Positions 1 to 64,000 of a stretch of 64,000 nucleotides of DNA are shown here, one piece after another. The stretch lies in assembly GCF_044324875.1 (NCBI RefSeq), contig NZ_CP172185.1. One strand, 5' to 3'. Origin of the DNA: Escherichia coli. GTDB taxonomy: Bacteria; Pseudomonadota; Gammaproteobacteria; Enterobacterales; Enterobacteriaceae. The position numbers were made by a program, and so were the translations under genes. The notes under the pieces are model-generated. The model searched no databases. It was not told the origin of the DNA and saw only the letters and a list, made by a program, of their open reading frames with translations. Numbering within the stretch: position 1 is the first letter of the stretch; each line of letters starts with the position of its first letter.

Positions 1-775
1 ACGAGTCTGTATCATTAGCGTGATGCAGTCTCTGCAAAGGATCTTGTTGATAAAATTGGCAGAAACGTTGCCACAATGAAGGGAAACGAGGAGCAAAAAG
101 TTCTGGGGCGCTAAAGAAATATTCAGAAAGTACGGCAAAACATTCAGCAGGATCACTGGCAGCATAAGCATCAATGCTCGCCGCATTCACGCCAACTAAT
201 TCGATTTCTTCCTGAATGTTGTTCATTGCAGCATGAAGATCGTGTTCCCAGCCAGCAACCTCACGCAACGGAATAAAGGGAACTCCGCTGGCGCGATCGC
301 CGTTACGGGTGTCCAGCTTATGAGCGACTTCATGAATAATCAGGTTAAAACCAGAAGCATCAAAAGAATCTTGTATATCCAACCAGTTCAAAACGATAGG
401 CCCTTGCTGCCAGCTCTGACCTGACTGAACAATACGTTGGTTATGCACCAGACCGATATCGTCTTCCCATTCATCATCGACCACAAATGGCGCAGGATAA
501 ATTAAGACTTCATGAAAACCATCCAGCCATTCCAGTCCTAACTCCAGAACGGGAAGGCAAAATAGAAGTGCTATCCGGCAGCTTCTTAATGAATCCAGTT
601 CAAAGCCCTGTAAAGGAACAAGCCGCTTTTGCTGTAAAAAACGTTCGGCAAGAGTGACTAATTTGCTTTGTTCCTGTTCCGTCAGACACGTTAAAAGGGG
701 GATCGATAGTGCTTCCTGCCAGGGAAGGGCAGTTTGATGTGCTGATTCTTGTACTTTCCAGGGCCACTTAATCAT
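1..775 (-). CDS. mtfA: MtfA (Mlc titration factor A), N-terminal part; 3' end runs off the window start
   Basis: Minus-strand translation from the ATG at 775..773 reads [58 protein letters not shown], recalled as the MtfA N-terminus. No stop before position 1, so it is absent from the ORF track. Confidence 0.8.
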
Positions 776-868
776 CGTTTTGCTCGCAAACTCGTCACTT
801 GAACAAAATTGCACGGACAGGGACTGTTAAAATGCCAAATTTCCTGGCATCATGGCAACCATCTGAAC

Positions 869-958
869 GGAGAGATGCCGGAGCGGCTGAACGGACCGGT
901 CTCGAAAACCGGAGTGGGGGCAACTCCACCGGGGGTTCAAATCCCCCTCTCTCCGCCA
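869..958 (+). tRNA. serU: tRNA-Ser (anticodon CGA), 90 nt, long variable arm
   Basis: GGAGAGATGCCGGAGCGGCTGAACGGACCGGTCTCGAAAACCGGAGTGGGGGCAACTCCACCGGGGGTTCAAATCCCCCTCTCTCCGCCA. Anticodon stem CCGGT/ACCGG with loop CTCGAAA gives anticodon CGA. The variable arm differs from the attR copy by two compensatory changes. Confidence 0.9.
898..958 (+). repeat. attL core: 61 bp 3' portion of tRNA-Ser, directly repeated at 47168..47228 with 2 mismatches
   Basis: GGTCTCGAAAACCGGAGT[G/A]GGGGCAACTC[C/T]ACCGGGGGTTCAAATCCCCCTCTCTCCGCCA occurs at both ends of the phage-gene block. Integrase gene lies immediately inside. Confidence 0.75.
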
Positions 959-1003
959 AAATTCAATCACTTATACATCATTAAGTCAGTGACAAAAATC
1001 ACA

Positions 1004-1040
1004 CTTGGAATTACTTGGAATATTTTCTTGGAATATTTTC
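1004..1040 (+). promoter_or_regulatory. Three tandem direct repeats CTTGGAAT(A/T)TT next to attL; putative integrase arm-type binding sites
   Basis: CTTGGAATTA, CTTGGAATATTTTC, CTTGGAATATTTTC in tandem, overlapping the int stop codon. An inverted copy (TTATTCCAAG) lies near attR at about 47113..47124. Confidence 0.4.
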
Positions 1041-2036
1041 AGGTAACGGGACATCAAGTGTTGGTGAAACTTTAACCTTCCGGTCATAGATTAGCACTTG
1101 CCCTTCGGTTTTGTGACCAGAGAAAAGTTGCTTATCCCGGCTGCTTCCTTCATAGTCTGAAATTCCTTTCGCCTTCAGATCATGAAAGGTGAAGTCGGTT
1201 AAAATACCTGAAACTTTGCCTGCGCGATTTCTTGCTTCTACCCACATTTCGTTAAAGCCTTTGTACATATATCGGTTGCCGTATTGATTGCTGATCACAT
1301 AGGCGGATTTTGGTAACTGTTTTGCTTTTTCGACCGCTGCCTGTAATCGTGGACTCCATGCTTTTATCTGTTTTTTCCCTGTTTTCCCTTGCTGGATAAA
1401 GATCCCGTCGTTTCCAATCTGCTCCCATTTCAGCGATAACACATCGGAAACCCTCGCTGCACACAGATAGGCAATTTCCATTGCGATAAAAACAGGAAGG
1501 GGTGCCACGCTTAATACTGCCTGGTATTCTTTGTCGGTTACATATCGTTCGCGGTTTTTGGCCTTGAATTTACTTACTCCTGCACATGGGTTAGCCTTCA
1601 CGTACCCTCGCTCATACCCCCAACTGTAAACACGGGACATACTGCTTTTTTCATGGTTGGCTTGCGTTTTACTCTGTTCCCCTCTTTTGTCCATGTATCG
1701 ACGGATGTGTTCTGGTTTTATGGAATCCGCTGGTACCTTACCGAATACGGCAAGCAACTTTTTTTGATGTTGCAGATAATCTTTTTGTGTTCTTGGACTA
1801 AGGTCACTGTAACAGGCGCTGGCGAGGAATTTTTCCCACAAGCGACCGAATGTCATTGCACGATCGCGATTATTTACAGTTTCCTCATACTTTTTCCATA
1901 AAGCAGCTAAACCATCCTTGATGGCGGTTAGTGTTACAGATTCTCTGGATGTTGGTTTCCATACATAACTATATTTATTTGGGTATACATTTGGAGGTAA
2001 TTTTTCGTGTTCAGGATTTTTCCTTCGTCTTCCCAT
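1011..2036 (-). CDS. int: Tyrosine integrase, lambda Int family
   Basis: 341 aa ORF. N-terminus MGRRRKNPEHEKLPPNVY resembles lambda Int MGRRRSHERRDLPPNLY. Adjacent to the tRNA attachment site. Confidence 0.9.
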   Translation of the reverse strand: MGRRRKNPEHEKLPPNVYPNKYSYVWKPTSRESVTLTAIKDGLAALWKKYEETVNNRDRAMTFGRLWEKFLASACYSDLSPRTQKDYLQHQKKLLAVFGKVPADSIKPEHIRRYMDKRGEQSKTQANHEKSSMSRVYSWGYERGYVKANPCAGVSKFKAKNRERYVTDKEYQAVLSVAPLPVFIAMEIAYLCAARVSDVLSLKWEQIGNDGIFIQQGKTGKKQIKAWSPRLQAAVEKAKQLPKSAYVISNQYGNRYMYKGFNEMWVEARNRAGKVSGILTDFTFHDLKAKGISDYEGSSRDKQLFSGHKTEGQVLIYDRKVKVSPTLDVPLPENIPRKYSK

Positions 2037-2239
2037 CAGATCGCACCAAAATTCGGCTCTACCTCGCGTGGTGGTAAAGTTTTATTGCAGGTAAATAGAT
2101 CCCGGCTGACAATCGGTTTGCCACTACGATTGGTATAGAACGGAAGCCCGTTTTCCATTAACCATTTTCGCTGGTGGCTTGCATATTTGCAGCCCGTTAA
2201 TATTAGCAATTCATCTTCGGTTAAAAATAAGCTGCTCAT
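2036..2239 (-). CDS. xis: Excisionase-like protein (Xis)
   Basis: 67 aa ORF whose stop overlaps the int start. Small basic protein with a DNA-binding-like motif. Position is canonical for xis. Confidence 0.65.
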   Translation of the reverse strand: MSSLFLTEDELLILTGCKYASHQRKWLMENGLPFYTNRSGKPIVSRDLFTCNKTLPPREVEPNFGAI

Positions 2240-2255
2240 AGCTATATCTCATAAC

Positions 2256-2283
2256 CGCCGCTAACTATATGCGGTTAGCGGCG
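2256..2283. other. 10 bp perfect inverted repeat (CGCCGCTAAC...GTTAGCGGCG) between exonuclease and xis
   Basis: Stem-loop in the 58 bp gap between the two genes; no U-run, so not a simple terminator. Confidence 0.3.
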
Positions 2284-2297
2284 ATTAGGGTTGAACA

Positions 2298-4751
2298 TTA
2301 AAAATCAGCCTGATTCGGGATCAGTTTTTGTATAGTGGCTGTTACGTATTTTGCCTGGTGAAGAGCGTCATCCAGAGCATTATGGCGCACGCCTTCGAAT
2401 GGAATTACGCTTCTGGCATTGAAGTCTGTGATTTTCCCCATCTCAACGATTGTGCGTACATCACGATCGTTGCTGTAATGCCACGGACAGGGGATGTCCA
2501 GACGTTCGTATGAGGTGCGCAAAATTGCGTTATCGAACGTTGCGCCATTACCCCACACCTGAACGAATTTTTCATCAGAGTGTTCATTGACGAATTGCCG
2601 AAAACGCAAAAGGGCATCTTTCATTTTTACCTGGTCAGTTAAAATGGCAGCTCTGGCTTCGCTGGACTGCTTCAGCCACCATTCGATGGTGCCACCATCA
2701 GGAACAGCCCCTGTATTCATTGCGTCAGTCAGGCTGATAACGATATAAAATACCGGCCCGATTTCCCCTGTTTCCGGGTCGAAGAAAACCGCACCAATAA
2801 CTACTATGGGTGCATTGGTGTTGGCTCCCATTGTTTCAAGGTCGACTGACAGGTGATTCCATACTCTGCTGGTGGATGTGATTTCACGATGACCGTTCAT
2901 CTTAATTAAGGAATTTTCTGTTTCGCCAGTTTTATTATCGCTGGCGTGGCCCTGAGCGCCGCCAGTGTTCTCCTTGTGCGGATGCTCAGTGCCTTCCGTT
3001 TCCTCCGGATTTTTTTCCTGAGATTCAGCCTGATTTTCTCCATTGAATGTTTCCTGGTATGTTGCGTCACCCATTACTGAGCCACAATCAGGGCAGTTGC
3101 CGCCGCTGGTCTGACCGCAGGCGGTGCAGACTTTTTCCGGTTCCTGTTGCGCTACTGGCTCAGGTTGTTTCGTTTCTGGCTCGTTTTGTAACGCATTTTG
3201 GCTGTTTTGTTCCGCTTTCTGGTCGTTCTGTTCCGTTTCTTGCTGGTTCTGGTTCACTGAATCGCGAGTCTGGACTCCCTTAACCCATTTCAGATCATTC
3301 GGGTCGCTAATCCCTTCAACGAACTCACCACGCGAGGCCGCCAGTAATTTGTCTGCATCGACAGGATTTTTGGGCGGAATGTTTTTCCTAGCTTCATGGA
3401 GTTCTGCCCGCAGTTTCTGATATTTCGCATCAACAGAATTCACCTGCGGCTGAGCATCCAGCGGCTGCGTGTCCGGATGATGTTCAGTTGTATCCGGTTC
3501 CACTGTTTCAGTCGTTGGCTGTTCATCTGCCATTGCGCCAGACGGTTGCGGTTTTTCTTCATCATCCTGTTTTCCTTCTTCTGTTACACGCTGCGGCATT
3601 GGGGCAGAGGAACGACCGCAGGCAATATCCACGATTTCCGGATCAGGGTTGGCATGATCGGTTTCGGTCAGCACTTTATTCAAGTATTCGGTGACGCGCT
3701 GGGGCATAGCCTCTATACCAACCGGTGCTTCTTTCACGGAGGCAACCACGATGGCGCGGGAATAATCCATCCCGCCTGGCATGTTCAGAAAAGCCTTAAG
3801 GAAGACGGAGAAACAGGGATCATTTTCTGCGATAATTTCGTTAACACGTCTGGTATGTGAAGGATGCATGTTGTAAATATCCACATCCATCGAACGAGCC
3901 AGTTTTCCTGTAGCAACATCGAATGCCATTGACGCATTATCATGCACAAAACCTTCGCCGCGATCGGTAAGAATACCGCCGCCAGCGTTAGCGCCGGATG
4001 GTGTGCGACTGATGCGAGAAACACGATTTCCTTTCATCCACTCTTTTGTAAGCAGACCACGATCAGTGTAGTCAGCGTCCAGGTATGCTTCGATGAAGGA
4101 GGTCATCAGTCCCAGGTCTGAATTTACGGGGGCGGGAAAAACTTTGTCAGTGTCCCGCACCAGTTTGTACAAATCCCGAATCTCCAGCGGTTCGAGTTGC
4201 GCTGCTTTATTTGAGATGGCCAGCGCGGTAACGGCGGGAAGTTTTTCTTCCTGTGCGTTATGTAATGAGCGCAGTTCATCCCGCGAAACGTGCGTTACTG
4301 GTTTTTCGCCGCCGTGTTGCGCCAGCCAGCGAACAGGCAGAATCTGACCTGAAACCGGCAGAAGCATATTCTCCTCAATCTCAGTCATGTCTTCGCCATT
4401 AACATTGGTGTTGTCAGTGCTGGCTGGTTTGTCCTGCGCGGATGGCGGAGGCGCGATAAATATCATTGTGATGCCATCTTCGCCGCCTTTTTCATACCGG
4501 TTACAGAATTCGGTATCAAACACGCCTTCCGGTGGAAGGTCATCAACAACGGGCAAATGGACGCGAACAGGTTTTTTAAAGTCGTCTTCATCATAATCGT
4601 TATCATCCATTGCGGTAATGCAGCGGGAGATGGCAACAGATAATTTTTTTGCTGTAGTCCAGTAAAAACCACCTTTAATCCCAAGGCGTTTTCTGACTTT
4701 GTCATTTTTAGCTTCGCAATATAGCGCAAAAGTTTCTTTATCAGTGCTCAT
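2298..4751 (-). CDS. Large exonuclease with C-terminal DnaQ-like (DEDD) 3'-5' exonuclease domain; the type often annotated exodeoxyribonuclease VIII in E. coli prophages
   Basis: 817 aa ORF. C-terminal region has DLETMG...H...D motifs typical of DEDDh exonucleases. Central acidic/Gln-rich low-complexity region and an internal CxxC...CxxC zinc ribbon ([16 protein letters not shown]). Confidence 0.75.
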
Positions 4752-4870
4752 TGATAAACCTCATTGCTGTTTTAAGGTTGTGCGAATCCCTGCCATTGCT
4801 GGCATATAAGAATCGACCCTTATGTATTTATTAAGCTGAATGTCGTATTGGGTCAGTTATTTATTACAGC

Positions 4871-5092
4871 TCACCATGCCACCGCCTTTACAGGTAAACC
4901 ATCACGACCGAGGAAGACTTTAATCATGCGGTCAGTAATGCATGTTTTTGTAGTGAAATCACGGATATAAAGTTTTTGCTTTTCGATATTGTTTGCCGAG
5001 GCGATATATGTCCGGCCTTCGTAAATAACGTAATCGCCGGGAGTGACGCACTGGCGTGGTATTTCATCGGTTCCGAAGTGATGAGCAATCAT
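4871..5092 (-). CDS. Hypothetical small early protein (73 aa)
   Basis: ORF in the leftward early operon between the Rha-like gene and the exonuclease; no recognisable motif. Confidence 0.45.
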
Positions 5093-5137
5093 AATAATCT
5101 CCTTAATAATTTGTGATATGAAGGAAATTCCAGAAAA

Positions 5138-5692
5138 CTATTTAATACTCAGCAACTGCTCGACGGTCATATTTTTAATTGCGCCCCGGTTTATGAGAGT
5201 CCATCCCTGCTTTTCCAGATAAAAACGGAAAGTATCCAGAGTACAGACCAGTGCGCCATCAGGAACTGTTTCGGTGAATTTGATGTAGCCGTGTTCGTCG
5301 AAGCGGATAACCAGGGTGCGGCCATCACCCGGGATTATTTTGTCAGCGGGTGTGGTGTTATTCCGGCGCAGTTCTTCCTCCATGCGGTCGAACTCGGCAA
5401 TGTAGGCTTCCTTGAATGCAGCGGCCTTTTTGCCCGTGAAGCCCATCACAAGGAAAACGAAGCCGTTTTTGGTGATTTGGTACATTGGGAGTTTGCGTCC
5501 TGTTGAGTCGGTGTATTCGCTCGCCTTAAAATTAAGGGCAGTGAACTCAGCGGAGCAGTCCAGTAATTTTATTTTTTGGATAACATTGTCGTGACGCTTG
5601 CCAAAGAATTCCGCGATCGCAACAGACGTAGTGACAGCGCGACCATTTTCAATGGTTACGTCAGGGTGAGAAAGGGTAAGGGTAGTAGCCAT
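5138..5692 (-). CDS. Phage regulatory protein, Rha-like (185 aa from internal start)
   Basis: Track ORF 5138..5989; the ATG at 5692 is preceded by GGAGG with 8 nt spacing. Sequence from MATTLTLSHPDV...AIAEFFGKRHDNVIQKIKLL resembles the Rha family. A terminator-like hairpin sits inside the upstream extension. Confidence 0.65.
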   Translation of the reverse strand: MATTLTLSHPDVTIENGRAVTTSVAIAEFFGKRHDNVIQKIKLLDCSAEFTALNFKASEYTDSTGRKLPMYQITKNGFVFLVMGFTGKKAAAFKEAYIAEFDRMEEELRRNNTTPADKIIPGDGRTLVIRFDEHGYIKFTETVPDGALVCTLDTFRFYLEKQGWTLINRGAIKNMTVEQLLSIK

Positions 5693-5860
5693 AATGGCAG
5701 CCTCCACGTTGAGTATTGATAACTCACCACCGAGGCTTTCCACGACCATAATGGTGGTGAGACGTACAGGGGTGGAAATACCGGTCAACGTAGAACCCGG
5801 CCAGCCTTGCGGCTGCCCTGCACGCCCCACCATAATCTGAATGTGGCTGTGCTTCACGCA

Positions 5861-5884
5861 TAAAAAAACCGCCTGAGCGCGGTT
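5861..5884 (-). terminator. Rho-independent terminator-like hairpin on the minus strand
   Basis: Minus-strand AACCGC-GCTCAG-GCGGTT followed by a T-run; lies between dicF and the Rha-like gene. Confidence 0.5.
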
Positions 5885-6167
5885 GTGCGCTACGTTTGAC
5901 TTCGGGTTTCCACGCCCGGCACCCGGTTTATGAGGTGCAGGTGCACTATAATTCCACCCGTACTGGTTTTCAATAGCTACATTCAACATTTTCTCTTACC
6001 TTTCATCACCGAAGTGAACTTTGTTGATGCGGTGCCAGGTGCCTCCAGGTGACGTTAACCAGTTAACAATTAACGCCGGATACAGAGAATCCACCCATAA
6101 CTCTGTTTTTGGTTTTAACTGTTCCACGTGCGATCAGCCGCATTCACCACATCACAAAATTCACTTT

Positions 6168-6225
6168 AAAAAGGGCGGCAGAGCAGTCACGGAGTAAAAC
6201 TGATACCGCAAAACGTCACCAGAAA
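6168..6225 (-). ncRNA. dicF: DicF sRNA homolog (ftsZ-targeting sRNA of Qin-type prophages)
   Basis: Minus strand reads TTTCTGGTGACGTTTTGCGGTATCAGTTTTACTCCGTGACTGCTCTGCCGCCCTTTTT, nearly identical to the recalled K-12 DicF (one difference) and ending in its own terminator. Lies downstream of a DicA-like repressor as in Qin. Confidence 0.7.
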
Positions 6226-6480
6226 ATTGATAACAGATGGCGTTGCAGCGGGGTTGTCACTCAGGCGCATGGTCAACCTGACAACCCGGTGTCCTCAAGG
6301 GGAAGGGAACCCCGCCATGCTTACCGCCGCGCCATTTCGCGGAGTGCCACAACCGGAAGCGGACGGTCGACGAAAATTTAACGACAGGCTATATATGAAC
6401 CAGCTACCTCGCCGTGCGCTTTCGTGTTGTGTGCCTGCTTTTAACCACGTCAGGCGAGGTGGTATCCTCTGAGGGGTCTG

Positions 6481-6837
6481 TTACCCGAGAGGAAATTGGT
6501 TATGAATACAATCAAGTTTTCTTGCCCAGAATGTGGTGGCGAAGTCTTCGACACATCCTTTAAGCCGCAGGGCTCTGACAGTTTCGCGGGAGCCATCTGC
6601 AAAAATTGTGGTCACCTTGTAACTGAAGATGAGTCCTCGCAATTCGATGAGGAAATCGTTGACAATATCTTCGGTGTAATCACCGGAGCCTTTCTGAAGT
6701 AAAGGCACATACCGCTTAGTTACCGCTCTGATAATTCTTACCTGCCCGGCAATGGCGCTGATGTCAATATAAAGCGCCATTGCTGCTTCTTTGCCGATCC
6801 CGGGATGCCTTCCATTCTGATGTTTGACTTCGCCCAC
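6481..6837 (-). CDS. Hypothetical protein (118 aa) in leftward operon orientation; overlaps the antisense zinc-ribbon ORF
   Basis: GTG start at 6837 preceded by AGGA at about 7 nt; first ORF after the 7066..7096 terminator. No recognisable domain. Mutually exclusive with 6502..6702. Confidence 0.3.
   Translation of the reverse strand: MGEVKHQNGRHPGIGKEAAMALYIDISAIAGQVRIIRAVTKRYVPLLQKGSGDYTEDIVNDFLIELRGLIFSYKVTTIFADGSRETVRALRLKGCVEDFATTFWARKLDCIHNQFPLG
6502..6702 (+). CDS. Small zinc-ribbon protein (66 aa), antisense to the early-left operon
   Basis: MNTIKFSCPECGGEVFDTSFKPQGSDSFAGAICKNCGHLVTEDESSQFDEEIVDNIFGVITGAFLK has two CxxC pairs about 25 aa apart and an acidic tail. ATG at 6502 preceded by GAGAGGAAATTGGTT. 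Confidence 0.4.
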   Translation: MNTIKFSCPECGGEVFDTSFKPQGSDSFAGAICKNCGHLVTEDESSQFDEEIVDNIFGVITGAFLK

Positions 6838-7065
6838 TGAGAAATCCTCTGTTTCCCCTTAACGCCGGGGTAGCGGAACAAAAACCTGCTGCATAGTTAA
6901 AGTTAAACCCTGCCGTCATGTTCATACGCCTCGGGCTGGCTACTTAACCCCTGACCACTGCCTGGTAACTCGAAGTATTGCCCTGCGTTCTGTGGGGCGG
7001 GGTGGGTTGGTGAAATTAGTTTATACAAAAATAAACTTAACAGTCAATCTGCAACTTAACTAAAC

Positions 7066-7096
7066 AGTAAAAAATAACACTCTCTTTGAGAGTGTT
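7066..7096 (-). terminator. Rho-independent terminator downstream of the parE-like gene
   Basis: 9 bp stem AACACTCTC/GAGAGTGTT with a 3 nt loop, followed on the minus strand by ATTTTTTAC. Confidence 0.6.
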
Positions 7097-7121
7097 TAAG
7101 GCTGTGTTGATGGGCAGAGGG

Positions 7122-7406
7122 TTATGTTACAGGGAACTGTCGGCGGGTATGGACTACGTTTACTATTTCAATACTTGAGGTTGTCACGCGGTACAGAATT
7201 ATATAATTGGGGTGAGCCACAATCTCACGTAAGCCTGGCACTCTGTCGCTTGGGGGGTATAAATACGGATGTTCGGATAATGGCAGCACACACCCCCTTA
7301 ATCGCTGCCATAAGCGTTCTGCCGCATCTATGTCGAAACGAGCAATGTAACTAGTTATATCATCCAGGTCGGTATCTGCGCTTTCAGGCCATAACACAGG
7401 TAACAT
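7122..7406 (-). CDS. parE: ParE/RelE-superfamily toxin (ParE2-like) of a three-gene TA cassette
   Basis: 94 aa. N-terminal LWPESADTDLDDITSYIARFDIDAAERLWQRL and C-terminal IVAHPNYIILYRV fit the ParE pattern. Start abuts the stop of the upstream antitoxin. Confidence 0.8.
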   Translation of the reverse strand: MLPVLWPESADTDLDDITSYIARFDIDAAERLWQRLRGCVLPLSEHPYLYPPSDRVPGLREIVAHPNYIILYRVTTSSIEIVNVVHTRRQFPVT

Positions 7407-7598
7407 TTACTGTTCACTCCGTTCCTTGCGTATTTTAGCAAAGCGTTCTGCCATTCTGCGCTCAACTTCGTCATGGGGAATTGCTGGGCGCGGATCTGCA
7501 AGGCTTGCAGCTACTTTGGCTCGCAGCCATTCGTTGTAACTGTTTTCTTGTTCAATAGTTTCAAACTCAGAAACCATTGGTGAAAGGGCCGTATTCAT
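7407..7598 (-). CDS. paaA: PaaA2-like antitoxin (63 aa)
   Basis: ATG at 7598 preceded by GGAGG. MNTALSPMVSEFETIEQENSYNEWLRAKVAASLADPRPAIPHDEVERRMAERFAKIRKERSEQ resembles the recalled PaaA2 antitoxin of O157 prophage three-component systems. Confidence 0.7.
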   Translation of the reverse strand: MNTALSPMVSEFETIEQENSYNEWLRAKVAASLADPRPAIPHDEVERRMAERFAKIRKERSEQ

Positions 7599-7627
7599 GG
7601 CACACCTCCGTCTGTGTATGGTGGTCA

Positions 7628-8026
7628 TTATGCCCGATGCCCTTTCCGGGCAGCGAGCCATCTTTCAATTGTGCGATCCATTAACTCTTTTTTGTCTTTC
7701 ATCTCCTGAAGCATTTGCTCTTGATCTTCCTCTGGAAATGCCTCAAATGTTTGAAGTAGCTCCTTTTGCCTAGGAGTTATTTTTATTATATCTTGTATTC
7801 TGTCATTTTTTTCTTCATTTAACGGTAAGAAGAACCAATACTGAGGATATCCTGTTGCTTCAGATAGTTTATCTAGATTAGCTGCTGTAGGGCTTGAGAT
7901 ACCACAAACCCATCTTTGAACGGATTGTTGAGTAATGCCAATTCTGCGCGCAAGTTCTGCCTGGCTCCAGCCTGTTACCAACAAAAGCTTCCTAATTCTA
8001 AGAGCACTAATTTCGAGTACACCCAT
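7628..8026 (-). CDS. paaR: PaaR-like HTH regulator (DicA paralog); start uncertain (track ORF extends to 8101 from TTG)
   Basis: XRE-type HTH (GWSQAELARRIGITQQSVQRWVCG). C-terminal LTPRQKELLQTFEAFPEEDQEQMLQEMKDKKELM is paralogous to the C-terminus of the adjacent repressor. Sits directly upstream of the antitoxin-toxin pair. Confidence 0.6.
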   Translation of the reverse strand: MGVLEISALRIRKLLLVTGWSQAELARRIGITQQSVQRWVCGISSPTAANLDKLSEATGYPQYWFFLPLNEEKNDRIQDIIKITPRQKELLQTFEAFPEEDQEQMLQEMKDKKELMDRTIERWLAARKGHRA

Positions 8027-8060
8027 CTGATATATCTTGTTTTTAAGAGTATGCTTCCCA

Positions 8061-8432
8061 TCAGGCGCGGCGACCTTGCTGCGCCAACCAACGTGCGACA
8101 AAATCTTCCATTGCTTCTTTTTTGTTTCTTAGTTCTTTTATGATCTCTTGCTGTTCATTATCAGGAAATGCACTAAATATTTGTAGCAATTCCAGCTGGT
8201 TAGGGGTTAATGCTATAGCTCTTGATGATGGAGACTCTGTTATGTCTTCTGGCTCAATATCAAGATAACCCCCTGGCATCCCATATGTTTGTTCAATACG
8301 TCTAGCTGCTTTTTCGCCAAACGTAGCCTTACCGCTCATTAACTGAGATAAGTAACTTTTCTCTTTGGGTGGCAAAGTTCTGTCTTTGAACCACTCTTTG
8401 AGGCGTAAACGCCGAATCTCTCTTGTTTCCAT
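8061..8432 (-). CDS. dicA: Prophage immunity repressor, DicA-like (HTH_XRE)
   Basis: 123 aa. HTH (SYLSQLMSGKATFGEKAARRIEQTYG) and C-terminal LTPNQLELLQIFSAFPDNEQQEIIKELRNK resemble recalled Qin DicA. Divergent from the cro-like gene. Confidence 0.75.
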   Translation of the reverse strand: METREIRRLRLKEWFKDRTLPPKEKSYLSQLMSGKATFGEKAARRIEQTYGMPGGYLDIEPEDITESPSSRAIALTPNQLELLQIFSAFPDNEQQEIIKELRNKKEAMEDFVARWLAQQGRRA

Positions 8433-8535
8433 ACATGCATTATCTTTAGTAATTGCGAAATAAGCAAATACTTGACTGGTTTATTTAGTTACGTATAAAC
8501 TTTTGCTTGCACTAAAGTATGTTGAGATCGAAATC
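8433..8535. promoter_or_regulatory. Divergent immunity promoter/operator region between the repressor and cro-like genes
   Basis: Sigma70-like rightward promoter TTGACT (8472..8477), 16 bp spacer, TATAAA (8494..8499). Flanked by partially palindromic TTTAGTAA / ACTAAAG motifs that may be operators. Confidence 0.5.
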
Positions 8536-8823
8536 ATGACTCTAAAGGAATTCATCAAATCATTAAAAACTGGAGAAGCAAAAAAATTTGCTGCCAACCT
8601 TGGTGTGTCTCCGTCCTTCTTGTCTCAAATGGCATCTGGCAGTTCACCAGTGTCTCCTGTTCGTGCGTTAATGATAGAAGCAGAAACTGCAGGGCATGTT
8701 ACAAGAAGAGAGTTGAGGCCGAATGACTGGGATCTTATATGGCCGGAATACACCGGAATTACGCCCCCTTCAAGTCATAAATATGAGCTTAACACCAAAA
8801 AAGTTGATGGGGTTGATTCATGA
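8536..8823 (+). CDS. Cro-like regulator, YdaS/DicC-type HTH
   Basis: Internal ATG at 8536 of track ORF 8503..8823. Motif KFAANLGVSPSFLSQMASGSSPVSPVRALMIEAETAGHV resembles Rac YdaS. First rightward gene. Confidence 0.7.
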   Translation: MTLKEFIKSLKTGEAKKFAANLGVSPSFLSQMASGSSPVSPVRALMIEAETAGHVTRRELRPNDWDLIWPEYTGITPPSSHKYELNTKKVDGVDS

Positions 8824-9245
8824 AAATCAAACATGAGCACATCCGCATGGCGATGAATGCCTGGGCGCATCCGGACGGCGAAAAAGTACCGGCTGCGAAA
8901 ATTACCAAAGCGTATTTCGAACTGGGTATGACGTTCCCGGAACTGTACGACGACAGCCACCCTGAAGCCCTGGCGCGTAATACCCAGAAAATTTTCCGCT
9001 GGGTAGAGAAAGACACCCCTGATGCAGTTGAAAAAATTCAGGCGTTGTTACCAGCGATCGAAAAGGCAATGCCACCTTTGCTGGTGGCCAGAATGCGCAG
9101 CCACAGTTCAGCTTATTTTCGGGAGCTGGTGGAGATGCGGGAACGACTGGTGAGAGACGCTGATGATTTTGTCGCGGTGGCAATAGCTGGCTTCAACCAG
9201 ATCAACCGTGGTGGCCCGGCCGGAAATGCTGTGGCTGTGCATTGA
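8820..9245 (+). CDS. YdaT-like protein (proposed CII-like regulator in Rac-type prophages)
   Basis: 141 aa starting MKIKHEHI, as recalled for Rac YdaT; overlaps the cro-like stop (translational coupling). Confidence 0.7.
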   Translation: MKIKHEHIRMAMNAWAHPDGEKVPAAKITKAYFELGMTFPELYDDSHPEALARNTQKIFRWVEKDTPDAVEKIQALLPAIEKAMPPLLVARMRSHSSAYFRELVEMRERLVRDADDFVAVAIAGFNQINRGGPAGNAVAVH

Positions 9246-9316
9246 TCGGCAATATTCATACCGGATCTCTTTCGGTAATACGTGATTAAAAAGATTCGGT
9301 ATCTGAAGAGGTTAGT

Positions 9317-10387
9317 ATGGCTAATGCCTGGCTCAGATTATGGCATGACATGCCAAATGACCCCAAGTGGCGAACCATTGCCCGGGTGTCAGGTCAGCCA
9401 ATTGCAACAGTGATGGCTGTGTATATCCACCTCCTGGTGAGCGCGTCACGAAATGTCACGCGAGGTCACATTGATGTCACGACCGAGGATTTGGCAAGTG
9501 CGCTCGATGTGACAGAAGAGATGATTGATTCAATTTTGCAGACGATGCAGGGGCGGGTACTTGATGGTGATTTAATCACTGGATGGGAAAAACGCCAGGT
9601 GCTGAAAGAGGACAACGGCAATATTTCGCAAACCGCAAAATCTCCTGCAGAGCGCAAGAGGGCGCAGCGAGAGAGGGAAAGAAAGCGGGAACAAAATGGC
9701 GATTGTCACGGCGCGTCACGAAATGTCACGCACATGTCACGACGAGTCACGACAGATAAAGATACAGATAAAGATACAGATCAAGAAGATCAAAACACTA
9801 TGGTCCATGGCGTGAAAAACGCCACGAACCAGGCTGGGGATGTTCAGACCGTCAATCCTGATCAGCCCGCAGGCACGACACCGGAAGCCGATTCAGCGTA
9901 TGCGCTGAAAGCCGATTCGGGCGCTGTGCAGCAGGCGATGACCGCAGGGTCGGAGCAATCACACCAACTGCAGCAGCCTGAAGCCGATTCCGCGATTCAG
10001 CGGGAAGCCGATCGGGTAGTCCCGGAAAACACCGGGCAGCCTGTGGGACGAGTGGATTATCCGGATGTGTTCGAACAGGTCTGGCGGGAATACCCGTTGC
10101 GTGCCGGGGCAAACCCGAAGAAATCCGCTTTCAGTGCCTGGAAGGCCAGATTACGCGAGGGGGTGCCACCGCAGGTCATGCTGGATGGTGTGAGGCGTTA
10201 CGCGAGGTACCTGGCGGCGACCGGGAAAGCGGGAACGGAATTTGTTCAGCGGGCGACAACGTTTTTTGGACCTGACCGGAATTTTGAAAACCCCTGGTTG
10301 CTCCCGACTGGCGGGACGAACAACCAGCGTTGTGTGAATCATATTTCCGAACCGGATACCGAAATTCCACCAGGTTTCAGGGGGTGA
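9317..10387 (+). CDS. Replication initiator / replisome organiser (O-like, with conserved phage C-terminal domain)
   Basis: 356 aa. N-terminal MANAWLRLWHDMPNDPKWRTIA and C-terminal FEQVWREYPLRAGANPKKSAFSAWKARL are typical of phage replication initiators. Iteron clusters lie inside the gene. Confidence 0.75.
   Translation: MANAWLRLWHDMPNDPKWRTIARVSGQPIATVMAVYIHLLVSASRNVTRGHIDVTTEDLASALDVTEEMIDSILQTMQGRVLDGDLITGWEKRQVLKEDNGNISQTAKSPAERKRAQRERERKREQNGDCHGASRNVTHMSRRVTTDKDTDKDTDQEDQNTMVHGVKNATNQAGDVQTVNPDQPAGTTPEADSAYALKADSGAVQQAMTAGSEQSHQLQQPEADSAIQREADRVVPENTGQPVGRVDYPDVFEQVWREYPLRAGANPKKSAFSAWKARLREGVPPQVMLDGVRRYARYLAATGKAGTEFVQRATTFFGPDRNFENPWLLPTGGTNNQRCVNHISEPDTEIPPGFRG
9440..9795. repeat. 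Putative replication origin: two iteron clusters plus an A/T-rich tandem repeat inside the O-like gene
   Basis: TCACGAAATGTCACGC-GAGGTCACATTGATGTCACGA at about 9444..9490 and GTCACGGCGCGTCACGAAATGTCACGCACATGTCACGACGAGTCACGA at about 9700..9750 (at least 8 GTCACG-type repeats); GATAAAGATACA x2 at about 9757..9790. Confidence 0.5.
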
Positions 10388-10393
10388 AGGATT

Positions 10394-11140
10394 ATGAAAA
10401 ATATAGCGGCAGGAGGTGTTCTTGAACGTATCCGCAAGCTGGCACCACAGCATGTAACCGCGCCGTACCGGACGGCAGAAGAGTGGCGTGAGTGGCAACT
10501 TGCGGAAGGCCAGAAACGTTGCGAGGAGATCAACCGTCAGAATCGTCAGTTACGGGTGGAAAAAATTCTGAATCGCTCCGGTATCCAGCCGTTGCACCGC
10601 AAATGTTCGTTTGCGAATTACTGGGTGCAGAACGACGGCCAGCGATATGCGCTGAGCCAGGCAAAATCCATCGCGGACGTACTGAGAACCGGATGCACAA
10701 ATTTCGTGTTCAGCGGTAAGCCGGGTACCGGAAAAAATCACCTGGCAGCCGCCATCGGTAATCATCTTCTGGCGAAAGGTCGCAGCGTGATTGTGGTCAC
10801 GGTGGCTGATGTGATGCTGGCGCTACACGGCATCTACGATAACAAAAACTCAGGCGAAAAATTTTTGCAGGGTTTGTGTGACGTTGACCTGCTGGTTCTG
10901 GATGAGATTGGCATGCAGCGTGATACGCGCAACGAACAGGTCACACTGAACCAGATCGTCGATCGCAGAACAGCCGCGATGCGCAGTGTCGGGATGCTGA
11001 CGAACCTGAATCATACCGCAATGAGCACCCTGCTTGGCGGGCGCGTGATGGACCGCATGACCATGAACGGTGGGCGCTGGGTGAATTTTAACTGGGAGAG
11101 CTGGCGTGCGAATGTCGGTCAGCCAGGAATTGAAAAGTAA
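10394..11140 (+). CDS. DnaC-like helicase loader (IstB/DnaC AAA+ ATPase)
   Basis: 248 aa with Walker A FSGKPGTGKNHLAAAIG and Walker B LLVLDEIG; directly follows the initiator gene. Confidence 0.85.
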   Translation: MKNIAAGGVLERIRKLAPQHVTAPYRTAEEWREWQLAEGQKRCEEINRQNRQLRVEKILNRSGIQPLHRKCSFANYWVQNDGQRYALSQAKSIADVLRTGCTNFVFSGKPGTGKNHLAAAIGNHLLAKGRSVIVVTVADVMLALHGIYDNKNSGEKFLQGLCDVDLLVLDEIGMQRDTRNEQVTLNQIVDRRTAAMRSVGMLTNLNHTAMSTLLGGRVMDRMTMNGGRWVNFNWESWRANVGQPGIEK

Positions 11141-11163
11141 TTTTATCGGGGAGAAAAAATTTA

Positions 11164-11934
11164 ATGGAAACCGTTTTAGACGCACTGAAAGCAATGGGAA
11201 AAGCCACGTCGGTAGAATTGGCTACGCGACTTGATATCAGTCGTGAAGAAGTTCTGAACGAGCTGTGGGAACTCAAAAGAAATGGCCTCGTTGATAAAAC
11301 TGGTCACATCTGGTTTCTGGCTGGCGAAGGTGAATCCCGGGTAACCGAAGAGCGACCAGTAAAATCTGAAGCACAGGATATGCTGACCGGGGAGGTTGAA
11401 CAAAAAGTTACCGCAGACATGATGATTGAGTTTATCAGTCAGGAGGGGGCTAAAACGTGTGAGGAACTGGCGGGTAAGTTCGGTGTCAGCACTCGCAAGG
11501 TTGCTTCCACACTGGCGGTAGTAACCGCAACGGGGCGGCTGGCACGCGTTAATCGGAACGGTAAATTTAGTTACTGCATGCCGGGCGATAATTTACCGGC
11601 AGAGCCGAAAGCTGCACCGGTAACGAAAACGGCTGGTAAGGCCTTTCCTCAGCCAGCAGGTGTTGCGTTACCAGTACAGGAAGCTGCAACACAGGAAGAA
11701 ATTACAACAGATACTGTGGCGGACATTGTGCAGTCGCTGCCATCGTTTACTGAAACGCGAGCGGATGACCTGGTTTTACCATCGCTGCATATGGCAAACC
11801 GCGAATTGCGTCGGGCGAAAAATCATGTTCAGAAGTGGGAGCGAGTCTGCGCCGCGCTGCGGGAGCTGAACAAGCACCGGGATATTGTTCGACAGATTAC
11901 TGATTCTTCCCGCCGTGTTGTATCGGAAAAGTGA
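11164..11934 (+). CDS. Hypothetical phage protein with N-terminal winged-helix-like region
   Basis: 256 aa; N-terminus ELATRLDISREEVLNELWELKRNGLVDKTG is wHTH-like; Ala/Pro-rich linker. Confidence 0.55.
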   Translation: METVLDALKAMGKATSVELATRLDISREEVLNELWELKRNGLVDKTGHIWFLAGEGESRVTEERPVKSEAQDMLTGEVEQKVTADMMIEFISQEGAKTCEELAGKFGVSTRKVASTLAVVTATGRLARVNRNGKFSYCMPGDNLPAEPKAAPVTKTAGKAFPQPAGVALPVQEAATQEEITTDTVADIVQSLPSFTETRADDLVLPSLHMANRELRRAKNHVQKWERVCAALRELNKHRDIVRQITDSSRRVVSEK

Positions 11935-12344
11935 TTGCCGGAGGCGCTTATGGCAAAAGTATTTACACAAGAAGAGCGGGAAAAATTAAAGGGCAGGTTG
12001 TCGAACTCGTGCGACAGAGCGGGCGCGAGACGTTACGACAACTGGAAGCGAAAACAGGTGCGACAAGATATCTGCTGAGCGTTCTTGCCAGAGAGCTGGT
12101 TGCCAGTGGTGATGTATACAATTCAGGCTACGGATTATTCCCGTCTGAGCAGGCGCGTAAAGACTGGCAAAACGCCCGCAAAAAACTATCAAGGGAAAAG
12201 GTGAAAAAACCGGTTGTGGTTGATCCTGACCTTATCTGGTCATTACCAGACGGAGAAATACGCCGCTACGACAGGCGCCTGAATATAATCTGTCGCGAGT
12301 GCCGGAAGAGCGAAGCTATGCAGCGTGTACTGGCATTTTATTAA
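11931..12344 (+). CDS. Hypothetical phage protein (137 aa), wHTH-like
   Basis: GTG start overlapping the upstream stop (GTGA). ETLRQLEAKTGATRYLLSVLARELVASGDV resembles a winged helix. Confidence 0.5.
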   Translation: MIAGGAYGKSIYTRRAGKIKGQVVELVRQSGRETLRQLEAKTGATRYLLSVLARELVASGDVYNSGYGLFPSEQARKDWQNARKKLSREKVKKPVVVDPDLIWSLPDGEIRRYDRRLNIICRECRKSEAMQRVLAFY

Positions 12345-12549
12345 GGAAATGTTAGGTATTTTAGACGTTACTAGATTAAAGAGCATTAGTTCAGATGTGA
12401 ATTGACATTTTCATGGCGCAGGGTAGAGCTAGTGTGGTTGTCCGCTTTGCGTCAAAACCAGATATTACCAGATTTAGACATATATTCCCGATAGCCCTGC
12501 TCTGATGCTACACTCTGTGCTATTTTCATGACCCCCAATAAAAATATTT

Positions 12550-13215
12550 ATGACTATTGCTGATTTCAAACGGCCTAAATTGGAGCTCCCGAACGGGGCA
12601 AACAAACTACTACTGCACTCTTGCTGTGCTCCATGTTCCGGTGAAGTGATGGAGGCGCTTCAGGCCTCGGGAATCGACTACACCATCTTTTTCTACAACC
12701 CGAACATTCATCCTCAGAAAGAGTATTTAATTCGTAAGGATGAAAATATTCGCTTTGCTGAACAACACGGCGTGCCGTTTATCGATGCTGATTACGACAC
12801 CGACAACTGGTTTGAACGTGCCAAAGGAATGGAATGGGAGCCTGAGAGGGGGATCCGTTGTACCATGTGTTTTGACATGCGTTTTGAGCGGACAGCGTTG
12901 TACGCTGCTGAAAATGGTTTCAGTGTGATCAGCAGTTCACTGGGCATTTCACGCTGGAAAAATATGCAGCAGGTTAACGAGTGTGGGCGGCGAGCTGTTG
13001 CGCATTATCCGGGTATGGTGTACTGGGATTATAACTGGCGCAAGCAGGGCGGCTCGTCCCGTATGATTGAAATCAGCAAGCGCGAAAAATTCTATCAGCA
13101 GGAATATTGTGGCTGTGTGTATTCTCTGCGCGATACCAATCTACACCGCAAATCTCAGGGACGCCCTCTTATAAAAATTGGCCAACTCCACTACGGAAAA
13201 GAAGAGAAGGAGTGA
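12550..13215 (+). CDS. queH: QueH-like protein (DUF208; putative cobalamin-independent epoxyqueuosine reductase)
   Basis: 221 aa with N-terminal [10 protein letters not shown] motif, FYNPNIHP...EY, and C-terminal EYCGCVYS cysteines, matching my recollection of DUF208/QueH. Preceded by about 200 bp non-coding with a TTGACA-like element. Confidence 0.6.
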
Positions 13216-13451
13216 TTTTATGGATCACCTTTCTGATTGATTTCATATTGGCGAGGTGACGGGAGTTAAGTAGAATTGCTGCGGGTGCTTGAGGCTATCT
13301 GCCTCGGGCATGAACACCAACGGCAGATAGAGAAAAGCCCCAGTTAACATTATGCGTCCTGCAAGACGCTTAACATTAATCTGAGGCAGAATCTATGTCT
13401 AGCAAATGTAGGTTAGCCTCTTACGTGCCGAAAGGCAAGGAGAAGCAGGCT

Positions 13452-13607
13452 ATGAAGCAGCAAAAGGCGATGTTAGTCGCCCTGATCGTCATCTGTATTA
13501 CCGTCATTGTGACGGCACTGGTAACGAGGAAAGACCTCTGCGAGGTACGAATCCGAACCGGCCAGACGGAGGTCGCTGTCTTCACAGCTTACGAACCTGA
13601 GGAGTAA
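13452..13607 (+). CDS. hok: Hok/Gef-family membrane toxin (type I toxin-antitoxin)
   Basis: MKQQKAMLVALIVICITVIVTALVTRKDLCEVRIRTGQTEVAVFTAYEPEE (51 aa) closely resembles HokD/RelF. Track ORF 13395..13607 carries an in-frame upstream extension. Upstream leader has inverted repeats. Confidence 0.8.
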   Translation: MKQQKAMLVALIVICITVIVTALVTRKDLCEVRIRTGQTEVAVFTAYEPEE

Positions 13608-13711
13608 GAGACCAGGCGAGGGAGAAATCCCTCGCCACCTCTGATGTGTCAGGCATTCTCAACGCACCCGCACTTAACCCGCTTCGGCTGTTCCTTAGTT
13701 TGTCCTGATTT

Positions 13712-14065
13712 TTATTTATTACTAATACATGATTTAATTCCTTGAATCCTCTTGTTTTTTCCATTGGTAGGATCTAACACACCTCGAAGAGAATAAAAAT
13801 CAATAGTGGTAGAGCCGTCTGCTGACTTATAAATGTCGGCATTATCTGCAACTGCTAATACACTGTAATATTTACCAATTTTTTGAGAAGTGATAGTATA
13901 CAAGAGAGGTACACGTTGCCACTCACTGAGAATGCATTCTTGTATTTCTTGTGGTGGAGAATTTGTTTTAAATGAAATGATAATATCCTGCTCTTCTCTA
14001 TAATTATAAGGGTTTACGCATCCAGAAATTGCGAAAGAAAACAGAAGAATAATGATCCTGTTCAT
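13712..14065 (-). CDS. Predicted lipoprotein (about 117 aa from internal Met), AT-rich
   Basis: Internal start MNRIIILLFSFAISGC gives a signal peptide plus lipobox. Gene is markedly AT-rich compared with neighbours. No known family. Confidence 0.55.
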   Translation of the reverse strand: MNRIIILLFSFAISGCVNPYNYREEQDIIISFKTNSPPQEIQECILSEWQRVPLLYTITSQKIGKYYSVLAVADNADIYKSADGSTTIDFYSLRGVLDPTNGKNKRIQGIKSCISNK

Positions 14066-14127
14066 TTTTTTGCCTCTTTTGAAAATATTACTCAATTATT
14101 TTAGTTGCGGTGTGTTATAAGCATTAA

Positions 14128-14427
14128 CTATAAAATATTAGATTCATAATTTTGTCCGCCGTGGTAAACGCCAGCGATAAAGACTTTATTGCCATCAACG
14201 GCAAAAGCAATAATCGTTCTGTGTCGGAAATGAGTTACCCGCATCCCCTGGCGAATATCATCGCGTTTATTGCCCCGATGCGGGAATGTAGAAAACCCAT
14301 CAAGATAATCAAGAAGCGCATTGGCATAATTGTCAGCAATGACGCTTCTTGCTTTCTCCGTTATATATCTGTGCAGGTTTATTATCTGCTGTTCGGCCTC
14401 GGGGGTAATGATGACTTCATATGTCAT
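14128..14427 (-). CDS. parE: ParE-family toxin (type II TA)
   Basis: 99 aa; MTYEVIITPEAEQQIINLHRYI...FRHRTIIAFAVDGNKVFIAGVYHGGQNYE fits ParE/RelE. Immediately downstream of the ParD-like gene. Confidence 0.8.
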   Translation of the reverse strand: MTYEVIITPEAEQQIINLHRYITEKARSVIADNYANALLDYLDGFSTFPHRGNKRDDIRQGMRVTHFRHRTIIAFAVDGNKVFIAGVYHGGQNYESNIL

Positions 14428-14432
14428 GCAGA

Positions 14433-14690
14433 TTACTTCCCGGATCGAATCGCGGCGCGAACCTGTGAAATGGAGCGTCCGTTGTTTGGATTTTCGCGGA
14501 TAGAATCAAGAGAGGGGGCGGCTGAATGCGTTAACCACGCTTCGATTGCTTTATCGCGCTCATTCAGTGCACGAAGCCCTTCACGAATGACCTCGCTTTC
14601 TGAAGCATAGGCACCGGAAGCCACACGGGCGCGCACCATGTCAGCCATCTCGTTAGTTAATGTAATGCTGAATTGTTGGGTTGTACGCAT
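14433..14690 (-). CDS. parD: ParD-family antitoxin (RHH)
   Basis: Internal ATG at 14690 with upstream GAGG. MRTTQQFSITLTNEMADMVRARVASGAYASESEVIREGLRAL is the typical ParD N-terminus. Confidence 0.75.
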   Translation of the reverse strand: MRTTQQFSITLTNEMADMVRARVASGAYASESEVIREGLRALNERDKAIEAWLTHSAAPSLDSIRENPNNGRSISQVRAAIRSGK

Positions 14691-14825
14691 GGTAAACCTC
14701 ACGGAGTAGGATAGAACACTATTCGATGATAGCACGCTGCCTGTTGACGACAACAGAAATCAGAGACAATATTGCCGCACGCCAGCCTGAACAACTGGCA
14801 CCTGCTGCGCCAGCAGAGAAAACAA

Positions 14826-15098
14826 ATGGCGCACAATACCAAAAATCACAATTCTGATGCCGTTCGTGCCAGCAGGCATGGGCGGCGTTCGCGCGTATTT
14901 AAAACCGACTGGTACCAACACCCTCCATGCACTGAAGAACAGGCCGAATGGCTGATTCAGTGTTACCGCAGACACGGATACGAGATTAAGAAAGCCCTCA
15001 GCCTCGATTATCGTCACTGGATAATCTCCGTCAGGCTTCCTTACTCAGAACGCCCACCGCGTCCGTCCCGCACATACCAGCAACGTATCTGGAGGTAA
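14826..15098 (+). CDS. Hypothetical phage protein (about 90 aa)
   Basis: Internal ATG of track ORF 14772..15098; basic N-terminus; stop overlaps the RBS of the next gene. Confidence 0.45.
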   Translation: MAHNTKNHNSDAVRASRHGRRSRVFKTDWYQHPPCTEEQAEWLIQCYRRHGYEIKKALSLDYRHWIISVRLPYSERPPRPSRTYQQRIWR

Positions 15099-15099
15099 C

Positions 15100-16158
15100 G
15101 TGCGGGTATTACTTCGACCTGTTCTGGTACCGGAACTCGGGCTGGTGGTCCTTAAGCCCGGTCGTGAATCCATGCCGGTATTTCACAATCCTCGAGTGCT
15201 GGTGGAGCCGGAACCGAAAAGTATGTGCGGCCTGCCATCCGGAGTCGTCCCTGCCGTTCGCCAGCCGCTGGCGGAGGATAAATCATTACTGCCATTTTTC
15301 AGCGATGATCGGGTGATTCGTGCTGTTGGCGGCGCTGGGGCACTGTCTGACTGGCTGTTGCGTCATGTCAAATCCTGCCAGTGGCCTCATGGTGACTATC
15401 ATCACAGTGAAATCGTCATACATCGTTACGGTACCGGCGCGATGGTGTTGTGCTGGCACTGCGACAACCAGCTGCGTGACCAGACATCCGAATCACTCGA
15501 GCAACTTGCTCATCAAAACCTGTCAGCATGGATGATTGACGTCATCGGTCACGCAATAAGCGGTACGCAGGAGCGTGAATTATCTCTGGCTGAATTATCC
15601 TGGTGGGCGGTCCGCAATCAGGTGGCGGACGCGCTTCCGGAGGCAGTATTACGTCGTTCTCTGGGGTTACGTGCGGAAAAAATCCGCTCCTTGTACCGCG
15701 AAAGCGACATCGTACCGGGAGAGCAGACCGTCACCAGCATACTGAAGCAGCGCACAAAAAATATTGCGCTACCGCCTCTCGTCCACCAGCAACAGAACCC
15801 ACCACAGGAAGAGACGGTGGTCAGCATTGCCGTTGATCCGGAGTCACCGGCTCAGTATCTCCAGCGCCAGAAACCACAACGGGAAGAGATGCCTGTATAC
15901 ACGCGCTGGGTAAAAACGCAGAAATGCATGACGTGCGGTAATCAGGCAGATGATCCGCATCACATCATTGGTCATGGACTGGGAGGGATGGGAACAAAGG
16001 CTGATGATTTGTTTGTTATTCCGCTGTGCCGTAAATGTCATAACGAACTGCACGCCGGGGTAAAAGATTTTGAAGAAAAACACGGCAGCCAGCTGTTGTT
16101 GCTGATTCGTTTTTTAATGCACGCGAGAAATTCAGGTGTCCTGAAGTGGAAAGCATAA
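15100..16158 (+). CDS. DUF968-like phage protein with C-terminal Cys/His (HNH-like) motif
   Basis: 352 aa; GTG start preceded by GGAGG. C-terminal CMTCGNQADDPHHIIGHGLGG...LCRKCHNELH. Position before rusA/Q. Confidence 0.6.
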   Translation: MRVLLRPVLVPELGLVVLKPGRESMPVFHNPRVLVEPEPKSMCGLPSGVVPAVRQPLAEDKSLLPFFSDDRVIRAVGGAGALSDWLLRHVKSCQWPHGDYHHSEIVIHRYGTGAMVLCWHCDNQLRDQTSESLEQLAHQNLSAWMIDVIGHAISGTQERELSLAELSWWAVRNQVADALPEAVLRRSLGLRAEKIRSLYRESDIVPGEQTVTSILKQRTKNIALPPLVHQQQNPPQEETVVSIAVDPESPAQYLQRQKPQREEMPVYTRWVKTQKCMTCGNQADDPHHIIGHGLGGMGTKADDLFVIPLCRKCHNELHAGVKDFEEKHGSQLLLLIRFLMHARNSGVLKWKA

Positions 16159-16524
16159 ATGACTGAAAGCATAGAATTTGTTTTGCCTTACCCGCCAACG
16201 GTGAACACCTACTGGCGACGTCGTGGCAGCACATATTTTGTATCAAAAGCCGGTGAGCGTTATCGCCGTGATGTGGCGCTCATTGTTCGCCAGCAGCGGC
16301 TGAAGTTAAACCTGTCCGGACGGCTGGCGATAAAGATTATTGCAGAGCCACCGGATAAACGTCGTCGTGACCTGGACAATATCCTGAAAGCACCACTGGA
16401 TGCGCTGACGCATGCCGGACTTCTCATAGACGACGAGCAGTTTGATGAAATCAATATTGTGCGCGGTCAGCGCGTTCCTGGGGGGCGGCTGGGCGTGAAG
16501 ATTTACAAAATTGAGAGTGAGTGA
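16159..16524 (+). CDS. rusA: Holliday junction resolvase RusA
   Basis: 121 aa; PPTVNTYWRRRGSTYFVSKAGERYRRDVA...DKRRRDLDNILKAPLDALTHAGLLIDDEQ matches the RusA family. Confidence 0.85.
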   Translation: MTESIEFVLPYPPTVNTYWRRRGSTYFVSKAGERYRRDVALIVRQQRLKLNLSGRLAIKIIAEPPDKRRRDLDNILKAPLDALTHAGLLIDDEQFDEINIVRGQRVPGGRLGVKIYKIESE

Positions 16525-17111
16525 TCGTAAATATGATATACCCGGAAATTACAGGCAAAAGCGGCGAGCATTTACGTCTAAAAACGCTGGAAGCCGTCTG
16601 GATCCAGGGGAAATTACGGATGTGGGGGCGTTGGTCGTATATCAGTGGAGGGACTAGCGGTAACATGTTTAACCAACTGCTTGTATCCAGCAAAATTACC
16701 AAAACTGCAATCAACGATGCGCTGCGCCGTATGAAAAAGTCAGGCATTACGAAACCAGAGCTCGAAGCTTATTTGCGCGAAATACTCAACAGTAAAAACA
16801 AAAGTAGTCTGGCGTTTTGCTCGGACGATGAAGGCCTGAAGATTGACGGTGTGATCGCCTCGGTGCTGATGAATAATGATTACCGTTCTCTATACGGTGT
16901 GATTGTTGGCCGGTATCGTCTGCGTAAGAGCAAGTTGCAAATGGCCAATGAGCTTCATATTAAACATCCTGACTGGGCGCTCATTACCTGTCGCCGCCGA
17001 GTTGACACATGGATAAGTTTGGCCGAATCGCTCCTGTACGTTCCACTATGTGATGCGTTTGGCACAAATAGCGACAGATTTAAATTGCAAAGTGAGCAAG
17101 AAAGTGCTTGA
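16521..17111 (+). CDS. Late-gene antiterminator Q-like protein
   Basis: 196 aa directly upstream of the tR'-like terminator and lysis genes. LEAVWIQGKLRMWGRW resembles the conserved N-terminal motif of phage 82/DLP12-type Q proteins. Family assignment is tentative. Confidence 0.6.
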   Translation: MIVNMIYPEITGKSGEHLRLKTLEAVWIQGKLRMWGRWSYISGGTSGNMFNQLLVSSKITKTAINDALRRMKKSGITKPELEAYLREILNSKNKSSLAFCSDDEGLKIDGVIASVLMNNDYRSLYGVIVGRYRLRKSKLQMANELHIKHPDWALITCRRRVDTWISLAESLLYVPLCDAFGTNSDRFKLQSEQESA

Positions 17112-17160
17112 ATTGTGATAAGCTCGGGACGAAAAGCGAACTGAGCAACATAATAGTAAG

Positions 17161-17186
17161 AACCCGCCATTGTGCGGGTTTTTTTG
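17161..17186 (+). terminator. Rho-independent terminator (tR'-like) about 50 nt after Q
   Basis: AACCCGC-CATTGTG-CGGGTT followed by TTTTTTT. Confidence 0.6.
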
Positions 17187-17510
17187 TCTGCACAACAGGT
17201 AAGAGCACTGAACCCGCAGACCTCGCGGAACTGGTGAAAGGTGCCGCGCAGTGCTCTTATCGTTGTGGTGAAGCTCAATGGCGAGCTAGCAGATAGGCGA
17301 CAGTGAAAATACTAGTCATGTATCTGACCGCCGCGCGTACTGCAATCGGCAGCGCACCGATGGAAGCCGGTTCGATTCCGGCCGCCACAACCCAAACTGA
17401 GCCGTAGCCACTGGCTGTCCTGAACTCCTCAGTGATAGTTACGCTGCGGCCTTCTTTTTCCCCTTCCTAATACAAGAACTACGCAATCCGTTACTGGCGG
17501 AGGCGTTGCT

Positions 17511-17726
17511 ATGAAATCCATGGATAAGATAACAACGGGTGTCGCCTATGGCACCTCGGCAGGCAGTGCCGGGTACTGGTTTTTACAGTGGCTTGATCAG
17601 GTTAGTCCGTCACAGTGGGCTGCTATTGGTGTGCTGGGGAGTCTGGCACTGGGCTTTCTGACTTATCTGACGAATCTGTATTTCAAAATTAAAGATGATC
17701 GGCGCAAAGTGGCGCGGGGAGAGTAG
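17511..17726 (+). CDS. S: Holin, phage 21 S21 pinholin type
   Basis: 71 aa; [71 protein letters not shown] is near-identical to recalled S21. GGAGG RBS. Confidence 0.9.
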
Positions 17727-17729
17727 GCG

Positions 17730-18041
17730 ATGAATAAAAAATACGAACTGGTTATTAAAGGGATAAGTAGTCACCCGGATAAGGTTGTGGTTACTGTGGC
17801 GCTGGAGAGCGACGGCTATCCGACGCTGTTTTCGCCGCATGTGGTGATTAAGCTTGATCGTGTTGACGGCGCAGCGCTGGAGCTTTATGAAGCAGAGGCG
17901 AAAAAACGAGCGAAGAAGATTTTTATGGATGCTGCTGCCGGGTTATGTGAAGCGTGGTCGTTGCCGGAAAAGCGCCTCCATTCAGAGGCGCGGTATACCA
18001 TAAAAATTAACGGTTCAGATAACTCAATTGCTGGTTTTTAA
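17730..18041 (+). CDS. Hypothetical protein (103 aa) inserted between holin and endolysin
   Basis: Starts 4 nt after the holin stop with GGAGAG upstream; no known motif. Confidence 0.5.
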   Translation: MNKKYELVIKGISSHPDKVVVTVALESDGYPTLFSPHVVIKLDRVDGAALELYEAEAKKRAKKIFMDAAAGLCEAWSLPEKRLHSEARYTIKINGSDNSIAGF

Positions 18042-18277
18042 CCTTTTGTCTCAGTTGGCTTTCCAATATCTTTCATTGGTAGCAGCATTTCGATATTGCT
18101 TTTGATATATGGATTATCTGCATGTTCTGTTAATTGATAAATGATAGCATTTTTTTCATTCTGGTCTAATACAGAAAACATAACTGCAATCATATATTTA
18201 AGAGCCTCAATTTCTCCTGTTGTTGAGTTGGGGGATGAACAGTCCGCTGTAACATTAATAAAAGTTTCTTTTTTCAT
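18038..18277 (-). CDS. Hypothetical AT-rich ORF (79 aa), opposite strand, inside the lysis cassette
   Basis: Convergent with 17730..18041; markedly AT-rich compared with flanks, suggesting a horizontally acquired insert. Confidence 0.4.
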   Translation of the reverse strand: MKKETFINVTADCSSPNSTTGEIEALKYMIAVMFSVLDQNEKNAIIYQLTEHADNPYIKSNIEMLLPMKDIGKPTETKG

Positions 18278-18401
18278 ATCAGATCCTTAGATGGGGTAGC
18301 TCAGCCAACCACCCGAGCCTTAACCGGAACGCCAGTGCCCACTACACTACTGGCGGGCTGAGGCTTTAACATATCCAGGGTTCAGAAAACGATAAATATC
18401 C

Positions 18402-18935
18402 ATGAGCACAAAAATCAGATACGGCCTGTCGGCTGCCGTTCTGGCGTTGATTGCTGCAGGTGCATCCGCTCCCGTCATTCTTGACCAGTTTCTGGACGAA
18501 AAAGAAGGTAATCACACTACGGCATACCGTGATGGCTCCGGTATATGGACCATCTGTCGGGGTGCCACGATGGTGGATGGAAAACCCGTTTTTCCCGGTA
18601 TGAAACTGTCGAAGGAAAAATGCGACCAGGTCAACGCCATCGAACGGGATAAGGCGCTGGCATGGGTGGAGCGCAATATTAAAGTTCCACTGACCGAAGC
18701 ACAGAAAGCGGGTATTGCGTCATTCTGTCCCTATAACATTGGCCCCGGTAAGTGTTTCCCGTCGACGTTTTATAAGCGGCTGAATGCCGGTGATCGTAAG
18801 GGCGCATGCGAGGCGATTCGCTGGTGGATAAAAGATGGTGGGCGCGATTGCCGCATACGTTCAAATAACTGCTATGGACAGGTTATTCGTCGTGACCAGG
18901 AAAGCGCATTAGCCTGTTGGGGAATAGATCAGTGA
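18402..18935 (+). CDS. R: SAR endolysin (lysozyme, R21-like)
   Basis: 177 aa. N-terminal hydrophobic signal-anchor-release segment [21 protein letters not shown] followed by a lysozyme domain ([20 protein letters not shown]). Confidence 0.9.
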
Positions 18936-19399
18936 GCAGAGTCGCCGCGATTATTTATGCTCTGGTTATCTGCACTATCGTCTGCCTGTCGTGGGCGGTC
19001 AATCATTACCGTGATAACGCCATAGCCTACAAAGAACAGCGTGATAAAAAAGTCAGTGAGCTGAAGCAGGCGATCGCCACCATCGCTGACATGCAGCAGC
19101 GTCAGCGTGATGTTGCTGCGCTCGATGCAAAGTACTCGAGAGAATTAGCCAATGCGAAAGCTGAAAATGAAACTCTGCGCGCTGATGTTGCCGCTGGTCG
19201 TAAGCGCCTGCGGGTCAATGTCAGTTGCTCCGAAGCCGTGCGTGAAGCCACCGGACCCACCAGCGTGGATAATGCAACCAGCCCCCGACTGGCAGACACC
19301 GCTGAACGGGATTATTTCACCCTCAGAGAACGGTTGATGACGATGCAGAAGCAACTGGAAGGGGCACAGGAGTATATCCGCACTCAGTGCATTAAGTAG
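18932..19399 (+). CDS. Rz: i-spanin Rz
   Basis: GTG start overlapping the endolysin stop. [40 protein letters not shown] resembles lambda Rz. Confidence 0.85.
19152..19337 (+). CDS. Rz1: o-spanin Rz1, embedded in Rz in another frame
   Basis: 61 aa lipoprotein [20 protein letters not shown] with Pro-rich [27 protein letters not shown], like lambda Rz1. Confidence 0.8.
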
Positions 19400-19441
19400 C
19401 CTTTTTATCGTGGTAAACATTTCGCAGGGTATGAGGTATTT

Positions 19442-19792
19442 ATGCCATCACGAATCCCACGCGCCTGCCGTAAGCGTGGATGTGCAGGTACAACCACAGA
19501 CAGTTCTGGTTACTGCGATAAACATCGTGGCGAAGGATGGGTACAGCATCAACGCGGACTGAGCCGCCACCAGCGTGGCTATGGCTCGAAATGGGATGCC
19601 ATACGTGCGCGCATACTGAAGCGTGATAATCATCTGTGTCAGAACTGCCTGTGCAATGGGAGAGCTGTTGAAGCCAGAACTGTGGACCACATCATTCCGA
19701 AAGCTCATGGTGGCACGGATGCAGACAGTAACCTGCAGAGTCTGTGCTGGCCCTGTCATAAAGCAAAAACAGCGCGCGAACGCATCAATTGA
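19442..19792 (+). CDS. HNH endonuclease (terminase-associated)
   Basis: 116 aa with Cys clusters and HIIPKAHGGTDADSNLQSLCWPCH motif; located just upstream of terS/terL as in HK97-like phages. Confidence 0.8.
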   Translation: MPSRIPRACRKRGCAGTTTDSSGYCDKHRGEGWVQHQRGLSRHQRGYGSKWDAIRARILKRDNHLCQNCLCNGRAVEARTVDHIIPKAHGGTDADSNLQSLCWPCHKAKTARERIN

Positions 19793-19939
19793 TAACAGCT
19801 CCCATCTGCAGGGGAGGGGCGGGTCAAATCTCTGCAACCCAGGCTGCTCAGTACCGCCGCCTTGCCTTTCCTCGCATCGCCGCAGGTTCGAAAACTTTTT
19901 TTTGGAAAGTTATTAAATGATTGATAGGTAAAACCGATT

Positions 19940-20422
19940 ATGTCAGGACCCCCGAAAACCCCGCCACGCCTGCATTTGATACGAGGCAACCCCTCAAAGC
20001 GCCCCGTTAAAGACCCAAAAAAAACCGCTAAAAAGGATGAAAAAGGTCTCCCTAAAATTCCGCAACATTTAGGGTCGCAGGGGAAGTACTGGTTCAGGCG
20101 AATGGCGGAAGAACTGAATGCGGAAGGGATCATTTCTCAGCTTGATGCGCGTGCACTCGAGTTACTGGTGGAAGCCTACACCGAATACCGGCATTACTGC
20201 GAAACACTCGATGTTGAGGGGTATACCTACCGCACGGAAACGCAGAACGGTGATGTGCTGATTAAGGCACACCCGGCTGCTGCGATGAAAGCGGATGCCT
20301 GGAAGCGGATCCGGGCGATGCTTGCAGAATTTGGTATGTCACCGGCAAGCCGGGCGAAAGTAAATACCGCCGGACCGGATGATGTTGATCCGCTGGCGGA
20401 GCTTTTAAAAGCGAGAGACTGA
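19940..20422 (+). CDS. terS: Terminase small subunit
   Basis: 160 aa, basic N-terminus; stop overlaps the terL start. Confidence 0.7.
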   Translation: MSGPPKTPPRLHLIRGNPSKRPVKDPKKTAKKDEKGLPKIPQHLGSQGKYWFRRMAEELNAEGIISQLDARALELLVEAYTEYRHYCETLDVEGYTYRTETQNGDVLIKAHPAAAMKADAWKRIRAMLAEFGMSPASRAKVNTAGPDDVDPLAELLKARD

Positions 20423-22179
20423 TGGCAAAAGTGGCTGACGGGATCCGCTACGCCGAACGTGTTGTTGCAGGAGAAATTGTTGCTGGCGAATTTGTCCGCC
20501 TAGCCTGCCAGCGTTTTCTTGATGATCTGAAGTACGGCGAAGAGCGGGGGATTTATTTCAGTGAACCCCGTGCGCAGCACATCCTGAATTTCTACAAATT
20601 TGTGCCCCATGTGAAAGGGGCGCTGGCAGGCCAGCCCATTGAGTTGATGGACTGGCATGTATTTATCCTCATTAATATTTTTGGTTTTGTCATTCCGCTG
20701 GTGAATGAAGAGACCGGGGAAGTTGTCATGCGCAGCGATGGCAGCGGACGCCCGGTGATGGTGCGCCGGTTCCGGACGGCGTACAACGAAGTCGCCCGTA
20801 AAAACGCAAAATCAACCCTGTCATCGGGTATCGGCCTGTATATGACGGGGGCAGATGGTGAAGGCGGTGCTGAGGTTTATTCAGCCGCAACCACGCGTGA
20901 TCAGGCCAGAATTGTGTTTGAAGACGCCAAAAATATGGTCAGAAAAGCCCGGTCGACACTCGGGCGGTTGTTTGATTTCAACAAGCTGGCGATTTACCAG
21001 GAGCAGAGCGCATCAAAATTTGAGCCGCTTTCCTCGGATGCAAACAATCTGGACGGTCTGAACATCCACTGCGCCATTATTGATGAGCTGCATGCACATA
21101 AAACCCGTGACGTGTGGGACGTTCTGGAAACGGCAACCGGTGCCCGTCTGCAGTCCCTTTTATTTGGTATCACCACGGCAGGGTTTAACAAGGAAGGGAT
21201 TTGTTACGAGCAGCGTGATTACGCCATCAAGGTATTGCGTGGCTATAACAGCGACGTGGAGGGCGCGGTAAAAGACGACTCCTACTTTGCGATTATTTAC
21301 ACCCTCGATGAGGGAGATGATCCGTTTGATGAAACGGTCTGGCAGAAAGCGAATCCCGGCCTGGGCATCTGTAAACGCTGGGATGATCTGCGTCGCCTGG
21401 CGAAAAAAGCGAAAGAACAGGTCTCTGCGCGGGTGAATTTTTTTACCAAACACATGAATGTGTGGGTCACTGCCGAATCAGCCTGGATGGACATGATTAA
21501 GTGGGAGAAGTGCGAATATATTGCTCCACGACATGAGCTGAAAACATATCCCATGTGGGTCGGCGTTGACCTTGCTCATAAGATTGATATCTGTGCAGCG
21601 GCAAAACTCTGGCGAACGGATAACGGGCATGTTCATGCCGATTTTAAATTCTGGCTTCCGGAAGGACGGCTGGAACGATGCTCGCGGCAGCAGGCAGAAC
21701 TTTACCGGAAGTGGGCGGAGATGGATAAGCTGATTCTGACGGATGGTGATGTTATCGATCATGGCCAGATAAAAAGTGACTTACTGGAATGGACTGGTGG
21801 TGAAAACCTCAGGGAACTGGGATTTGACCCGTGGAGCGCGATGCAGTTCAGCCTGGCACTGGCTGAAGAAGGGATACCGCTGGTGGAGGTTCCGCAGACG
21901 GTTCGCAATCTGTCAGAGGCCATGAAGGAAACGGAATCACTGGTCTATGCCGGGCGTTTCCATCACAGCAATCACCCGGTCATGAACTGGATGATGTCTA
22001 ACGTTACGGTGAAACCGGACAAAAACGACAATATCTTCCCGAATAAATGCACGCCGGAAGCCAAAATCGACGGCCCTGTTGCGCTTTTTACAGCCATGAG
22101 CCGCCTTCTGGTAAATGGCGGGGACGTGAATGACTTTCTGTCCACGCTTGATCCTGATGAGGACCTGTTAATTCTGTGA
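20422..22179 (+). CDS. terL: Terminase large subunit
   Basis: 585 aa with ATPase motifs and acidic nuclease residues, recognised as HK97-type TerL. Confidence 0.9.
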   Translation: MAKVADGIRYAERVVAGEIVAGEFVRLACQRFLDDLKYGEERGIYFSEPRAQHILNFYKFVPHVKGALAGQPIELMDWHVFILINIFGFVIPLVNEETGEVVMRSDGSGRPVMVRRFRTAYNEVARKNAKSTLSSGIGLYMTGADGEGGAEVYSAATTRDQARIVFEDAKNMVRKARSTLGRLFDFNKLAIYQEQSASKFEPLSSDANNLDGLNIHCAIIDELHAHKTRDVWDVLETATGARLQSLLFGITTAGFNKEGICYEQRDYAIKVLRGYNSDVEGAVKDDSYFAIIYTLDEGDDPFDETVWQKANPGLGICKRWDDLRRLAKKAKEQVSARVNFFTKHMNVWVTAESAWMDMIKWEKCEYIAPRHELKTYPMWVGVDLAHKIDICAAAKLWRTDNGHVHADFKFWLPEGRLERCSRQQAELYRKWAEMDKLILTDGDVIDHGQIKSDLLEWTGGENLRELGFDPWSAMQFSLALAEEGIPLVEVPQTVRNLSEAMKETESLVYAGRFHHSNHPVMNWMMSNVTVKPDKNDNIFPNKCTPEAKIDGPVALFTAMSRLLVNGGDVNDFLSTLDPDEDLLIL

Positions 22180-22337
22180 AACAGCTTATTACTGATATGA
22201 CCGGGCTGATCGGTTTCGGTCTGCTCACTGCTGGCGTTTATCTGTATGCAGGTCTGCCAGCGTCTCTGATCCTGTCCGGCTGTTTGTTACTGCTTTATGC
22301 ACTGGTGGTGTCCATGAGGAGAAAACATGCTTCTTGA
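22176..22337 (+). CDS. Possible small membrane protein (about 53 aa) between terL and portal
   Basis: GTG overlapping the terL stop. VKQLITDMTGLIGFGLLTAGVYLYAGLPASLILSGCLLLLYALVVSMRRKHAS has two hydrophobic segments. Below the track's 60 aa cutoff. Confidence 0.35.
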   Translation: MKQLITDMTGLIGFGLLTAGVYLYAGLPASLILSGCLLLLYALVVSMRRKHAS

Positions 22338-23553
22338 TGCTCTGTTTCGCAGTGAACCTCTGGAAAATCCCTCGGTTCCGGTAACCGGAGAGACAGCTGA
22401 GACGGATAATATTTTTGCCCGGGATGTGTATGTCAGTCCGGAAACATCCATGAAGCTGGCTGCTGTCTATGCCTGTATTTATGTTATTTCATCCAGTGTG
22501 GCTCAGATGCCCCTGCATGTGATGCGAAAAACGGATGACCAGGTTCATCCGGCACGCGATCACCCGTTGTTCTGGCTCGTTCATGATGAACCGAATGCCT
22601 GGCAGACCAGCTATAAGTGGCGGGAACTGAAGCAGCGTCATGTGCTGGGGTGGGGCAATGGTTATACGTGGGTAAAACGTAATCGTCGTGGCGAGGTTAC
22701 CAGTCTTGAATGCTGTATGCCATGGGAAACCACGTTACTTAACACCGGTGGGCGTCATACCTACGGGGTGTATAACGAAGAGGGCGCATTTGCGGTAAGT
22801 CCGGACGACATGATCCATATCAGGGCACTGGGAAACAATCAGAAAATGGGACTGAGTCCGATCATGCAGCATGCTGAAACCATTGGCATGGGGATGAGCG
22901 GCCAGCAGTATACCAGTGCCTTTTTTAATGGTAACGCGCGTCCTGCCGGTATTATTTCTGTGAAAAATGAACTGAACGAACAGAGCTGGAGCAGGCTTAA
23001 AAATATGTGGCAGCGGGCGGTGACAGGGCTTCGCAGTCAGGAAAATAAAACTATGCTCCTGCCCGCGCAACTGGATTACCGTGCTCTGACAGTTTCACCG
23101 GTGGATGCTCAGATCATTGATATGACCAAACTGAACAGGTCGATGATTGCCGGGATTTTTAATGTCCCGGCGCACATGATTAATGACCTGGAAAAAGCCA
23201 CGTTTTCGAATATTACACAGCAGGCGATTCAGTTTGTTCGCTACACGATGATGCCCTGGGTTGCGAACTGGGAGCAGGAGCTTAACCGCCGCCTGTTTAC
23301 CCGTACAGAACGGGCTGCCGGGTATTACGTTCGTTTCAACCTCACGGGGTTGCTCCGTGGGACCCCACAGGAGCGTGCGCAGTTCTATCACTTTGCCATT
23401 ACAGATGGCTGGATGAGCCGGAATGAAGCCAGGGCATTTGAGGACATGAACCCGGTTGACGGTCTGGATGAAATGCTGGTCAGCGTAAATGCAGCAAATC
23501 CGTTGAATAACTTTAAAGATACGAAAGGCAAAGAGGAAAAGGACGATGAATGA
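22327..23553 (+). CDS. Portal protein (HK97 family)
   Basis: 408 aa ORF after terL; recognised as HK97-type portal by sequence and position. Confidence 0.85.
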   Translation: MLLDALFRSEPLENPSVPVTGETAETDNIFARDVYVSPETSMKLAAVYACIYVISSSVAQMPLHVMRKTDDQVHPARDHPLFWLVHDEPNAWQTSYKWRELKQRHVLGWGNGYTWVKRNRRGEVTSLECCMPWETTLLNTGGRHTYGVYNEEGAFAVSPDDMIHIRALGNNQKMGLSPIMQHAETIGMGMSGQQYTSAFFNGNARPAGIISVKNELNEQSWSRLKNMWQRAVTGLRSQENKTMLLPAQLDYRALTVSPVDAQIIDMTKLNRSMIAGIFNVPAHMINDLEKATFSNITQQAIQFVRYTMMPWVANWEQELNRRLFTRTERAAGYYVRFNLTGLLRGTPQERAQFYHFAITDGWMSRNEARAFEDMNPVDGLDEMLVSVNAANPLNNFKDTKGKEEKDDE

Positions 23554-24148
23554 CCGTGAAATCCGTTGTTACAGCGGTGAGGTGCGTGCTGAGAAGCATG
23601 ACGATAACCCGGCGCACATTATCGGTTATGGATCGGTGTTTGACAGTCGTTCTGAGCTGATATTCGGTTCATTCCGCGAAATCATCCGGCCCGGCGCTTT
23701 TGACGATGTGCTTGGTGATGATGTACGCGCACTGTTTAACCACGATCCTAATTTTATTCTTGGGCGTAGTGCAGCAGGCACGCTGAATCTTTCAGTTGAT
23801 GAACGTGGATTGCGCTATGACATCCAGGCTCCGGAGACACAGACCATTCGTGACCTGGTGCTGACCCCGATGCAACGCGGAGATATTAACCAGTCATCTT
23901 TCGCTTTCCGTGTCGCCCGTGACGGCGAGGAGTGGTATCAGGATGAGGACGGGGTTGTTATTCGCGAGATAACCCGCTTTTCCCGCCTGTTTGATGTCAG
24001 CCCGGTGACATATGCGGCCTATCAGGAGGCAGAATCTGGCGTTCGCTCGATGAAAGCCTGGCAGGAAGCGCGGGCGAGTGGTGCGCTGAAGAAAGCTGTT
24101 AATGAACGAATGGCGCGTGAGCGCCTTTTGACCCTTCTTAATGCATAA
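23546..24148 (+). CDS. Prohead protease (HK97 family)
   Basis: 200 aa between portal and capsid genes; overlaps the portal stop. Confidence 0.8.
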   Translation: MNDREIRCYSGEVRAEKHDDNPAHIIGYGSVFDSRSELIFGSFREIIRPGAFDDVLGDDVRALFNHDPNFILGRSAAGTLNLSVDERGLRYDIQAPETQTIRDLVLTPMQRGDINQSSFAFRVARDGEEWYQDEDGVVIREITRFSRLFDVSPVTYAAYQEAESGVRSMKAWQEARASGALKKAVNERMARERLLTLLNA

Positions 24149-24162
24149 GGATACTACTGACG

Positions 24163-25380
24163 ATGAAACTTCATGAGATGAGGCAAAAACGAAACACCAT
24201 TGCAAAGGATATGCGTGCACTGCATGAAAAAATTGGTGATAACGCATGGACTGATGAGCAACGGGCAGAGTGGAACAGGGCGAAAGCTGAGCTGGATGCG
24301 CTGGATGAGCAAATCGCCCGTGAAGAAGAGTTGCGCCGTCAGGATCAGGCATATGTGGATGAGTCCGGGCCGGAAGAGCGCCAGAATAATGAGGCGGAGA
24401 ACGGGAAAAAGGCGGTGGAAGAGAAGCGTGCTGCGGCATTTAACCGTTTTCTGCGTGCCGGATTTGCAGAACTGAATGCTGAAGAGCGTAATCTGATGCG
24501 TGAACTGCGGGCTCAGGGTGTAACAACGGATTCTCAGGGCGGATATACGGTGCCCACGCAGATGCGTAACAAAATCATTGACGCCATGAAGGCTTATGGC
24601 GGGATTGCCGGTGTGGCACAACTTCTGACCACATCAACCGGGCAGGATATCACCTGGTCAACGTCTGACGGCACGACTGAAGAGGGCGAACTGCTGGCGG
24701 AAAATACAGCCGCAACGGAGCAGGATGTGACGTTCGGGACTGCTATTCTGGGGGCTAAAAAGCTGTCATCAAAAATAATTCGTGTGTCCAATGAGCTGCT
24801 CCAGGACAGTGGGGTGGATATTGAATCTTATCTGGCAAACCGTATTGCCCAGCGTATTGGTCGTGGAGAGGCAAAATATCTGGTTCAGGGGACCGGAACG
24901 GGATCACCGTTACAGCCAAAAGGGCTGGCAGCGTCGGTGACGGGAACCATCCAGACTGCAGCTTCTGCCGCTTTCACCTGGAAAGAAATGAATGCCCTGA
25001 AACATGCCATTGATCCGGCATATCGTGGTGGGCCGAAATACCGCTGGGCATTCAATGATGCCACATTGCAGACTATTGAACAGATGGAGGATGGACAGAA
25101 ACGCCCGTTATGGCTTCCGGATATTGCAGGCGGTACGCCAGCTACTGTGCTGGGGATCCCTTATGTTATTGATCAGGCTATTGACGGGATTGGTACCGGG
25201 AAAAAATTCATTTTCCTGGGGGATTTCAACCGCTTTATCATTCGCCGCGTTACTTATATGGAGCTGAAACGTCTGGTTGAGCGTTATGCTGAGTTTGATC
25301 AGGTAGCATTTCTTGCTTTCCATCGTTTTGACTGTGTGCTGGAAGATGTGGCAGCCATCAAGGCGCTCACTGGCAAATAA
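24163..25380 (+). CDS. Major capsid protein (HK97 fold) with N-terminal delta/scaffold domain
   Basis: 405 aa; coiled-coil-like charged N-terminal 100 aa followed by a capsid domain. Confidence 0.9.
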   Translation: MKLHEMRQKRNTIAKDMRALHEKIGDNAWTDEQRAEWNRAKAELDALDEQIAREEELRRQDQAYVDESGPEERQNNEAENGKKAVEEKRAAAFNRFLRAGFAELNAEERNLMRELRAQGVTTDSQGGYTVPTQMRNKIIDAMKAYGGIAGVAQLLTTSTGQDITWSTSDGTTEEGELLAENTAATEQDVTFGTAILGAKKLSSKIIRVSNELLQDSGVDIESYLANRIAQRIGRGEAKYLVQGTGTGSPLQPKGLAASVTGTIQTAASAAFTWKEMNALKHAIDPAYRGGPKYRWAFNDATLQTIEQMEDGQKRPLWLPDIAGGTPATVLGIPYVIDQAIDGIGTGKKFIFLGDFNRFIIRRVTYMELKRLVERYAEFDQVAFLAFHRFDCVLEDVAAIKALTGK

Positions 25381-25401
25381 CCACACGTTGTTCAGTTACA
25401 G

Positions 25402-25423
25402 ACCGCGCCGACGCGGTTTTTTT
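25402..25423 (+). terminator. Terminator-like hairpin after the major capsid gene
   Basis: ACCGCG-CCGA-CGCGGT followed by TTTTTTT. Confidence 0.5.
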
Positions 25424-25456
25424 ATGCCCGCACAGTGTTGCGGGCAGGAGTTTCTG

Positions 25457-25774
25457 ATGGCAGCAATAGTGGAAAAACTCAGGACGCAGTGCCGTATTGA
25501 TACAGATGATGCAACTGATGATGAGTTACTGATGCTGTATTTCCGGGCTGCCTGTCGTAAGGCAGAAAACTTTATCAACCGTAAGCTCTATGAGGAGACG
25601 GTGCCGGAGGATGATCCTGAAGGGGTGCTTATTGCTGATGATGTTTTGCTGGCGCTCATGTTGCTGGTCGGGCACTGGTACGAAAACCGGGAAAATTCCT
25701 CAGATGTCAGCAAGGCTCCCATACCGTTTGGTTTTTCCTCTCTTCTGGAGCCTTATCGTTTTATTCCTTTGTAG
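25457..25774 (+). CDS. Head-tail connector (gp6-like)
   Basis: Internal ATG at 25457 preceded by GCAGGAG; 106 aa product MAAIVEKLRTQCRIDTDDATDDELLMLY. Confidence 0.7.
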   Translation: MAAIVEKLRTQCRIDTDDATDDELLMLYFRAACRKAENFINRKLYEETVPEDDPEGVLIADDVLLALMLLVGHWYENRENSSDVSKAPIPFGFSSLLEPYRFIPL

Positions 25775-25782
25775 GAGGAGCC

Positions 25783-26121
25783 ATGCAGGCGGGAAGATTA
25801 CGCGATCGTGTGGTTATTCTGAATGCCACCACCGTTCGCTCTCCGTCAGGGCACCCGGTGGAGACGATGACGGAGGGAGCCACCGTATGGGCAGAGGTTA
25901 AAGGGATCAGTGGACGGGAACGTATATCGGGCGGTGCGGAAACCGCTCAGGCTACCGTGAGAGTCTGGATGAGATTCCGGCGCGATGTGACAGCAACTTC
26001 ATGTCTGAAAGTGCTGACTGGTGCATTCAAAGGAGCGATTCTGAGTATAGACGGTCCGCCGATACCGGATGCACGTGCCACCCGGATTGAAATACTCTGC
26101 TCTCAGAAGGGGAATGTGTGA
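25783..26121 (+). CDS. Head closure / head-tail adaptor protein
   Basis: 112 aa ORF in canonical HK97 module order. Confidence 0.65.
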   Translation: MQAGRLRDRVVILNATTVRSPSGHPVETMTEGATVWAEVKGISGRERISGGAETAQATVRVWMRFRRDVTATSCLKVLTGAFKGAILSIDGPPIPDARATRIEILCSQKGNV

Positions 26122-26567
26122 TGGATTTCAGTCTTGATTTTTCCGGCCTGGCAGATATTGCACGGGATCTGGAGACGCTCAGCAGGGCAGAAAACAATAA
26201 GGTACTGCGCGATGCCACCCGTGCCGGTGCTGAAATTATGCGGGATGCGGTTGTTGAACGTGCGCCGGAGCAAACCGGGAAACTGAAGAAAAATGTGGTT
26301 GTTCTCACTCAGCGTTCAAAGCGTCGGGGGGAAATTATCTCGGGTGTCCACATTCGCGGACGGAACCTGCGAACCGGAAACAGTGATAACAGCATGAAAG
26401 CCAGCGATCCCCGGAATGCGTTTTACTGGCGCTTTGTCGAACTGGGCACGGTAAATATGCCCGCACATCCGTTCATTCGTCCGGCGTTTGATACGACTGA
26501 GGAACTGGCGGCACGGGTTGCCATACAGAGAATGAATCAGGCTATTGATGAGGTATTAAGTAAATGA
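26118..26567 (+). CDS. HK97 gp10-like tail-neck protein
   Basis: 149 aa with overlapping start/stop codons in the morphogenesis operon. Confidence 0.65.
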   Translation: MMDFSLDFSGLADIARDLETLSRAENNKVLRDATRAGAEIMRDAVVERAPEQTGKLKKNVVVLTQRSKRRGEIISGVHIRGRNLRTGNSDNSMKASDPRNAFYWRFVELGTVNMPAHPFIRPAFDTTEELAARVAIQRMNQAIDEVLSK

Positions 26568-26908
26568 GGGAGGCCGCACTGTATTCCCGGCTCTCTGAGC
26601 TGGCCGGAGGACAGGTTTACCCTTATGTGGTCCCGCTGACGGAGGGAAAGCCTGCGGTATCTCCGCCGTGGCTGGTGTTTTCTGTGGTGTCTGATACCGC
26701 ATCTGATGTGCTTGATGGTCAGGCTGAATCCAGAATTACCGTGCAGATCGATGTCTGGGCAAGGATACCTGATGACGCAGATAATATCCGTGAGCAGGCG
26801 CTTGATGCGGTAAGGCAACTTGCACCCTCCGTTATTTCTAAAACGCAGGGTTATGATCCTGATTCCCGTCTGAGCAGAGCCACGCTTGAATTTCAGGTAA
26901 TAGCCTGA
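26564..26908 (+). CDS. Tail completion protein (gp11-like)
   Basis: 114 aa, position-based with family-like sequence. Confidence 0.6.
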   Translation: MREAALYSRLSELAGGQVYPYVVPLTEGKPAVSPPWLVFSVVSDTASDVLDGQAESRITVQIDVWARIPDDADNIREQALDAVRQLAPSVISKTQGYDPDSRLSRATLEFQVIA

Positions 26909-26929
26909 GGTCGTTAATGATTTTACCCA

Positions 26930-26950
26930 CCCGCCGCTGGCGGGTTTTTT
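26930..26950 (+). terminator. Strong hairpin plus T-run between tail-completion and major tail genes
   Basis: CCCGCC-GCT-GGCGGG followed by TTTTTT. Confidence 0.5.
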
Positions 26951-26967
26951 ATTTTCAGGAGACGAGT

Positions 26968-27672
26968 ATGCCCTCGAATTTTGAACGTTCGCAACTGACG
27001 AAAATTATGATTTCGTCCGTACCGGTAAGGAAAGAAACACTGGATTCTGCCAGTTTTCTTGAACTGAGCTGTACGATTAAAGAGGTTCAGTTTACCGCCG
27101 GGCAGAAACAGGACATTGACGTCACCACGCTGTGTTCTGTTGAGCAGGAGAATATCAACGGTCTTGGGGCTGCTTCAGAGATTTCCATGTCAGGAAATTT
27201 TTATGTCAATGCTGCCCAGAACGCGTTGCGCAGTGCCTATGACAATGACGCCACGTATGGCTTTAAAGTTATTTTTCCGTCAGGCAACGGATTTACCTTT
27301 ATGGCAGAGGTGCGTCAGCATACCTGGTCTGCAGGTACTAACGGCGTGGTGGCTGCCACATTTTCCCTTCGCCTGAAAGGTAAGCCTGTGCTGACCACAC
27401 AGTTGCTGAAAGTTAAGCTTGACTTAAAAAGTACGCTGAAAGTCTCTACCGGCAATAAACTGGAAATGGTGGTTGAGGCTGCCGGTGGTGTGCCGCCTTA
27501 TTCTTATGTCTGGAAGAAAGGTGGTTCTCCTGTTGCCGGACAGACGGCGGCAACGTTCAGTAAGGCATCCGCAGTATCCGGTGATGCCGGTGCGTATACC
27601 TGCGAGATTTCTGATTCAGCAAGCCCTGTTAACAAGGTGACCTCCACTTCCTGCACTGTTACCGTCAGTTAA
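26968..27672 (+). CDS. Major tail protein with C-terminal Ig-like domain
   Basis: Internal ATG at 26968 with GGAG RBS. C-terminal 90 aa (KVSTGNKLEMVVEAAGGVPPYSYVWKKGGSPVAG...YTCEISD) is Ig-like. Confidence 0.8.
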   Translation: MPSNFERSQLTKIMISSVPVRKETLDSASFLELSCTIKEVQFTAGQKQDIDVTTLCSVEQENINGLGAASEISMSGNFYVNAAQNALRSAYDNDATYGFKVIFPSGNGFTFMAEVRQHTWSAGTNGVVAATFSLRLKGKPVLTTQLLKVKLDLKSTLKVSTGNKLEMVVEAAGGVPPYSYVWKKGGSPVAGQTAATFSKASAVSGDAGAYTCEISDSASPVNKVTSTSCTVTVS

Positions 27673-28058
27673 TGAGGATAGATGTGATGACTAAAAATAT
27701 CCGTAATCTGGCACTGGCAACGATGTCGGGGTTTCGCCATAAAACTGTTGATGTGCCTGAATGGGAAGGGGCAACGGTTGTGTTACGGGAACCTTCTGCA
27801 GAAGCCTGGTTGCGCTGGCAGGAGATCGTTAAAGCAAAAGATGATGAGACACCGTTATCCGTTGCGGAGCGCGCCCGCCGAAATCTGAAAGCGGATGTTG
27901 AACTGTTCATCGATGTTCTGTGTGATACCGGACTGCAACCTGTATTTTCAGAGGATGATCGTGAACAGGTGATTGCCGTGTATGGCCCGGTGCATGCGCG
28001 GCTTCTTCGTCAGTCACTGGAACTGATCAGTGATGCCGGAGAGGTTAAAAAAAAGTAG
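27672..28058 (+). CDS. Tail assembly chaperone (lambda gpG analog)
   Basis: 128 aa ending at a slippery A AAA AAG site. Confidence 0.8.
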   Translation: MRIDVMTKNIRNLALATMSGFRHKTVDVPEWEGATVVLREPSAEAWLRWQEIVKAKDDETPLSVAERARRNLKADVELFIDVLCDTGLQPVFSEDDREQVIAVYGPVHARLLRQSLELISDAGEVKKK

Positions 28059-28360
28059 CGCTTCCGGGGATGCGTTTTCTGATGATGCTGGCGCTCAGGA
28101 TGGGGCGCACATTGTCAGAATTACGCCGGGAAATGTCCGCATCAGAAATCATGATGTGGGCAGAATTTGACAGGTTCAGCCCGCTGGGGGACGAACGGGC
28201 TGATATCCGGGCTGCCCAGATAGTTTCTGCGGTTTACGGTGCGCAGGGTGTCAAAGTACCACTGAATGACGCGCTTCTTCAGTGGGAACAAGAGCTGACA
28301 GAAGGCGCCTCAGATCCATTTGCCGGACTGGAAAACGCGCTTTTAACCGTGTCTCAGTGA
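27672..28360 (+). CDS. Tail assembly chaperone G-T fusion made by programmed -1 frameshift
   Basis: A -1 slip at A AAA AAG (28049..28055) reads through into the frame of ORF 28070..28360 (MRFLMMLALRMGR...), the conserved G/GT arrangement of long-tailed phages. Confidence 0.65.
28049..28055 (+). promoter_or_regulatory. -1 programmed ribosomal frameshift slippery heptamer A AAA AAG
   Basis: Heptamer is in the zero frame of the chaperone gene, 1 codon before its stop; the -1 frame is open into the next ORF. Confidence 0.7.
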
Positions 28361-28368
28361 GTCAACAT

Positions 28369-28390
28369 AACCGCTTCGGCGGTTTTTTTT
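28369..28390 (+). terminator. Hairpin with TTCG tetraloop plus T8, just upstream of the tape measure gene
   Basis: AACCGC-TTCG-GCGG followed by TTTTTTTT. Confidence 0.5.
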
Positions 28391-28400
28391 CGTCCGGAGA

Positions 28401-31400
28401 GTGAGTGTGGCGACATTACGTGAACTGATTATTAAAATCTCGGCAAATTCCCGGTCATTCCAGTCAGAGATCTCCCGGGCTTCGCGTATGGGGCAGGATT
28501 ACTACCGTACCATGCAGAACGGAGGCCGACAGTCCGCTGCTGTATCCCATGAAATGCGGCGTGCACTGGCAGAAGTGACGGATCAGATAAATACAGCTAA
28601 ATCTTCGGCACTGAACATGGCGGGGGCATTTGCCGGGGCTTTTGCTACCGGTCATCTTATTTCTCTCGCCGATGAGTGGAATTCAGTAAATGCCCGTCTG
28701 AAGCAGGCCTCACAGTCCAGTGATGATTTTCAGTCATCACAGCGTGAATTAATGGCGATCAGCCAGAGAACGGGGACGGCTTTTTCTGATAACGCCAGCC
28801 TTTTTGCCCGCTCTGCAGCTTCCATGCGGGAGTATGGTTACAGTTCTGAGGAGGTACTGAAAGTCACCGAGGCGATCTCCACGGGCCTGAAATTATCCGG
28901 TGCCAGTACAGCAGAAGCCAGTTCGGTGATCACGCAGTTCAGTCAGGCTCTGGCGCAGGGAGTGCTGCGCGGTGAAGAGTTTAACTCGGTGAATGAGAGT
29001 GGCGATCGTGTTATTCGTGCTCTGGCTGCGGGAATGGGAGTTGCCCGTAAGGATCTGAAGGCCATGGCGGATAACGGAAAGTTGACCGCCGATAAGGTTG
29101 TTCCTGCACTGATTAGTCAGCTTGGGGCATTACGTGATGAATATGCGGCAATGCCTGATACGGTTTCATCCTCTGCAACCAAAGTTGAAAACGCCTTTAT
29201 GGCCTGGGTTGGTGGTGCGAACGAGGCAAGCGGAGTGACGAAGACGCTCTCCGGTGTGCTGAATGGTATTGCAGGCAATATTGACACCGTGGCAACCGCT
29301 GCCGGTGCTCTGGTTGCCGTCGGGGTAGCCCGATATTTTGGCAATATGGCGTCGTCTGCTGGATCTGCAACTGCCGGATTAATTACTGCAGCCAGAAACG
29401 AAGTGGCTCTTGCTGAAGTGCAACTTCGGGGGACACAGATAGCAACCGCCAGGGCGCGTGCGGCGGTTTATCGTGCGCAACAGGCGGTTGTTGCTGCTCG
29501 CGGTACCGAAAGGCAGGCCGCAGCAGAAGCGAAGCTGACAGCTGCCCAGGCGTCACTTACCCGTAATATTGCGGCCAGAACAGCGGCACAGACAACGCTG
29601 AATAATGTTACGTCAGTGGGGAGTCGTTTATTAAGTGGCGCGCTGGGGCTGGTTGGTGGTGTGCCGGGGCTTGTCATGCTGGGGGCTGCGGCCTGGTACA
29701 CGATGTATCAGAATCAGGAGCAGGCCAGAGAATCTGCACGCCAGTATGCCGCAACAATCGACGAAATTCGCCAGAAAACGTCGGCAATGTCGCTTCCTGA
29801 AGCGTCAGATAATGAGGAAAAGACGCGACAGGCACTGAAGGAGCAAAACAGGTTAATTGACGAGCAGAAAAGTAAGATTAAATCCTTACAGGAAAAAATT
29901 GCTGGCTATCAGTATGTGCTGGCAAATCCGGGTTGGACAACCGATAACGGTTTTATGATTAACCACATGACGTCGGTAAAAACTGTCACAGAAGGGCTTG
30001 CAGAAGCAACAAATCAACTGGCAGTTGAACAGTCTCGCCTCACTCAAATGCAGGGCAAAGCGCAATCCATTCAGGATGTGCTTGCCGGGCTGGAGGAGCG
30101 ACGGGTGGCGTTGATCCGTCAACAGGCAGCGGAACAAAACAAAGCGTATCAGTCCCTGTTGATCATGAATGGGCAGCATACCGAGTTTAATCGCCTTCTC
30201 GGGCTCGGTAATGAATTACTTCAGCAGCGACAGGGGCTGGTGAATGTACCGTTACGGCTACCACAGGCAACCCTGGATGATAAACAGCAGACCGCACTGA
30301 ATAACAGCGAGCGCGAACTGGCTCTGTCCCGCCTGAAGGGGGAAGCCCGTGAGCGTGCCCGCCTGGGTTATGCTGCGGATGATCTCGGCTTTGTGGGAGA
30401 GGCGTATCAGACAGCAAGACTGAATTATATAAATAACTCACTGGATGCATGGCGAAATAACCAGGCAAATAAACCCAAAGCGCATAAAAAGACCGAAGCG
30501 GAAAAAACAGAAGATACTTATAAGCGACTGATTAAACAGCAAAAAGAGCAAATAGCACTGGCAGGGCAGAATACTGAACTGGCTAAGATGAAATATCAGG
30601 TCAGCAAGGGCGAATTATCAACCCTGTCAGAAGCGCAGAAAAAAACGCTTTTGCAGAATGCAGCACTCATCGACCAGAAAAAGATTCGTGAGCAGCTTGC
30701 TGCGTATGAGAGCAGTCTGGCGGACAGTAATGCCAGTGTCAGAGCATCAAATGAGGCTCAGTTACTGGGATATGGTGAAGGCTCACGGATGCGTGAACGA
30801 CTTCAGGAAATGTGGAGCATCCGGCAGGAGTTTGAGCAGAAAAATAACGAGCTACTGAGACAGTATCAGGCCGGAGAAATTGAAGAAGCCCTGTGGAAAC
30901 AGGAAAAATCTCTGAATGAAAAATATCTGGAAGAGCGTCTCAGCGATCAGCAGGATTATTATGCAAAGGCTGATGCTTTACGCAGTAACTGGAATGCCGG
31001 ACTCCAGGAGGGACTGACGAACTGGGCAGACAGTGCCACCGATTATGCTTCGCAGGCGGCAGATGCTGTCGTTTCCACTATGGACGGGCTGGTATCAAAT
31101 ATTTCCGATGCACTGGCCGGAAATGTTGTGGACTGGAGAAACTGGGGGAGTTCAATTCTCCAGGAAGTTTCAAAAATTCTGATGAACGCTGCCATCGTTA
31201 ACGGGCTGAAGTCACTTTCCAAAAGCATGTCCGGTGCCGGAGGATGGCTTGGTACAGTCGGCGACTGGCTTTCCGGTGCAGTGGCAAACGCAAAAGGTGG
31301 TGTTTATACATCGGCAAATCTGAGTGCTTACAGTAACACCATTGTGGATACCCCGACGTATTTTGCTTTTGCGAAAGGTGCCGGGCTGATGGGCGAGGCC

Positions 31401-31646
31401 GGGCCTGAAGCTATCATGCCACTGACTCGGGCAGCGGACGGCTCTCTTGGAGTCAGAGCCATTGGCAATGTGAATGGTGGCGGTGGATTTGTTTATTCTC
31501 CCGTGTATCACATCAGCATTCAGAATCAGGGGAGCAATGGCGAGATAGATGCGCGCTCAGCCAGGGGACTGGTGGATCTGATCGACAGCAGGGTTGTGTC
31601 AGTTATGCAGTCATCGCGTCGGGATGGAGGATTGTTGAGTGGGTGA
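28401..31646 (+). CDS. Tail tape measure protein
   Basis: 1081 aa, Ala/Gln-rich coiled-coil-like, canonical position. Confidence 0.9.
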   Translation: MSVATLRELIIKISANSRSFQSEISRASRMGQDYYRTMQNGGRQSAAVSHEMRRALAEVTDQINTAKSSALNMAGAFAGAFATGHLISLADEWNSVNARLKQASQSSDDFQSSQRELMAISQRTGTAFSDNASLFARSAASMREYGYSSEEVLKVTEAISTGLKLSGASTAEASSVITQFSQALAQGVLRGEEFNSVNESGDRVIRALAAGMGVARKDLKAMADNGKLTADKVVPALISQLGALRDEYAAMPDTVSSSATKVENAFMAWVGGANEASGVTKTLSGVLNGIAGNIDTVATAAGALVAVGVARYFGNMASSAGSATAGLITAARNEVALAEVQLRGTQIATARARAAVYRAQQAVVAARGTERQAAAEAKLTAAQASLTRNIAARTAAQTTLNNVTSVGSRLLSGALGLVGGVPGLVMLGAAAWYTMYQNQEQARESARQYAATIDEIRQKTSAMSLPEASDNEEKTRQALKEQNRLIDEQKSKIKSLQEKIAGYQYVLANPGWTTDNGFMINHMTSVKTVTEGLAEATNQLAVEQSRLTQMQGKAQSIQDVLAGLEERRVALIRQQAAEQNKAYQSLLIMNGQHTEFNRLLGLGNELLQQRQGLVNVPLRLPQATLDDKQQTALNNSERELALSRLKGEARERARLGYAADDLGFVGEAYQTARLNYINNSLDAWRNNQANKPKAHKKTEAEKTEDTYKRLIKQQKEQIALAGQNTELAKMKYQVSKGELSTLSEAQKKTLLQNAALIDQKKIREQLAAYESSLADSNASVRASNEAQLLGYGEGSRMRERLQEMWSIRQEFEQKNNELLRQYQAGEIEEALWKQEKSLNEKYLEERLSDQQDYYAKADALRSNWNAGLQEGLTNWADSATDYASQAADAVVSTMDGLVSNISDALAGNVVDWRNWGSSILQEVSKILMNAAIVNGLKSLSKSMSGAGGWLGTVGDWLSGAVANAKGGVYTSANLSAYSNTIVDTPTYFAFAKGAGLMGEAGPEAIMPLTRAADGSLGVRAIGNVNGGGGFVYSPVYHISIQNQGSNGEIDARSARGLVDLIDSRVVSVMQSSRRDGGLLSG

Positions 31647-31980
31647 ACTTAAAATTTTTAGGTGGCTCCCCAGGGAGGGGATGGAGACGACACGAAAGCC
31701 ATCTGTTATTACGGTAAAGTTCGGTGACGGATATGAACAGCGAAGGGCGGGTGGTCTGAATGCAGATCTGAAAACGTTTAAACCGGTATTTCGTGTCACA
31801 GATGAATATTCCCGCGCAGCACTGGACAGTTTTTTATCCCGTCATGCCGGGGTTCGTGCTTTTTTATGGCGACCACCAAAATACAACAGAACTGTCCGGG
31901 TTGTCTGCAGGGAGTGGAGTATTTCGGATAATGCCATGTATACCGATTTTAGCTGTACCTTTGAAGAGGTTACTCACTGA
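31639..31980 (+). CDS. M: Minor tail protein M
   Basis: 113 aa; RFGDGYEQRRAGGLNADLKTF...FLWRPP resembles lambda gpM. Confidence 0.85.
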   Translation: MGELKIFRWLPREGMETTRKPSVITVKFGDGYEQRRAGGLNADLKTFKPVFRVTDEYSRAALDSFLSRHAGVRAFLWRPPKYNRTVRVVCREWSISDNAMYTDFSCTFEEVTH

Positions 31981-32678
31981 TGCAGGATCTACAGCCGCAA
32001 ACACTTAATGAGTGTACAAAATCGCAGCAATCCGCACTGGTCGTGCTCTGGGAAATCGATCTGACAGAGGTCGGTGGAGAACGTTATTTTTTCTGTAATG
32101 AGCAGAACGAAAAAGGTGAGGCGGTCACCTGGCAGGAGCGGCAGTATCAGCCGTATCCCATTCAGGGGAGCGGATTTGAGATGAACGGCAAAGGAGCCAG
32201 TGCCAGACCAACACTGAAAGTCTCTAATCTGCACGGTATGGTCACCGGTATGGTGGAAGATATGCAGAGTCTGGTCGGCGGAACGGTGGTCAGGCGTAAG
32301 GTTTACGCCCGTTTTCTGGATGCGGTGAACTTCGTCAACGGAAACAGCGACGCCGATCCGGAGCAGGAGGTGATCAGCCGCTGGCGCATCGAGCAGTGCA
32401 GCGAACTGAGCGCGGTGAGTGCCTCCTTTGTACTGGCCACGCCGACGGAAACGGACGGCGCTGTTTTTCCGGGACGTATCATGCTGGCCAACACCTGCAC
32501 CTGGACCTATCGCGGCGATGAGTGCGGTTATAGCGGTCCGGCGGTCGCGGATGAATATGATCAGCCGACGTCCGATATCACGAAGGATAAATGCAGCAAA
32601 TGCCTGAGCGGCTGTAAGTTTCGCAATAACGTCGGCAACTTTGGCGGTTTTCTTTCCATTCACAAACTTTCGCAGTAA
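31980..32678 (+). CDS. L: Minor tail protein L
   Basis: 232 aa; resembles lambda gpL, with C-terminal Cys cluster CSKCLSGC. Confidence 0.85.
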   Translation: MQDLQPQTLNECTKSQQSALVVLWEIDLTEVGGERYFFCNEQNEKGEAVTWQERQYQPYPIQGSGFEMNGKGASARPTLKVSNLHGMVTGMVEDMQSLVGGTVVRRKVYARFLDAVNFVNGNSDADPEQEVISRWRIEQCSELSAVSASFVLATPTETDGAVFPGRIMLANTCTWTYRGDECGYSGPAVADEYDQPTSDITKDKCSKCLSGCKFRNNVGNFGGFLSIHKLSQ

Positions 32679-32682
32679 TTCC

Positions 32683-33426
32683 ATGACAGAGACAGAATCA
32701 GCGATTCTGGCGCACGCCCGGCGATGTGCGCCAGCGGAGTCGTGCGGCTTCGTGGTGAGAACGCCGGAGGGGGAAAGATATTTTCCCTGCGTGAATATCT
32801 CCGGTGAGCCGGAGGATTATTTCCGGATGGCTCCGGAGGACTGGCTGCGGGCAGAAATGCAGGGTGAGATTGTGGCGCTGGTCCACAGCCACCCCGGTGG
32901 TCTGCCCTGGCTGAGTGAGGCCGACCGGCGGCTGCAGGTGCAGAGTGATTTGCCGTGGTGGCTGGTTTGCCGGGGGACGATTCATAAGTTCCGCTGTGTG
33001 CCGCATCTCACCGGGCGGCGTTTTGAGCACGGGGTGACGGACTGTTACACGCTGTTCCGCGATGCCTATCATCTTGCAGGTATCGATTTGCCGGATTTTT
33101 ACCGACATGATGACTGGTGGAAATCAGGTCAGAATCTCTATCTTGACAATATGGAGGCGACTGGTTTTTACCGTGTCGCACTGACAGAGGCGCAGCCCGG
33201 CGACGTGCTGCTGTGCTGTTTTGGTTCATCGGTGCCGAATCATGCCGCCATTTACTGCGGCGACGGCGGGCTGCTGCACCATATTCCTGAACAACTGAGC
33301 AAACGAGAGAGGTATACCGACAAATGGCAGCGACGCACACACTCCCTCTGGCGTCACCGGGCATGGCACGCATCTGCCTTTACGGGGATTTGCAACGATT
33401 TGGCCGCCGCATCGACCTTCGTGTGA
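32683..33426 (+). CDS. K: Tail assembly protein K (NlpC/P60 plus MPN-like)
   Basis: Internal ATG at 32683 of track ORF 32641..33426; lambda gpK-like sequence (HSHPGG...). Confidence 0.8.
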   Translation: MTETESAILAHARRCAPAESCGFVVRTPEGERYFPCVNISGEPEDYFRMAPEDWLRAEMQGEIVALVHSHPGGLPWLSEADRRLQVQSDLPWWLVCRGTIHKFRCVPHLTGRRFEHGVTDCYTLFRDAYHLAGIDLPDFYRHDDWWKSGQNLYLDNMEATGFYRVALTEAQPGDVLLCCFGSSVPNHAAIYCGDGGLLHHIPEQLSKRERYTDKWQRRTHSLWRHRAWHASAFTGICNDLAAASTFV

Positions 33427-33971
33427 AAACGGGAGCCGAAGCCATCCGGGCGCTGGCCACGCAGCTCCCTGCGTTTCGTCAGAAACTGAGCGACGGCTGG
33501 TATCAGGTGCGTATTGCCGGGCGTGATACAGGCGAAAACGAATTATCAGCCCGTCTTAATGAACCGCTGGCAAATGGTGCCGTGATCCACATCGTGCCGC
33601 GTCTGGCGGGAGCCAAACGTGGTGGTGTGTTTCAGGCAGTGCTGGGCGCGGCGCTGATTGCGGTGGCATGGTGGAACCCTGCAGGCTGGCTGGGGGCTGC
33701 GGCTTTATCGGGCATGTATGCGGCAGGGGCCAGTATGGTGCTCGGTGGTGTGGCGCAGATGCTGGCACCGAAAGCCAGAATGCCCGGAGTATCAGCCACG
33801 GATAACGGCAAACAGAACACCTATTTCTCCTCACTGGATAACATGGTTGCCCAGGGGAATGCTCTGCCCGTTCTGTACGGTGAAATGCGCGTGGGGTCAC
33901 GGGTAATTTCGCAGGAGATCAGCACAGCGGATGAGGGGGATGGCGTCCGGGTTGTGGTGATTGGTCGCTGA
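33324..33971 (+). CDS. I: Tail assembly protein I
   Basis: 215 aa starting MAATHTLPLASPGMARICLYGDLQRFGRR; lambda gpI-like. Confidence 0.8.
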   Translation: MAATHTLPLASPGMARICLYGDLQRFGRRIDLRVKTGAEAIRALATQLPAFRQKLSDGWYQVRIAGRDTGENELSARLNEPLANGAVIHIVPRLAGAKRGGVFQAVLGAALIAVAWWNPAGWLGAAALSGMYAAGASMVLGGVAQMLAPKARMPGVSATDNGKQNTYFSSLDNMVAQGNALPVLYGEMRVGSRVISQEISTADEGDGVRVVVIGR

Positions 33972-34031
33972 TGAAAAACGTTTTATGTGAAACCGCCTCC
34001 GGGCGGTTTTGTCGTTTATGGAGCGTGAGGA

Positions 34032-35474
34032 ATGGGTAAAGGCAGCAGTAAGGGGCATACCCCGCGCGAAGCGAAGGACAACCTGAAGTCCACGCAGTTG
34101 CTGAGTGTGATCGATGTCATCAGCGAAGGGCCGATACAAGGACCGGTGGATGGATTAAAAAGCGTGCTGCTGAACGGTACGCCGGTGCTGGACAGTGAGG
34201 GGAATACCAATATATCCGGCGTCACGGTGGTATTCCGGGCCGGTGAGCAGGAGCAGACGCCGCCGGAGGGATTTGAATCCTCCGGCTCCGAGACGGTGCT
34301 GGGTACGGAAGTGAAGTACGACACGCCGATTACCCGGACCATCACGTCGGCAAACATCGACCGTCTGCGCCTGACCTTCGGTGTGCAGGCACTGGTGGAA
34401 ACCACCTCAAAGGGGGACCGGAATCCGTCGGAAGTCCGCCTGCTGGTTCAGATACAGCGTAACGGTCGCTGGTTAACGGAAAAAGACATCACCATTAAGG
34501 GCAAAACCACCTCGCAGTATCTGGCCTCGGTGGTGGTGGGTAACCTGCCGCCGCGCCCGTTCAGTATCCGGATGCGCAGGATGACGCCGGACAGCACCAC
34601 AGACCAGCTGCAGAACAAAACGCTCTGGTCGTCATACACCGAAATCATCGATGTGAAACAGTGCTACCCGAACACGGCACTGGTCGGTGTGCAGGTGGAT
34701 TCGGAGCAGTTCGGCAGCCAGCAGGTGAGCCGTAATTATCATCTTCGCGGGCGCATTCTGCAGGTGCCGTCGAACTATAACCCGCAGACGCGGCAATACA
34801 GCGGTATCTGGGACGGAACGTTTAAACCGGCATACAGCAACAACCCGGCCTGGTGTCTGTGGGATATGCTGACCCATCCGCGCTACGGCATGGGGAAACG
34901 TGTTGGCGCAGCGGATGTGGATAAATGGGCGCTGTATGTCATCGGCCAGTACTGCGACCAGTCAGTGCCGGACGGCTCTGGTGGCACGGAGCCGCGCATC
35001 ACCTGTAATGCCTGGCTGACCACACAGCGTAAGGCGTGGGATGTGCTCAGTGATTTCTGCTCGGCGATGCGCTGTATGCCGGTATGGAACGGGCAGACGC
35101 TGACGTTCGTGCAGGACCGACCGTCGGATAAGGTGTGGACCTATAACCGCAGTAATGTGGTGATGCCGGATGATGGCGCGCCGTTCCGCTACAGCTTCAG
35201 CGCCCTGAAGGACCGCCATAATGCCGTTGAGGTGAACTGGAGTGACCCGGATAACGGCCAGGAGACGGCGACAGAGCTTGTGGAGGACACGCAGGCCATT
35301 GCCCGTTACGGTCGTAACGTCACGAAGATGGATGCCTTTGGCTGTACCAGCCGGGGGCAGGCACACCGCGCCGGGCTGTGGCTGATTAAAACAGAACTGC
35401 TGGAGACGCAGACCGTGGATTTCAGCGTGGGTGCTGAAGGGCTTCGCCATGTACCGGTGCAAAATGGCATCTGA
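34032..35474 (+). pseudogene. J: Host specificity protein J, N-terminal fragment (interrupted by IS21-family insertion at about 35458)
   Basis: MGKGSSKGHTPREAKDNLKSTQLLSVIDVISEGPIQGPVDGLKSVLLNGTPVLD matches lambda J. The reading frame runs into the IS and stops at 35474. Confidence 0.85.
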
Positions 35475-35659
35475 ATCGATCGCAGTTTGGCATTCGAATC
35501 GATCATGATTTGGCATCCATCTCCGATCACAGTTTGGCATCACAATCGATCACGATTTGGCATGCTTCCGATCATTGATTGGCATCCTGCCAGTCACTCC
35601 GGGAATTAACTCTTTTCACCACAGTCTCCATTGCCGTGTTTAAACCAGTGGAGACGTCA

Positions 35660-37225
35660 ATGTCCAGAAAGAGAAAATCCAGGAGCACTATGGAAACCTG
35701 TTTTAAGATCCTTCAGCTCAAGTTCGACAAGAAGCTGACTAACCGTTGTATCGGACTGACGTTACACATCAGCGCCTCAACCGTTTTTGAGGTTCTTGCC
35801 CGCTTCAAAGCCTCTTCTCTGTCATGGCCATTACCTGCTGATATATCCCATGACACGCTGGAGAAACTCATTTTTCCGCCCAAAGACACCTTTGCATCAG
35901 AGCTTGTAATGCCTGACATGTTGTACTTCGATACGGAAATGAGAAAACCAGGTGTGACGCGGCAACTGTTGTGGATGGAATACAAGGCACAGGCGGGTAA
36001 CAAAGCGATGGGATACTCGCACTTCTGCCGTTGCTACCGGGAGTGGAAAAAAACGCGACGTCTCTCCATGCGCCAGGAGCATCGTGCCGGCGAAAAGCTT
36101 TTTATCGACTTCTGTGGTCCTACGGTTCCTGTTATTAATCCGGACACCGGTGAGATACGCCGCGTGGCAATCTTCGTGGCCGTAATGGGGGCGTCCAACT
36201 ATACCTACGTTGAAGCGTGCGAAGGTCAGGACATGATGTCATGGTTAAATGCCCACAGCCGTTGCCTGACCTTCCTGGGCGGCGTACCGAAGCTGCTCAT
36301 CCCCGATAACCTCAGAAGCGCAGTGAAAAAGGCCGATCGATATGAGCCTGTCATCAACGACAGTTATCAGGCACTGGCTGAGCACTATGGCACGGTTATC
36401 ATCCCGGCCCGACCACGCAAACCTAAAGATAAACCAAAAGCAGAAAACGGCGTCCTCATCGTTGAACGATGGCTTCTTGCCCGCATCCGTAATGAAACCT
36501 TCCACACGCTCAGGGCGCTGAATGCGCGCCTTAGGGAGTTACTGACAGACATGAATAACCGGCCAATGAAGGGGTACGGCAATCAAACCCGTGCAGAACG
36601 CTTCCGCATACTGGATGCGCCAGCACTCTCTCCGCTGCCTCTGGCACCTTATGAATACACGGAATACAAAGCTGTGAAGGTTGGCCCTGACTACCACGTT
36701 GAATATGCCCGTCACTGGTACTCCGTTCCACACGAACTGGTCGGTCAGCGTCTGTCACTGAAGGCGGGGCAGTCGGTGGTACAGCTCTGGCACAAGGGGC
36801 AGTGTGTGGCGCAACATCCGCGCAGCACACATGAATATAAACACACAACCAATCCGCTTCACATGCCAGAGCGCCACCGGCAGCACGGGACATGGACACC
36901 GGAACGCCTGATCGAGCAGGGAAAACGTACGGGCCCGTCCACAGGCCGGGTGGTTGAATCCATGCTGAAGGCAAAACCCCATCCGGAACTGGCTTATCGT
37001 GCAGTTCTGGGGCTGCTGGCACTTCAGAAAAAATACGGCCCGGAACGGCTGGAAAAGGCCTGTTACGTTGCCCTGCACTATAACGCCCCTGACAGACGCT
37101 TTATCGACAATCTGCTGCGTCACCATCGGGAGAACCTGGAGCTTCCATTATCCCGCCAGGGCGAACAACATCCGGCATATGCTTCAGAGCATGAAAACCT
37201 GCGTGGTCCGGGCTACTACCACTGA
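35660..37225 (+). CDS. istA: IS21-family transposase IstA
   Basis: Internal ATG at 35660 with GGAG RBS; about 521 aa with N-terminal HTH and DDE-type core. Confidence 0.85.
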   Translation: MSRKRKSRSTMETCFKILQLKFDKKLTNRCIGLTLHISASTVFEVLARFKASSLSWPLPADISHDTLEKLIFPPKDTFASELVMPDMLYFDTEMRKPGVTRQLLWMEYKAQAGNKAMGYSHFCRCYREWKKTRRLSMRQEHRAGEKLFIDFCGPTVPVINPDTGEIRRVAIFVAVMGASNYTYVEACEGQDMMSWLNAHSRCLTFLGGVPKLLIPDNLRSAVKKADRYEPVINDSYQALAEHYGTVIIPARPRKPKDKPKAENGVLIVERWLLARIRNETFHTLRALNARLRELLTDMNNRPMKGYGNQTRAERFRILDAPALSPLPLAPYEYTEYKAVKVGPDYHVEYARHWYSVPHELVGQRLSLKAGQSVVQLWHKGQCVAQHPRSTHEYKHTTNPLHMPERHRQHGTWTPERLIEQGKRTGPSTGRVVESMLKAKPHPELAYRAVLGLLALQKKYGPERLEKACYVALHYNAPDRRFIDNLLRHHRENLELPLSRQGEQHPAYASEHENLRGPGYYH

Positions 37226-37241
37226 CAGAAGGAACAACAGT

Positions 37242-37997
37242 ATGAGTGATAACCTGTTAAACAAACTGACCCAACTGAAACTCCCGGCGATGGCCGGGAG
37301 CCTGATACGGCAGCGGGAAACGCCTCAGACCTACGACGAACTGTCGTTCGAGGAAAGGCTGACGCTGCTGGTTGATGACGAGCTTCTGAGCAGGGAAAAC
37401 AGCCGTGTGGCACGGTTGAGAAAAAATGCCGGCCTGAAATACCAGGCAACACCGGAAGGGCTGCGCTATCCGGCCTCAAGAGGTCTGCGGGCTGAACAGA
37501 TGAGAGAACTGCTGAACGGCCACTACATAACCCACAGGAAAAACCTGCTGATAACCGGTCCGACAGGATGTGGCAAGAGCTGGATAGCCAATGCGCTGGG
37601 CGAACAGGCATGTCGACAGAAACACAGCGTCCGGTACTGTAGAACCGGGCGATTACTGGAACAACTGGCTCAGGGACGTGTTGATGGCAGCTGGCTGAAA
37701 TATCTGAAACAGTTGCAAAAAATACAGGTTCTAATCCTGGACGATCTGGGGCTGGAACAGTTAAGTAACGCCCAGTGTAATGACCTTCTGGAGCTCATAG
37801 AGGATCGTTACGGACAAAGCAGCACGATAGTGGTAAGCCAGTTCCCGGTAGATAAATGGCATGGTCTGATGGAGAACCCAACAACAGCAGATGCCATCCT
37901 GGACAGACTGGTACATAACTCACACCGAGTGGTCCTTCAGGGAGAGTCACTGAGGAAAAATCCCCCGGTAGTGGAAAGCAGCGAAAAAACGCGTTAA
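37242..37997 (+). CDS. istB: IS21-family ATP-binding helper IstB
   Basis: MSDNLLNKLTQLKLPAMAGSL...LITGPTGCGKSWIANALG (Walker A)...LILDDLG (Walker B). Confidence 0.85.
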   Translation: MSDNLLNKLTQLKLPAMAGSLIRQRETPQTYDELSFEERLTLLVDDELLSRENSRVARLRKNAGLKYQATPEGLRYPASRGLRAEQMRELLNGHYITHRKNLLITGPTGCGKSWIANALGEQACRQKHSVRYCRTGRLLEQLAQGRVDGSWLKYLKQLQKIQVLILDDLGLEQLSNAQCNDLLELIEDRYGQSSTIVVSQFPVDKWHGLMENPTTADAILDRLVHNSHRVVLQGESLRKNPPVVESSEKTR

Positions 37998-38096
37998 AAA
38001 GCGGTAGAAAAAGTTAAGTTCCCGGTTGATCGAATGGATGCGAATCGCTGATCGGACTTCGATGCCAATCCGTGATCGAATAGAGCGGAATACGCA

Positions 38097-40219
38097 TACC
38101 GGGCGATGTCATTGAAATCTGTGATGATGACTATGCCGGTATCAGCACCGGTGGTCGTGTGCTGGCGGTGAACAGCCAGACCCGGACGCTGACGCTCGAC
38201 CGTGAAATCACGCTGCCATCCTCCGGTACCACGCTGATAAGCCTGGTTGACGGAAGTGGCAATCCGGTCAGCGTGGAGGTTCAGTCCGTCACCGACGGCG
38301 TGAAGGTAAAAGTGAGCCGGGTTCCTGACGGCGTTGCCGAGTACAGCGTGTGGGGGCTGAAGCTGCCGACGCTGCGCCAGCGCCTGTTCCGCTGCGTGAG
38401 TATCCGTGAGAACGACGACGGCACGTATGCCATCACTGCCGTGCAGCATGTACCGGAAAAAGAGGGCATCGTGGATAACGGGGCACACTTTGACGGTGAC
38501 CAGAGCGGCACGGTGAATGGTGTCACGCCGCCAGCAGTGCAGCACCTGACTGTCGAAGTCACCGCAGACAGCGGGGAGTATCAGGTACTGGCCCGCTGGG
38601 ACACGCCGAAGGTGGTGAAAGGCGTGAGTTTCATGCTTCGCCTGACCGTGGCAGCGGATGACGGCAGTGAGCGGCTGGTCAGCACGGCCCGGACGACGGA
38701 AACCACATACCGCTTCAGGCAGCTGGCGCCGGGGAACTACAGGCTGACAGTCCGGGCAGTAAATGCCCGGGGGCAGCAGGGAGACCCGGCGTCGGTATCG
38801 TTCCGGATTGCCGCACCGGCAGCGCCGTCGCGGATTGAGCTGACGCCGGGCTATTTTCAGATAACCGCCACGCCGCATCTTGCCGTTTATGATCCGACGG
38901 TGCAGTTTGAGTTCTGGTTCTCGGAAAAGCGGATTACCGATATCAGGCAGGTTGAAACCACAGCCCGTTATCTTGGTACCGGAAGTCAGTGGCTTGTCTC
39001 CGGCCAGAATATTAAACCTGGCCATGATTATTACTTTTATATCCGCAGTGTTAACACTGTCGGTAAATCGGCATTCGTGGAGGCAGTCGGTCGGGCGAGT
39101 AATGATCCTGCCGGTTACCTTAATTTTTTCAGGGGGGCGATAAATAAAACGCATCTGGGACGGGAGATCAATGAACGCATTGATGCCTCTGCACGGCGCA
39201 CTGAAGTTGAGCAACTGGAGAATGCGATTAACCGCGAAATGACGCAGCTGGAGAATGCGATTAACCGCGAAATGACGCAGCTGGAGAAAGATGTGAGGCA
39301 GCGTGCGGAGCGTGATATCGCAGAGGTGACGAAAAAAATCACGGCGTCTGAAAACAGCATAACGGAACTGGTGGCGAAAAAGAGCGGTGAACAGTCGCTG
39401 GCCATTGCGAAAGTCGACAGGAAAGTTGACAGCGTGAGCAGTGAAATCCGGCAGACAGTAAGCAGGAGCACGGAGGAGAACAGCCGACAGATAGCGCAGG
39501 TCAGGCAGTATGTTGATGATAAAAGTGCGCAAATAAGTACTGTTGTGGCGAAAAAGAGCGGTGAACAGTCAATGGCCATTGCGGAAGTTGACAGAAAAGT
39601 TGACAGGATGGGCAGCGAAATCCGGCAGACAGTAAGCAGGAGCACGGAGGAGAACAGCCGACAGATAGCGCAGATCAGACAGTATGTTGATGATAAGGGA
39701 AGTCAGATCAAACAGAGCACGGATAAAAAACTGGGATCCTGGAATGCCAGCATTGAGCAGATACAGAAAGTTCAGGAGGACACGCGCCGGAACCTGAACA
39801 GCATGTGGGCTGTGAAGCTGCAGCAGACACGGGATGGACGTCTCTATATTGCAGGTATTGGTGCCGGAATCGAAAATACGTCTGACGGAATTCAGAGTCA
39901 GATCCTGATGCAGGCAGATCGTATTGCGATGATTAACCCGGAAAATGGCAATACAACACCTTTGTTTGTGGCTCAGGGTGATCAGCTGTTCATGAATGAT
40001 GTTTTCATGAAAAAACTGACCGTGGATTTTGCCAGAGTGACGGGAGATATCCGGTCAGATAATTTTCATTCCGGTAGTCCGGGGTGGCGTTTATCAAGAA
40101 ACGGCAGCCTTGAAATTAACTCAGGAAGGCCCGGCGCAGGCCGCCTGTTTTTCAATGGCGAGCGAATCGACGTATATGACGATAACAATGTGTTAAGAGT
40201 ACGACTGGGGAGACTGTAA
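38097..40219 (+). pseudogene. J: Host specificity protein J, C-terminal fragment (distal tip diverges from lambda and carries tandem duplications)
   Basis: Continues the lambda-J-like sequence [43 protein letters not shown]. Track ORF 38159..40219. Confidence 0.85.
39214..39718 (+). repeat. Tandem duplications inside the J distal region: 2 x 33 bp and 2 x about 174 bp
   Basis: CTGGAGAATGCGATTAACCGCGAAATGACGCAG twice ([11 protein letters not shown] x2). A larger unit starting GTGGCGAAAAAGAGCGGTGAACAGTC repeats at about 39371 and 39545 with about 90 percent identity. Confidence 0.7.
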
Positions 40220-40479
40220 TGTTCGGAGTCCGGGTATGGCGCAAAGGGCGCCTTGTGACACATGAAATAAACCCAACAGGGGTGCTGGATGTGATCACTG
40301 AAGGGACGGGGCAGCGTTCTTATACTCCTTTGCAGGGCTGGCGTCTGGAAGTCTGTTCACCGGCCATTCTGATTAACGGTCAGGGAAGTCATACCAGTGC
40401 CAGTGTATCCGGCTGGACAGTGCACTATGCCAACACAAGCTGGCTAAGACCCGTGCTGGTCATGATAAGGGGGATCTGA
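40219..40479 (+). CDS. Hypothetical protein (86 aa), translationally coupled to J
   Basis: Start overlaps the J stop (TAATG); no known motif. Confidence 0.5.
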   Translation: MFGVRVWRKGRLVTHEINPTGVLDVITEGTGQRSYTPLQGWRLEVCSPAILINGQGSHTSASVSGWTVHYANTSWLRPVLVMIRGI

Positions 40480-41141
40480 TGTTTGCACTTAAATTAACTG
40501 ATGAGCGGGGGAGAGAATGGATATCACCTGTTGCGCCGCCACTGAACCTTGTGCGCCGTTTTCATTTCACACTGAGTGCGCGTGATGCGGTGATGCAGTT
40601 TATCGACACCGGGGTGCCGACGAATTATCGTTGCGTGATTTTTATTAAACAGATAAGCGGTAATCAGTCCTTCCATGGTGAAATGGTTCAGCTTAACGGT
40701 ACCTGGCAGTATGACATTTTCAGCGCTGGTACAGGGCAGGAGCCGGGCATGGAACAGGACAGCACATATGTTGTTTATGTTTTTGCCAACATGGTGAATG
40801 TATGGCCGCAATGGGGAATACAGTTGTGCGACAGTCATGGCAGGGTGGTCTGGAACACGGAAATGCTGCCACTGGAAGTAAAAATGACGCGAATATGGGA
40901 AAAGGATGTACCGATCAGTGTGGGACATGATGTGGCCGTAATGCCGGGGTGTACCCAGTGGACGACAGTTCAGGAAGGGGAGAGTTATTACTGGTATACC
41001 GCCAGTTTTAATGCCAGAAACTCACAGTTATGGCGTCAGTCAACTTTTGCTGAAGATAACGTAGCGGCGCCCAATGATAATTCAGGTGTTGTTAATAACC
41101 TCTGTTATTACATAAATGCAGAAATTTATGATGCGTACTGA
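40479..41141 (+). CDS. Hypothetical protein (220 aa) downstream of J
   Basis: Start overlaps the previous stop (TGATG); Trp/Tyr-rich; no family recognised. Confidence 0.5.
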   Translation: MFALKLTDERGREWISPVAPPLNLVRRFHFTLSARDAVMQFIDTGVPTNYRCVIFIKQISGNQSFHGEMVQLNGTWQYDIFSAGTGQEPGMEQDSTYVVYVFANMVNVWPQWGIQLCDSHGRVVWNTEMLPLEVKMTRIWEKDVPISVGHDVAVMPGCTQWTTVQEGESYYWYTASFNARNSQLWRQSTFAEDNVAAPNDNSGVVNNLCYYINAEIYDAY

Positions 41142-41162
41142 TAGTTATGTTGAGGGCATGTA

Positions 41163-41408
41163 ATGAAAATAATCGTCTGCACTTTTTTGCTGTTTCTTGT
41201 ATCAGGTTGCGCGGGGTACCGTTCCGTTACGGAGAGAGTCCGGTGCACCGGTGTGCTGAGTCCCGGGGTTTTACAGCGAGCTTATACGGTAGATCTTACA
41301 GGGAAAATAGAAACGAAAAGCGGCACTGTGTATAAAGTATCAGCTCCGAGATTTTATGGTCAGTGGGTGAGTGAAGATATGTTTACGAAAGTTTCGTGCG
41401 TGAAGTAA
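41163..41408 (+). CDS. Small predicted lipoprotein (81 aa); possible Cor-like superinfection-exclusion protein
   Basis: MKIIVCTFLLFLVSGC lipobox; located between J and the side tail fibre, where cor-type genes sit in some lambdoid phages. Function is inferred from position only. Confidence 0.5.
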   Translation: MKIIVCTFLLFLVSGCAGYRSVTERVRCTGVLSPGVLQRAYTVDLTGKIETKSGTVYKVSAPRFYGQWVSEDMFTKVSCVK

Positions 41409-41483
41409 TCATAAAAACACCCGATTGTAAATGAATGACGACGCCCGCAATTTTGCGGGATTATTTTTATTTGTGGAGCGAGT

Positions 41484-42812
41484 ATGGCGGCTGTAAAAAT
41501 TTCAGGCGTGCTCAGGGACGGAACCGGAAAACCGGTACCGGGATGCATTATTGAGCTGAAAGCGAAGAGAACCAGCGAGACAGTCATCGCCACGACAGTG
41601 GCTTATGGCATGCCGGAAGAGACGGGGAGTTACAGTATGGATGTGGAGCCAGGAATATACAGGGTGACACTCAATACAGAAGGTTACCGTCCTTCGTATG
41701 TGGGAGATATCGTGGTCAGGGAGGATTCTTCACCGGGAACACTGAATAAATTTCTGATGGAGATGGAAGATGCTCCTTATTATCCGAAGGCGTTGTCAGA
41801 GCTGGAGGCTGTGGTGCAGTCCATACTGCACAGAGCAGAGTCCGCGGCATCTGAGGCGGAGGAAGCCCGGAAGCGAGCAGCATCTGCCCGGGGACCACGA
41901 GGAGAGAAAGGGGATACCGGCGCTCGTGGTGAAAGAGGCATTACCGGGCCACAGGGGCCAAAAGGTGAAACAGGAGCACGTGGCCCGGCAGGACCACAGG
42001 GACCAAAAGGTGAAACAGGTGAACGCGGTCCGGCAGGTCCACAGGGACCAAAGGGCGATACAGGTGAACGCGGCCCGGCAGGTCCACAGGGACCAAAAGG
42101 TGAAACAGGTGCACGTGGTCCGGAAGGTCCACAGGGAGCAAAAGGTGAAACAGGTGAACGCGGCCCGGCAGGTCCACAGGGAGCAAAGGGCGAAACAGGT
42201 GCACGTGGTCCGGAAGGCCCTCAGGGTCTGAAGGGAGAAAAGGGTGAGCGAGGAGAAAAAGGCCCTAAGGGGGATAAAGGAGATCCGGGAGGTCCACAGG
42301 GACCAAAAGGTGAAACAGGTGAACGTGGCCCGGCAGGTCCACAGGGACCAAAAGGTGAAACAGGTGAACGTGGCCCGGCAGGTCCACAGGGACCAAAGGG
42401 CGATACAGGTGAACGCGGTCCGGCAGGTCCACAGGGGCCAAGAGGGTATACAGGTGAACGCGGGCCGACAGGTCTACAGGGGCCAAGAGGGTATACAGGT
42501 GAACGCGGGCCGGCAGGTCCACAGGGGCCAAGAGGAGAAGCGGGGCGGCCAGCGAGCGTCGGAAGTGTTTATTCCGTGGGGTCTTATGTTCTGGGGATCA
42601 TAGAACGAAATCATGAGATAACAAATACCCGTCAAATACCCGGGTATCGTATCAGACAGGCCGTTATTGTGTCGTCGTCATCGGATAAACTTACAGATAT
42701 CCGCTTTTTATTTGGCAATCCTATGCTTGGTACATGGATGTTATGCACAACTAACATGGCGGTGAATAATATCAGTGGGACGATTTGGGGCCTGTTTCAG
42801 AGAATACTGTGA
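41484..42812 (+). CDS. stf: Side tail fibre protein with collagen-like Gly-X-Y repeats
   Basis: N-terminal tail-fibre domain ([63 protein letters not shown]) followed by about 70 G-X-Y triplets. Confidence 0.85.
41884..42546 (+). repeat. Collagen-like triplet repeat array (tandem about 45 bp units) within the tail fibre gene
   Basis: Repeated GGTCCACAGGGACCAAAAGGTGAAACAGGTGAACGCGGCCCGGCA-type units encoding [15 protein letters not shown]; explains the many antisense ORFs in the track here. Confidence 0.8.
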
Positions 42813-42827
42813 CAGGGGGAGAAATGA

Positions 42828-42950
42828 ATGAAGGTCGATAAAATCACGTCACCAGTGTGGGCTGACAGGGGTCATACGACCATAAACTGTATAGTGAAGT
42901 TTTCAGACGCGGAAACAGAATGTGTATTTACAGCAAGTGCGGATGATCCG
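42828..42950 (+). pseudogene. tfa: Tail fibre assembly protein, N-terminal 41 codons (interrupted by IS66-family insertion)
   Basis: ATG at 42828 with GGGGGAG RBS; MKVDKITSPVWADRGHTTINCIVKFSDAETECVFTASADDP then a stop inside the IS end. Confidence 0.6.
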
Positions 42951-43032
42951 TAACCGGCTCATTTAAACCGTCTGGTCTGTTTCCTCCGGCTCTACAAAAA
43001 TAATGTCCATCATTTTTAATGGACACTATCGT

Positions 43033-43680
43033 ATGAAACACCGGACCTGGATCACTGAAGCTTTACGTCTTCACTTTGAAGAACATTTACCCCGGGTTGT
43101 GGCCGGGCGTCGCCTGGGTGTACCAAAATCAACAGTTTGTAGTATGTTCGTGCGCTTTCGGAGAGCTGGCCTTTCGTGGCCTTTGCCCGCAGGCATGTCG
43201 GAGCAGGAACTTGATGCCTGCCTTTACGGACAATTTTCCACGGTACCAGTCGTACGTCCTGAAAGCACCGTTATATCCGAAGCCCCCGTGGTAAAAAAAC
43301 GTCCCCGGCGGCCCAACTTCCCTTATGAGTTTAAAATCGCCTTAGTGGAGCAGTCACTGCAGCCCGGAGCCTGTGTGGCGCAGATCGCCCGGGAAAACGG
43401 AATCAACGATAACCTGCTCTTCAACTGGCGCCATCAATACCGGAAAGGTGGCCTGCTGCCTTCCGGAAAAAATATGCCGGCACTGCTTCCCGTGACGTTA
43501 ACGCCGGAGCCGGATAATAAAATCCCGGCCCCCGCACAGGAACCAGAGCAGATAAATACACCGTCCGACAGTCTGTGTTGTGAGCTGGTTCTGCCGGCCG
43601 GAACTCTCAGGCTTAAAGGTAAACTGACGCCGGCGTTATTACAGACACTTATCCGCGAAATAAAAGGGAGCAGCCACTGA
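43033..43680 (+). CDS. tnpA: IS66-family accessory protein TnpA (orf1)
   Basis: Internal Met of track ORF 43003..43680; HTH-like N-terminus. Confidence 0.7.
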   Translation: MKHRTWITEALRLHFEEHLPRVVAGRRLGVPKSTVCSMFVRFRRAGLSWPLPAGMSEQELDACLYGQFSTVPVVRPESTVISEAPVVKKRPRRPNFPYEFKIALVEQSLQPGACVAQIARENGINDNLLFNWRHQYRKGGLLPSGKNMPALLPVTLTPEPDNKIPAPAQEPEQINTPSDSLCCELVLPAGTLRLKGKLTPALLQTLIREIKGSSH

Positions 43681-44027
43681 TGATATCTCTCCCTGCAGGT
43701 TCGCGTATCTGGCTGGTTGCAGGTATCACCGATATGCGAAATGGCTTTAACGGCCTGGCATCAAAAGTTCAGAACGTCCTGAAGGATGACCCGTTCTCCG
43801 GACACCTGTTCATCTTCCGCGGACGCCGGGGTGACCAGATAAAAGTGTTGTGGGCTGACAGTGACGGACTGTGCCTCTTCACCAAACGCCTGGAGCGGGG
43901 CCGCTTCGTCTGGCCAGTCACCCGTGACGGCAAGGTGCACCTTACTCCGGCTCAGTTATCCATGCTTCTTGAAGGTATCAACTGGAAGCACCCGAAACGA
44001 ACGGAACGCGCTGGAATCCGCATATAA
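43680..44027 (+). CDS. tnpB: IS66-family TnpB (orf2)
   Basis: 115 aa; MISLPAGSRIWLVAGITDMRNGFNGLASKVQNVLKDDPFSGHLFIFRGRRGDQIKVLWAD is the typical IS66 Orf2. Confidence 0.85.
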   Translation: MISLPAGSRIWLVAGITDMRNGFNGLASKVQNVLKDDPFSGHLFIFRGRRGDQIKVLWADSDGLCLFTKRLERGRFVWPVTRDGKVHLTPAQLSMLLEGINWKHPKRTERAGIRI

Positions 44028-44046
44028 CCCGTTGTAAAGTGAGGAT

Positions 44047-45618
44047 ATGGACACCTCACTTGCTCATGAGAACGCCCGCCTGCGGGCACTGTTGCAGACG
44101 CAACAGGACACCATCCGCCAGATGGCTGAATACAACCGCCTGCTCTCACAGCGGGTGGCGGCTTATGCTTCCGAAATCAACCGGCTGAAGGCGCTGGTTG
44201 CGAAACTGCAACGTATGCAGTTCGGTAAAAGCTCAGAAAAACTTCGTGCAAAAACCGAACGGCAGATACAGGAAGCACAGGAGCGAATCAGCGCACTTCA
44301 GGAAGAAATGGCGGAAACGCTGGGTGAGCAATATGACCCGGTACTGCCATCCGCCCTGCGCCAGTCTTCAGCCCGTAAACCGTTACCGGCCTCACTTCCC
44401 CGTGAAACCCGGGTTATCCGGCCGGAAGAGGAATGCTGTCCTGCCTGTGGTGGTGAACTCAGTTCTCTGGGATGTGATGTGTCAGAGCAACTGGAGCTTA
44501 TCAGCAGCGCCTTTAAGGTTATCGAAACACAACGTCCGAAACAGGCCTGTTGCCGGTGCGACCATATCGTGCAGGCACCAGTACCTTCAAAACCCATTGC
44601 ACGCAGTTATGCCGGAGCGGGGCTTCTGGCCCATGTTGTCACCGGGAAATATGCAGACCATCTGCCGTTATACCGCCAGTCAGAAATATACCGTCGTCAG
44701 GGAGTGGAGCTGAGCCGTGCCACACTGGGGCGCTGGACAGGTGCTGTTGCTGAACTGCTGGAGCCGCTGTATGACGTCCTGCGCCAGTATGTGCTGATGC
44801 CCGGTAAAGTCCATGCTGATGATATCCCCGTCCCGGTCCAGGAGCCGGGCAGCGGTAAAACCCGGACAGCCCGGCTGTGGGTCTACGTCCGTGATGACCG
44901 TAACGCCGGTTCACAGATGCCCCCGGCGGTCTGGTTCGCGTACAGTCCGGACCGGAAAGGTATCCATCCACAAAATCACCTGGCCGGTTACAGCGGTGTG
45001 CTTCAGGCCGATGCTTACGGTGGTTACCGGGCGTTATACGAATCCGGCAGAATAACGGAAGCCGCGTGTATGGCTCATGCCCGGAGAAAAATCCACGATG
45101 TGCATGCAAGAGCGCCCACCTACATCACCACGGAAGCCCTGCAGCGTATCGGTGAACTGTATGCCATCGAGGCAGAGGTCCGGGGCTGTTCAGCAGAACA
45201 GCGTCTGGCGGCAAGAAAAGCCAGAGCCGCGCCACTGATGCAGTCACTGTATGACTGGATACAGCAACAGATGAAAACACTGTCGCGTCACTCAGATACG
45301 GCAAAAGCGTTCGCATACCTGCTGAAACAGTGGGATGCACTGAACGTGTACTGCAGTAATGGCTGGGTGGAAATCGACAACAACATCGCAGAGAACGCCT
45401 TACGGGGAGTGGCCGTAGGCCGGAAAAACTGGATGTTCGCGGGTTCCGACAGCGGTGGTGAACATGCGGCGGTGTTGTACTCGCTGATCGGCACATGCCG
45501 TCTGAACAATGTGGAGCCAGAAAAGTGGCTGCGTTACGTCATTGAACATATCCAGGACTGGCCGGCAAACCGGGTACGCGATCTGTTGCCCTGGAAAGTT
45601 GATCTGAGCTCTCAGTAA
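44047..45618 (+). CDS. tnpC: IS66-family transposase TnpC (orf3)
   Basis: 523 aa with N-terminal coiled coil, Cys cluster CPACGG...CCRCDH, and DDE-type core. Confidence 0.85.
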
Positions 45619-45648
45619 ATATCAATACGGTTCTGACGAGTCGCTTAC

Positions 45649-46110
45649 GATGATCCTGAGTCTTACGGTCGTGAAATATTTGAAGCCTGCATAAGAGGTG
45701 ATGCAGGGCCGGTAGGTGAGTACCGGGCAAATGATGATATGGCTGTGGAAGAAGCACGCAGGATGAAAAACGCGGAGATAAATGCCTGGCGTGATGCGAT
45801 GGAGGCGTCAGGGTATGTTTTTGAGCACAGAGGACGGAAATGGGATTATGGAAAGGAAACCATGACACGTCTTGGAATGTCGGCATCAGCGGCCAGAGGC
45901 GGTGTGTTGCCGGAAGGATTTTTCTGGACGGACGCAGAGAATAATGATGTACCGATGACGGCAGATGAACTGATATCCCTGAGTGATGCTGCTGGTAAAG
46001 CGATGTTCAGGAAAGGCCTTGAAATACATATAAGGCAAAGGGAGATGAAAAAGGCAATAGCAGAACTGAGTGACAGTGAAACCATTCTGGCGTACAGGGT
46101 TGGATGGTGA
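45649..46110 (+). pseudogene. tfa: Tail fibre assembly protein, C-terminal fragment
   Basis: In frame with the N-terminal fragment once the IS and one TSD copy are removed (..ADDPESYGREIFEACIRGDAGPVGEY..); track ORF 45739..46110. Confidence 0.6.
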
Positions 46111-46127
46111 AACTGATAAAAAAACCC

Positions 46128-46160
46128 CTCTGAAAATTCTGTCAGAGGGGGGCAAGGATC
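46128..46160. terminator. 9 bp perfect hairpin CCCCTCTGA/TCAGAGGGG with flanking A-run (T-run on minus strand)
   Basis: Located just after tfa; geometry favours minus-strand termination. Confidence 0.4.
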
Positions 46161-46336
46161 TATATTTATTATGCGGTAATGCTTTCACTCCGGTAATTAA
46201 TTTCAGTGATTAACTGCTTTCGATCAATAAAGGAATTGCAAAAAGGTGATCTTGTTCACGACATTGTGGATGATAATATGCCTGATGTCTGAATCCGGAA
46301 ACAGTGATCTGGCGGGTTTCATGTGAAGTTGACGGA

Positions 46337-46368
46337 TAAAAAATCCGCACGACCAGACAGACGTGCGG
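46337..46368 (-). terminator. Rho-independent terminator downstream of the ykgJ-like gene
   Basis: CCGCACG-loop-CGTGCGG hairpin, followed on the minus strand by a T-run. Confidence 0.5.
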
Positions 46369-46475
46369 TTTACGAAATTCGTAACAAGAGGCTTTTCTAG
46401 GGATCACGTGGTGCGTGCCACGTGAAATTTTTGTAGCGCAAAATGTGTAATGTGTAAATACAAGGAAGGAAAAAG

Positions 46476-46805
46476 TTAAATCGGTGGAAGTCCATACCGG
46501 GAACGTGCACGGTTACATGCTTCGTTTTCAATACCATTTTCACCAGACATGGCAAATTCCCGGCACGTTGATGAACGGTTTTCGTAGATGGTACAGCTCG
46601 CTTCTTTACCTGGTGTTCCTGCAAGGGCAATACATCTGGGGTTTTTCTGGTTTGTACCGATCATGCATCGGTGCAAAGGCGATACTTGTTCAGTAAGTCT
46701 GGCTGGAATGGTGCCGCCAGCATCGTCGGCTTCGGCCCAGTAAAAAGAGACGCGGAAAAATGCACAACAGGCACCACACGTTATGCATGGATTTGGATTG
46801 CTCAT
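46476..46805 (-). CDS. YkgJ-family (UPF0153) Cys-rich putative metal-binding protein; cargo gene at the prophage right end
   Basis: [31 protein letters not shown]...[16 protein letters not shown] closely resembles recalled E. coli YkgJ (CxxCGxCC motif). Confidence 0.75.
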
Positions 46806-47167
46806 AATTCACCACAGCTATAAATTATAAAGAAAACCGCAGCATGTCGTATGCAAGAACGTGCTGCAGCTGGCTGGTTAACTTTCGATAGTGCGAGTAT
46901 TGAATGATTTCCAGCCGTTACCGATTTTATATAACTGCAGTGGAATTATTCAACACAGGCAAAACGGAATAAGCTGAGAAAAAAGCGTACTTTCCCAATC
47001 TGGGGCAAATCACGTCTGAATGACACCTGACAACAGATGGTGGCCTCAAGAAGGCTTGGAATATTCTTCTTTAATGTTATGTAAATTATTGATTTTTCGT
47101 GTACGATTTTAAGACATTTATTCCAAGAAAAATTTTTAACTCTTTGATTTTTCGACTCTGTATCATC

Positions 47168-47228
47168 GGTCTCGAAAACCGGAGTAGGGGCAACTCTACC
47201 GGGGGTTCAAATCCCCCTCTCTCCGCCA
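47168..47228 (+). repeat. attR: partial 3' copy of tRNA-Ser with the host-type variable arm
   Basis: GGTCTCGAAAACCGGAGTAGGGGCAACTCTACCGGGGGTTCAAATCCCCCTCTCTCCGCCA; lacks the tRNA 5' half. Confidence 0.75.
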
Positions 47229-47775
47229 CTTTATCAATGACTTATCTCCCGACTTCCCGCCTTGCTTTTCCTAAACAGAACAATCGTAGAATATTCTTGA
47301 AGGGTTAGATCGTCACTGTTTTCTGTTCGATACTGTGACATTCAGCACTTGATTCGCTATGGATCTGACAGGAAGGTTTCGAGCGAAAATCTGCAATTAT
47401 TCAGTCGTTTTCTTATCGGTCACCATTATTCTTTTAGACATTGATCCTACAAAGCTGCCGCAAAGTTGGTGGTGGGAACTGAAGTTGCGTAGAGAAGTGG
47501 TCAATAATTGAGCAAAAAAAGGAACGCGGCCGTCAGATTAAAGCCGCGGGACAAAGTCCATAATTTCCAAGAGTTGTTGAATTTCCCAGCTTTTTTGAAA
47601 GCCTTCGTATCATACTAACAAGTAAAAAAGGTTTAAATACCAAAATTAACCTATATTTCTGGTTAGCTTTACCATGACAGATGACTTGCTCCTGGAGACA
47701 TTGGCGCAGCCAGTCTGTATTGGTGAGTTGTGTATTTATTGTTCGCCGTTTTCTCAGTTTTTTCTACAGACATAA

Positions 47776-47815
47776 TAAAAAAGACACGTCTCAAGCATGA
47801 GCGTGTCTGAGTTTG
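47776..47815 (-). terminator. Rho-independent terminator downstream of zinT
   Basis: AGACACG...CGTGTCT hairpin, followed on the minus strand by TTTTTTATT. Confidence 0.5.
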
Positions 47816-47895
47816 TCTTATTTATTTGTCTTGGTAAATTATTGTCGTTACTACCAGGCACTGTTCTGTTAAATAATTGAATCAGCGAAAAAAAA

Positions 47896-48546
47896 TCAAT
47901 GAGACATCATTTCCTCGACCACTTCTTCGCTACTCAACTGATAGGGATAATACGTTGGCCAGTTTTCCATTTCATTTAATAAAGATTGCTGTGAATCATT
48001 ACCCATAAAAATGTGAAAATGAGATGATTTTCGTGGTGCAATTATATGATCGCTAAATTGAATATATTTAGGGGCTTTGCTTTCAGGATCTTTACATTCG
48101 AATAAATAACGAACGCCTTTCTTACCTGATTTATAGGTGAGTATTTTGTATCCATCGTAATCATATTTACAGGATGTTGTTTCATTATTTCTATGGAATT
48201 CAACAATGCCGTCCTCAATGCCAATCATCTCGATATCTGTCACATAACCTTTGCGATAATAATCTTTAATTTCAGCAAATGTTTTGGTTTTATCTGCATC
48301 CGCTTTCTTCTGAAAGACGGGGTCAAGTTTGCCACTTTGCAGTAAAGGATAAACGGATTGCCATACTCCATCCCAGTCACTTAGCGTTCGGTTTTGTACA
48401 TTGGCATCATCAAAAACACCATTAGCAGCTTTTTGTTCGACCTCTGTTAAGGGTTTGCCGTGTGAGTGATGACCATGCGAAAAGGCAGGAGCGCTAACAA
48501 TAAAGACACCTAAAGCAACAGCCAGTTTATGAAGACGAATCGCCAA
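47896..48546 (-). CDS. zinT: Zinc/cadmium-binding periplasmic protein ZinT (YodA)
   Basis: 216 aa with signal peptide and His-rich [12 protein letters not shown]; recognised as ZinT. Confidence 0.9.
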
Positions 48547-48802
48547 AACAGTTTCCTCCAGAGTTAATGTATATAATGTGTAATGTTATATTGTAACATA
48601 TAACAAAATGCAACAACTCTTAGGAAACGAGTGCAAAGTTACCTCAGGTATATTTTCCTATCTTATTGAAATGACATAAATTATGTCGATGATTTGAGGT
48701 TGATGACAAACGAAACATAACCTGATGTGATCTGCGTAGGCCGGATAGGGCGCTCGCGCCGCATCCGGCAGGGATAACGCGTACTTTGTCGGTAATATGA
48801 AG

Positions 48803-49438
48803 TTATAGAGATAATTTGTTGTGAACCTGCTTGCGTAACCGGTTGAAAAGGGAAAGCAACTTCTTATACCGTAAGGCTAAAAGCAGTACCGCCAGCCCAG
48901 CGTAGATGAGTGGCTGCGGTGAAATAATCTTCACTGACCACAGATAATGTATTGGGGCCAGGATCGCGACAAGATAGACGAAATTATGCAACTGTTGCCA
49001 GTGCTTGCCGAGTTTTCGCTGCATCGCCTGGGTTGAAGTAAACGCTAAAGCAAGCAAAATAACCCAGCTGATAATTCCTAACGTTAAATAAGGCCGGGTA
49101 ATTAACTCCTTACCTAATAACGCCAGATTATTCACGCCCAGCTCCAGTAATGCGTAACTGGTTAAATGCAGTGTCGCCCAGGCAAAGCACCATAAGCCTA
49201 ACAGGCGGCGAGTGCGTATCAATAACGGCTGTTTTGCGTAGCGTGCCAGAGGTGTGATTAACAAGGTCGCCAGCAAAAATTTCAGTGCAGTGCGACCAGT
49301 AAAATGCTGAATATCTTTCACTGGATCGGCACCCAGTCCACCGTGATTGATCGCCCAGACCAGCCAGAGAAACGGCAACAATCCGGCAAGATGCAGGCAA
49401 ACTTTCATCCATGTCACCTGTTTTGCTGTCAGACGCAT
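48803..49438 (-). CDS. msrQ: Methionine sulfoxide reductase haem-binding subunit MsrQ (YedZ)
   Basis: 211 aa polytopic membrane protein immediately downstream of msrP. Confidence 0.9.
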
Positions 49439-50449
<1,011 letters not shown>

Positions 50450-50551
50450 TCACACTTTTTTGTCGTTAGCCAGCAAGAGCCGTTTACTGTTAATCTGTCA
50501 GGGAGTGTCCTCCCTAACAGTAGCAGAGATCTGCTTTTACATATTTATGCA

Positions 50552-50965
50552 TTAACTGCCACGATAGGTTGAATACCCATATTGGCTAAGTAATAAAGGC
50601 ACATGATAATGCTCGTTCACTTTATTAATATGAAATTCAACGGGGATCTCAGGGAAGAAACTTTCAAGATTTTGTTTCTTGAAATAGTCCCCGGTTTTAA
50701 ATACGACACGGTAATCGCCCGTAGTTGCAGTTTGCTCGGGCCACAGTGCCTTAATTCGTCCATCCTTATCTGTTTTGGCGGTATTAAGTTGTAACCAGCC
50801 GTTGTCCGCTTTCTTTTCAAGAGTGACTGTCACGTCGGCAGCGGGTTTTCCTGTTTGCTGGTTCAAAATGTGCACGCTAAGAATGTTTTGTTGTGCAGCA
50901 TAGACCAAAGAAGGTAATGAAAATGCAGCCGTTACTACGGAGAGTACTAAATAACGCTTTAACAT
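50552..50965 (-). CDS. hiuH: 5-hydroxyisourate hydrolase (transthyretin-like) HiuH
   Basis: 137 aa with signal peptide and C-terminal YRGS motif. Confidence 0.85.
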
Positions 50966-51097
50966 GTTTATATCCTTGTCATGTGAATGAGTTTTGAGGA
51001 TAGCGAAAAAGCGTCCAGGGTAACCTTACAGCAGCATTACAATTTTGTAATGAACCAGGCTGTTTCTATAACATATGATTTATGGCATATTATTTTC

Positions 51098-51769
51098 ATG
51101 AAGATTTTACTTATTGAAGATAATCAAAGGACCCAGGAGTGGGTAACGCAGGGGCTTTCCGAAGCGGGTTATGTCATTGATGCCGTTTCTGATGGCAGAG
51201 ATGGGCTTTATCTTGCGCTGAAGGATGATTATGCATTGATCATTCTGGATATTATGCTTCCGGGTATGGATGGCTGGCAGATCTTACAAACGTTAAGAAC
51301 AGCAAAGCAAACCCCTGTTATTTGCCTTACTGCAAGGGATTCTGTCGATGACAGAGTCAGAGGGCTGGACAGTGGAGCAAATGATTATCTGGTAAAACCT
51401 TTTTCATTTTCTGAGTTGCTGGCAAGGGTTCGGGCACAATTAAGGCAACATCATGCTTTGAATTCAACATTAGAAATCAGTGGCTTAAGAATGGACTCTG
51501 TTAGTCAAAGTGTGAGCAGGGACAATATCAGTATTACACTGACGCGCAAGGAGTTTCAGTTACTTTGGCTACTGGCCTCCAGAGCTGGCGAAATTATACC
51601 CAGAACGGTTATTGCGAGTGAAATTTGGGGAATCAACTTTGATAGTGATACCAATACGGTGGACGTCGCCATTCGCAGGCTCCGCGCAAAAGTTGATGAT
51701 CCTTTTCCTGAAAAGCTAATCGCCACAATCCGGGGGATGGGCTATTCATTCGTAGCGGTAAAAAAATAA
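51098..51769 (+). CDS. hprR: Two-component response regulator HprR (YedW), OmpR family
   Basis: Internal ATG at 51098 (MKILLIEDNQRTQEW) of track ORF 50987..51769; receiver plus winged-helix domains. Confidence 0.85.
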   Translation: MKILLIEDNQRTQEWVTQGLSEAGYVIDAVSDGRDGLYLALKDDYALIILDIMLPGMDGWQILQTLRTAKQTPVICLTARDSVDDRVRGLDSGANDYLVKPFSFSELLARVRAQLRQHHALNSTLEISGLRMDSVSQSVSRDNISITLTRKEFQLLWLLASRAGEIIPRTVIASEIWGINFDSDTNTVDVAIRRLRAKVDDPFPEKLIATIRGMGYSFVAVKK

Positions 51770-53127
51770 TGAAAAGATTATCTATAACCGTCCGTTTAAC
51801 CTTGCTTTTTATATTGGTGCTGTCTGTTGCTGGCGCTGGAATTGTCTGGACTCTCTATAATGGCCTGGCAAGTGAGTTGAAATGGCGCGATGATACAACA
51901 CTCATTAACCGGACAGCGCAGATCAAGCAGTTGTTAATTGATGGGGTAAATCCAGATACGTTACCTGTGTACTTTAACCGGATGATGGATGTTAGTCAGG
52001 ATATCTTGATCATTCATGGTGATAGCATCAACAAAATTGTTAACCGGACGAATGTCAGTGATGACATGTTAAATAACATACCTGCTACTGAGACAATCAG
52101 CGCAGCTGGCATTTACAGAAGCATTATTAATGATACAGAGATAGATGCTTTACGAATTAATATTGATGAAGTTTCGCCATCATTAACGGTTACTGTGGCT
52201 AAATTGGCTTCAGCCAGACATAACATGCTTGAACAGTATAAAATTAATAGCATTATAATTTGCATTGTCGCCATTATACTTTGTTCAGTATTAAGTCCGC
52301 TGTTAATCAGAACGGGGTTACGAGAGATCAAAAAGTTGAGTGGTGTAACGGAAGCGCTGAATTATAACGATAACCGGGAGCCTGTTGAGGTTAGCGCATT
52401 ACCGAGAGAACTAAAACCTCTTGGGCAGGCGTTGAATAAAATGCACCAAGCCTTAGTCAAAGATTTTGAACGCCTAAGTCAATTTGCTGACGATCTCGCT
52501 CATGAACTTAGAACGCCAATTAATGCATTACTGGGTCAGAATCAGGTTACGCTCAGTCAAACCAGAAGTATCGCTGAATATCAAAAAACAATTGCCGGAA
52601 ACATTGAAGAGCTGGAAAATATTTCGCGGTTAACAGAGAACATACTGTTTCTTGCCAGGGCAGATAAAAATAATGTTTTGGTGAAACTGGACTCGCTTTC
52701 TCTCAATAAGGAAGTCGAAAATTTGTTGGACTATCTTGAATACCTTTCAGACGAGAAAGAGATTTGCTTTAAGGTCGAGTGCAATCAGCAAATCTTTGCG
52801 GATAAAATTTTACTACAACGAATGTTATCGAATCTTATTGTTAACGCTATTCGATATTCGCCAGAAAAATCGCGCATTCTTATAACCAGTTTTCTTGATA
52901 CCAACGGCTCTCTTAATATTGATATCGCCAGCCCTGGTACGAAAATTAATGAGCATGAAAAACTCTTCCGTAGATTTTGGCGCGGAGATAATTCGCGTCA
53001 TTCCGTAGGTCAGGGACTTGGTCTTTCTTTAGTCAAAGCGATTGCCGAATTGCATGGGGGAAGTGCTACGTATCACTATCTCAATAAGCTTAATGTGTTC
53101 CGGATTACGTTACCGCAAAGAAATTAA
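51769..53127 (+). CDS. hprS: Sensor histidine kinase HprS (YedV)
   Basis: 452 aa with two TM segments, H-box (LAHELRTPINAL) and ATPase motifs. Confidence 0.9.
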   Translation: MKRLSITVRLTLLFILVLSVAGAGIVWTLYNGLASELKWRDDTTLINRTAQIKQLLIDGVNPDTLPVYFNRMMDVSQDILIIHGDSINKIVNRTNVSDDMLNNIPATETISAAGIYRSIINDTEIDALRINIDEVSPSLTVTVAKLASARHNMLEQYKINSIIICIVAIILCSVLSPLLIRTGLREIKKLSGVTEALNYNDNREPVEVSALPRELKPLGQALNKMHQALVKDFERLSQFADDLAHELRTPINALLGQNQVTLSQTRSIAEYQKTIAGNIEELENISRLTENILFLARADKNNVLVKLDSLSLNKEVENLLDYLEYLSDEKEICFKVECNQQIFADKILLQRMLSNLIVNAIRYSPEKSRILITSFLDTNGSLNIDIASPGTKINEHEKLFRRFWRGDNSRHSVGQGLGLSLVKAIAELHGGSATYHYLNKLNVFRITLPQRN

Positions 53128-53233
53128 CATAGGGCTTCAGTACGCCATAAATTAACCGTGAAAAACGCAGCCACGTCGTGAGTATTAACGTGGCTGCGAT
53201 TGATTATGCGCTTACATTACAATGTAACAGGGA

Positions 53234-54085
53234 TTAACTCGAGTAAGCGGCCAGCATTTCCTGCGCCGCCAGTTTACCCAACGCATTCGCTGCGAAAGGA
53301 CTGTCGCCGGTGAGAACTTTACGGTCCTTATGTACTCGCCCGGTGATGTCGTCATTAATAATGTTCATGCCCATTTTCTTCAGCTCTTCGCCGAAGTACC
53401 AGGTGAGATGACCCGGCATATAGCCTATCTCTGGCGTTTGTTTGTCTGCGGCGTCTGGGAATGCGCAAATGGAATAACCATTCAGTGGGTTATCGCCGTG
53501 GCGAAGTGCCAGAAAAGCCGCCGGACCGTGGCAAAGGGATATAACAAAACGGTCATTTTTGATTGCCCACTGTAAAGCGGCAGCCACGTCCTGGCTTTCT
53601 GGTAAACCAATAAGTGCGCCATGACCACCAGGAACAAAGATTGCTGCATATTCGCTGTCAGCGTTGAGGCTGGCGACAACATCCGCGAGTTTATTCGGAT
53701 TGCGGAACAACGATTTATGCTGCTCAAAGAATGGCATTACTTTTTCATCTTTGTGTGGCATAGCCCAGTATTCAAACTTGGTCATCAGACCGGAAATGGT
53801 CGCCACTTCGAATTCGAAACCTGCAGCATGGAGATGATACAACGGCAGCAACGTTTCAATCGGATGGTTACCGGTCGAAAACAGTTTGCCGTTATCGGTC
53901 GGCAAATAACGTTCGTCCGCGGCGATCACCAGAATTTTATGTTTACCACGATAAGGTTTTGGGTAGTCCACGCCATCAAGATCAGAGACAGGACTAGTAT
54001 ATTGGCTAAGCGAATATTCTGAAGGGAAGAATGCATTATCTTCAGCAATATCGACCTGCGGATTTTTACTTGTTTGAACAGTCAT
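53234..54085 (-). CDS. hchA: Hsp31 chaperone / glyoxalase III HchA
   Basis: 283 aa; MTVQTSKNPQVDIAEDNAFFPSEYSLSQYTSPVSDLDGVDYPKPYRGKHKILVIAADERYL recognised as HchA. Confidence 0.9.
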   Translation of the reverse strand: MTVQTSKNPQVDIAEDNAFFPSEYSLSQYTSPVSDLDGVDYPKPYRGKHKILVIAADERYLPTDNGKLFSTGNHPIETLLPLYHLHAAGFEFEVATISGLMTKFEYWAMPHKDEKVMPFFEQHKSLFRNPNKLADVVASLNADSEYAAIFVPGGHGALIGLPESQDVAAALQWAIKNDRFVISLCHGPAAFLALRHGDNPLNGYSICAFPDAADKQTPEIGYMPGHLTWYFGEELKKMGMNIINDDITGRVHKDRKVLTGDSPFAANALGKLAAQEMLAAYSS

Positions 54086-54676
54086 AGTGTATTCCTTATT
54101 GTTGCTTAGTTAGGGTAGTCACTATATTTGCGACTGAGCTGGTCGCTATTTTTAACCAGGCTGGAAAATTGAGTCAATATATCGAAAGCGGTAGTCGGCG
54201 GGTGTAAGTATGTAATGATGATGCTGCACTGGTGTTGAATATTATTCACGCCAAATTTTCCTTATTGAGCAACGTCGTCGCAAGTGGCCTCAATGATTTT
54301 AGACCATTATCAGAGGTCCGGGGCGGCAGGGAGAGATTTAGTGCTGTGGAATATTGTGGTGCTGATGAATATTTATATCCCGGATTGGTAGAGAAAAAGC
54401 TTTTTCCATGCACTTTTTTTGCAAATATTTCTGTATGGGAGGCGGTTTTGTTGCAGATTAATTCATAAAGAAATGCATTTGGGTGTTGGCTGGAAGAGTC
54501 GCGGGTAGATGTTATTGTGCCAGCAGGGGCAGGGTAAGGTACTGTATCGATATGCTTTGGCAATTGCATGTGCCGCAGAGGGAGATGAAATGCCAATAAA
54601 AAAGCCTGAGTTCGATGAGGGACGAACTCAGGCTAGTGTTAACTTTTACAGTAACACGCCGCGGCGCGTTGGCTGA

Positions 54677-55870
54677 TTAGAACTGGTAGACTAAGCCCAC
54701 AGCAACGATATCATCGGTAGCGATGCCGTTTGCTTTGTAGAAGTCGTCGTCGTTGTCCAGCAGGTTGATTTTGTAATCAACGTAGGTGGACATGTTTTTG
54801 TTGAAGTAGTAAGTCGCACCAATATCAACGTATTTAACCAGATCTTTATTGGTGTAACGTGGGTCGCCGTTGCCGTCATGAGCCCAACCACCTAAATCCT
54901 TACCTTTAGATTGCAGGTAAGCGATGGACGGGCGTAGGCCGAAGTCGAACTGATACTGAGCAACAACTTCAAAGTTTTGGGTTTTGTTCGCAATACCACC
55001 TCTGTCAATGTCGTTATTGTCTTTTCCGCTGCCATATGCAGTCATATTACGTGTTTCTGCATACATTGCCGCTAAATAGACATTATTCGCATCATATTTA
55101 GCACCGACTGTCCATGCTTCAGCTGTTTCACCACCAGCATATTTATTCGAGCGTTGCTCACCTAAACCAGTAGCACGTTGGTTATCAGTACGGTCAGAGT
55201 TTGAATATGCAGCCCCGAGGCTTAACCCGAAGTCAAAGTCATAGGAAGTGGACATACCGAAACCGTCACCATTTTCTTTAGACAGTTTACGATTATTACC
55301 ATTACCAGAACCTTCTTGATCCCAAAGCCCACCCGATCCTTCATTATTACCCTGATATTGCAGAGCAAAGTTCAGGCCATCGACCTGACCAAAGAAGCCA
55401 TTGTTACGGTAGGTTGCAACACCATTAGCACGACCGTTCAGGAAGTTGTCGGCACCAGCATAGGTATCGCCACCAAATTCTGGCAGCATATCGGTCCATG
55501 CTTCGATGTCATATACGACACCGTAGTTACGACCATAGTCGAAAGTACCATTCTGACCAAAGCCTAAACCTGCAAATGCCAGACGCGTTGCGGTATTACC
55601 TTTGTCGCTTTCAGGACCGTTTGCGCCAATGTTAAATTCCCACTGACCATAACCAGTGAATTGGTCAGCGATCTGAGTTTCACCTTTGAAACCGATACGG
55701 GCATATGACATGTCGCCATCGCTGCCAGCATCATCAGAGAAGTAGTGCAGGCCCGCTACTTTTCCGTACAAATCCAGTTTATTACCATCTTTATTATAGA
55801 CTTCAGCCGCATTTGCTGCGCCAGCAACTAATAACGCCGGGACCAGCATTGCCAGAACTTTTCTTTTCAT
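54677..55870 (-). CDS. yedS: OmpC-family outer membrane porin YedS, apparently intact
   Basis: Internal start [37 protein letters not shown] (signal peptide) of track ORF 54677..55900; C-terminal porin motif ending F. Confidence 0.8.
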
Positions 55871-56498
55871 TATGTATTCCCTTGTGATTATAATCTTCAT
55901 GAATATATCAATAAGTGCCGTTATCCAAAAAAAAGCACATTTGGATACTATTCTATGAAGTTCATTTTATTTTAAAGATTACATGTAACAAATATATTTA
56001 AAAGATTTCAAAATGTTTCTAATCTATTTAATATAATTCAGAATTATGAATTCTAAATATAAATATTCATGAAAATTATAAATGTATATCAATATGTTAT
56101 GAGTTGAGCGGAAACATAGGGGGTATCAATGATTGTTGCGCCAAACGGCTGGTGTGATCACGCGCACATTAATGAAGGCATAAAAAAAGCCGGCATCATG
56201 CCGGCCCAAAAAAAATAAACAAGACGATAAAAGGCTAATAACGGAAGCATCATGACACAGAATAATAAAAAGGTATAATTGTAATCAGTGCTAATATATT
56301 GATTGAATGAATTAATAAAGCCGATATCAAAGATAAATAAAATCGCTCAAAACGATTTTTCCTGTATTCACTGCCGTTGCGCAAAAATTATCTATTTGTT
56401 CAAAAAATGATTGAGTCTTGACTGGCTCATCCAATGTGGAAAAATGTGACTTTTATCACATAATAGTACTAAGTCTGAATTTTCCGGGTTATCTCAAA

Positions 56499-56801
56499 AT
56501 GGAATACGGTTCGACAAAGATGGAAGAGAGACTCTCTCGCAGCCCTGGCGGCAAATTGGCTTTGTGGGCTTTCTATACATGGTGTGGCTATTTCGTCTGG
56601 GCAATGGCGCGTTACATCTGGGTGATGAGCCGGATCCCTGATGCCCCGGTGTCGGGATTTGAAAGCGATTTAGGCTCTACCGCGGGAAAGTGGTTAGGGG
56701 CACTGGTTGGCTTTTTATTTATGGCTCTGGTCGGGGCATTGTTAGGCAGCATTGCCTGGTACACCCGACCTCGTCCCGCACGTAGCAGACGCTATGAATA
56801 A
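56499..56801 (+). CDS. yedR: Inner membrane protein YedR
   Basis: Internal ATG (MEYGSTKMEERL...) of track ORF 56418..56801; two hydrophobic segments. Start is uncertain. Confidence 0.6.
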   Translation: MEYGSTKMEERLSRSPGGKLALWAFYTWCGYFVWAMARYIWVMSRIPDAPVSGFESDLGSTAGKWLGALVGFLFMALVGALLGSIAWYTRPRPARSRRYE

Positions 56802-56840
56802 AAACTGCTAAGGTTGCGATTCTTTGGCAACGGAGCGCGT

Positions 56841-57535
56841 ATGGACTTACAACACTGGCAGGCACAGTTCGAAAACTGGTTGAAAAACCATCATCAGCAC
56901 CAGGACGCGGCCCATGACGTATGTCATTTTCGCCGCGTCTGGGCTACGGCACAGAAGCTGGCGGCAGATGACGATGTCGATTGCTGGTGATTTTAACCGC
57001 CTGTTATTTTCACGATATTGTGAGCCTGGCGAAAAATCATCCGCAACGGCAGCGTTCTTCAATCCTGGCGGCAGAAGAGACGCGTCGCCTGCTCCGTGAA
57101 GAGTTCGTGCAATTTCCGGCGGAGAAAATTGAGGCCGTTTGTCATGCCATTGCCGCGCACAGTTTCAGCGCGCAAATCGCCCCCTTAACAACGGAAGCTA
57201 AAATCGTCCAGGATGCGGATCGGCTGGAAGCCCTGGGGGCGATTGGCCTGGCGCGCGTGTTTGCCGTTTCAGGGGCATTGGGCGTGGCGCTGTTTGATGG
57301 TGAAGATCCGTTCGCACAGCATCGCCCGCTTGATGATAAACGCTACGCGCTGGATCATTTCCAGACTAAGTTGCTGAAGCTACCGCAAACCATGCAAACC
57401 GCAAGAGGCAAGCAGCTGGCGCAGCACAACGCGCAATTTTTAGTCGAGTTTATGGCGAAGCTCAGTGCCGAACTGGCGGGGGAGAATGAAGGTGTCGATC
57501 ACAAGGTGATAGATGCGTTTTCACCCGCGGGCTGA
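56841..57535 (+). pseudogene. yedJ: HD-domain phosphohydrolase YedJ with apparent frameshift near 56980
   Basis: ATG at 56841 encodes the HD motif ([47 protein letters not shown]) then hits TGA at 56988. The rest of the HD domain continues in the +2 frame (track ORF 56981..57535). Frames overlap by 1 nt, consistent with a single-base deletion or sequencing error. Confidence 0.65.
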
Positions 57536-57601
57536 GCGCGTGGCCCTAAATGGCTGTAATTATGTTAACCTGTCGGCCATCTCAGATGGCCGGTTAAATC
57601 T

Positions 57602-59020
57602 ATGCAGGAAAATATATCAGTAACCGATTCATACAGCACCGGGAATGCCGCACAGGCAATGCTGGAGAAACTGCTGCAAATTTATGATGTTAAAACGCTG
57701 GTGGCGCAGCTTAATGGTGTGGGTGAGAATCACTGGAGCGCGGCAATTTTAAAACGTGCACTGGCGAATGACTCGGCATGGCACCGTTTAAGTGAGAAAG
57801 AGTTCGCCCATCTGCAAACGTTGTTACCCAAACCACCGGCACATCATCCGCATTATGCGTTTCGCTTTATCGATCTATTCGCCGGAATTGGCGGCATTCG
57901 TCGCGGTTTTGAATCGATTGGCGGACAGTGCGTCTTTACCAGCGAATGGAACAAACATGCGGTTCGCACTTATAAAGCCAACCATTATTGCGATCCGGCG
58001 ACGCATCATTTTAATGAAGATATCCGCGACATCACCCTCAGCCATAAAGAAGGCGTGAGTGATGAGGCGGCGGCGGAACATATTCGTCAACACATTCCTG
58101 AACACGATGTATTACTGGCGGGTTTTCCTTGTCAGCCATTTTCGCTGGCTGGCGTATCGAAAAAGAACTCGCTCGGGCGGGCGCACGGTTTTGCCTGCGA
58201 TACCCAGGGCACGCTGTTCTTTGATGTGGTGCGCATTATCGACGCGCGTCGTCCGGCGATGTTTGTGCTCGAAAACGTCAAAAACCTGAAAAGTCACGAT
58301 AAAGGAAAAACGTTCCGCATCATCATGCAGACGCTGGAGGAACTGGGCTATGACGTGGCTGATGCAGAAGATAACGGGCCGGACGATCCGAAAATCATCG
58401 ATGGTAAACATTTCCTGCCGCAGCACCGTGAACGCATCGTGCTGGTGGGGTTTCGTCGCGATCTGAATCTGAAAGCCGATTTTACTCTGCGTGATATCAG
58501 CAAATGTTTCCCTGCACAGCGAGTGACGCTGGCGCAGCTGCTGGACCCGATGGTCGAGGCGAAATATATCCTGACGCCGGTGCTGTGGAAGTACCTCTAT
58601 CGTTATGCGAAAAAACATCAGGCACGCGGTAACGGCTTCGGTTATGGAATGGTTTATCCGAACAATCCGCAAAGCGTCACGCGTACGCTGTCTGCTCGTT
58701 ATTACAAAGATGGCGCGGAAATTTTAATCGATCGCGGTTGGGATATGGCCACGGGTGAGAAAGACTTTGACGATCCGCTGAATCAGCAACATCGTCCACG
58801 TCGGTTAACGCCTCGGGAATGCGCGCGCTTAATGGGTTTTGAAGCGCCGGGAGAAGCGAAATTCCGCATTCCGGTTTCGGACACTCAGGCCTATCGCCAG
58901 TTCGGTAACTCGGTGGTCGTACCGGTCTTTGCCGCGGTGGCAAAACTGCTTGAGCCAAAAATCAAACAGGCGGTGGCGTTGCGTCAGCAAGAGGCACAAC
59001 ATGGCCGACGTTCACGATAA
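57602..59020 (+). CDS. dcm: DNA-cytosine methyltransferase Dcm
   Basis: 472 aa with C5-MTase motifs FAGIGG and [11 protein letters not shown]. Confidence 0.9.
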
Positions 59021-59471
59021 GGCCACTCGCAGCAAAAATATGCGCGCGATTGCCACGCGTGATACGGCGATTGAGAAGCGCCTCGCCAGTCTGTTAACCG
59101 GGCTGGGCCTGGCGTTTCGCGTTCAGGACGCCAGTCTGCCCGGACGCCCGGATTTTGTCGTTGATGAATATCGCTGCGTGATATTTACCCACGGCTGCTT
59201 CTGGCACCATCATCACTGCTATTTGTTTAAAGTGCCTGCGACTCGAACCGAGTTCTGGCTGGAGAAGATAGGTAAAAATGTTGAACGCGATCGCCGCGAT
59301 ATCAGTCGCTTGCAGGAACTCGGCTGGCGCGTATTGATTGTCTGGGAGTGTGCGTTACGTGGGCGCGAGAAGCTGACGGATGAAGCGCTTAGCGAGCGTC
59401 TGGAAGAGTGGATCTGCGGCGAAGGTGCCAGCGCGCAGATCGACACGCAGGGGATTCATTTACTCGCTTGA
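59001..59471 (+). CDS. vsr: Very-short-patch repair endonuclease Vsr
   Basis: ATG at 59001 overlapping the dcm 3' end; [32 protein letters not shown]...[12 protein letters not shown]. Confidence 0.9.
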
Positions 59472-60380
59472 TGCGTCCTGAATAACGGGCGCAACTACGG
59501 GTTTTGCCGGGAAGAGATATTTTCCCAACGTGACCAGTAACACCGCGAAGACAATCACGCCGAGCGCCAGCCATTCAATCTTCGACAGCGTCTCTCCGCC
59601 CAGTCCCGTACCCAGCAAGACCGCGACCACCGGGTTAACGTAGGCGTAGCTGGTGGCGAGAGCCGGACTGACGTTGCGGATTAAATACATATAAGCGTTA
59701 ATGGCGATAATTGAACCAAACAGCGCCAGATAGCCGACCGCAAGGAAGCCTGAAAGGGAAGGGAGCGCCGTCAGTTTTTCACCCGCAATCATCGACGCGA
59801 TCATTAACACCACGCCTGCTGCCAGCATCTCAATCGCACCCGCCATCATCCCTACAGGTAAGGTAATGCGCGAGCCATAAACCGAGCCAAACGCCCAGCT
59901 AATCGAGCCGATTAAAATCAGAATCGCGCCCCACGGATTGCCGCTTAAATTTCCACCGCTATAGAGCATGATGATTCCGGCAAGCCCAATGGCGATACCC
60001 ACCCATTCCAGTTTGCGCGTTTTAATGCCAAACAGGCGGCTGAAGCACAGGGTAAAGAGGGGCACGGTTGCAACCACTACGGCGGCGATGCCGGAAGGAA
60101 CATTTTGATGTTCGGCAACCGTCACCATGCCATTACCGACAGCCAGCAATAACAGGCCAATCAGCGCGGCATTGAGCAGCGGACGTAGCGGGGGGAGTTT
60201 GTGTCCGCGCAGTAGCAAAAATGCCAGCAATAAAATACCGGCTGCCAGGAATCGAACGCCCGCCATCATTAACGGCGGCCAGCTTTCCACGCCAATCCGA
60301 ATGACAAAATAGGTTGAGCCCCAAATGATATACAACGCAAACAACGCGCCAAAAAGCGGTAACAACTGGCGGAAACGCAT
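59460..60380 (-). CDS. yedA: EamA/DMT-family transporter YedA
   Basis: 306 aa polytopic membrane protein with the duplicated EamA pattern. Confidence 0.85.
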   Translation of the reverse strand: MRFRQLLPLFGALFALYIIWGSTYFVIRIGVESWPPLMMAGVRFLAAGILLLAFLLLRGHKLPPLRPLLNAALIGLLLLAVGNGMVTVAEHQNVPSGIAAVVVATVPLFTLCFSRLFGIKTRKLEWVGIAIGLAGIIMLYSGGNLSGNPWGAILILIGSISWAFGSVYGSRITLPVGMMAGAIEMLAAGVVLMIASMIAGEKLTALPSLSGFLAVGYLALFGSIIAINAYMYLIRNVSPALATSYAYVNPVVAVLLGTGLGGETLSKIEWLALGVIVFAVLLVTLGKYLFPAKPVVAPVIQDASSE

Positions 60381-60552
60381 AATCCCTCACGGTGGAAATA
60401 AAAAGGTGGTTCATAGTAAACGTGAAAATCATTCTGCTGGCGAGAGATATAATTGCACTTGATTGTTAAAAAAATGTTGACCTGTGAAGCAAGTATCAGA
60501 GCTACCGTTTTTGCTTCATACTTACACCCTTCAACAATAAAAATGAGAGGGA

Positions 60553-61470
60553 ATGCTTTTGGCCGGGAGTAGTTTACTGACGTTGCTCGATGATATCGCC
60601 ACACTGCTGGACGATATCTCCGTGATGGGCAAACTGGCGGCGAAGAAAACCGCCGGTGTATTAGGGGATGACTTATCGCTCAATGCGCAACAAGTTTCAG
60701 GCGTGCGGGCCAACCGGGAACTTCCCGTGGTCTGGGGCGTGGCGAAAGGATCGCTGATCAATAAAGTGATTCTGGTGCCGCTGGCGCTGATCATCAGTGC
60801 GTTTATCCCGTGGGCGATTACGCCACTGTTGATGATTGGCGGCGCGTTTCTCTGCTTTGAAGGGGTAGAGAAAGTGCTGCATATGCTGGAGGCGCGTAAA
60901 CATAAAGAAGATCCGGCGCAGAGTCAGCAGCGTCTGGAGAAGCTGGCGGCGCAGGATCCGCTGAAGTTTGAAAAAGACAAAATAAAAGGGGCGATTCGTA
61001 CCGATTTTATATTGTCTGCGGAAATCGTCGCCATCACGCTGGGGATTGTGGCAGAAGCGCCGTTGCTTAATCAGGTGCTGGTGCTTTCAGGCATCGCGCT
61101 GGTAGTGACCGTGGGCGTCTATGGTCTGGTAGGGGTTATCGTTAAGATTGATGACCTGGGGTATTGGCTGGCGGAAAAATCCAGCGCGCTGATGCAGGCA
61201 TTAGGTAAAGGGTTATTGATCATTGCGCCCTGGTTGATGAAGGCGTTATCGATTGTCGGCACGCTGGCGATGTTCCTCGTCGGCGGCGGGATTGTGGTAC
61301 ATGGTATTGCGCCGCTGCATCACGCCATTGAACATTTCGCCGGGCAGCAAAGTGCAGTGGTGGCGATGATATTACCGACTGTTTTAAATCTGATTCTTGG
61401 TTTTATCATCGGCGGCATCGTGGTGCTGGGAGTGAAAGCCGTAGCGAAAATGCGCGGTCAGGCACATTAA
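60553..61470 (+). CDS. yedI: DUF808 inner membrane protein YedI
   Basis: 305 aa membrane protein; start is an alternative codon per track. Confidence 0.8.
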
Positions 61471-61548
61471 TACTCGCACTGGCTATTATGCAAAATTCGC
61501 CATCTTAAACTAAGGTGAACAAGTTTCACTCGAAAAAAGGAGGCGAGT

Positions 61549-61731
61549 ATGAGCTTTATGGTTAGTGAGGAAGTTACGGTTAAAGAGGGCGGCCCGCGGA
61601 TGATTGTCACCGGATACTCCAGCGGTATGGTTGAGTGTCGTTGGTATGACGGTTACGGGGTCAAGCGGGAAGCTTTTCATGAAACCGAGCTTGTTCCAGG
61701 GGAGGGGAGTCGTCCTGCGGAAGAAGTTTGA
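61549..61731 (+). CDS. yodC: Small protein YodC
   Basis: 60 aa; GGAGG RBS upstream; MSFMVSEEVTVKEGGPRMIVTGYSSGMVECRWYDGYGVKREAFHETELV. Confidence 0.7.
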   Translation: MSFMVSEEVTVKEGGPRMIVTGYSSGMVECRWYDGYGVKREAFHETELVPGEGSRPAEEV

Positions 61732-61901
61732 AAGGGTATCATTAACACCAGGCCGGATCACATCCGGCCTGGTGTGCCAATGCCTGCAATGAATGATAGT
61801 CGCGTCTTATCATGCCACCATTATAAAATTATCGCTGTTTTGCGGTACGTTATCGCCGGGTTATGCCAGAATCATAAAAAAGCAGGTTGGGAGTCGTCAG
61901 G

Positions 61902-64000
<2,099 letters not shown>

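Follow-up and report, generated by a model that had tools for sequence, protein, structure and literature searches.

A probable mobile prophage cassette in which both frames of an antisense overlap look like genes

Introduction

Can both strands of one short stretch of prophage DNA encode a protein under selection? In the 64,000-nt stretch of Escherichia coli DNA analysed here (the window), a 66-aa plus-strand open reading frame (ORF) with two CxxC pairs overlaps a longer minus-strand ORF, and the initial annotation of this DNA held that only one of the two is likely real. Long antisense overlapping coding genes in bacteria and phages are disputed, and most proposed cases are young, poorly conserved and based on expression only. 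Antisense embedded genes of E. coli O157:H7 have been described by the Neuhaus/Scherer group, including ano/ECs2385 (PMC5960689) and three further antisense pairs (PMC9927249), together with a survey (bioRxiv 10.1101/2020.11.18.388249). Here, comparative analysis of the locus suggests that both overlapping frames look like real genes, and that the locus is probably a compact mobile cassette of ~450 bp with two proteins encoded on opposite strands of the same DNA and coupled by antisense.

Results

Both ORFs exist as initially described, each with a ribosome-binding site (Shine-Dalgarno (SD) sequences GAGAGGA on the plus strand and AGAGGA on the minus strand). The zinc-ribbon gene occupies positions 6502..6702 of the plus strand (ATG 6502, stop 6700-6702; 66 aa), with an alternative start at TTG 6496 in the program-made ORF list giving 68 aa. 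Its SD (6487..6493) lies 8 nt before the ATG, and purine-rich SD-like sequences are found at the equivalent place in other clades. The long ORF of the minus strand (6481..6780, stop TAA 6483-6481; phrog_21318) encodes 99 aa from ATG 6780, and a possible N-terminal extension (6781..6837, minus strand) from GTG 6837, preceded by the SD AGAGGA 7 nt upstream, would lengthen the product to 118 aa. This extension is open in all E. coli copies and absent in other clades, and it carries no clear coding signature, with a dN/dS of 0.58 (P=0.06) and a second frame scoring about equal. The profile phrog_21318 matches the 118-aa ORF with an E value of 2.2e-61, residues 20-117 corresponding to profile positions 1-98 of 99, and the beginning of this alignment at residue 20 supports the ATG 6780 start. 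Outside E. coli, the start position and the SD of the long ORF are conserved. From these comparisons the 99-aa protein appears more likely than the 118-aa one, and the GTG start is downgraded, not rejected.

The zinc-ribbon ORF is wholly embedded, in antisense, inside the long ORF, and the two frames are exact codon-for-codon reverse complements, with plus position 1 facing minus position 3 and position 2 facing position 2. Among 38 ORFs of at least 200 aa within the window, the same antisense register was stop-free by chance in 27% of 66-codon windows and in 17% of 99-codon windows. The overlap by itself is therefore not beyond chance, but the conservation of both frames in diverged relatives is.

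Both ORFs are open in the same codon-for-codon register in ~11 diverged lineages, which comprise E. coli, Klebsiella, Citrobacter, Enterobacter-like and metagenomic relatives, phage HK639 and Klebsiella phage KP12. Across the nine closer clades, in which the zinc ribbon is exactly 66 codons long, protein identity falls to ~44% for the zinc ribbon and to ~36% for the long protein. The pairs of HK639 and KP12 are more remote, with zinc ribbons of 73 and 63 aa, respectively. Profile comparison nevertheless linked the zinc ribbon to both remote members (97.7% probability and E 2e-12 in each case), and likewise the long protein with its KP12 counterpart (89% probability, E 2e-6), and the match of the long protein to HK639_45 was weak (11% probability). 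The initial annotation had named an opposite outcome, in which the minus frame alone is conserved and the CxxC motifs are broken; this was not seen, the four Cys of the zinc ribbon being invariant in every lineage, HK639 and KP12 included. The minus ORF, likewise, is uninterrupted in each of the 47 distinct E. coli sequences from the first survey and throughout the diverged lineages. Just two frameshifted copies turned up, each with both frames broken, and no homologue of one protein without the other was found. Moreover, an exhaustive profile search of 1.84 billion representatives returned just seven clusters, all belonging to this family. A genome-contig profile search with the zinc-ribbon alignment gave just two loci, both unrelated, of which one is spurious and one corresponds to a zinc ribbon at the N-terminus of a 371-aa membrane protein from Bacteroidota, and a viral-contig search with the Serratia-like variant (P0043) yielded no usable locus.

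Substitution analysis, which the initial annotation had proposed for each frame separately, indicated constraint on both. OLGenie-style counts were 0.11 for dNN, 0.33 for dNS and 0.56 for dSN, so that dN/dS comes to ~0.20 in the plus and ~0.34 in the minus frame (bootstrap P<0.0005 in each case). Outside the overlap, the long ORF has a dN/dS of 0.37 across 26 codons, and of 0.30 when just codons 13-26 are counted (bootstrap P<0.0005 each). The non-overlapping stretch with an independent coding signal is short, amounting to these 26 codons, half of which also encode the terminator hairpin described below. Within E. coli, the zinc-ribbon ORF has a dN/dS of 0.16, and the naive dN/dS of the long ORF is 0.78 and not significant, so that recent constraint is clear for the zinc ribbon only.

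Simulations with divergence matched to the observed values (star tree, uniform codon choice and allowed-residue sets) pointed in the same direction. When the plus frame only was constrained, the minus ORF was kept open in 0/600 runs, and the minus omega was 1.15 compared with the observed 0.65. When the minus frame only was constrained, 0.3% of runs retained an open plus ORF and 0/600 retained the four Cys. The two-frame simulation came nearest to the observed values without reproducing them exactly. In permutation tests on four phylogenetically independent pairs, changes synonymous in the plus frame altered the minus frame more conservatively than random changes did (P<0.0002; P=0.026 with an alternative pairing), and the reverse test gave P=0.064 and 0.0014. 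Individual columns illustrate the double constraint. The minus-frame Arg opposite plus codons 22 and 46 is kept via four different codons while the plus residue changes, and conversely the plus frame retains Cys, Phe and Asp in columns where the residue of the minus frame varies. Frozen codons with fourfold degeneracy in the plus frame are P9 CCA (opposite Trp), G37 GGT, V40 GTA and T41 ACT, and the residues that the long protein has opposite such codons are Trp, Tyr, Thr and Ser. The invariant zinc-ribbon Cys require A at the wobble base of the opposite Thr/Ala codons. Taken as a whole, the substitution analysis, simulations and permutation reject both single-gene models, within the limits of short sequences and simplified models, and the alignments indicate that purifying selection acts on both frames and that the two have been passed on as a pair in several enterobacterial genera. 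The initial claim that only one ORF is likely real was not supported, in view of the intactness of the minus ORF, its coding substitutions outside the overlap, the confident predicted fold of its product and the failure of the plus-only simulation to maintain it.

The zinc ribbon carries CPEC at residues 8-11 and CKNC at residues 33-36 (C8/C11/C33/C36), and the two CxxC pairs are present and invariant in 12 diverse zinc-ribbon sequences; zinc binding by these pairs is predicted. It matched NCBIfam NF047912 (ECs_2282_CxxC) over residues 4-56 with 57.1 bits against a cut-off of 37 (E 1.2e-15), and RefSeq/PGAP annotates the ORF in RefSeq genomes under the name of this family. AlphaFold2 gave a pLDDT of 66 for the protein as a whole and of 77-83 at the two knuckles. 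The protein is probably a small nucleic-acid- or protein-binding factor. Two family assignments were rejected because the scores fall far under the family cut-offs, namely the Lar restriction-alleviation family (TIGR03655; 16.2 bits against 39.6, E 0.01) and the YnfU family (NF038384; 11.4 bits against 36). The models of known and candidate anti-phage defence proteins in PADLOC-DB 2.0 gave no meaningful match to the zinc ribbon, the best being PDC-M14A (E 0.0015, 16.9 bits). Nonsense alleles occur in the 87 zinc-ribbon sequences analysed, E14* in 16, all from IMG/VR, and E44* in one, which suggests that the gene is dispensable in some, possibly cryptic, prophages.

For the long protein, AlphaFold2 predicted a helix-helix-strand-strand-helix fold with a pLDDT of 83.8 and a pTM of 0.70, and AFDB models of an E. 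coli and a Serratia homologue have the same fold (TM 0.96 and 0.90). Searches against Pfam, NCBIfam and PADLOC gave no match, and Foldseek against PDB, AFDB50 and BFVD found the protein's own family only. The long protein is predicted to be a soluble orphan alpha/beta fold. The counterparts in KP12 and HK639 match phrog_29546. Depositors of phage genomes have annotated the long ORF and not the zinc ribbon, and the long ORF is co-directional with the surrounding operon in 9/9 different contexts.

The pair is located between DicF (6173-6224, minus strand; Rfam 67 bits) and a ParE/RelE-type toxin-antitoxin pair (7122-7661, minus strand). As initially noted, the plus-strand gene opposes the direction of the early-left operon. 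By megablast, the region 6300-7000 is covered to at least 80% in 857 of 5426 complete E. coli genomes, and many other E. coli genomes match just the flanks, 6300-6468 and 6854-7000, with ydfA/ydfB/ydfC annotated between them. These flanks are common to thousands of Qin/Rac-like prophages that have ydfA/ydfB/ydfC here instead. PPompW phages match 6432-6879, and the approximate limits of the putative mobile cassette in E. coli are accordingly set at 6432..6879. On the minus strand, a terminator-like hairpin with a T-run (7096-7076) lies 3' of the toxin-antitoxin genes in this sequence context, and a consensus scan found a sigma-70-like promoter, TTGACT-18-TAAACT (7047-7018), as a putative early-left (pL-like) promoter. 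Around 7018..7096 the scan gave promoter counts no higher than in shuffles, so that the position alone argues for the assignment; such a promoter would be pL-like and would read into the long ORF. The homologous long ORF of phage HK639 comes first after the annotated pL and putL, and in Klebsiella and Citrobacter the cassette lies immediately after cro.

The zinc-ribbon gene also appears to have transcription signals of its own. A predicted plus-strand promoter, read from the sequence, occupies 6440..6468, with a -35-like TTTAAC (6440-6445), a 17-nt spacer and the extended -10 element TGgTATCCT (6460-6468), and the transcript is predicted to start at ~6475. The motif TGGTAT(C/T)(C/T)T upstream of the ATG is kept in most diverged clades, and the Klebsiella/Citrobacter clade has GGTATATCCT there. 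A generic promoter scan did not call this promoter, because its -35 matches at just 3/6 positions, and the assignment is a prediction from the conserved motif. At the other end, RNAfold and clade comparison predict an intrinsic terminator (6747..6795, plus strand) with a 13-bp stem (6747-6759 with 6773-6785), a 13-nt loop and the U-rich CUUCUUUGCC at 6786-6795, which overlaps the long-ORF start codon and its first ~11 codons. For the window, the predicted energy of the hairpin is -26 kcal/mol; nearly all clades share the structure, and T-runs follow it in several of them (T8 in L094, T5 in L098 and L099). Across 13 sequences the consensus contains eight pairs, one of them compensatory (UA in 6, CG in 5). 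Another is G.U on the plus strand in 9/13 sequences; read from the minus strand it would become a C.A mismatch, and it is therefore strand-specific. The long 13-nt loop and the modest U-tract in the window are weak points of this predicted terminator. A hairpin of the 5'-UTR in which CCUCU would pair with the SD AGAGG was rejected as a candidate, since its 5' arm would precede the transcript if the start is at ~6475. With a predicted promoter and terminator, the zinc-ribbon gene looks autonomous, in line with the initial reading of it as an inserted accessory unit, and the transcript predicted for it runs antisense to the long ORF over its full length, start included.

Discussion

The arrangement suggests how the two genes might be coupled. 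The long gene (~99 aa) appears to have no promoter of its own and would be transcribed within the early operon of its host phage, being in this window the first gene past the pL-like promoter. The zinc-ribbon gene would form a small transcription unit (~6475-6795) made up of an extended -10 promoter, an SD, the ORF and an intrinsic terminator. Its mRNA would be complementary to the entire long ORF, including the RBS and start codon, and from this full-length complementarity we infer that expression of the two genes should be mutually antagonistic, through interference between convergent transcription and formation of RNA duplexes. In a repressed prophage, it would be the zinc-ribbon unit that could be active, and the long gene would be expressed once the early operon fires on induction. 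We favour, with moderate confidence, such a two-gene cassette. A bolder reading, to which we give slightly less than even odds, is an old and horizontally mobile gene-within-gene in which both proteins are selected, the embedded mRNA acts as a full-length antisense regulator and the cassette serves as a self-contained switch between prophage and induced states.

A rather unlikely competitor is that only the zinc-ribbon gene is real and that the long minus ORF is its 'shadow', which would persist because this register receives stops from TTA, CTA and TCA sense codons only, and which callers preferring long ORFs would select. The chance openness of the register over 99 codons (17% of real-gene windows), the choice of the zinc ribbon by PGAP, the dN/dS of 0.78 for the long ORF within E. 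coli and the many plus-synonymous changes that alter the long protein agree with this explanation, and the similarity of the long protein to remote members within the overlap is not independent of that of the zinc ribbon, with HK639_45 at 11%. Several features are difficult to reconcile with a shadow, however. The long ORF is open in ~11 lineages and in all intact E. coli copies, as in none of the 600 plus-only simulations, and it runs 80-100 nt past the zinc-ribbon stop to a position-conserved start with an SD, a stretch with a dN/dS of 0.30-0.37. Plus-synonymous changes are biased to conservative effects in the minus frame, plus codons with fourfold degeneracy stay frozen where they face Trp, Tyr, Thr and Ser, the product is modelled with a pLDDT of 84 and the same fold in independent AFDB models, and the ORF follows the operon direction in 9/9 contexts. 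The converse, that only the long minus gene is real and the zinc-ribbon ORF is a chance antisense ORF with two CxxC, is very improbable given four invariant Cys and exactly 66 codons in nine closer clades down to 44% identity, minus-synonymous sites that evolve more slowly than minus first-position sites (dNS 0.33 vs dSN 0.56), the dN/dS of 0.16 within E. coli, the minus-only simulations (plus ORF kept in 0.3%, Cys in 0/600), the conserved predicted promoter, SD and terminator of the gene and an NF047912 score above the cut-off, although phage depositors annotate just the long ORF, this ORF matches the operon direction and some E. coli prophages carry nonsense alleles of the plus ORF.

It is also conceivable, although improbable, that the locus is a type I toxin-antitoxin-like or OOP-like module, in which the plus RNA acts mainly by silencing a harmful long gene in the lysogen and the peptide is a secondary passenger. 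The predicted plus transcript (~6475-6795), with its own promoter and terminator, spans the long ORF with its SD and start; the E14* allele, which truncates the peptide and leaves the RNA, persists in several haplotypes; and in Klebsiella and Citrobacter the cassette directly after cro takes the position of cII, which in lambda is the target of OOP RNA. The clear purifying selection on the peptide, however, argues that it is not a passenger, and nothing about the long protein points to a membrane or nuclease toxin, as it has no Pfam, PADLOC or structural match.

The locus shares features with several known systems. The O157:H7 antisense cases are mostly young and narrowly distributed, and are backed by RNA-seq and Ribo-seq. 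As in these pairs, a coding ORF here lies (almost) fully inside an annotated gene of the opposite strand and pipelines keep just one of the two. In contrast, the present pair is known from sequence alone, is co-conserved across genera with selection signatures in both frames, and its embedded gene has its own conserved predicted promoter and terminator. Cis-antisense RNAs of phages and prophages include lambda OOP against cII, P22 sar against ant and the RalR/RalA type I toxin-antitoxin of Rac. The predicted zinc-ribbon transcript resembles OOP, sar and RalA in being short, in having a promoter and an intrinsic terminator of its own, in lying next to the immunity region and in being complementary to an early-operon gene, but those RNAs are non-coding and overlap part of their targets, whereas this one would span its whole target and encodes a protein; antisense regulation of the long gene is what we infer from this arrangement. 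Dual-function RNAs that combine base-pairing with a small protein are represented by SgrS/SgrT, RNAIII/hld and SR1/SR1P, and here, too, one short RNA would combine regulatory pairing with a small ORF. SgrS-type RNAs, however, act in trans on distant targets by short imperfect pairing, whereas perfect pairing in cis is predicted here. The zinc ribbon is similar to Lar (TIGR03655) and YnfU (NF038384) in size, in its two CxxC knuckles and in its lambdoid early-region location, but it is not a member of either family, and the likeness is that of a generic zinc-ribbon pattern.

Compared with the disputed, expression-based cases, this locus offers the opposite type of evidence. Its two genes have diverged together until protein identity is down to ~35-45%, and lower still in HK639 and KP12, and both frames, their starts and the predicted promoter and terminator of the embedded gene have been preserved through that divergence. 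If the bolder reading holds, the locus would be among the most deeply conserved antisense dual-coding loci in bacteria or phages and a clean model of two proteins sharing one DNA stretch. The pair holds the first position of the early-left operon, where lambda and HK022 have N or Nun, and antisense coupling, if true, would add a new control element to lambdoid induction circuits. The cassette is amenable to testing, as it is short, is present in the cultivable phage HK639 and comes with a natural nonsense allele of one partner.

The locus also exposes an annotation problem. RefSeq and phage GenBank records report one gene each, and not the same one, so that each protein is missing from half of the databases. 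PHROGs 21318 and 29546 are listed without a function and were built from deposited gene calls, which are no proof that the protein is made. Literature searches with ECs_2282, the protein accessions and the PHROG and NCBIfam identifiers found nothing. A supplementary table of the EHEC survey (bioRxiv 10.1101/2020.11.18.388249) lists an embedded EDL933 ORF with a BLAST match to WP_001092153, the zinc-ribbon protein; this entry was set aside as expression evidence because, per the methods, the table reports BLAST of all embedded ORFs and not ribosome-profiling signal. OGC51 of the same overlapping-gene survey is a different locus. The NF047912 entry itself ('ECs_2282 family putative zinc-binding protein') gives no function and does not mention an antisense location, but every member of the family examined in this analysis sits inside an antisense ORF.

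Position and annotation of the ORF pair

The region belongs to the early-left arm of a Rac/Qin-like lambdoid prophage of E. coli, which is transcribed on the minus strand from the repressors toward the exonuclease gene, i.e. toward decreasing coordinates. Between DicF (6173-6224, minus strand; Rfam match) and a ParE/RelE-type toxin-antitoxin pair (7122-7661, minus strand; toxin 94 aa, antitoxin 84 aa) lie two overlapping ORFs. The plus ORF runs from an ATG at 6502 to a stop at 6700-6702 and encodes a 66-aa putative zinc ribbon with CPEC (residues 8-11) and CKNC (residues 33-36); GAGAGGA is found 8 nt 5' of its ATG. The minus-strand ORF (the long ORF) spans 6837 to 6481, encoding 118 aa from a GTG or 99 aa from an in-frame ATG at 6780. 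Thus the pair described in the initial annotation was confirmed from the sequence in coordinates, lengths and both CxxC pairs. The codons of the two frames are exact reverse complements, and this codon-aligned antisense register is where "shadow" ORFs are commonest. Across the long ORFs of the window, the register is stop-free by chance in 27% of 66-codon and 17% of 99-codon windows, so the overlap in a single sequence is by itself no proof of dual coding.

Both families are already catalogued, separately and without function, in NCBIfam and PHROGs. PGAP/RefSeq names the plus ORF "ECs_2282 family putative zinc-binding protein" (NF047912, 57.1 bits; cut-off 37), and phage depositors (vB_EcoS-640R1, Evi, PPompW/Stx2a phages) call instead the 118-aa minus ORF, which matches phrog_21318 (E 2e-61) from the internal Met onward. 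Generic zinc ribbons, the N-terminus of phrog_4852 among them (E 1.5e-9), are similar to the plus-strand protein, which scored below threshold as a member of Lar or YnfU. A literature search on the two families found no paper, and an EHEC overlapping-gene survey (bioRxiv 10.1101/2020.11.18.388249) contains the locus as a BLAST hit only.

Both ORFs are carried on a cassette (about 6432-6879) present in 857 of 5426 complete E. coli genomes. Thousands of other E. coli genomes have only the flanks in common, with ydfA/ydfB/ydfC annotated in between. The flanking blocks 6300-6468 and 6854-7000 are kept in more than 4000 E. coli genomes; because they are conserved whatever genes lie between, they suggest regulatory or RNA-processing sequence (a leader after pL and a region upstream of DicF). 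Rfam at the gathering threshold gave no match in either block.

Co-conservation of the two ORFs

DNA for more than 100 loci was gathered through protein searches and look-ups and sorted into nine clades: E. coli (including intermediates with 72-81% long-protein identity), Klebsiella/Citrobacter, Enterobacter-like, K. michiganensis, C. freundii, and four metagenomic or viral clades (L107, L108-110, L111, and a Serratia-like clade known from proteins alone). In every clade with DNA, the zinc-ribbon ORF has exactly 66 codons and four Cys, and the opposite-strand long ORF is open in the same register; the pattern in which the minus frame alone is kept and the CxxC motifs are broken was absent. The deepest of these comparisons, between the window and L107 and L108, showed 60-61% nucleotide identity in the overlap, with 44-50% identity for the zinc ribbon and 36-39% for the long protein. 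Among the homologues found, neither partner occurred without the other, and each of the 47 distinct E. coli sequences of the first survey had an intact long ORF. When 1.84 billion representative proteins were searched exhaustively with a profile of the long protein, seven clusters only came up, all of its own family.

More remote pairs were detected by tblastn in the lambdoid phage HK639 and the Klebsiella phages KP12 and ST899-OXA48phi17.1. HK639 has a 73-aa zinc-ribbon-like ORF antisense within HK639_45 and KP12 a 63-aa zinc ribbon inside KP12_367, both in the same antisense register as the nearer clades. In profile comparisons the remote zinc ribbons matched at 97.7% probability (E 2e-12), and KP12_367 matched the long-protein profile at 89% (E 2e-6), HK639_45 weakly (11%, E 0.003). 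These sequence comparisons support homology of the HK639 and KP12 pairs with the window pair. HK639_45 is the first gene past the annotated pL promoter and putL antiterminator RNA (pair at 2462-3027 of the HK639 locus), the place of N in lambda and of nun in HK022.

Outside E. coli the start position of the long ORF is conserved (M-[TI]-T-L-x-V-D-x-S) and preceded by good SDs, GGAGAGG, GGAGG and GAGGTG among them. In 9/9 different settings the long ORF points the same way as the operon around it. In E. coli it belongs to the early-left operon; in Klebsiella/Citrobacter it follows cro immediately and precedes the replication genes; several others have it downstream of cI, HK639 has it behind pL and putL, and KP12 behind kilA. 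AlphaFold2 with a 14-sequence alignment modelled the long protein as helix-helix-strand-strand-helix (pLDDT 83.8, pTM 0.70). Foldseek found no match to this model in PDB or BFVD, and in AFDB50 only models of the same family (E. coli A0A244BD86, TM 0.96; Serratia fonticola A0AAJ1YL78, TM 0.90), indicating that independent predictions agree on an orphan fold.

Several copies deviate from this organization. In C. freundii (L099-L101, 3995-4519) the long ORF is fused in frame with an upstream ORF, the product being 174 aa long; the L111 version of this upstream ORF terminates at two stop codons just before the conserved Met, and in the Enterobacter-like clade (L082-L087) the frame is open upstream too, through a KCKSCG motif. 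E14* (GAA to TAA) interrupts the plus ORF in 16 of 87 analysed sequences, all of them IMG/VR loci, across five haplotypes (L061, L062, L067, L068 and L073 among the carriers); there the long ORF is intact with Phe changed to Leu. E44* occurs in one sequence (L080), and a 1-nt frameshift in L185 and L186 breaks both frames. These copies are predicted natural loss-of-function alleles.

Signals on the plus and minus strands

TGGTAT(C/T)(C/T)T upstream of the zinc-ribbon ATG is conserved across clades and corresponds in the window to the predicted extended -10 element (TGgTATCCT, 6460-6468, plus strand), with TTTAAC 17 nt upstream. Downstream of the plus stop, a conserved predicted terminator hairpin (6747-6785, plus strand) is followed by a U-rich tract, with T5 to T8 runs in several clades. 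Its consensus has 8 pairs in 13 sequences, including one compensatory UA/CG pair. One pair is G.U on the plus strand in 9/13 sequences; the minus strand would have a C.A mismatch there, and this strand-specific wobble points to the plus RNA as the molecule in which the hairpin acts. From these elements we infer a complete small transcription unit on the plus strand, consisting of promoter, ORF and terminator. The transcript predicted for this unit, about 320 nt long (about 6475-6795), covers in antisense the entire long ORF (6481-6780) as well as its start codon and SD region.

On the minus strand, the long ORF is preceded by a terminator-like hairpin (7096-7076) and a promoter-like site (7047-7018), which fit the annotated pL position in HK639, by themselves weak evidence. 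Most clades retain an inverted repeat, GCCTG-N13-CAGGC (6433-6455), that overlaps the -35 region of the promoter predicted for the zinc-ribbon gene; in L108 its arms have changed in concert (GCCGGG...CCCGGC). The repeat might serve as an operator or, in the long-ORF transcript, form a 3' UTR hairpin.

Selection on both reading frames

Changes in the overlap of 14 sequences were sorted by their effect in both frames, OLGenie-style. From the rates (dNN 0.11, dNS 0.33, dSN 0.56), dN/dS comes to about 0.20 in the plus frame and 0.34 in the minus frame (P<0.0005 by bootstrap in each case), in tests that apply simple models to short sequences. With purifying selection visible in each frame across homologous prophages, and both ORFs open with four Cys kept in every clade with DNA, the expectation of the initial annotation that only one of the two is likely real is not supported.

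Codon-phase rates in the minus-only stretch 6703-6780 follow minus position 3 > 1 > 2 (0.41, 0.30, 0.23). Within the overlap the slowest phase is position 2 (0.10), and the two wobble phases also have reduced rates (0.23, 0.31). Plus codons 50-66 form a weakly constrained tail; there position 2 stands at 0.14 and the two outer phases are on a par (0.41, 0.45), which neither of the single-gene models would lead one to expect. Moreover, minus-synonymous sites in the overlap are slower than minus first-position sites, which contradicts minus-only coding. Individual columns carry signatures of both frames. At its Cys, Phe and Asp columns the zinc ribbon stays the same while wobble changes there alter the long protein. 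Opposite plus codons 22 and 46, the long protein retains Arg by way of four codons, and the zinc-ribbon residue varies (P/S/T and S/A/T). Plus codons that are fourfold degenerate show no change in any clade, namely CCA opposite Trp, and GGT, GTA and ACT opposite Thr, Tyr and Ser.

Interpretation of the locus

The reading best supported by these sequence data is that of a mobile pair of nested antisense genes whose two proteins are both maintained. That the long ORF is a shadow ORF seems to us rather unlikely. The chance openness of the register over 99 codons (17% of windows) and a naive within-E. coli dN/dS of 0.78 for the long ORF, versus 0.16 for the plus ORF, speak for it. However, in plus-only simulations, started from a consensus ancestor with each of six lineages matched to its observed difference count, the minus ORF stayed open in all six in 0/600 runs, and minus omega was 1.15 (minimum 0.80) versus 0.65 observed. 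Outside the plus ORF, furthermore, 26 codons of the long ORF are without stops and have a dN/dS of 0.37, the lowest of six frames, and codons 13-26, clear of the terminator hairpin, 0.30 (both bootstrap P<0.0005). The opposite reading, a zinc ribbon open by chance, is highly improbable: minus-only simulations left the plus ORF open in 0.3% of runs and kept four Cys in 0/600, with plus omega 0.77 versus 0.36 observed. The two-frame simulation came nearest to the observed values. A more conservative permutation on four phylogenetically independent pairs, in which the number of synonymous changes was fixed and only which changes occurred was reshuffled, showed that plus-synonymous changes harm the minus protein less than random ones do, with P<0.0002, or P=0.026 under the alternative pairing; tested in reverse, P was 0.064 and 0.0014. 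A type I toxin-antitoxin or OOP-like module, in which the RNA would play the leading part, we regard as improbable.

In the proposed nested pair, the long gene would rely on early-operon transcription. Because the autonomous zinc-ribbon unit would face this transcription head-on, the two should antagonise each other, likely through transcriptional interference, RNA duplex formation and occlusion of the long-ORF start; of the two, it is the zinc-ribbon gene that could be expressed in a repressed prophage. Antisense overlapping genes are a known but contested class, of which this locus is a new, unusually well-conserved variant. What is new is that two catalogued families are one locus and have co-diverged, the embedded gene having its own signals.

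Neighbouring features of the prophage

The ParE/RelE-type pair lies between the repressor genes (two cI-like HTH genes on the minus strand at higher coordinates) and the putative pL, and a clean terminator hairpin comes after it (7076-7096); in lambda this place belongs to rexAB. In the same slot, further copies of this type of prophage have HigB or a different ParE (L090, L092, L094). On the other side of the ORF pair, DicF is intact in the window. In a near-identical genome, the neighbouring dicB is annotated as only a partial pseudogene (L001, 4721-4795), and the prophage thus retains the sRNA without DicB.

Further along the minus strand, a Rha-family gene (5138-5989; 283-aa ORF, annotated at full length by PGAP) is followed by a kil-like gene and the exonuclease gene (2298-4751). 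Within the 5' third of the Rha-family ORF, at 5750-5938 (minus strand), Rfam detects C4 antisense RNA (78.6 bits) and isrK (67.1 bits), and the N-terminal ~100 residues of this ORF do not look protein-like. Either translation really begins further downstream, perhaps near MATTLTLSHPDV, or the region represents an immunity arrangement of a P1-type, c4/antirepressor-like kind. Near the left end of the window lies a tRNA gene (869-955, plus strand; Rfam 57 bits), which may be the prophage attachment site, since integrase and excisionase genes lie just past the exonuclease gene on the tRNA side in the near-identical genome.

Follow-up and report, generated by a model that had tools for sequence, protein, structure and literature searches.

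Which of two adjacent helix-turn-helix (HTH) proteins is the immunity repressor of a prophage, and what does the other one do, when a toxin-antitoxin (TA) pair directly follows both genes? This question is raised by positions 7122-8432 of a stretch of 64,000 nucleotides of Escherichia coli DNA (contig NZ_CP172185.1), which was analysed as a whole and is called the window below. The initial annotation had read the region as a three-gene PaaR-PaaA-ParE cassette fused to a separate immunity repressor, with the first HTH protein as this repressor and the second as PaaR. The features that it described are present where it had placed them, and its four minus-strand open reading frames (ORFs) were confirmed. 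They are listed here together with the terminator that follows them.

7122..7406, minus strand: parE2-type toxin gene, 94 aa
7407..7598, minus strand: paaA2-type antitoxin gene, 63 aa
7628..8026, minus strand: HTH-B gene (hthB), 132 aa, starting from the ATG at 8026
8061..8432, minus strand: paaR2 orthologue, 123 aa
7096-7076, minus strand: intrinsic terminator 3' of parE, a 9-bp stem followed by U6

The intergenic gaps from paaR to hthB, paaA and parE are 34, 29 and 0 nt, respectively, and the TAA stop codon of paaA abuts the ATG of parE. A consensus scan between the four genes, from paaR to parE, detected no terminator and no promoter above chance. The single 9/12 consensus match to an internal promoter for hthB or paaA lies within hthB and does not rise above the shuffled expectation. 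Because the gaps are short and no terminator separates the genes, paaR-hthB-paaA-parE is probably a single four-gene operon. The terminator that had been predicted 3' of the toxin gene was recovered, but it had been described as strong, whereas its folding energy of -11.5 kcal/mol (z = -3.2) is canonical and not exceptionally strong.

A paaR2-paaA2-parE2 system of E. coli O157:H7 was reportedly described by Hallez and co-workers in 2010, and the two distal genes of the operon are of this kind. ParE matched the ParE2 chain 5CW7_B in the PDB over residues 1-93 (phmmer, E = 2.6e-58), and PaaA matched PaaA2 of PDB entry 3ZBE (E = 2.2e-34) as well as the NCBIfam model NF050103 (85.7 bits, cutoff 50). 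PaaA and ParE are 94% and 93% identical, respectively, to the proteins of these PDB entries (3ZBE and 5CW7) and to ECs_2280 and ECs_2281 of prophage Sp12 of strain Sakai. PaaA has 63 aa and no DNA-binding domain, and its gene, immediately upstream of the toxin gene, is preceded by a GGAGG Shine-Dalgarno sequence. ParE carries a rare L7P substitution (codon at 7386-7388). By alignment, paaA and parE are close orthologues of the PaaA2 and ParE2 genes, as had been proposed, and toxicity and neutralisation are predicted from this identity.

The identity of the two repressors turned out differently. Residues 1-62 of the 123-aa protein are about 90% identical to PDB entries 7NKV/8C3K, which bear the name 'phage repressor protein CI', and the full-length protein is 73% identical to ECs_2279 of Sakai Sp12. 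Its gene is the head of the leftward operon and faces ydaS, and its dN/dS is 0.06-0.22. Judged from its sequence, the 123-aa protein is a PaaR2 orthologue and a CI-like immunity repressor. Hence, the first HTH protein was rightly taken for the immunity repressor, but the second was wrongly taken for PaaR; the labels are swapped, because it is the cro-facing 123-aa protein that is PaaR2. Since PaaR2 is the CI-like repressor in prophage CP-933P (PMC8630535), no separate immunity repressor is fused to the cassette, and the three-gene model gives way to one in which HTH-B is an inserted extra gene. A comparison with paaR2-paaA2-parE2 of CP-933P, suggested as a check on the initial reading, gave the expected match for paaA and parE, but not for the second HTH protein as a PaaR2 orthologue: HTH-B is only 29% identical overall to PaaR2, and the N-terminal domains of the two proteins are remotely related.

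The start of paaR lacks a Shine-Dalgarno sequence. A -10-like GATAAT, which was not called by the consensus promoter scan, ends 6 nt before its ATG, and translation of paaR may be leaderless. Two loci of the comparison, L022 and L025, seemed to encode a truncated PaaR; the full ORF was intact on inspection of both, and these truncations were set aside as a gene-calling artefact. A real 1-nt deletion was present in L007 only.

The following elements were found around the operon.

8433..8535, no strand assigned: OR region of 103 bp, with divergent promoters and three TTTAGT operator cores
-35 at 8472-8477 and -10 at 8496-8501, plus strand: PR, from the promoter scan
8445-8440, minus strand: PRM -10-like GATAAT, read from the sequence
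7018-7047, minus strand: PL-like promoter with OL, TTGACT-18-TAAACT
8536..8823, plus strand: ydaS, a Cro analogue of 95 aa, 62% identical to Sakai ECs_2278 (phrog_35, 8.4e-18)
8813..8830, plus strand: predicted YdaT operator OM, TTGATTcatgaaAATCAA, at the ydaS/ydaT junction
8820..9245, plus strand: ydaT, a CII analogue of 141 aa (PDB 8BT1, 3.8e-81; 3C4R, 4.7e-89)

The three TTTAGT cores in the 103-bp OR compare with 13 in the entire window (Poisson P ~1.5e-6), and in their sequence they fit the published consensus of the PaaR2 operator repeat, GTTTAGTAA. Furthermore, the left half of OR aligns with OR of Sp12 and of phage Evi. The PL/OL segment at 7018-7047 is a 30-nt inverted copy of PR (8472-8501; repeat I1), located just beyond the parE terminator, and in the alignment compared it is specific to the PaaR2-type immunity class. 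YdaT is 86% identical to the Sakai Sp12 protein, and the motif of the YdaT site, TTGATT-N6-AATCAA (PMC9986795), has a single exact match in the 64-kb window, where 0.01 would be expected by chance.

These elements correspond to those of a switch that has been described by Jurenas et al. 2021 (PMC8630535), in which the TA pair lies in the immunity region, PaaR2 takes the place of CI, YdaS that of Cro and YdaT that of CII; Sakai Sp12 is identical to CP-933P (PMC8630535). The published CP-933P switch has two stable states, and its immunity region is addictive owing to the TA pair. The earlier placement of the TA pair in a lambdoid immunity region, with the divergent cro-like ydaS at 8536-8823, was borne out. 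Coupling between lysogeny control and addiction had also been suggested for the window; it has already been published for CP-933P (PMC8630535) and is thus not new. We put the probability at about 75% that positions 7122-8432 serve immunity and addiction in an E. coli lambdoid prophage that resembles CP-933P/Sp12. By analogy with the CP-933P work, PaaR2 would repress PR and PL and compete with YdaS, resulting in a bistable switch. The TA pair, being co-transcribed with the repressor, would make it lethal to lose or to exchange the immunity region.

The core PaaR2-PaaA2-ParE2 system is textbook knowledge in this field and therefore adds nothing new by itself. We classify the four-gene form with HTH-B as a variant of this published switch, in which the HTH-B insert is the new part. 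The insert is bounded as follows.

7600-8060, no strand assigned: segment of 461 bp absent from canonical paaR-paaA-parE loci, consisting of hthB and two short spacers

In a blastn comparison of the window with the canonical locus L002, the alignment breaks at 7599 and resumes at 8061. Three architectures can be distinguished among the loci compared. In the canonical paaR-paaA-parE form (L002, phage Evi and Sakai), paaR abuts paaA directly. In the second form (L003, L011, L012 and one O157:H7 locus), a repressor of the HTH-B class precedes paaA-parE and faces its own, different cro. The O157:H7 locus of this form lies at 1.17 Mb in strain SS52, adjoining an ECs1072-family gene, and is presumably paaR1-paaA1-parE1 of CP-933M/Sp4. 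A CP-933M locus of this name is mentioned in PMC8630535. The third form is the tandem form of the window, in which a fourth gene separates paaR from paaA. Directly upstream of paaA, the window has a spacer of the second type rather than the canonical one, and this spacer is identical to that of L003. Because of this spacer, the tandem form looks like a PaaR2-type switch joined to the left arm of an HTH-B-paaA-parE locus, and the junction looks to be just after the paaR stop codon.

Of the 5,426 complete E. coli genomes, 16 carry the tandem form, and their loci are 86-87% identical to that of the window. A PaaR2-type gene was present in 611 of these genomes; 18 carried the subtype of the window, of which 16 were tandem. 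In a larger collection, the exact HTH-B of the window occurred on 835 contigs and its exact PaaR on 806. The carriers are prophages with different left arms and replication modules, and the four genes therefore travel as a cassette. A literature search of incomplete coverage found no description of the four-gene variant with tandem repressors. Tandem-repressor genes are widespread in E. coli, where they are annotated only as "hypothetical protein" and "HTH domain-containing protein".

HTH-B consists of an N-terminal HTH_3 domain of the classical, 434-repressor-like type (Pfam HTH_3, 1.7e-11), a disordered linker and a helical C-terminal domain. A longer HTH-B ORF of 157 aa, starting from a TTG at 8101, was rejected, because the paaR-hthB spacers of the tandem loci have lengths (19, 30 and 34 nt) that do not preserve the reading frame. 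As had been noticed earlier, the two HTH proteins share their C-terminal domain: BLASTP gave 48% identity over the last 52 residues (E = 4e-15), and a profile-profile comparison aligned the full-length proteins over 122 columns with 98.7% probability. Both proteins matched phrog_5736. Moreover, AlphaFold models of PaaR and HTH-B agree in the layout of the C-terminal part, in which a disordered linker is followed by a short helix and a helix of ~30 residues. Taken together, these comparisons identify PaaR and HTH-B as true paralogues.

Neither protein matched the S24 domain of the SOS-cleavable repressors of the lambda CI/LexA type in Pfam, which also has no family for the N-terminal domain of PaaR and none for the C-terminal domain common to PaaR and HTH-B. 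In other Enterobacterales, the PaaR-type N-terminal domain also occurs in fusions with S24 peptidase domains, and repressors of this kind are therefore built from exchangeable DNA-binding and C-terminal modules. On the DicA model NF007257, HTH-B scored 59.3 bits over nearly its full length and PaaR 30.9 bits over the C-terminal domain only. As both scores (59 and 31 bits) are below the cutoff of 101 bits, PaaR and HTH-B are relatives and not orthologues of DicA. A fold search with the HTH-B model returned generic HTH_3 domains only, and no solved full-length relative.

The nearest relatives of HTH-B among the loci compared are themselves repressors: HTH-B shares 62-70% identity with the proteins that are the only repressors of the L003 and L010 loci. 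By this kinship it belongs to a class whose members, in heteroimmune paaA-parE prophages, control immunity as the sole repressor. Within this class, the N-terminal domain of HTH-B forms a clade of its own, with 88-95% identity within tandem loci and 56-66% to single-repressor types; its best non-tandem matches are 60-70% identical. All proteins with the tandem-type N-terminal domain for which the context was examined sit downstream of a paaR gene. Searches of 5.8 billion clustered proteins and of 1.84 billion representatives found none in which this domain served as sole repressor or was combined with another C-terminal domain.

These relationships bear on the initial reading, according to which the 123-aa protein would be a stand-alone immunity repressor and the 132-aa protein the PaaR that regulates a three-gene TA cassette complete in itself. 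The 132-aa gene does directly precede paaA-parE, in other prophages a relative of HTH-B is the one regulator encoded in front of paaA-parE, and the hthB-paaA spacer is shared with L003. In canonical loci, however, it is the 123-aa PaaR2 orthologue that abuts paaA directly. In single-repressor loci the 132-aa class faces cro and has operators at OR and OL, and is therefore a class of immunity repressors rather than of dedicated TA regulators. Furthermore, neither paaA nor hthB of the window is preceded by a promoter or operator that exceeds chance. We consider this reading very improbable, and keep to HTH-B as an extra repressor that was added to a complete PaaR2 system.

An inserted gene may also have no function at all, and HTH-B could be a passenger that remained when two immunity regions were joined by recombination. 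A good Shine-Dalgarno sequence is lacking at the start of hthB, and expression of HTH-B may be low because of this weak ribosome-binding site. C-terminal tails of HTH-B are variable or frameshifted. In several E. coli relatives the ORF has lost its stop codon and continues into paaA, reaching 153 aa, and in the window the last ~30 residues are recombinant and L003-like; the lost stop and the recombinant tail suggest relaxed constraint on the C-terminal end. Cognate operators are lacking in cis (see below), and HTH-B is missing from two canonical loci with the same PaaR subtype. Conversely, dN/dS of HTH-B over the first 100 codons is 0.13-0.40 at dS ~0.1-0.35 (about 0.2 between lineages with dS ~0.3), as compared with 0.02-0.06 for PaaA. 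The ORF is intact and retains all family-invariant residues in both domains, and the exact HTH-B sequence occurs on >800 contigs with different prophage backbones. The substitution ratios indicate that HTH-B is under purifying selection. HTH-B looks functional from its sequence, and a functionless passenger is an improbable explanation.

Where a functional HTH-B would bind was approached through its relatives. In the single-repressor relatives, OR and OL each contain an array of half-sites with the sequence AAGTGT or AACTGT. We scanned the window for AANTGT-N-ACANTT palindromes, for palindromes with 8-nt arms and for clusters of AAGTGT/AACTGT half-sites. This sequence scan of the window found no HTH-B binding site: operators of the HTH-B class are absent from the immunity region, the 64-kb window contains only one chance cluster, at 63779, and half-sites of the HTH-B class are absent from OR and OL of the window, both of which are of PaaR2 type. 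One candidate site, an ACAC-N8-GTGT element over the Shine-Dalgarno sequence of paaA, is shared with L003; it is treated as chance because it is not conserved in other tandem loci. In its N-terminal domain, HTH-B shares only 62-66% identity with the nearest repressors whose operators can be recognised, and its specificity is therefore not readable from the sequence. Cross-talk of the two paralogues at shared operators, as once suggested, finds no footing here, given remotely related N-terminal domains and the absence of HTH-B-class half-sites from OR and OL.

We tentatively favour, at somewhat less than even odds, a role of HTH-B outside its own immunity region. During lysogeny, HTH-B would be transcribed together with paaR, and it would act in trans. 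It would then be a second repressor expressed by the lysogen, which confers a second immunity specificity or silences other lambdoid (pro)phages, and not a regulator of the TA pair.

The shared C-terminal domain allows another role, in which HTH-B co-assembles with PaaR2 and thereby alters cooperativity or looping at OR/OL, or titrates PaaR2. PaaR2 has been reported to form large oligomers (octamers), and the C-terminal domains of the two proteins are homologous with the same predicted helical layout. In addition, the C-terminal domain of HTH-B from E. coli tandem loci is nearer to that of PaaR (54-61% identity) than is that of single-type repressors (48-52%). In the window, however, it is only 46% identical to that of PaaR, its distal half having been swapped for the L003 type, and HTH-B tails vary freely among loci, from 131 to 153 aa. 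Moreover, PaaR of the tandem locus L001 and of the canonical locus L002 differ by 3 residues, with no sign of co-adaptation. Mixed oligomers as the function of HTH-B are unlikely.

The broader model of a two-repressor immunity region includes both a trans-acting and an oligomeric variant. PaaR2 would operate the switch in cis, HTH-B would provide a second specificity against heteroimmune phages of the paaA-parE type or form mixed oligomers with PaaR2, and the region would link the states of prophages in poly-lysogens. We regard this model as possible but doubtful. If HTH-B is a working trans-acting repressor, the locus would offer a simple example from nature of a prophage with a second immunity specificity. 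It could then affect superinfection exclusion and cross-regulation of lambdoid prophages in pathogenic E. coli. PaaR and HTH-B also form a convenient pair for studying the shuffling of DNA-binding and oligomerisation domains in DicA/PaaR-type repressors.

Of the known systems, CP-933P/Sp12 is like the window in having the same gene family at every common position, the same divergent layout, the same left half of OR, operator cores of the TTTAGT type, a copy of PL on the far side of parE and a YdaT site without any difference. In contrast to CP-933P/Sp12, the window contains the 461-bp insert with HTH-B and hence not exactly three genes, its paaA is preceded by a spacer of the HTH-B class, and the right half of OR, YdaS and the linker of PaaR have diverged. 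With the loci in which an HTH_3-type repressor precedes paaA-parE, the window shares the length and domain order of HTH-B and its position directly upstream of paaA-parE. The repressors of those loci face their own cro and have AAGTGT/AACTGT at OR/OL, whereas what HTH-B faces is the 3' end of paaR, with none of these operators nearby, and its N-terminal domain is of a clade found in tandem loci only.

DicA of the Qin cryptic prophage resembles HTH-B over nearly the full length and PaaR over the C-terminal domain; it likewise occupies the cI position of a lambdoid prophage and is without a LexA-like S24 cleavage domain. In phage lambda, cI-rexA-rexB is a PRM operon expressed in the lysogen; downstream of the repressor gene it contains accessory genes whose products act there. 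An analogy to this operon was also drawn by Prolic-Kalinsek et al. 2023 (PMC9986795). The accessory genes of the window differ from those of lambda, however, in that they encode a type II TA pair and a second repressor instead of an abortive-infection pair.

The 7000-8900 region of the window was compared with 5,426 complete RefSeq genomes of E. coli, and the top match was just 87% identical. In a larger collection, over 800 contigs, some of them chromosomes of 5.75-5.8 Mb, carry the exact PaaR and HTH-B proteins of the window, i.e. the PaaR2 orthologue and the additional repressor paralogue. The lineage bearing the exact module appears to be absent from the set of 5,426 complete genomes.

The HTH-B protein of the window is a chimera. 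Its final ~30 residues (7628-7720) resemble the repressor type of L003, where an HTH-B-class protein is the sole repressor preceding paaA-parE, rather than the other proteins of the tandem type. The comparison of the HTH-B 3' end covered the window and four loci (L001, L005, L006 and L007). In several tandem loci of E. coli the HTH-B stop codon is missing, which results in 153-aa proteins that overlap paaA. In L007 (NZ_CP148435.1), HTH-B, PaaA and ParE are intact and paaR is frameshifted by a 1-nt deletion within a G-run; the gene could truly be inactivated here, or the homopolymer could have been misread in sequencing. In two other loci, L022 and L025, PaaR was called at 65 aa; this was rejected as a true short form, being an artefact of gene prediction on a gene that is probably leaderless.

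Directly downstream of the leftward promoter PL lies a leader of ~100 nt (CAACCCACCCCGCCCCACAGAACGCAGGGCAATACTTCGAGTTACC...GACGGC; about 6900-7010, minus strand). According to the alignment, this leader is nearly invariant in prophages of three immunity types, whereas the promoter and operators immediately upstream of it vary between these prophages. It had no match in Rfam at the gathering threshold, and may serve the leftward ydfA/dicB operon as a conserved 5' leader. The RNA elements that did match Rfam at this level include three in the leftward operon:

RNA elements of the window (Rfam, gathering level)
869-955, plus strand, tRNA close to the window start
5750-5837, minus strand, C4 antisense RNA (leftward operon)
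5862-5938, minus strand, isrK (leftward operon)
6173-6224, minus strand, DicF (leftward operon)
13283-13457, plus strand, sok antitoxin RNA
56182-56271, minus strand, rseX

The presence of sok implies that the same prophage also carries a type I toxin-antitoxin system of the hok/sok type. The tRNA may mark the prophage integration site.

Codon 7 of parE (7386-7388) is CCT in the window, encoding Pro, while ParE2 and every relative compared have Leu. The exact P7 ParE was found in 2 contigs, against 900 contigs for the otherwise identical L7 protein. Pro at this position could alter folding or toxicity. Yersinia, Martelella and others have proteins of ~210 aa (P0128, P0131, P0134, P0142, P0144) in which the PaaR2-type N-terminal DNA-binding domain is joined to a LexA-like S24 peptidase domain. 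Hence, one DNA-binding module occurs in both SOS-cleavable and non-cleavable repressors.

Follow-up and report, generated by a model that had tools for sequence, protein, structure and literature searches.

We conclude that positions 9445–9831 of a 64,000-nucleotide stretch of Escherichia coli DNA (hereafter the window) very probably serve a lambdoid prophage as its vegetative replication origin, lying inside the gene of its own initiator in the style of lambda and SPP1. This conclusion rests on the anatomy of the region, on selection acting on its repeats at the DNA level, on a layout kept family-wide while the repeat core changes, on the winged-helix fold of the initiator and on the adjoining loader gene. 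An initial annotation, made from the DNA letters, had proposed an origin inside this gene, and all computable checks (PHROG 3729, the loader, DNA-level selection and the recurring layout) support this candidate.

Anatomy of the putative origin and its surroundings

The initiator (replisome-organiser) gene is an open reading frame of 356 codons on the plus strand (9317–10387) and contains nine same-strand GTCAC(G/A) sites, four in a first array and five in a second. Array 1 (9445–9481, plus strand) consists of direct GTCACG sites at 9445, 9455 and 9476 with GTCACA at 9465, spaced by 10, 10 and 11 bp. Array 2 (9705–9751, plus strand) consists of direct GTCACG sites at 9705, 9715, 9725, 9736 and 9746, spaced by 10, 10, 11 and 10 bp, and was recovered by Tandem Repeats Finder as a period-10 array of 5.0 copies at 9704–9754. 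At least eight GTCACG repeats in two clusters about 220 bp apart had been claimed for this coding sequence; the count is indeed eight GTCACG plus the GTCACA, with a gap of 223 bp (9481 to 9705). A single inverted copy, TGTGAC (the reverse complement of GTCACA), lies about 30 bp past array 1 on the minus strand (9508–9513).

Over the whole window GTCACG occurs at chance level (29 observed, 28.8 expected). Eight of the 19 plus-strand copies are packed into 307 bp, a clustering with a Poisson probability P(≥8) of 1.5e-15, or about 6e-13 with a scanning correction. The only other 100-nt segment with four GTCAC/GTGAC matches, and thus the sole candidate for a second cluster comparable to SPP1 oriR, was 43829–43929, which we judged to be chance because it is ordinary coding sequence with matches in mixed orientation. 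A candidate DnaA box, a sequence resembling TATATCCACC at 9421–9430, was likewise dropped, since by eye it shows no conservation in the Pseudomonas and Aeromonas genes.

Array 2 is followed by an A/T-rich, purine-skewed tract (9752–9801), which we propose as the DNA-unwinding element. It carries two GATC sites and a 12-bp tandem repeat, ACAGATAAAGAT, confirming the A/T-rich tandem repeat noted in the initial annotation (Tandem Repeats Finder, 2.9 copies at 9752–9786, 95% matches). GC content drops to 0.35 at 9760–9819, and 9752–9801 is the least stable 50-mer within 8400–11300, at the 99th percentile of the whole window. The core of the tract, AGATAAAGATACAGA.AAGA, is invariant in the E. coli, Pseudomonas and Aeromonas genes and occurs in ydaU of the K-12 Rac prophage too. 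Directly 3′ of the tract is a hairpin (9801–9831), an imperfect inverted repeat of 13 pairs, TGGTCCATGGCGT / ACGCCACGAACCA, whose position matches that of the palindrome in ori-lambda. An E-value scan of 8300–10600 against Rfam for structured RNA returned a single meaningless match and nothing else.

The A-rich element has GAT every 6 nt and is common to two unrelated types of initiator N-domain, that of the window and the DUF1376 type of YdaU. Speculatively, beyond being easy to melt, the element could be recognised in single-stranded form by the DnaT-like C-terminal part that both proteins have in common.

Six nucleotides past the initiator gene begins the gene of its partner, a DnaC-like AAA+ helicase loader (10394–11140, plus strand; Pfam IstB_IS21). 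The loader scores 485 bits against NCBIfam PRK12377 (cutoff 389) and is 83% identical to YdaV of K-12 Rac. The genes upstream of the initiator match YdaS and YdaT in Pfam (PF15943 and PF06254). A promoter-like site, TTGACT-18-TAAACT (8472–8501, plus strand), precedes the ydaS-like, ydaT-like, initiator and loader genes; it is a consensus match in a region where the number of such matches is that expected by chance, and it would drive transcription across the origin. A weak promoter-like match on the minus strand (9729–9702) overlaps array 2.

Selection on the repeats at the DNA level

The GTCACG repeats are DNA-level signals under selection and not peptide repeats. Between them the sites use all three codon phases. 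In 5000 synonymous recodings of the same protein GTCACG occurred 0.95 times on average and at most 5 times, compared with the 8 observed. Across 19 distinct homologues with 59–67% nucleotide identity, third codon positions were conserved at 0.99 inside the cores (n = 14) versus 0.63 outside them (n = 112; Mann-Whitney p = 8.6e-8). In array 2 their conservation was 1.0, including where the amino acid varies, and in the inverted copy the third position of codon V65 (GTG) was conserved at 0.89.

These data bear on a reading in which the repeats have no function as DNA and are by-products, either of peptide repetition or of slippage within coding sequence of low complexity. The motif SRNVT does occur twice in the protein (aa 44–48 and 134–138), and the linker is of low complexity and disordered. 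The repeated RNVT motifs pointed out in the initial annotation are thus real, but they are secondary, SRNVT being present twice because a 20-nt block, GCGTCACGAAATGTCACGC, is shared by both arrays. The use of all three codon phases, a spacing of 10–11 bp that is not a multiple of 3, and the synonymous-site excess and conservation within the repeats all contradict a peptide or slippage origin. What a peptide repeat looks like can be seen in the adjacent AAGCCGAT, whose four copies keep a single phase at spacings of 24, 72 and 24 bp. We assign this by-product reading next to no probability.

The initiator and its family

Along its entire length the 356-aa protein matches PHROG 3729, 'replication initiation protein'. 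In the structure model it comprises a DnaD-like winged-helix N-domain (aa 4–95) and a basic helix (110–126), followed by a disordered linker (127–245), a helical C-domain (246–316) and a DnaT-like tail (aa 338–356). Array 1 encodes aa 43–55, which in the model form the end of helix 29–45 and a variable loop before the winged helix, and array 2 encodes aa 130–145 within the disordered linker.

As modeled, the N-domain fold is closest to those of DnaD-NTD and phage replisome organisers. Pfam gave no family for the window initiator at E ≤ 0.01, and its only Pfam/NCBIfam membership is that of the DnaT tail. Nor did the 39 homologues scanned show an N-domain match to any Pfam family, Phage_rep_O (PF04492) included; PF09681 was absent from all 39, PF09524 (the G38P-type C-terminus) was found in two of them, and neither model matched the window protein. 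Foldseek against the PDB with the full-length model found no significant match, a PDB sequence search with the N-domain profile found none, and lambda O was absent from the named matches among the top 50 BFVD folds, many of which are unnamed. The description of the gene as 'O-like' therefore holds for function and layout and fails for homology, given the lack of Phage_rep_O among the 39 homologues and the DnaD-like fold.

The last 17 residues of the initiator copy the tail of E. coli DnaT: VNHISEPDTEIPPGFRG aligns to VNTVSEPDSQIPPGFRG with E = 2e-4 to 7e-4, and the DnaT tail motif ...SEPD..IPPGFRG is present. NCBIfam DnaT scored 18 bits (cutoff 201), on the last 24 residues only, and a search of the C-terminal 122 aa for the DnaT DNA-binding domain (PF17948) found no match up to E = 5. 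We ruled out a full-length DnaT equivalent, since the likeness is confined to the tail and PF17948 is lacking.

Of the 5426 complete E. coli genomes searched, 2237 carry the initiator gene; inducible phages, Tritos and Evi among them, have it too, and relatives of the initiator extend to Pseudomonas, Aeromonas, Ralstonia and cyanophages. A scan of IMG/VR with a divergent homologue as the first sequence yielded a diverse set. The layout is kept in homologous genes of Pseudomonas, Aeromonas, Ralstonia and metagenomic phages. In Pseudomonas phage phita81A and Aeromonas phage pAEv1818, GTCACG occurs at matching gene positions (~129–160 and 388–418). Array 1 is near-invariant in the E. coli, Pseudomonas and Aeromonas genes, array 2 has 5 copies in the window gene, 4 in Pseudomonas and 3 in Aeromonas, and the inverted copy stands at an equivalent gene position (~180–193) in most GTCACG-type homologues.

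Among 79 distinct homologous loci, 59 carry the same hexamer at least 5 times in the first 600 nt (mean top count 6.7 versus 3.7 in control DNA); the other 20 (about a quarter) have no clear repeat array by the hexamer method. The core changes with the subfamily (GTCACG, GTGACG, GCAACG, AACGCC/ACGCCA, CGAACG and GGACAC among them). Adjacent repeats are spaced by 10 bp (166 cases), 11 bp (66) or 20–21 bp (39), and the repeats are bipartite at 38 loci. In the 59 repeat-bearing homologues an A/T tract follows array 2 (mean AT 0.70 versus 0.41 for the locus). Many homologues have a GC-rich hairpin about +27 to +60 past the last iteron; this enrichment is modest to weak family-wide (mean 6.8 pairs versus 6.1 in controls). 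A succession of iterons, A/T-rich purine-skewed tract and, often, GC hairpin thus recurs in homologous genes of unrelated phages.

Some subfamilies (AACGCC/ACGCCA, GGACAC and GTAACG types, and some GTCACG types such as loci L137 and L159) carry repeats at the array-2 position only. This raises the possibility, less likely than not, that the origin is made up of array 2, the A/T tract and the hairpin, with array 1 and the inverted site serving another job: autoregulation (blocking transcription of their own gene), titration or handcuffing of the initiator against re-initiation, or exclusion of superinfecting phages of the same specificity. It is also consistent with the fact that the conserved inverted copy accompanies array 1 alone, and that in lambda two iterons and the A/T region reportedly suffice for unwinding (PMC7466680, citing Dodson 1986). 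However, the two arrays agree in core, orientation and spacing, array 1 is just as strongly conserved as array 2 at synonymous sites, and Stx phages need distal extra iterons for efficient replication (PMC7466680). Such a division of labor refines the proposal of an in-gene origin rather than opposing it.

As judged from the loci compared, the arrays go with the N-domain and not with the flanking genes. Shigella phage POCJ13 has the C-domain, the loader and DUF1627 in common with the window, and K-12 Rac has YdaT, the loader and DUF1627; both are without the window-type N-domain and without GTCACG arrays. At loci with only the N-domain in common, arrays are present. Part of this co-inheritance is physical linkage, because the repeats lie inside or directly 3′ of the N-domain coding sequence.

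The same comparison makes it very unlikely that the repeats are operators for another protein (CII/YdaT-like, Cro/YdaS-like, a repressor or a host factor) and control expression instead of replication. HTH regulators are encoded directly upstream, and array 2 is overlapped by the weak minus-strand match described above, but promoter-like matches are at chance frequency, array-bearing loci are mostly without YdaS, YdaT or loader homologues in the 1.5–2.5 kb flanks fetched, and loci with those genes and without the N-domain have no arrays. A host factor is disfavored by the differences in core among phages of similar hosts.

The loop encoded by array 1 (aa 46–55) is a surface loop of the putative DNA-binding domain, and its sequence shifts when the iteron core shifts; in GTGACG-type homologues with up to 10 copies at array 1 it is 12–26 residues longer. 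We consider it improbable that origin and initiator are physically interleaved to the point that their evolution is thereby coupled. Should the loop contribute to DNA contact or oligomerisation, a shift in origin specificity would also alter part of the initiator, the protein by which the origin is read.

Relation to known systems, and a model for initiation

Lambda iterons are units of about 19 bp with internal inverted symmetry, whereas the sites in the window are direct 6-bp cores every 10–11 bp. The window also differs from lambda in having a pair of arrays, 223 bp from each other, of which one falls within the domain-coding part of the gene, in the lack of sequence relationship of its initiator to Phage_rep_O, and in the partner, a DnaC-like AAA+ loader and not lambda P. 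Like gene O, the initiator gene follows cro/cII-like genes in an early operon read rightward, so that transcription would cross the origin. In lambda and Stx phages gene O has the iterons and an A/T tract in its middle, and the order is the same here, iterons and then an A/T-rich purine-skewed tract inside the initiator gene (PMC7466680). A further likeness is the modular initiator, its N-terminal part tied to the iterons and its C-terminal part to the helicase-delivery partner (PMC7466680).

In SPP1, oriL lies within gene 38 and the repeats bound by G38P adjoin the DNA-unwinding element (PMC5737612). The window resembles this system in having an origin-like region inside an organiser gene, repeats by an A/T-rich element and a helicase-loader gene downstream (PMC5737612). 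The modeled N-domain fold also groups with phage replisome organisers and DnaD-NTD. Lactococcal and streptococcal phages (TP901-1, Tuc2009) likewise have origins inside their replisome-organiser genes. Unlike G38P, the window protein does not match PF09681 or PF09524; it has a DnaT-like tail and is paired with a DnaC-like loader, the hosts of its family are proteobacterial (plus cyanophages), and no second distant site like oriR was found within the window.

K-12 Rac, for which an active origin, oriJ, has been reported (PMC3945230), has the same gene order (ydaS-ydaT-ydaU-ydaV), the YdaS and YdaT matches and the closely related loader. The designation 'Rac-type' is therefore apt for the flanking genes and not for the initiator, since YdaU of K-12 belongs to DUF1376 and its gene has other repeats. 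At its C-terminus YdaU has the same DnaT-like tail, and ydaU has a near-identical A-rich element, AATAAAGATACAGATAAAGATC, preceded by repeats of its own and followed by a C7/G5 hairpin. In contrast, its N-terminal DUF1376, which has no match to the window initiator, is unrelated to the window N-domain, and its repeats are (A/G)ATGTTCAA at ~33-bp spacing instead of GTCACG. Alignment between the two proteins is confined to the C-terminal tail and the low-complexity linker.

Among Stx phages, the Eru4 type (representative 75/02; PMC8951638) has a DnaC-like loader (83%) and the DUF1627 gene in common with the window. The initiators of Shigella phages 75/02 and POCJ13 are ~82% identical in nucleotides and 80% in amino acids over the C-terminal half, whereas their N-terminal half is unrelated and GTCACG arrays are absent. 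The RepA_N initiators of Gram-positive plasmids (staphylococcal multiresistance-plasmid RepA, PDB 4pta) are alike in structure only, and distantly; they serve plasmid and not phage replicons and have other interaction partners.

For repeat binding, unwinding, looping and helicase recruitment at 9445–9831, we infer the following course of events. On derepression, the operon would be transcribed from near 8500 across the origin, and the 356-aa initiator and the DnaC-like loader would be made. The N-terminal winged-helix domain is predicted to bind the GTCACG cores. Their spacing of 10–11 bp places the sites of an array on one face of the helix, so that protomers could stack into an oligomer on both array 2 (9705–9751) and array 1 (9445–9481, plus the inverted site at 9508–9513); the helical phase of one array relative to the other depends on the helical repeat assumed, an uncertainty of 0.1 bp amounting to a quarter-turn over 260 bp. 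The arrays may be bridged, with ~220 bp looped out, like the lambda O-some. In supercoiled DNA the complex would then melt the adjacent, least stable A/T tract (9752–9801), and the C-terminal domain and DnaT-like tail would recruit host DnaB, loaded by either the phage DnaC-like protein or host DnaC. Array 2 and the A/T tract are probably the core origin, since some subfamilies carry that part alone, and array 1 probably plays an auxiliary or enhancing role.

Our literature searches found no description of the origin of this initiator family and no paper in which GTCACG occurs together with iterons, and the cited Eru papers contain no origin analysis. The in-gene arrangement is of a known kind and leaves the general picture of phage replication initiation unchanged; the protein family is common, its N-domain is without a Pfam family despite the wide spread of the gene, and we found its origin described nowhere. 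The likely specificity code, cores of the G-N-N-A-C-G type, would help to annotate origins in many prophages. A known origin code would allow replication incompatibility or cross-activation to be predicted among co-resident prophages, including Eru4-type Stx phages, with which the C-terminal module is held in common, and a known origin would allow the design of origin plasmids or decoy origins. The initiator/iteron pairs of this family would offer a natural series for studying the evolution of origin specificity.

Two arrays and an A/T tract inside a phage-type initiator gene

The initial annotation described GTCACG repeats in two clusters within the coding sequence of an O-like initiator gene. 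The repeats lie exactly as claimed: eight GTCACG sites (9445, 9455, 9476, 9705, 9715, 9725, 9736 and 9746, + strand) and one GTCACA variant (9465, + strand) form array 1 (9445–9481; four direct sites spaced 10/10/11 bp) and array 2 (9705–9751; five direct sites spaced 10/10/11/10 bp), with a gap of 223 bp between them. A single inverted copy, TGTGAC, is found at 9508–9513. Over the 64-kb window the hexamer GTCACG occurs at chance level (29 observed versus 28.8 expected); 8 of its 19 + strand copies fall inside 307 bp (Poisson P = 1.5e-15, ~6e-13 scan-corrected). The A/T-rich tandem repeat said to follow the arrays was recovered with Tandem Repeats Finder as 2.9 copies of ACAGATAAAGAT at 9752–9786, immediately 3' of the last site. 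GC falls to 0.35 in this stretch, and 9752–9801 (the A/T tract) is the lowest-stability 50-mer of the replication region (99th percentile across the window). Directly after it stands an imperfect inverted repeat of 13 pairs (9801–9831). All sites, the A/T tract and this inverted repeat are inside ORF 9317–10387 (+), which encodes the 356-aa initiator.

The A/T tract also carries two GATC (Dam) sites (9779 and 9788), as does the equivalent tract of K-12 Rac ydaU (L171 4117–4135), and GAT repeats every 6 nt. These features may relate to methylation or SeqA control, or to the recognition of single strands. Elsewhere, four GTCAC/GTGAC matches occur in 100 nt at 43800–43960, within a coding sequence that we take to resemble IS66-family TnpB; given their mixed orientation and coding location, we judged this cluster to be chance rather than origin-related.

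The initiator matches PHROG 3729 (replication initiation protein) over its full length and no Pfam family. Its N- and C-terminal halves each match separate PHROGs, which indicates a modular protein. A YdaS-like (Cro-type) gene and a YdaT/CII-like gene lie upstream, with two HTH repressor-like genes farther upstream in divergent orientation. A DnaC-like AAA+ loader gene (10394–11140, +) starts 6 nt downstream (NCBIfam PRK12377, 485 bits against a cutoff of 389) and is followed by DUF1627 and DUF977 genes. In the immunity region, two overlapping ORFs of 157 and 123 aa (7628–8432, −) are clearly similar in their C-terminal halves (...LTPNQLELLQIFSAFPDNEQQEIIKELRNKKEAMEDFVARWL... versus ...ITPRQKELLQTFEAFPEEDQEQMLQEMKDKKELMDRTIERWL...), and an HTH_3 domain is present in the 157-aa ORF; the pair resembles paralogous immunity repressors arranged in tandem, transcribed divergently from the ydaS-like gene. 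Beside them, adjacent small ORFs of 94 and 84 aa (7122–7661, −) resemble, to the eye, a ParE/RelE-type toxin and its antitoxin.

The GTCACG repeats are selected as DNA

Three results show that selection acts on the repeats as DNA. The nine sites are spread over all three codon phases (4, 2 and 3 sites), with a period of 10–11 bp that is not a multiple of three. When the same protein was synonymously re-encoded 5000 times with local codon usage, the versions held a mean of 0.95 and a maximum of 5 GTCACG, against 8 observed. Finally, in a codon alignment of 19 distinct homologues (59–67% nucleotide identity; only sequences with the same amino acid compared), third-position conservation was 0.99 in the repeat cores (n = 14) versus 0.63 elsewhere (n = 112; Mann-Whitney p = 8.6e-8). 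Some array-2 codons keep the same third base although their amino acid varies. The re-encoding and the synonymous-site conservation contradict the idea that the arrays are a by-product of coding, to which we give next to no credence. In contrast, AAGCCGAT, present four times within 9885–10012 (9885, 9909, 9981 and 10005), keeps one codon phase, is spaced 24/72/24 bp and encodes (E/K)AD(S/R) in the disordered acidic linker; this pattern suggests a motif at the peptide level rather than a site in the DNA. The gene of Stx phage POCJ13 has three copies of a related repeat, GAAGC(A/C)GATT.

The initiator gene is present in 2237 of 5426 complete E. coli genomes searched (at least 80% nucleotide identity) and is ~95% identical in phages Tritos, Evi and others; the nine-site pattern is identical in 67 of 70 scorable near-identical IMG/VR copies. 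Pseudomonas phages share ~70% identity with the gene's first 467 nt and an Aeromonas phage ~71% with its first 284 nt, and both have GTCACG at the same gene positions (about 129–160 and 388–418). Across the three groups, array 1 and the A-rich core AGATAAAGATACAGA.AAGA scarcely vary, within surroundings that are ~70% identical, and array 2 has five copies in the window, four in Pseudomonas and three in Aeromonas. Stx phages POCJ13 and 75/02 match the gene's last 480 nt; their N-terminal halves are unrelated, and the POCJ13 gene contains zero GTCACG.

Homologues at 30–48% amino-acid identity keep the layout with another core, such as CGAACGC in a Manatee Spring podovirus or GCAACG in Ralstonia phage Firinga (gene positions 130/140/151/161/182 and 401/411/421/431). 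We compiled 79 distinct loci from an IMG/VR scan led by a divergent family member and from earlier loci. Within the first 600 nt, one hexamer reaches at least five copies in 59 loci and at least six in 50, and the top hexamer averages 6.7 copies, versus 3.7 over the 600 nt that follow the gene. The cores are GTCACG (23 loci), GCAACG (9), GTGACG (9, up to 16 copies) and AACGCC/ACGCCA (13), besides CGAACG, GGACAC and GTAACG. Adjacent copies are spaced by 10 bp (166 cases), 11 bp (66) or 20–21 bp (39). The arrangement is bipartite in 38 loci, and some subfamilies have the array-2 position only. In the 59 loci with repeats, the 130 nt downstream of the final iteron include a 30-nt stretch averaging 70% A+T (41% locus-wide), purine-rich on the coding strand (0.66). 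In many loci it is followed by a GC-rich hairpin at about +27 to +60; overall, the hairpin is modestly enriched (6.8 pairs versus 6.1 in controls).

In a tblastn survey, GTCACG arrays accompanied the N-domain (the initiator's N-terminal DnaD-like winged-helix domain) with or without YdaS, YdaT, the loader or the C-domain, and were absent from loci sharing genes of this set without the N-domain (POCJ13, K-12 Rac). This is the pattern expected of iterons matched to the initiator's DNA-binding domain, with the caveat that the repeats are themselves a physical part of that domain's gene. The arrays might instead be operators for another regulator, but their presence regardless of YdaS/YdaT in the 1.5–2.5 kb flanks covered makes this very improbable.

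Predicted structure, the array-1 loop and the DnaT-like tail

An AlphaFold2 model (39-sequence alignment) predicts the N-domain confidently (pLDDT >90, residues 11–90), with helices at 16–25, 29–45, 56–63 and 67–77, a loop at 46–55 and a beta-hairpin wing at 78–88. A basic helix (110–126), a disordered linker (127–245) and a small helical C-domain (246–316) follow. Array 1 encodes residues 43–55, the end of helix 29–45 and the loop before the winged helix, which is exactly the variable-length part of the family alignment and is short in subfamilies without array 1. In GTGACG-type genes (L105, L107, L116 and L120, from IMG/VR), array 1 has grown to 8–10 copies (gene positions about 140–300) and the loop between conserved AS and RG residues is 12–26 residues longer; growth of the array thus directly makes the initiator longer. 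The disordered linker begins with residues encoded by array 2 and the A-rich tract. A functional coupling between array 1 and its encoded loop, or a specific single-strand role of the shared GAT-periodic A-rich element, seems unlikely to us.

Residues 340–356 (10334–10384), VNHISEPDTEIPPGFRG, are near-identical to the C-terminal tail of E. coli DnaT, VNTVSEPDSQIPPGFRG; the DnaT DNA-binding domain is not detectable in the initiator. K-12 Rac YdaU ends in the same tail behind an unrelated N-domain, which suggests a portable host-interaction peptide. We did not find the tail's binding partner in PMC13377028.

A probable origin embedded in the initiator gene

Comparison with Rac-type modules, proposed in the initial annotation, held for gene order, the loader (83% identical to YdaV) and layout; the initiator and the repeats differ. 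YdaU, the candidate initiator of Rac, is a DUF1376 protein whose alignment to the window protein is confined to the DnaT-like tail and low-complexity linker. Its gene (L171, NC_000913.3 1421119–1421976) has, at locus coordinates 3760–4160, its own repeats, (A/G)ATGTTCAA in 5–6 copies, then AATAAAGATACAGATAAAGATC, A-rich and almost identical to the window's, then a C7/G5 (CCCCCCC...GGGGG) hairpin. Rac thus has the same layout with a different N-domain and repeat. An active origin, oriJ, is reported for Rac (PMC3945230), and this region of ydaU is plausibly its position.

We read the segment, with considerable confidence, as a theta-type origin lying within the initiator gene, which is the best-supported explanation. 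Precedents are the lambda origin, with iterons and an A/T tract mid gene O, an O-some and transcriptional activation (PMC7466680), and SPP1 oriL inside gene 38, where the G38P organiser binds repeats adjoining the unwinding element and loader and helicase genes lie downstream (PMC5737612). In the mechanism we propose, the winged-helix N-domain would bind the cores, whose helical-repeat spacing would place all protomers on one DNA face. Oligomers would form on array 2, probably also on array 1, and possibly bridge both; the adjoining A/T tract would melt, and the C-terminal module, including the DnaT-like tail, would recruit DnaB with phage or host DnaC. Tritos (L004, 2501–6069) carries this initiator with its iterons at identical positions, and no DnaC-like gene lies within 2.5 kb downstream of it; this origin type may therefore not depend on a loader encoded by the phage. 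The core origin is likely array 2 with the A/T tract, since these are all that some subfamilies possess. An auxiliary or regulatory role for array 1, which we entertain tentatively, would refine the embedded-origin explanation rather than replace it. A structured RNA was not supported by an Rfam scan of 8300–10600.

Origins embedded in initiator genes are a well-known kind of element; in the literature searched, we found no description of the origin of this protein family. Also particular to this case are the lack of a Pfam model for the family's N-domain, cores that are short (6 bp) and follow the helical repeat in their spacing, and a bipartite design in which one array doubles as coding sequence for a variable loop in the DNA-binding domain. 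The iteron cores that change across the family form a clean natural series, which we consider notable.

Follow-up and report, generated by a model that had tools for sequence, protein, structure and literature searches.

A QueH-type epoxyqueuosine reductase gene carried by lambdoid prophages of Escherichia coli, and its possible role in cobalamin-independent queuosine formation

Why should a phage of E. coli carry a gene for a step of queuosine (Q) formation that its host can already perform? The question is raised by the 64,000-nucleotide stretch of DNA analysed here (the window), where tRNA-Ser is the integration site of a lambdoid prophage; the host flanks of the prophage are 99.5–99.7% E. 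coli. The initial annotation, made from the letters of the window, had recognized a prophage-borne QueH-like gene and had stated that E. coli normally uses QueG for the reduction of epoxyqueuosine (oQ). The statement agrees with what is found in complete E. coli genomes, where queG occurs in 5425 of 5426 and queH in 983 of 5426 (a carrier being a genome in which at least 80% of the query is covered, with a QueH annotation); queG stands alongside queH in every carrier. E. coli is not capable of de novo cobalamin synthesis, and QueH is said, after work by Zallot in 2017, to function without cobalamin. The QueG step is cobalamin-dependent, and a K-12 knockout of yjeS (queG) builds up oQ (PMC4646009). 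QueG itself is an enzyme with cobalamin and two [4Fe-4S] clusters, related to the reductive dehalogenases (PMC4646009, PMC5175355), and its deletion has no reported effect on growth under the conditions tested (PMC11841063). Because the phage gene duplicates the function of a universal queG that can be deleted without a reported growth effect, any benefit that it confers must be conditional.

The ORF extends from an ATG at 12550 to 13215 on the plus strand, stop codon included, and encodes 221 residues. The motif HSCCAPCS occupies residues 23–30, with C25, C26 and C29 encoded within codons 12622–12636; the other cysteines are C104, C107, C145, C187 and C189, of which all except C145 are invariant in the family. 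Seven of these (C25, C26, C29, C104, C107, C187 and C189) we take to be the ligands of the predicted QueH, with roles as in the structure of the Thermotoga maritima enzyme. The ORF had been described as one of 221 residues with a CCAPCS-type motif and additional conserved cysteines, and had been assigned to DUF208/QueH with a profile search suggested as the check; both the description and the assignment hold, since Pfam PF02677 matches residues 20–194 at essentially full length (model positions 1–174 of 175, E = 1.1e-65, 221 bits), which places the ORF far beyond chance. A profile search against NCBIfam gave no match to the protein at E ≤ 0.001, and the RefSeq name of the identical protein, ‘epoxyqueuosine reductase QueH’, presumably rests on evidence of another kind.

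Identification of 12550..13215 as the queH coding sequence draws on the ORF and the Pfam match together with a structural homologue, the invariant residues, the predicted fold and dN/dS. The match among PDB sequences is T. maritima QueH (7lc5; E = 7.6e-22, approximately 30% identity). Six cysteines, C25, C26, C104, C107, C187 and C189, recur without exception, in 63/63 diverse representatives and in 41/41 aligned family members, and the invariants of the active-site region (N52, Y59, R62, E99, R103, K137, Q184 and G188) are all kept. Position 29 is Cys in 59 of the 63 representatives and Asp in the other four, so that the residue of the query is that of the majority; from the alignment, Cys and Asp may well be functionally equivalent at this position. 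The AlphaFold (AF2) model has a pLDDT of 95.6 and a pTM of 0.91, and in a Foldseek comparison with 7lc5/9d86 it gave TM(target) 0.92, an rmsd of 1.2 Å and E of about 1e-14. The next folds, TtuA and LarE, fell below TM 0.5, the QueH fold being an adenine-nucleotide alpha-hydrolase-like core. As judged by sequence and predicted structure, the prophage protein is a canonical QueH and not a diverged form.

Two alternatives bear on the protein itself. It had been suggested that the enzyme might have diverged to act on another substrate, which could be an epoxy-7-deazaguanine in phage DNA, with a role in DNA modification or anti-restriction, or some other epoxide. Phages do use enzymes of the Q pathway to put 7-deazaguanines into their DNA (PMC6884629), and the solved T. 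maritima enzyme has Asp13 where the phage protein has Cys29. Against this, CCAPC is the majority form of the motif, the invariant residues are kept, and the protein is 88–91% identical to QueH encoded in a chromosomal housekeeping context in Enterobacteriaceae. [quoted passage not shown] We also know of no oQ-type base in DNA. The suggestion of another substrate is thus not supported, and we regard it as highly unlikely. The other alternative is that translation begins at Met34 (ATG 12649), giving a product that lacks the CCAPC cysteines and is no reductase. The phage protein family PHROG 3217 has a profile of 188 positions that aligns to residues 34–221 only, and a Shine–Dalgarno-like GGTGA precedes ATG 12649 whereas no Shine–Dalgarno sequence was seen before ATG 12550. 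However, residues 1–33 are conserved among the phage alleles, with changes that are mainly synonymous and at third positions; alignments to the chromosomal orthologues and to the Pfam model start at about residue 7–20; C25, C26 and C29 are conserved in the family; and the AF2 model puts residues 19–33 within the core at pLDDT >95. A start at Met34 is accordingly, in our estimate, extremely improbable.

Turning from the protein to its setting, queH is preceded by a replication initiator gene (9317–10387), a DnaC-like loader (10394–11140), a DUF1627 gene (11164–11934) and a Ren-like/DUF977 gene (11931–12344). It is followed by a sok RNA (13283–13457; Rfam, E = 5.8e-27), a Hok ORF (13395–13607), a lipoprotein gene and, on the minus strand, a ParE/ParD-like toxin–antitoxin (TA) pair (14128–14753). 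The gene does lie, as first described, within a prophage and between the replication module and a TA cluster. In four backbones queH occupies this slot behind the Ren-like/DUF977 gene, and other E. coli genomes have the DUF977 end without queH; homology from backbone to backbone stops 6 nt past the queH stop codon. The same allele (0–4 nucleotide differences) is found amid mosaic flanks on at least 76 IMG/VR contigs, and a family-alignment scan of IMG/VR gave at least 80 loci, the matches listed being copies identical to the query and so informative about close copies rather than about distant phage-borne QueH. None of the complete E. coli genomes matches positions 8000–20000 over more than 64%, from which it follows that the backbone of this prophage is a novel mosaic.

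Approximately 200 bp of non-coding DNA with promoter-like elements had been noted in front of the ORF. The gap is of 205 bp (12345–12549; GC 0.39) and consists of two parts. Positions 12345..12433, which separate the Ren-like/DUF977 gene from the cassette, form a spacer peculiar to the backbone; this sequence is common only to DUF977-type backbones, being absent from those of E. coli B, HannyBb and CUVM3, and it marks the left recombination junction. Positions 12434..12549, on the strand of the gene, are kept across phage backbones and show homology to the sequence that precedes queH on the Klebsiella variicola chromosome; megablast matches in the other backbones begin at query position 90 (12434) or 156 (12500). 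This queH-linked region probably contains the gene's native promoter, together with a short AU-rich leader in which no Shine–Dalgarno sequence is obvious. The putative promoter, of the sigma-70 extended −10 type, would occupy 12485..12514 on the plus strand, with a −35-like TTCCCG (12485–12490), an 18-nucleotide spacer, TG at 12506–12507 and the −10 hexamer TACACT (12509–12514). The proposed −35 is poor, agreeing with the consensus at three of six positions, and a generic sigma-70 consensus scan of the gap returned no plus-strand sites, the extended −10-like box falling below threshold. What makes the box credible is only its invariance across phage and chromosomal orthologues: CTCTGATGCTACAC (12500–12513) is unchanged in four phage backbones with diverging flanks, and the core ATGCTAnnnT is invariant too in the chromosomal Enterobacter, K. 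variicola and L012 copies. The promoter-like elements first noted thus come down to this conserved candidate box, which the generic scan did not call. An upstream riboswitch responding to preQ1 or cobalamin, or another RNA element there, was considered and rejected, a sensitive Rfam scan of 11900–13700 having returned only the downstream sok RNA.

The gene had also been called a possible moron, which is a reasonable reading. It is optional, it occupies one slot in mosaic backbones and it has its own conserved promoter-like box; no plus-strand terminator-like site was found in a scan of 12200–13500.

The phage protein is 91% identical in amino acid sequence to the chromosomal QueH of K. variicola, 88% to that of Enterobacter and 86% to that of Erwinia, and the phage queH alleles are monophyletic and nested inside the chromosomal Enterobacteriaceae clade. 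Between the three phage allele lineages compared, dN/dS is 0.03–0.065 at dS of 0.3–0.5, and the N-terminus is identical; phage queH is under strong purifying selection. Among complete E. coli genomes the gene is carried in mosaic backbones by strains that include B REL606, C and ATCC 8739 (Crooks), and it is absent from K-12. A tblastn search of deposited phage genomes gave 25 records, in which the only convincing isolated phage with a close copy is Escherichia phage HannyBb. The other records were set aside, being either unannotated faecal ‘Bacteriophage sp.’ fragments at 32–52% identity or ‘phage’ entries of 280–380 kb that resemble bacterial DNA.

The explanation that we favour, and consider probable, is that the prophage encodes a functional, canonical QueH, captured once by lambdoid phages, which lets lysogens complete Q without B12. 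The enzyme would be a cobalamin-independent epoxyqueuosine reductase with a [4Fe-4S] cluster and iron, converting oQ34 to Q34 on tRNA-Asp, -Asn, -His and -Tyr. The capture would have been a single event, from a Klebsiella/Enterobacter-like chromosome, that brought with it approximately 116 nucleotides of native 5′ region, after which queH would have circulated as an optional cassette in the slot bounded by the Ren-like gene on one side and by hok/sok or the nin region on the other. In the lysogen the conserved extended −10-like box may direct transcription, to which read-through of the early-right operon would be added during lytic growth. Lysogens would in this way gain a second, B12-free route beside the B12-dependent QueG. 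Since QueG needs cobalamin and E. coli does not synthesize it de novo, lysogens most likely can complete Q without B12. A wider proposal is more tentative, and we would hesitate to call it probable: that queH lysogeny alters the host tRNA epitranscriptome, with about one-fifth of E. coli strains finishing queuosine without B12 while K-12 stalls at epoxyqueuosine, and that the phage keeps the gene because having Q in place of oQ is an advantage, to the lysogen or to phage translation, in B12-poor or aerobic conditions.

Two further readings accept the gene as it stands and differ over what, if anything, maintains it. One is that queH has no function at present, being either cargo that hitch-hikes neutrally or a gene in decay, and is spread by lambdoid module recombination alone. 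It is redundant with the universal queG, and it adjoins selfish hok/sok and TA modules that favour retention of the region. Such a gene would not, however, be expected to have the low dN/dS described above over that range of dS, nor to retain all its catalytic and ligand residues; moreover, the ORF is intact in every copy inspected and, with 983 carrier genomes, no pseudogene flag was seen among the matches listed. We judge neutrality to be very unlikely. The other reading takes the product to be a genuine QueH that serves the phage in lytic growth only, driven from pR after induction. It would then supply phage translation with more Q-tRNA or act against a response of the host; in the lysogen it would be silent, and there would be no lysogenic conversion. 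The gene does share the strand of the early-right operon in which it lies, with the replication genes on one side of it, the Q antiterminator on the other and no terminator ahead of it, and its promoter-like box is weak by consensus. In Shewanella, moreover, phage infection lifts queG expression and the Q/oQ ratio, which makes the conversion of oQ to Q a step that changes in the course of infection (bioRxiv 10.64898/2026.03.05.709803). On the other hand, the box stays invariant in the chromosomal orthologues, where no phage promoter lies upstream, which argues for autonomous transcription, and intact queH is kept, under strong purifying selection, in defective prophages that do not look inducible, the Qin-like element of E. 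coli B being an example. A rationale in codon bias was also rejected: NAU makes up a fraction of 0.575 of the Asn/Asp/His/Tyr codons in the prophage genes against 0.637 in the flanking host genes, and so is not enriched. Use in lytic growth only is in our view unlikely, but lytic use is compatible with, and not exclusive of, the favoured explanation in which the lysogen benefits.

Should QueH be active in lysogens, prophage content would join the supply of B12 in setting the Q/oQ state of four E. coli tRNAs. This would affect studies of tRNA modification that compare strains (K-12 lacks queH; B, C and Crooks have it), and would have a bearing on gut cobamide ecology. The QueH family is well known, and only its carriage by phages appears to be undescribed: a literature search combining QueH or epoxyqueuosine with phage or prophage found no paper on a phage-borne QueH. 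Hutinet et al. (2019) stated that viruses lack homologues of QueA, QueG and QueH (PMC6884629), and that statement would need qualifying. The list of phage cargo would gain a tRNA-maturation enzyme, and for the tRNA-specific part of the queuosine pathway this would be the first enzyme described as delivered by a phage. PHROG 3217 is at present labelled ‘unknown function’ and was made from N-terminally truncated gene models that are without three metal ligands of QueH; given that label and those models, the family can now be annotated.

The closest structural reference is T. maritima QueH (PDB 7LC5/7LC7/9DEU), which shares the family and fold of the phage protein. Its C9, C10, C87, C90, C169 and C171, which we take to bind a [4Fe-4S] cluster and an adjacent iron, correspond to C25, C26, C104, C107, C187 and C189. 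In contrast to the phage enzyme, it has the minority CCAPD form of the motif (a D13N mutant is deposited as 9DCO), and as this solved reference has Asp there, its structures represent the Asp form and none represents the Cys form. The phage protein, besides being prophage-carried, has about 16 extra N-terminal and about 25 extra C-terminal residues. The chromosomal QueH proteins of Enterobacter (WP_223540464), K. variicola (WP_266268543) and Erwinia sp. are equal to it in length and their genes share the extended −10-like box, the 5′ regions of K. variicola and the phage cassette being homologous over about 110 nucleotides. The chromosomal copies, however, lie in non-phage neighbourhoods, LysR-GNAT-queH-csbD in Enterobacter and purL-queH-glrK in Erwinia, whereas the phage copy belongs to a lambdoid prophage and passes from one phage backbone to another.

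Phage-borne genes of the queuosine pathway are already known from the 7-deazaguanine clusters (FolE/QueD/QueE/QueC/DpdA), which make preQ0-type bases for phage DNA (Hutinet et al. 2019, PMC6884629); phage queH differs in being a lone late-pathway enzyme acting on tRNA, with no DpdA or preQ0 genes. Like lambdoid morons such as bor, lom and the hok/sok modules, it is a lone, optional gene with a promoter-like element, found at one fixed place between conserved modules in some related phages and missing from others, but it is without a terminator of its own and its composition is only slightly unlike that of its flanks. QueG (YjeS) of E. coli catalyses the same conversion of oQ-tRNA to Q-tRNA and is not homologous to QueH. 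The coexistence of these non-orthologous reductases within one genome has parallels. Acinetobacter baylyi ADP1 reportedly has both QueG and QueH, with Q lost only after deletion of both (work attributed to Zallot et al. in 2017), and among the genomes compared here native QueG and QueH are also found together in Enterobacter ludwigii and Pantoea. Streptococcus pyogenes and S. suis likewise have a native QueG plus QueH (PMC12632869). In these organisms QueH is a fixed chromosomal gene, whereas in E. coli prophages deliver it and its presence varies from strain to strain.

The gene at 12550–13215 on the plus strand, queH, begins with ATG and encodes 221 aa; the ORF of this length, with a CCAPCS-type motif and further cysteines, that was proposed in the initial annotation is indeed present there. 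The motif is HSCCAPCS (residues 23–30, with C25, C26 and C29), and the other cysteines are C104 and C107 (in RCTMC), C145, and C187 and C189 (in YCGC). Profile searching for DUF208/QueH, suggested at the same time, gave an end-to-end match to PF02677 (residues 20–194, model positions 1–174 of 175, E = 1.1e-65), and the sole matches found by phmmer among PDB sequences are T. maritima QueH (7lc5 and its mutants, E ~1e-21). No NCBIfam model matched the protein; the identical RefSeq protein is named 'MULTISPECIES: epoxyqueuosine reductase QueH [Enterobacteriaceae]'.

A family alignment was made of the T. maritima sequence and 63 diverse full-length representatives, chosen from 4775 matches (E ≤ 0.001) in 1.84 billion cluster representatives. 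C25, C26, C104, C107, C187 and C189 are invariant in it (T. maritima C9, C10, C87, C90, C169 and C171), as are N52, Y59, R62, E99, R103, K137, Q184 and G188, all of which are kept in the window's QueH; a second alignment, of 41 sequences, confirmed the invariance. Against the T. maritima crystal structure just one difference is visible: Cys29 stands where that enzyme has Asp13, the position changed in the mutant structure PDB 9DCO. The corresponding column contains Cys in 59 of the 63 representatives and Asp in four; a CCAPCS-type motif is thus the rule in the family and not a divergence of this protein. An AlphaFold2 model computed on the 41-sequence alignment (mean pLDDT 95.6, pTM 0.91) superimposes on T. 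maritima QueH with a target-normalised TM of 0.92 and an rmsd of 1.2 Å; the next folds (TtuA, LarE and other PP-loop enzymes) have TM < 0.5.

PHROG 3217, labelled 'unknown function', also matches the protein (E = 1.7e-138) and is QueH. Its profile of 188 positions begins at Met34 (window 12649), and its phage gene models are therefore N-terminally truncated, lacking C25, C26 and C29; this may be the reason that QueH was missed in phage annotation. A real product starting at Met34 would accord with that profile but is unlikely in view of the N-terminal conservation: across codons 1–33 the phage alleles differ almost solely at synonymous third positions. This pattern, the Pfam alignment and the confident N-terminal strand of the model (residues 19–23) favour ATG 12550 as the start.

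The gene belongs to a lambdoid prophage at tRNA-Ser(cga) (869–958), which extends from the integrase (1011–2036) to tail-tip J (38159–40219) and a collagen-repeat tail fibre (41484–42812). The host flanks (mtfA and tRNA-Ser on the left; zinT, dgcQ, dcm, hprS and others on the right) are 99.5–99.7% identical to E. coli chromosomes. The tail-fibre ORF contains collagen-like Gly-X-Y repeats and adjoins a complete IS66-family element (TnpA, TnpB and transposase; 43003–45618), which lies between the tail-fibre region and zinT (47896–48546). According to PHROG matches, queH is preceded by a replication initiator (9317–10387), a DnaC-like loader (10394–11140), DUF1627 (11164–11934) and a Ren-like/DUF977 ORF (11931–12344). 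Directly downstream is a hok/sok type I toxin–antitoxin module, with sok RNA at 13283–13457 (Rfam RF01794, E = 5.8e-27) and a Hok-family ORF at 13395–13607, followed on the minus strand by a lipoprotein (13712–14095; phrog_914) and a ParE/ParD-like toxin–antitoxin pair (14128–14753; phrog_5232/phrog_6494), and then by DUF968/HNH (15100–16158). This order agrees with the earlier placing of queH between the replication module and a toxin–antitoxin cluster. The window's exact backbone is absent from complete E. coli genomes, the best of which covers 64% of 8000–20000 at ~89% identity, whereas many genomes match the queH cassette at 99.7% identity; the backbone is a mosaic unrepresented among RefSeq complete genomes.

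The roughly 200 bp of non-coding DNA expected before the ORF proved to be 205 bp, AT-rich, with a GC content of 0.39 against 0.48 for queH and 0.53 for the replication module. Of the promoter-like elements reported there, a conserved extended −10-like box stands (TG at 12506–7, TACACT at 12509–14), preceded at an 18-nt spacing by a poor putative −35 (TTCCCG, 12485–90), but the generic promoter scan calls none on the plus strand, the box being too weak; its status as a promoter therefore depends on its conservation. CTCTGATGCTACAC (12500–12513) is invariant over four phage backbones whose flanks diverge, and homology among these backbones ends 6 nt past the queH stop codon. Upstream, 116 nt (from 12434) are common to the window-type cassette and that of E. 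coli B and phage HannyBb, and ~50 nt are shared by the cassette of strain CUVM3. An ATGCTAnnnT core is invariant also upstream of chromosomal genes of Enterobacter, K. variicola and a further locus, L012, and for K. variicola the alignment with the 5′ region of the phage cassette extends over ~110 nt. There is no Shine–Dalgarno sequence before ATG 12550, the generic scan found no terminator after queH, and the Rfam scan found no element upstream of it.

When a carrier is defined as a genome with at least 80% of an 871-bp query, queH is present, almost always chromosomally, in 983 of 5426 complete E. coli genomes. Among them are E. coli B REL606, ATCC 11303, E. coli C and ATCC 8739; in these laboratory strains the gene, whose product is 96% identical to the window's, is part of a Qin-like defective prophage, which in E. 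coli B also has dicB/dicC (queH at 7115–7780 of its locus). CUVM3 queH is within a Rac-like prophage, and HannyBb is an isolated 45-kb phage in which the gene is annotated 'hypothetical protein'. At least 185 IMG/VR viral contigs contain a QueH relative. Among the matches listed, all 80 encode the identical protein, and 76 of these contigs have a gene differing from the window's by 0–11 nt; on the upstream side, similarity to the window is lost at ~0.5, 1.25 or 2 kb, and the downstream homology usually ends 250–500 nt on, after hok/sok. This pattern is typical lambdoid mosaicism around a mobile queH cassette. Homology reaches 250–500 nt past the stop in 48 of ~70 listed loci with identical QueH, so that hok/sok usually accompanies queH; only two of these ~70 match the window for more than 3 kb on the downstream side, and the lipoprotein and ParE/ParD-like arrangement is rare. 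QueH homologues are also encoded in 'Acinetobacter phage MD-2021a' records (328–379 kb) and a 282-kb 'Staphylococcus phage' record; to judge by size and annotation, these appear to be bacterial sequences submitted under phage names, and they are therefore not to be counted as phage-borne.

Beyond E. coli prophages, the nearest relatives are QueH proteins of other Enterobacterales (77–91% identity), and all loci inspected are ordinary chromosomal neighbourhoods devoid of phage genes: beside benE and toxin-complex genes in Photorhabdus, between tmcA and purC/bamC/dapA in Providencia, between purL and glrK-glrR-glnB-hmp-glyA in Erwinia, in the order LysR-GNAT-queH-csbD-EAL in two Enterobacter genomes, and beside a Fec-type iron-uptake cluster in K. 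variicola. Neighbour-joining trees of ten sequences group the four phage alleles (window, E. coli B, HannyBb and CUVM3) in one clade; its sister is the chromosomal gene of K. variicola (91% aa, 83% nt), and it falls within an Enterobacter/L012/Erwinia chromosomal group. The simplest reading is that a Klebsiella/Enterobacter-like chromosome was the source of a single capture, after which the gene spread among lambdoid phages.

By homology, QueH is predicted to reduce epoxyqueuosine (oQ) to queuosine (Q) at position 34 of tRNA-Asp, -Asn, -His and -Tyr. For this it would need no cobalamin but a [4Fe-4S] cluster with a neighbouring iron. E. coli imports cobamides and does not make them de novo. 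Because the host reductase for this step, QueG, needs cobalamin, the most economical functional hypothesis is that the prophage would free Q completion from the need for B12. Cobalamin dependence of the last step in Q synthesis was established before its gene was known (PMC4646009), and BtuB-dependent cobamide use has been described in E. coli (PMC11841063). During lytic growth queH could be transcribed from the early-right operon, since it is co-oriented with that operon and no terminator lies between, and in the lysogen probably from its own imported putative promoter. A codon-usage rationale found no support (NAU fraction 0.575 in the prophage against 0.637 in flanking genes).

The alternative first raised, a diverged enzyme acting on another substrate, is unlikely given that the cysteine motif is the family norm, the invariant residues are kept, the fold is that of QueH and the origin is chromosomal in Enterobacterales; nor did DpdA/TGT or preQ0 genes turn up in the element, as judged from PHROG and NCBIfam matches of adjacent ORFs and from four annotated homologous prophages. 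Neutral cargo is also improbable: the three phage allele lineages have dS of 0.30–0.49 and dN of 0.013–0.023 (dN/dS 0.03–0.065). A purely lytic role is a less likely alternative, and is compatible with B12-independent Q completion as the best explanation. In Shewanella, both the expression of queG and the Q/oQ ratio go up on phage infection, and Q is tied to phage resistance and biofilm (2026 preprint, bioRxiv 10.64898/2026.03.05.709803); this work is unconnected to QueH, but the oQ-to-Q step can therefore matter in phage–host interplay.

QueG was named in the initial annotation as the usual E. coli enzyme, which is borne out by queG in 5425 of 5426 complete genomes; each queH carrier therefore has both reductases. 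A. baylyi reportedly loses Q only when both are deleted (attributed to Zallot et al. 2017). The two are recorded together for Enterobacter ludwigii and on one Pantoea contig of 4,409,457 bp, and both occur in many strains of S. pyogenes and S. suis (PMC12632869). The combination is not peculiar to lysogens, and its native occurrence in Enterobacterales implies that it predates phage transfer. A K-12 yjeS (queG) knockout accumulates oQ (PMC4646009), which implies that K-12 lacks a second reductase; the choice of strain (E. coli B, C or ATCC 8739 versus K-12) may thus affect Q/oQ measurements.

Our literature search, which paired QueH or epoxyqueuosine with phages and prophages, found no report of phage carriage, and the main virus survey of Q-pathway genes found no QueA, QueG or QueH homologues (PMC6884629). 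QueH enzymes are already known as a family, in structure and in reaction, and automated annotation already names the protein, so that its molecular identity is not new; it is the carriage of QueH by phages that appears to be undescribed.
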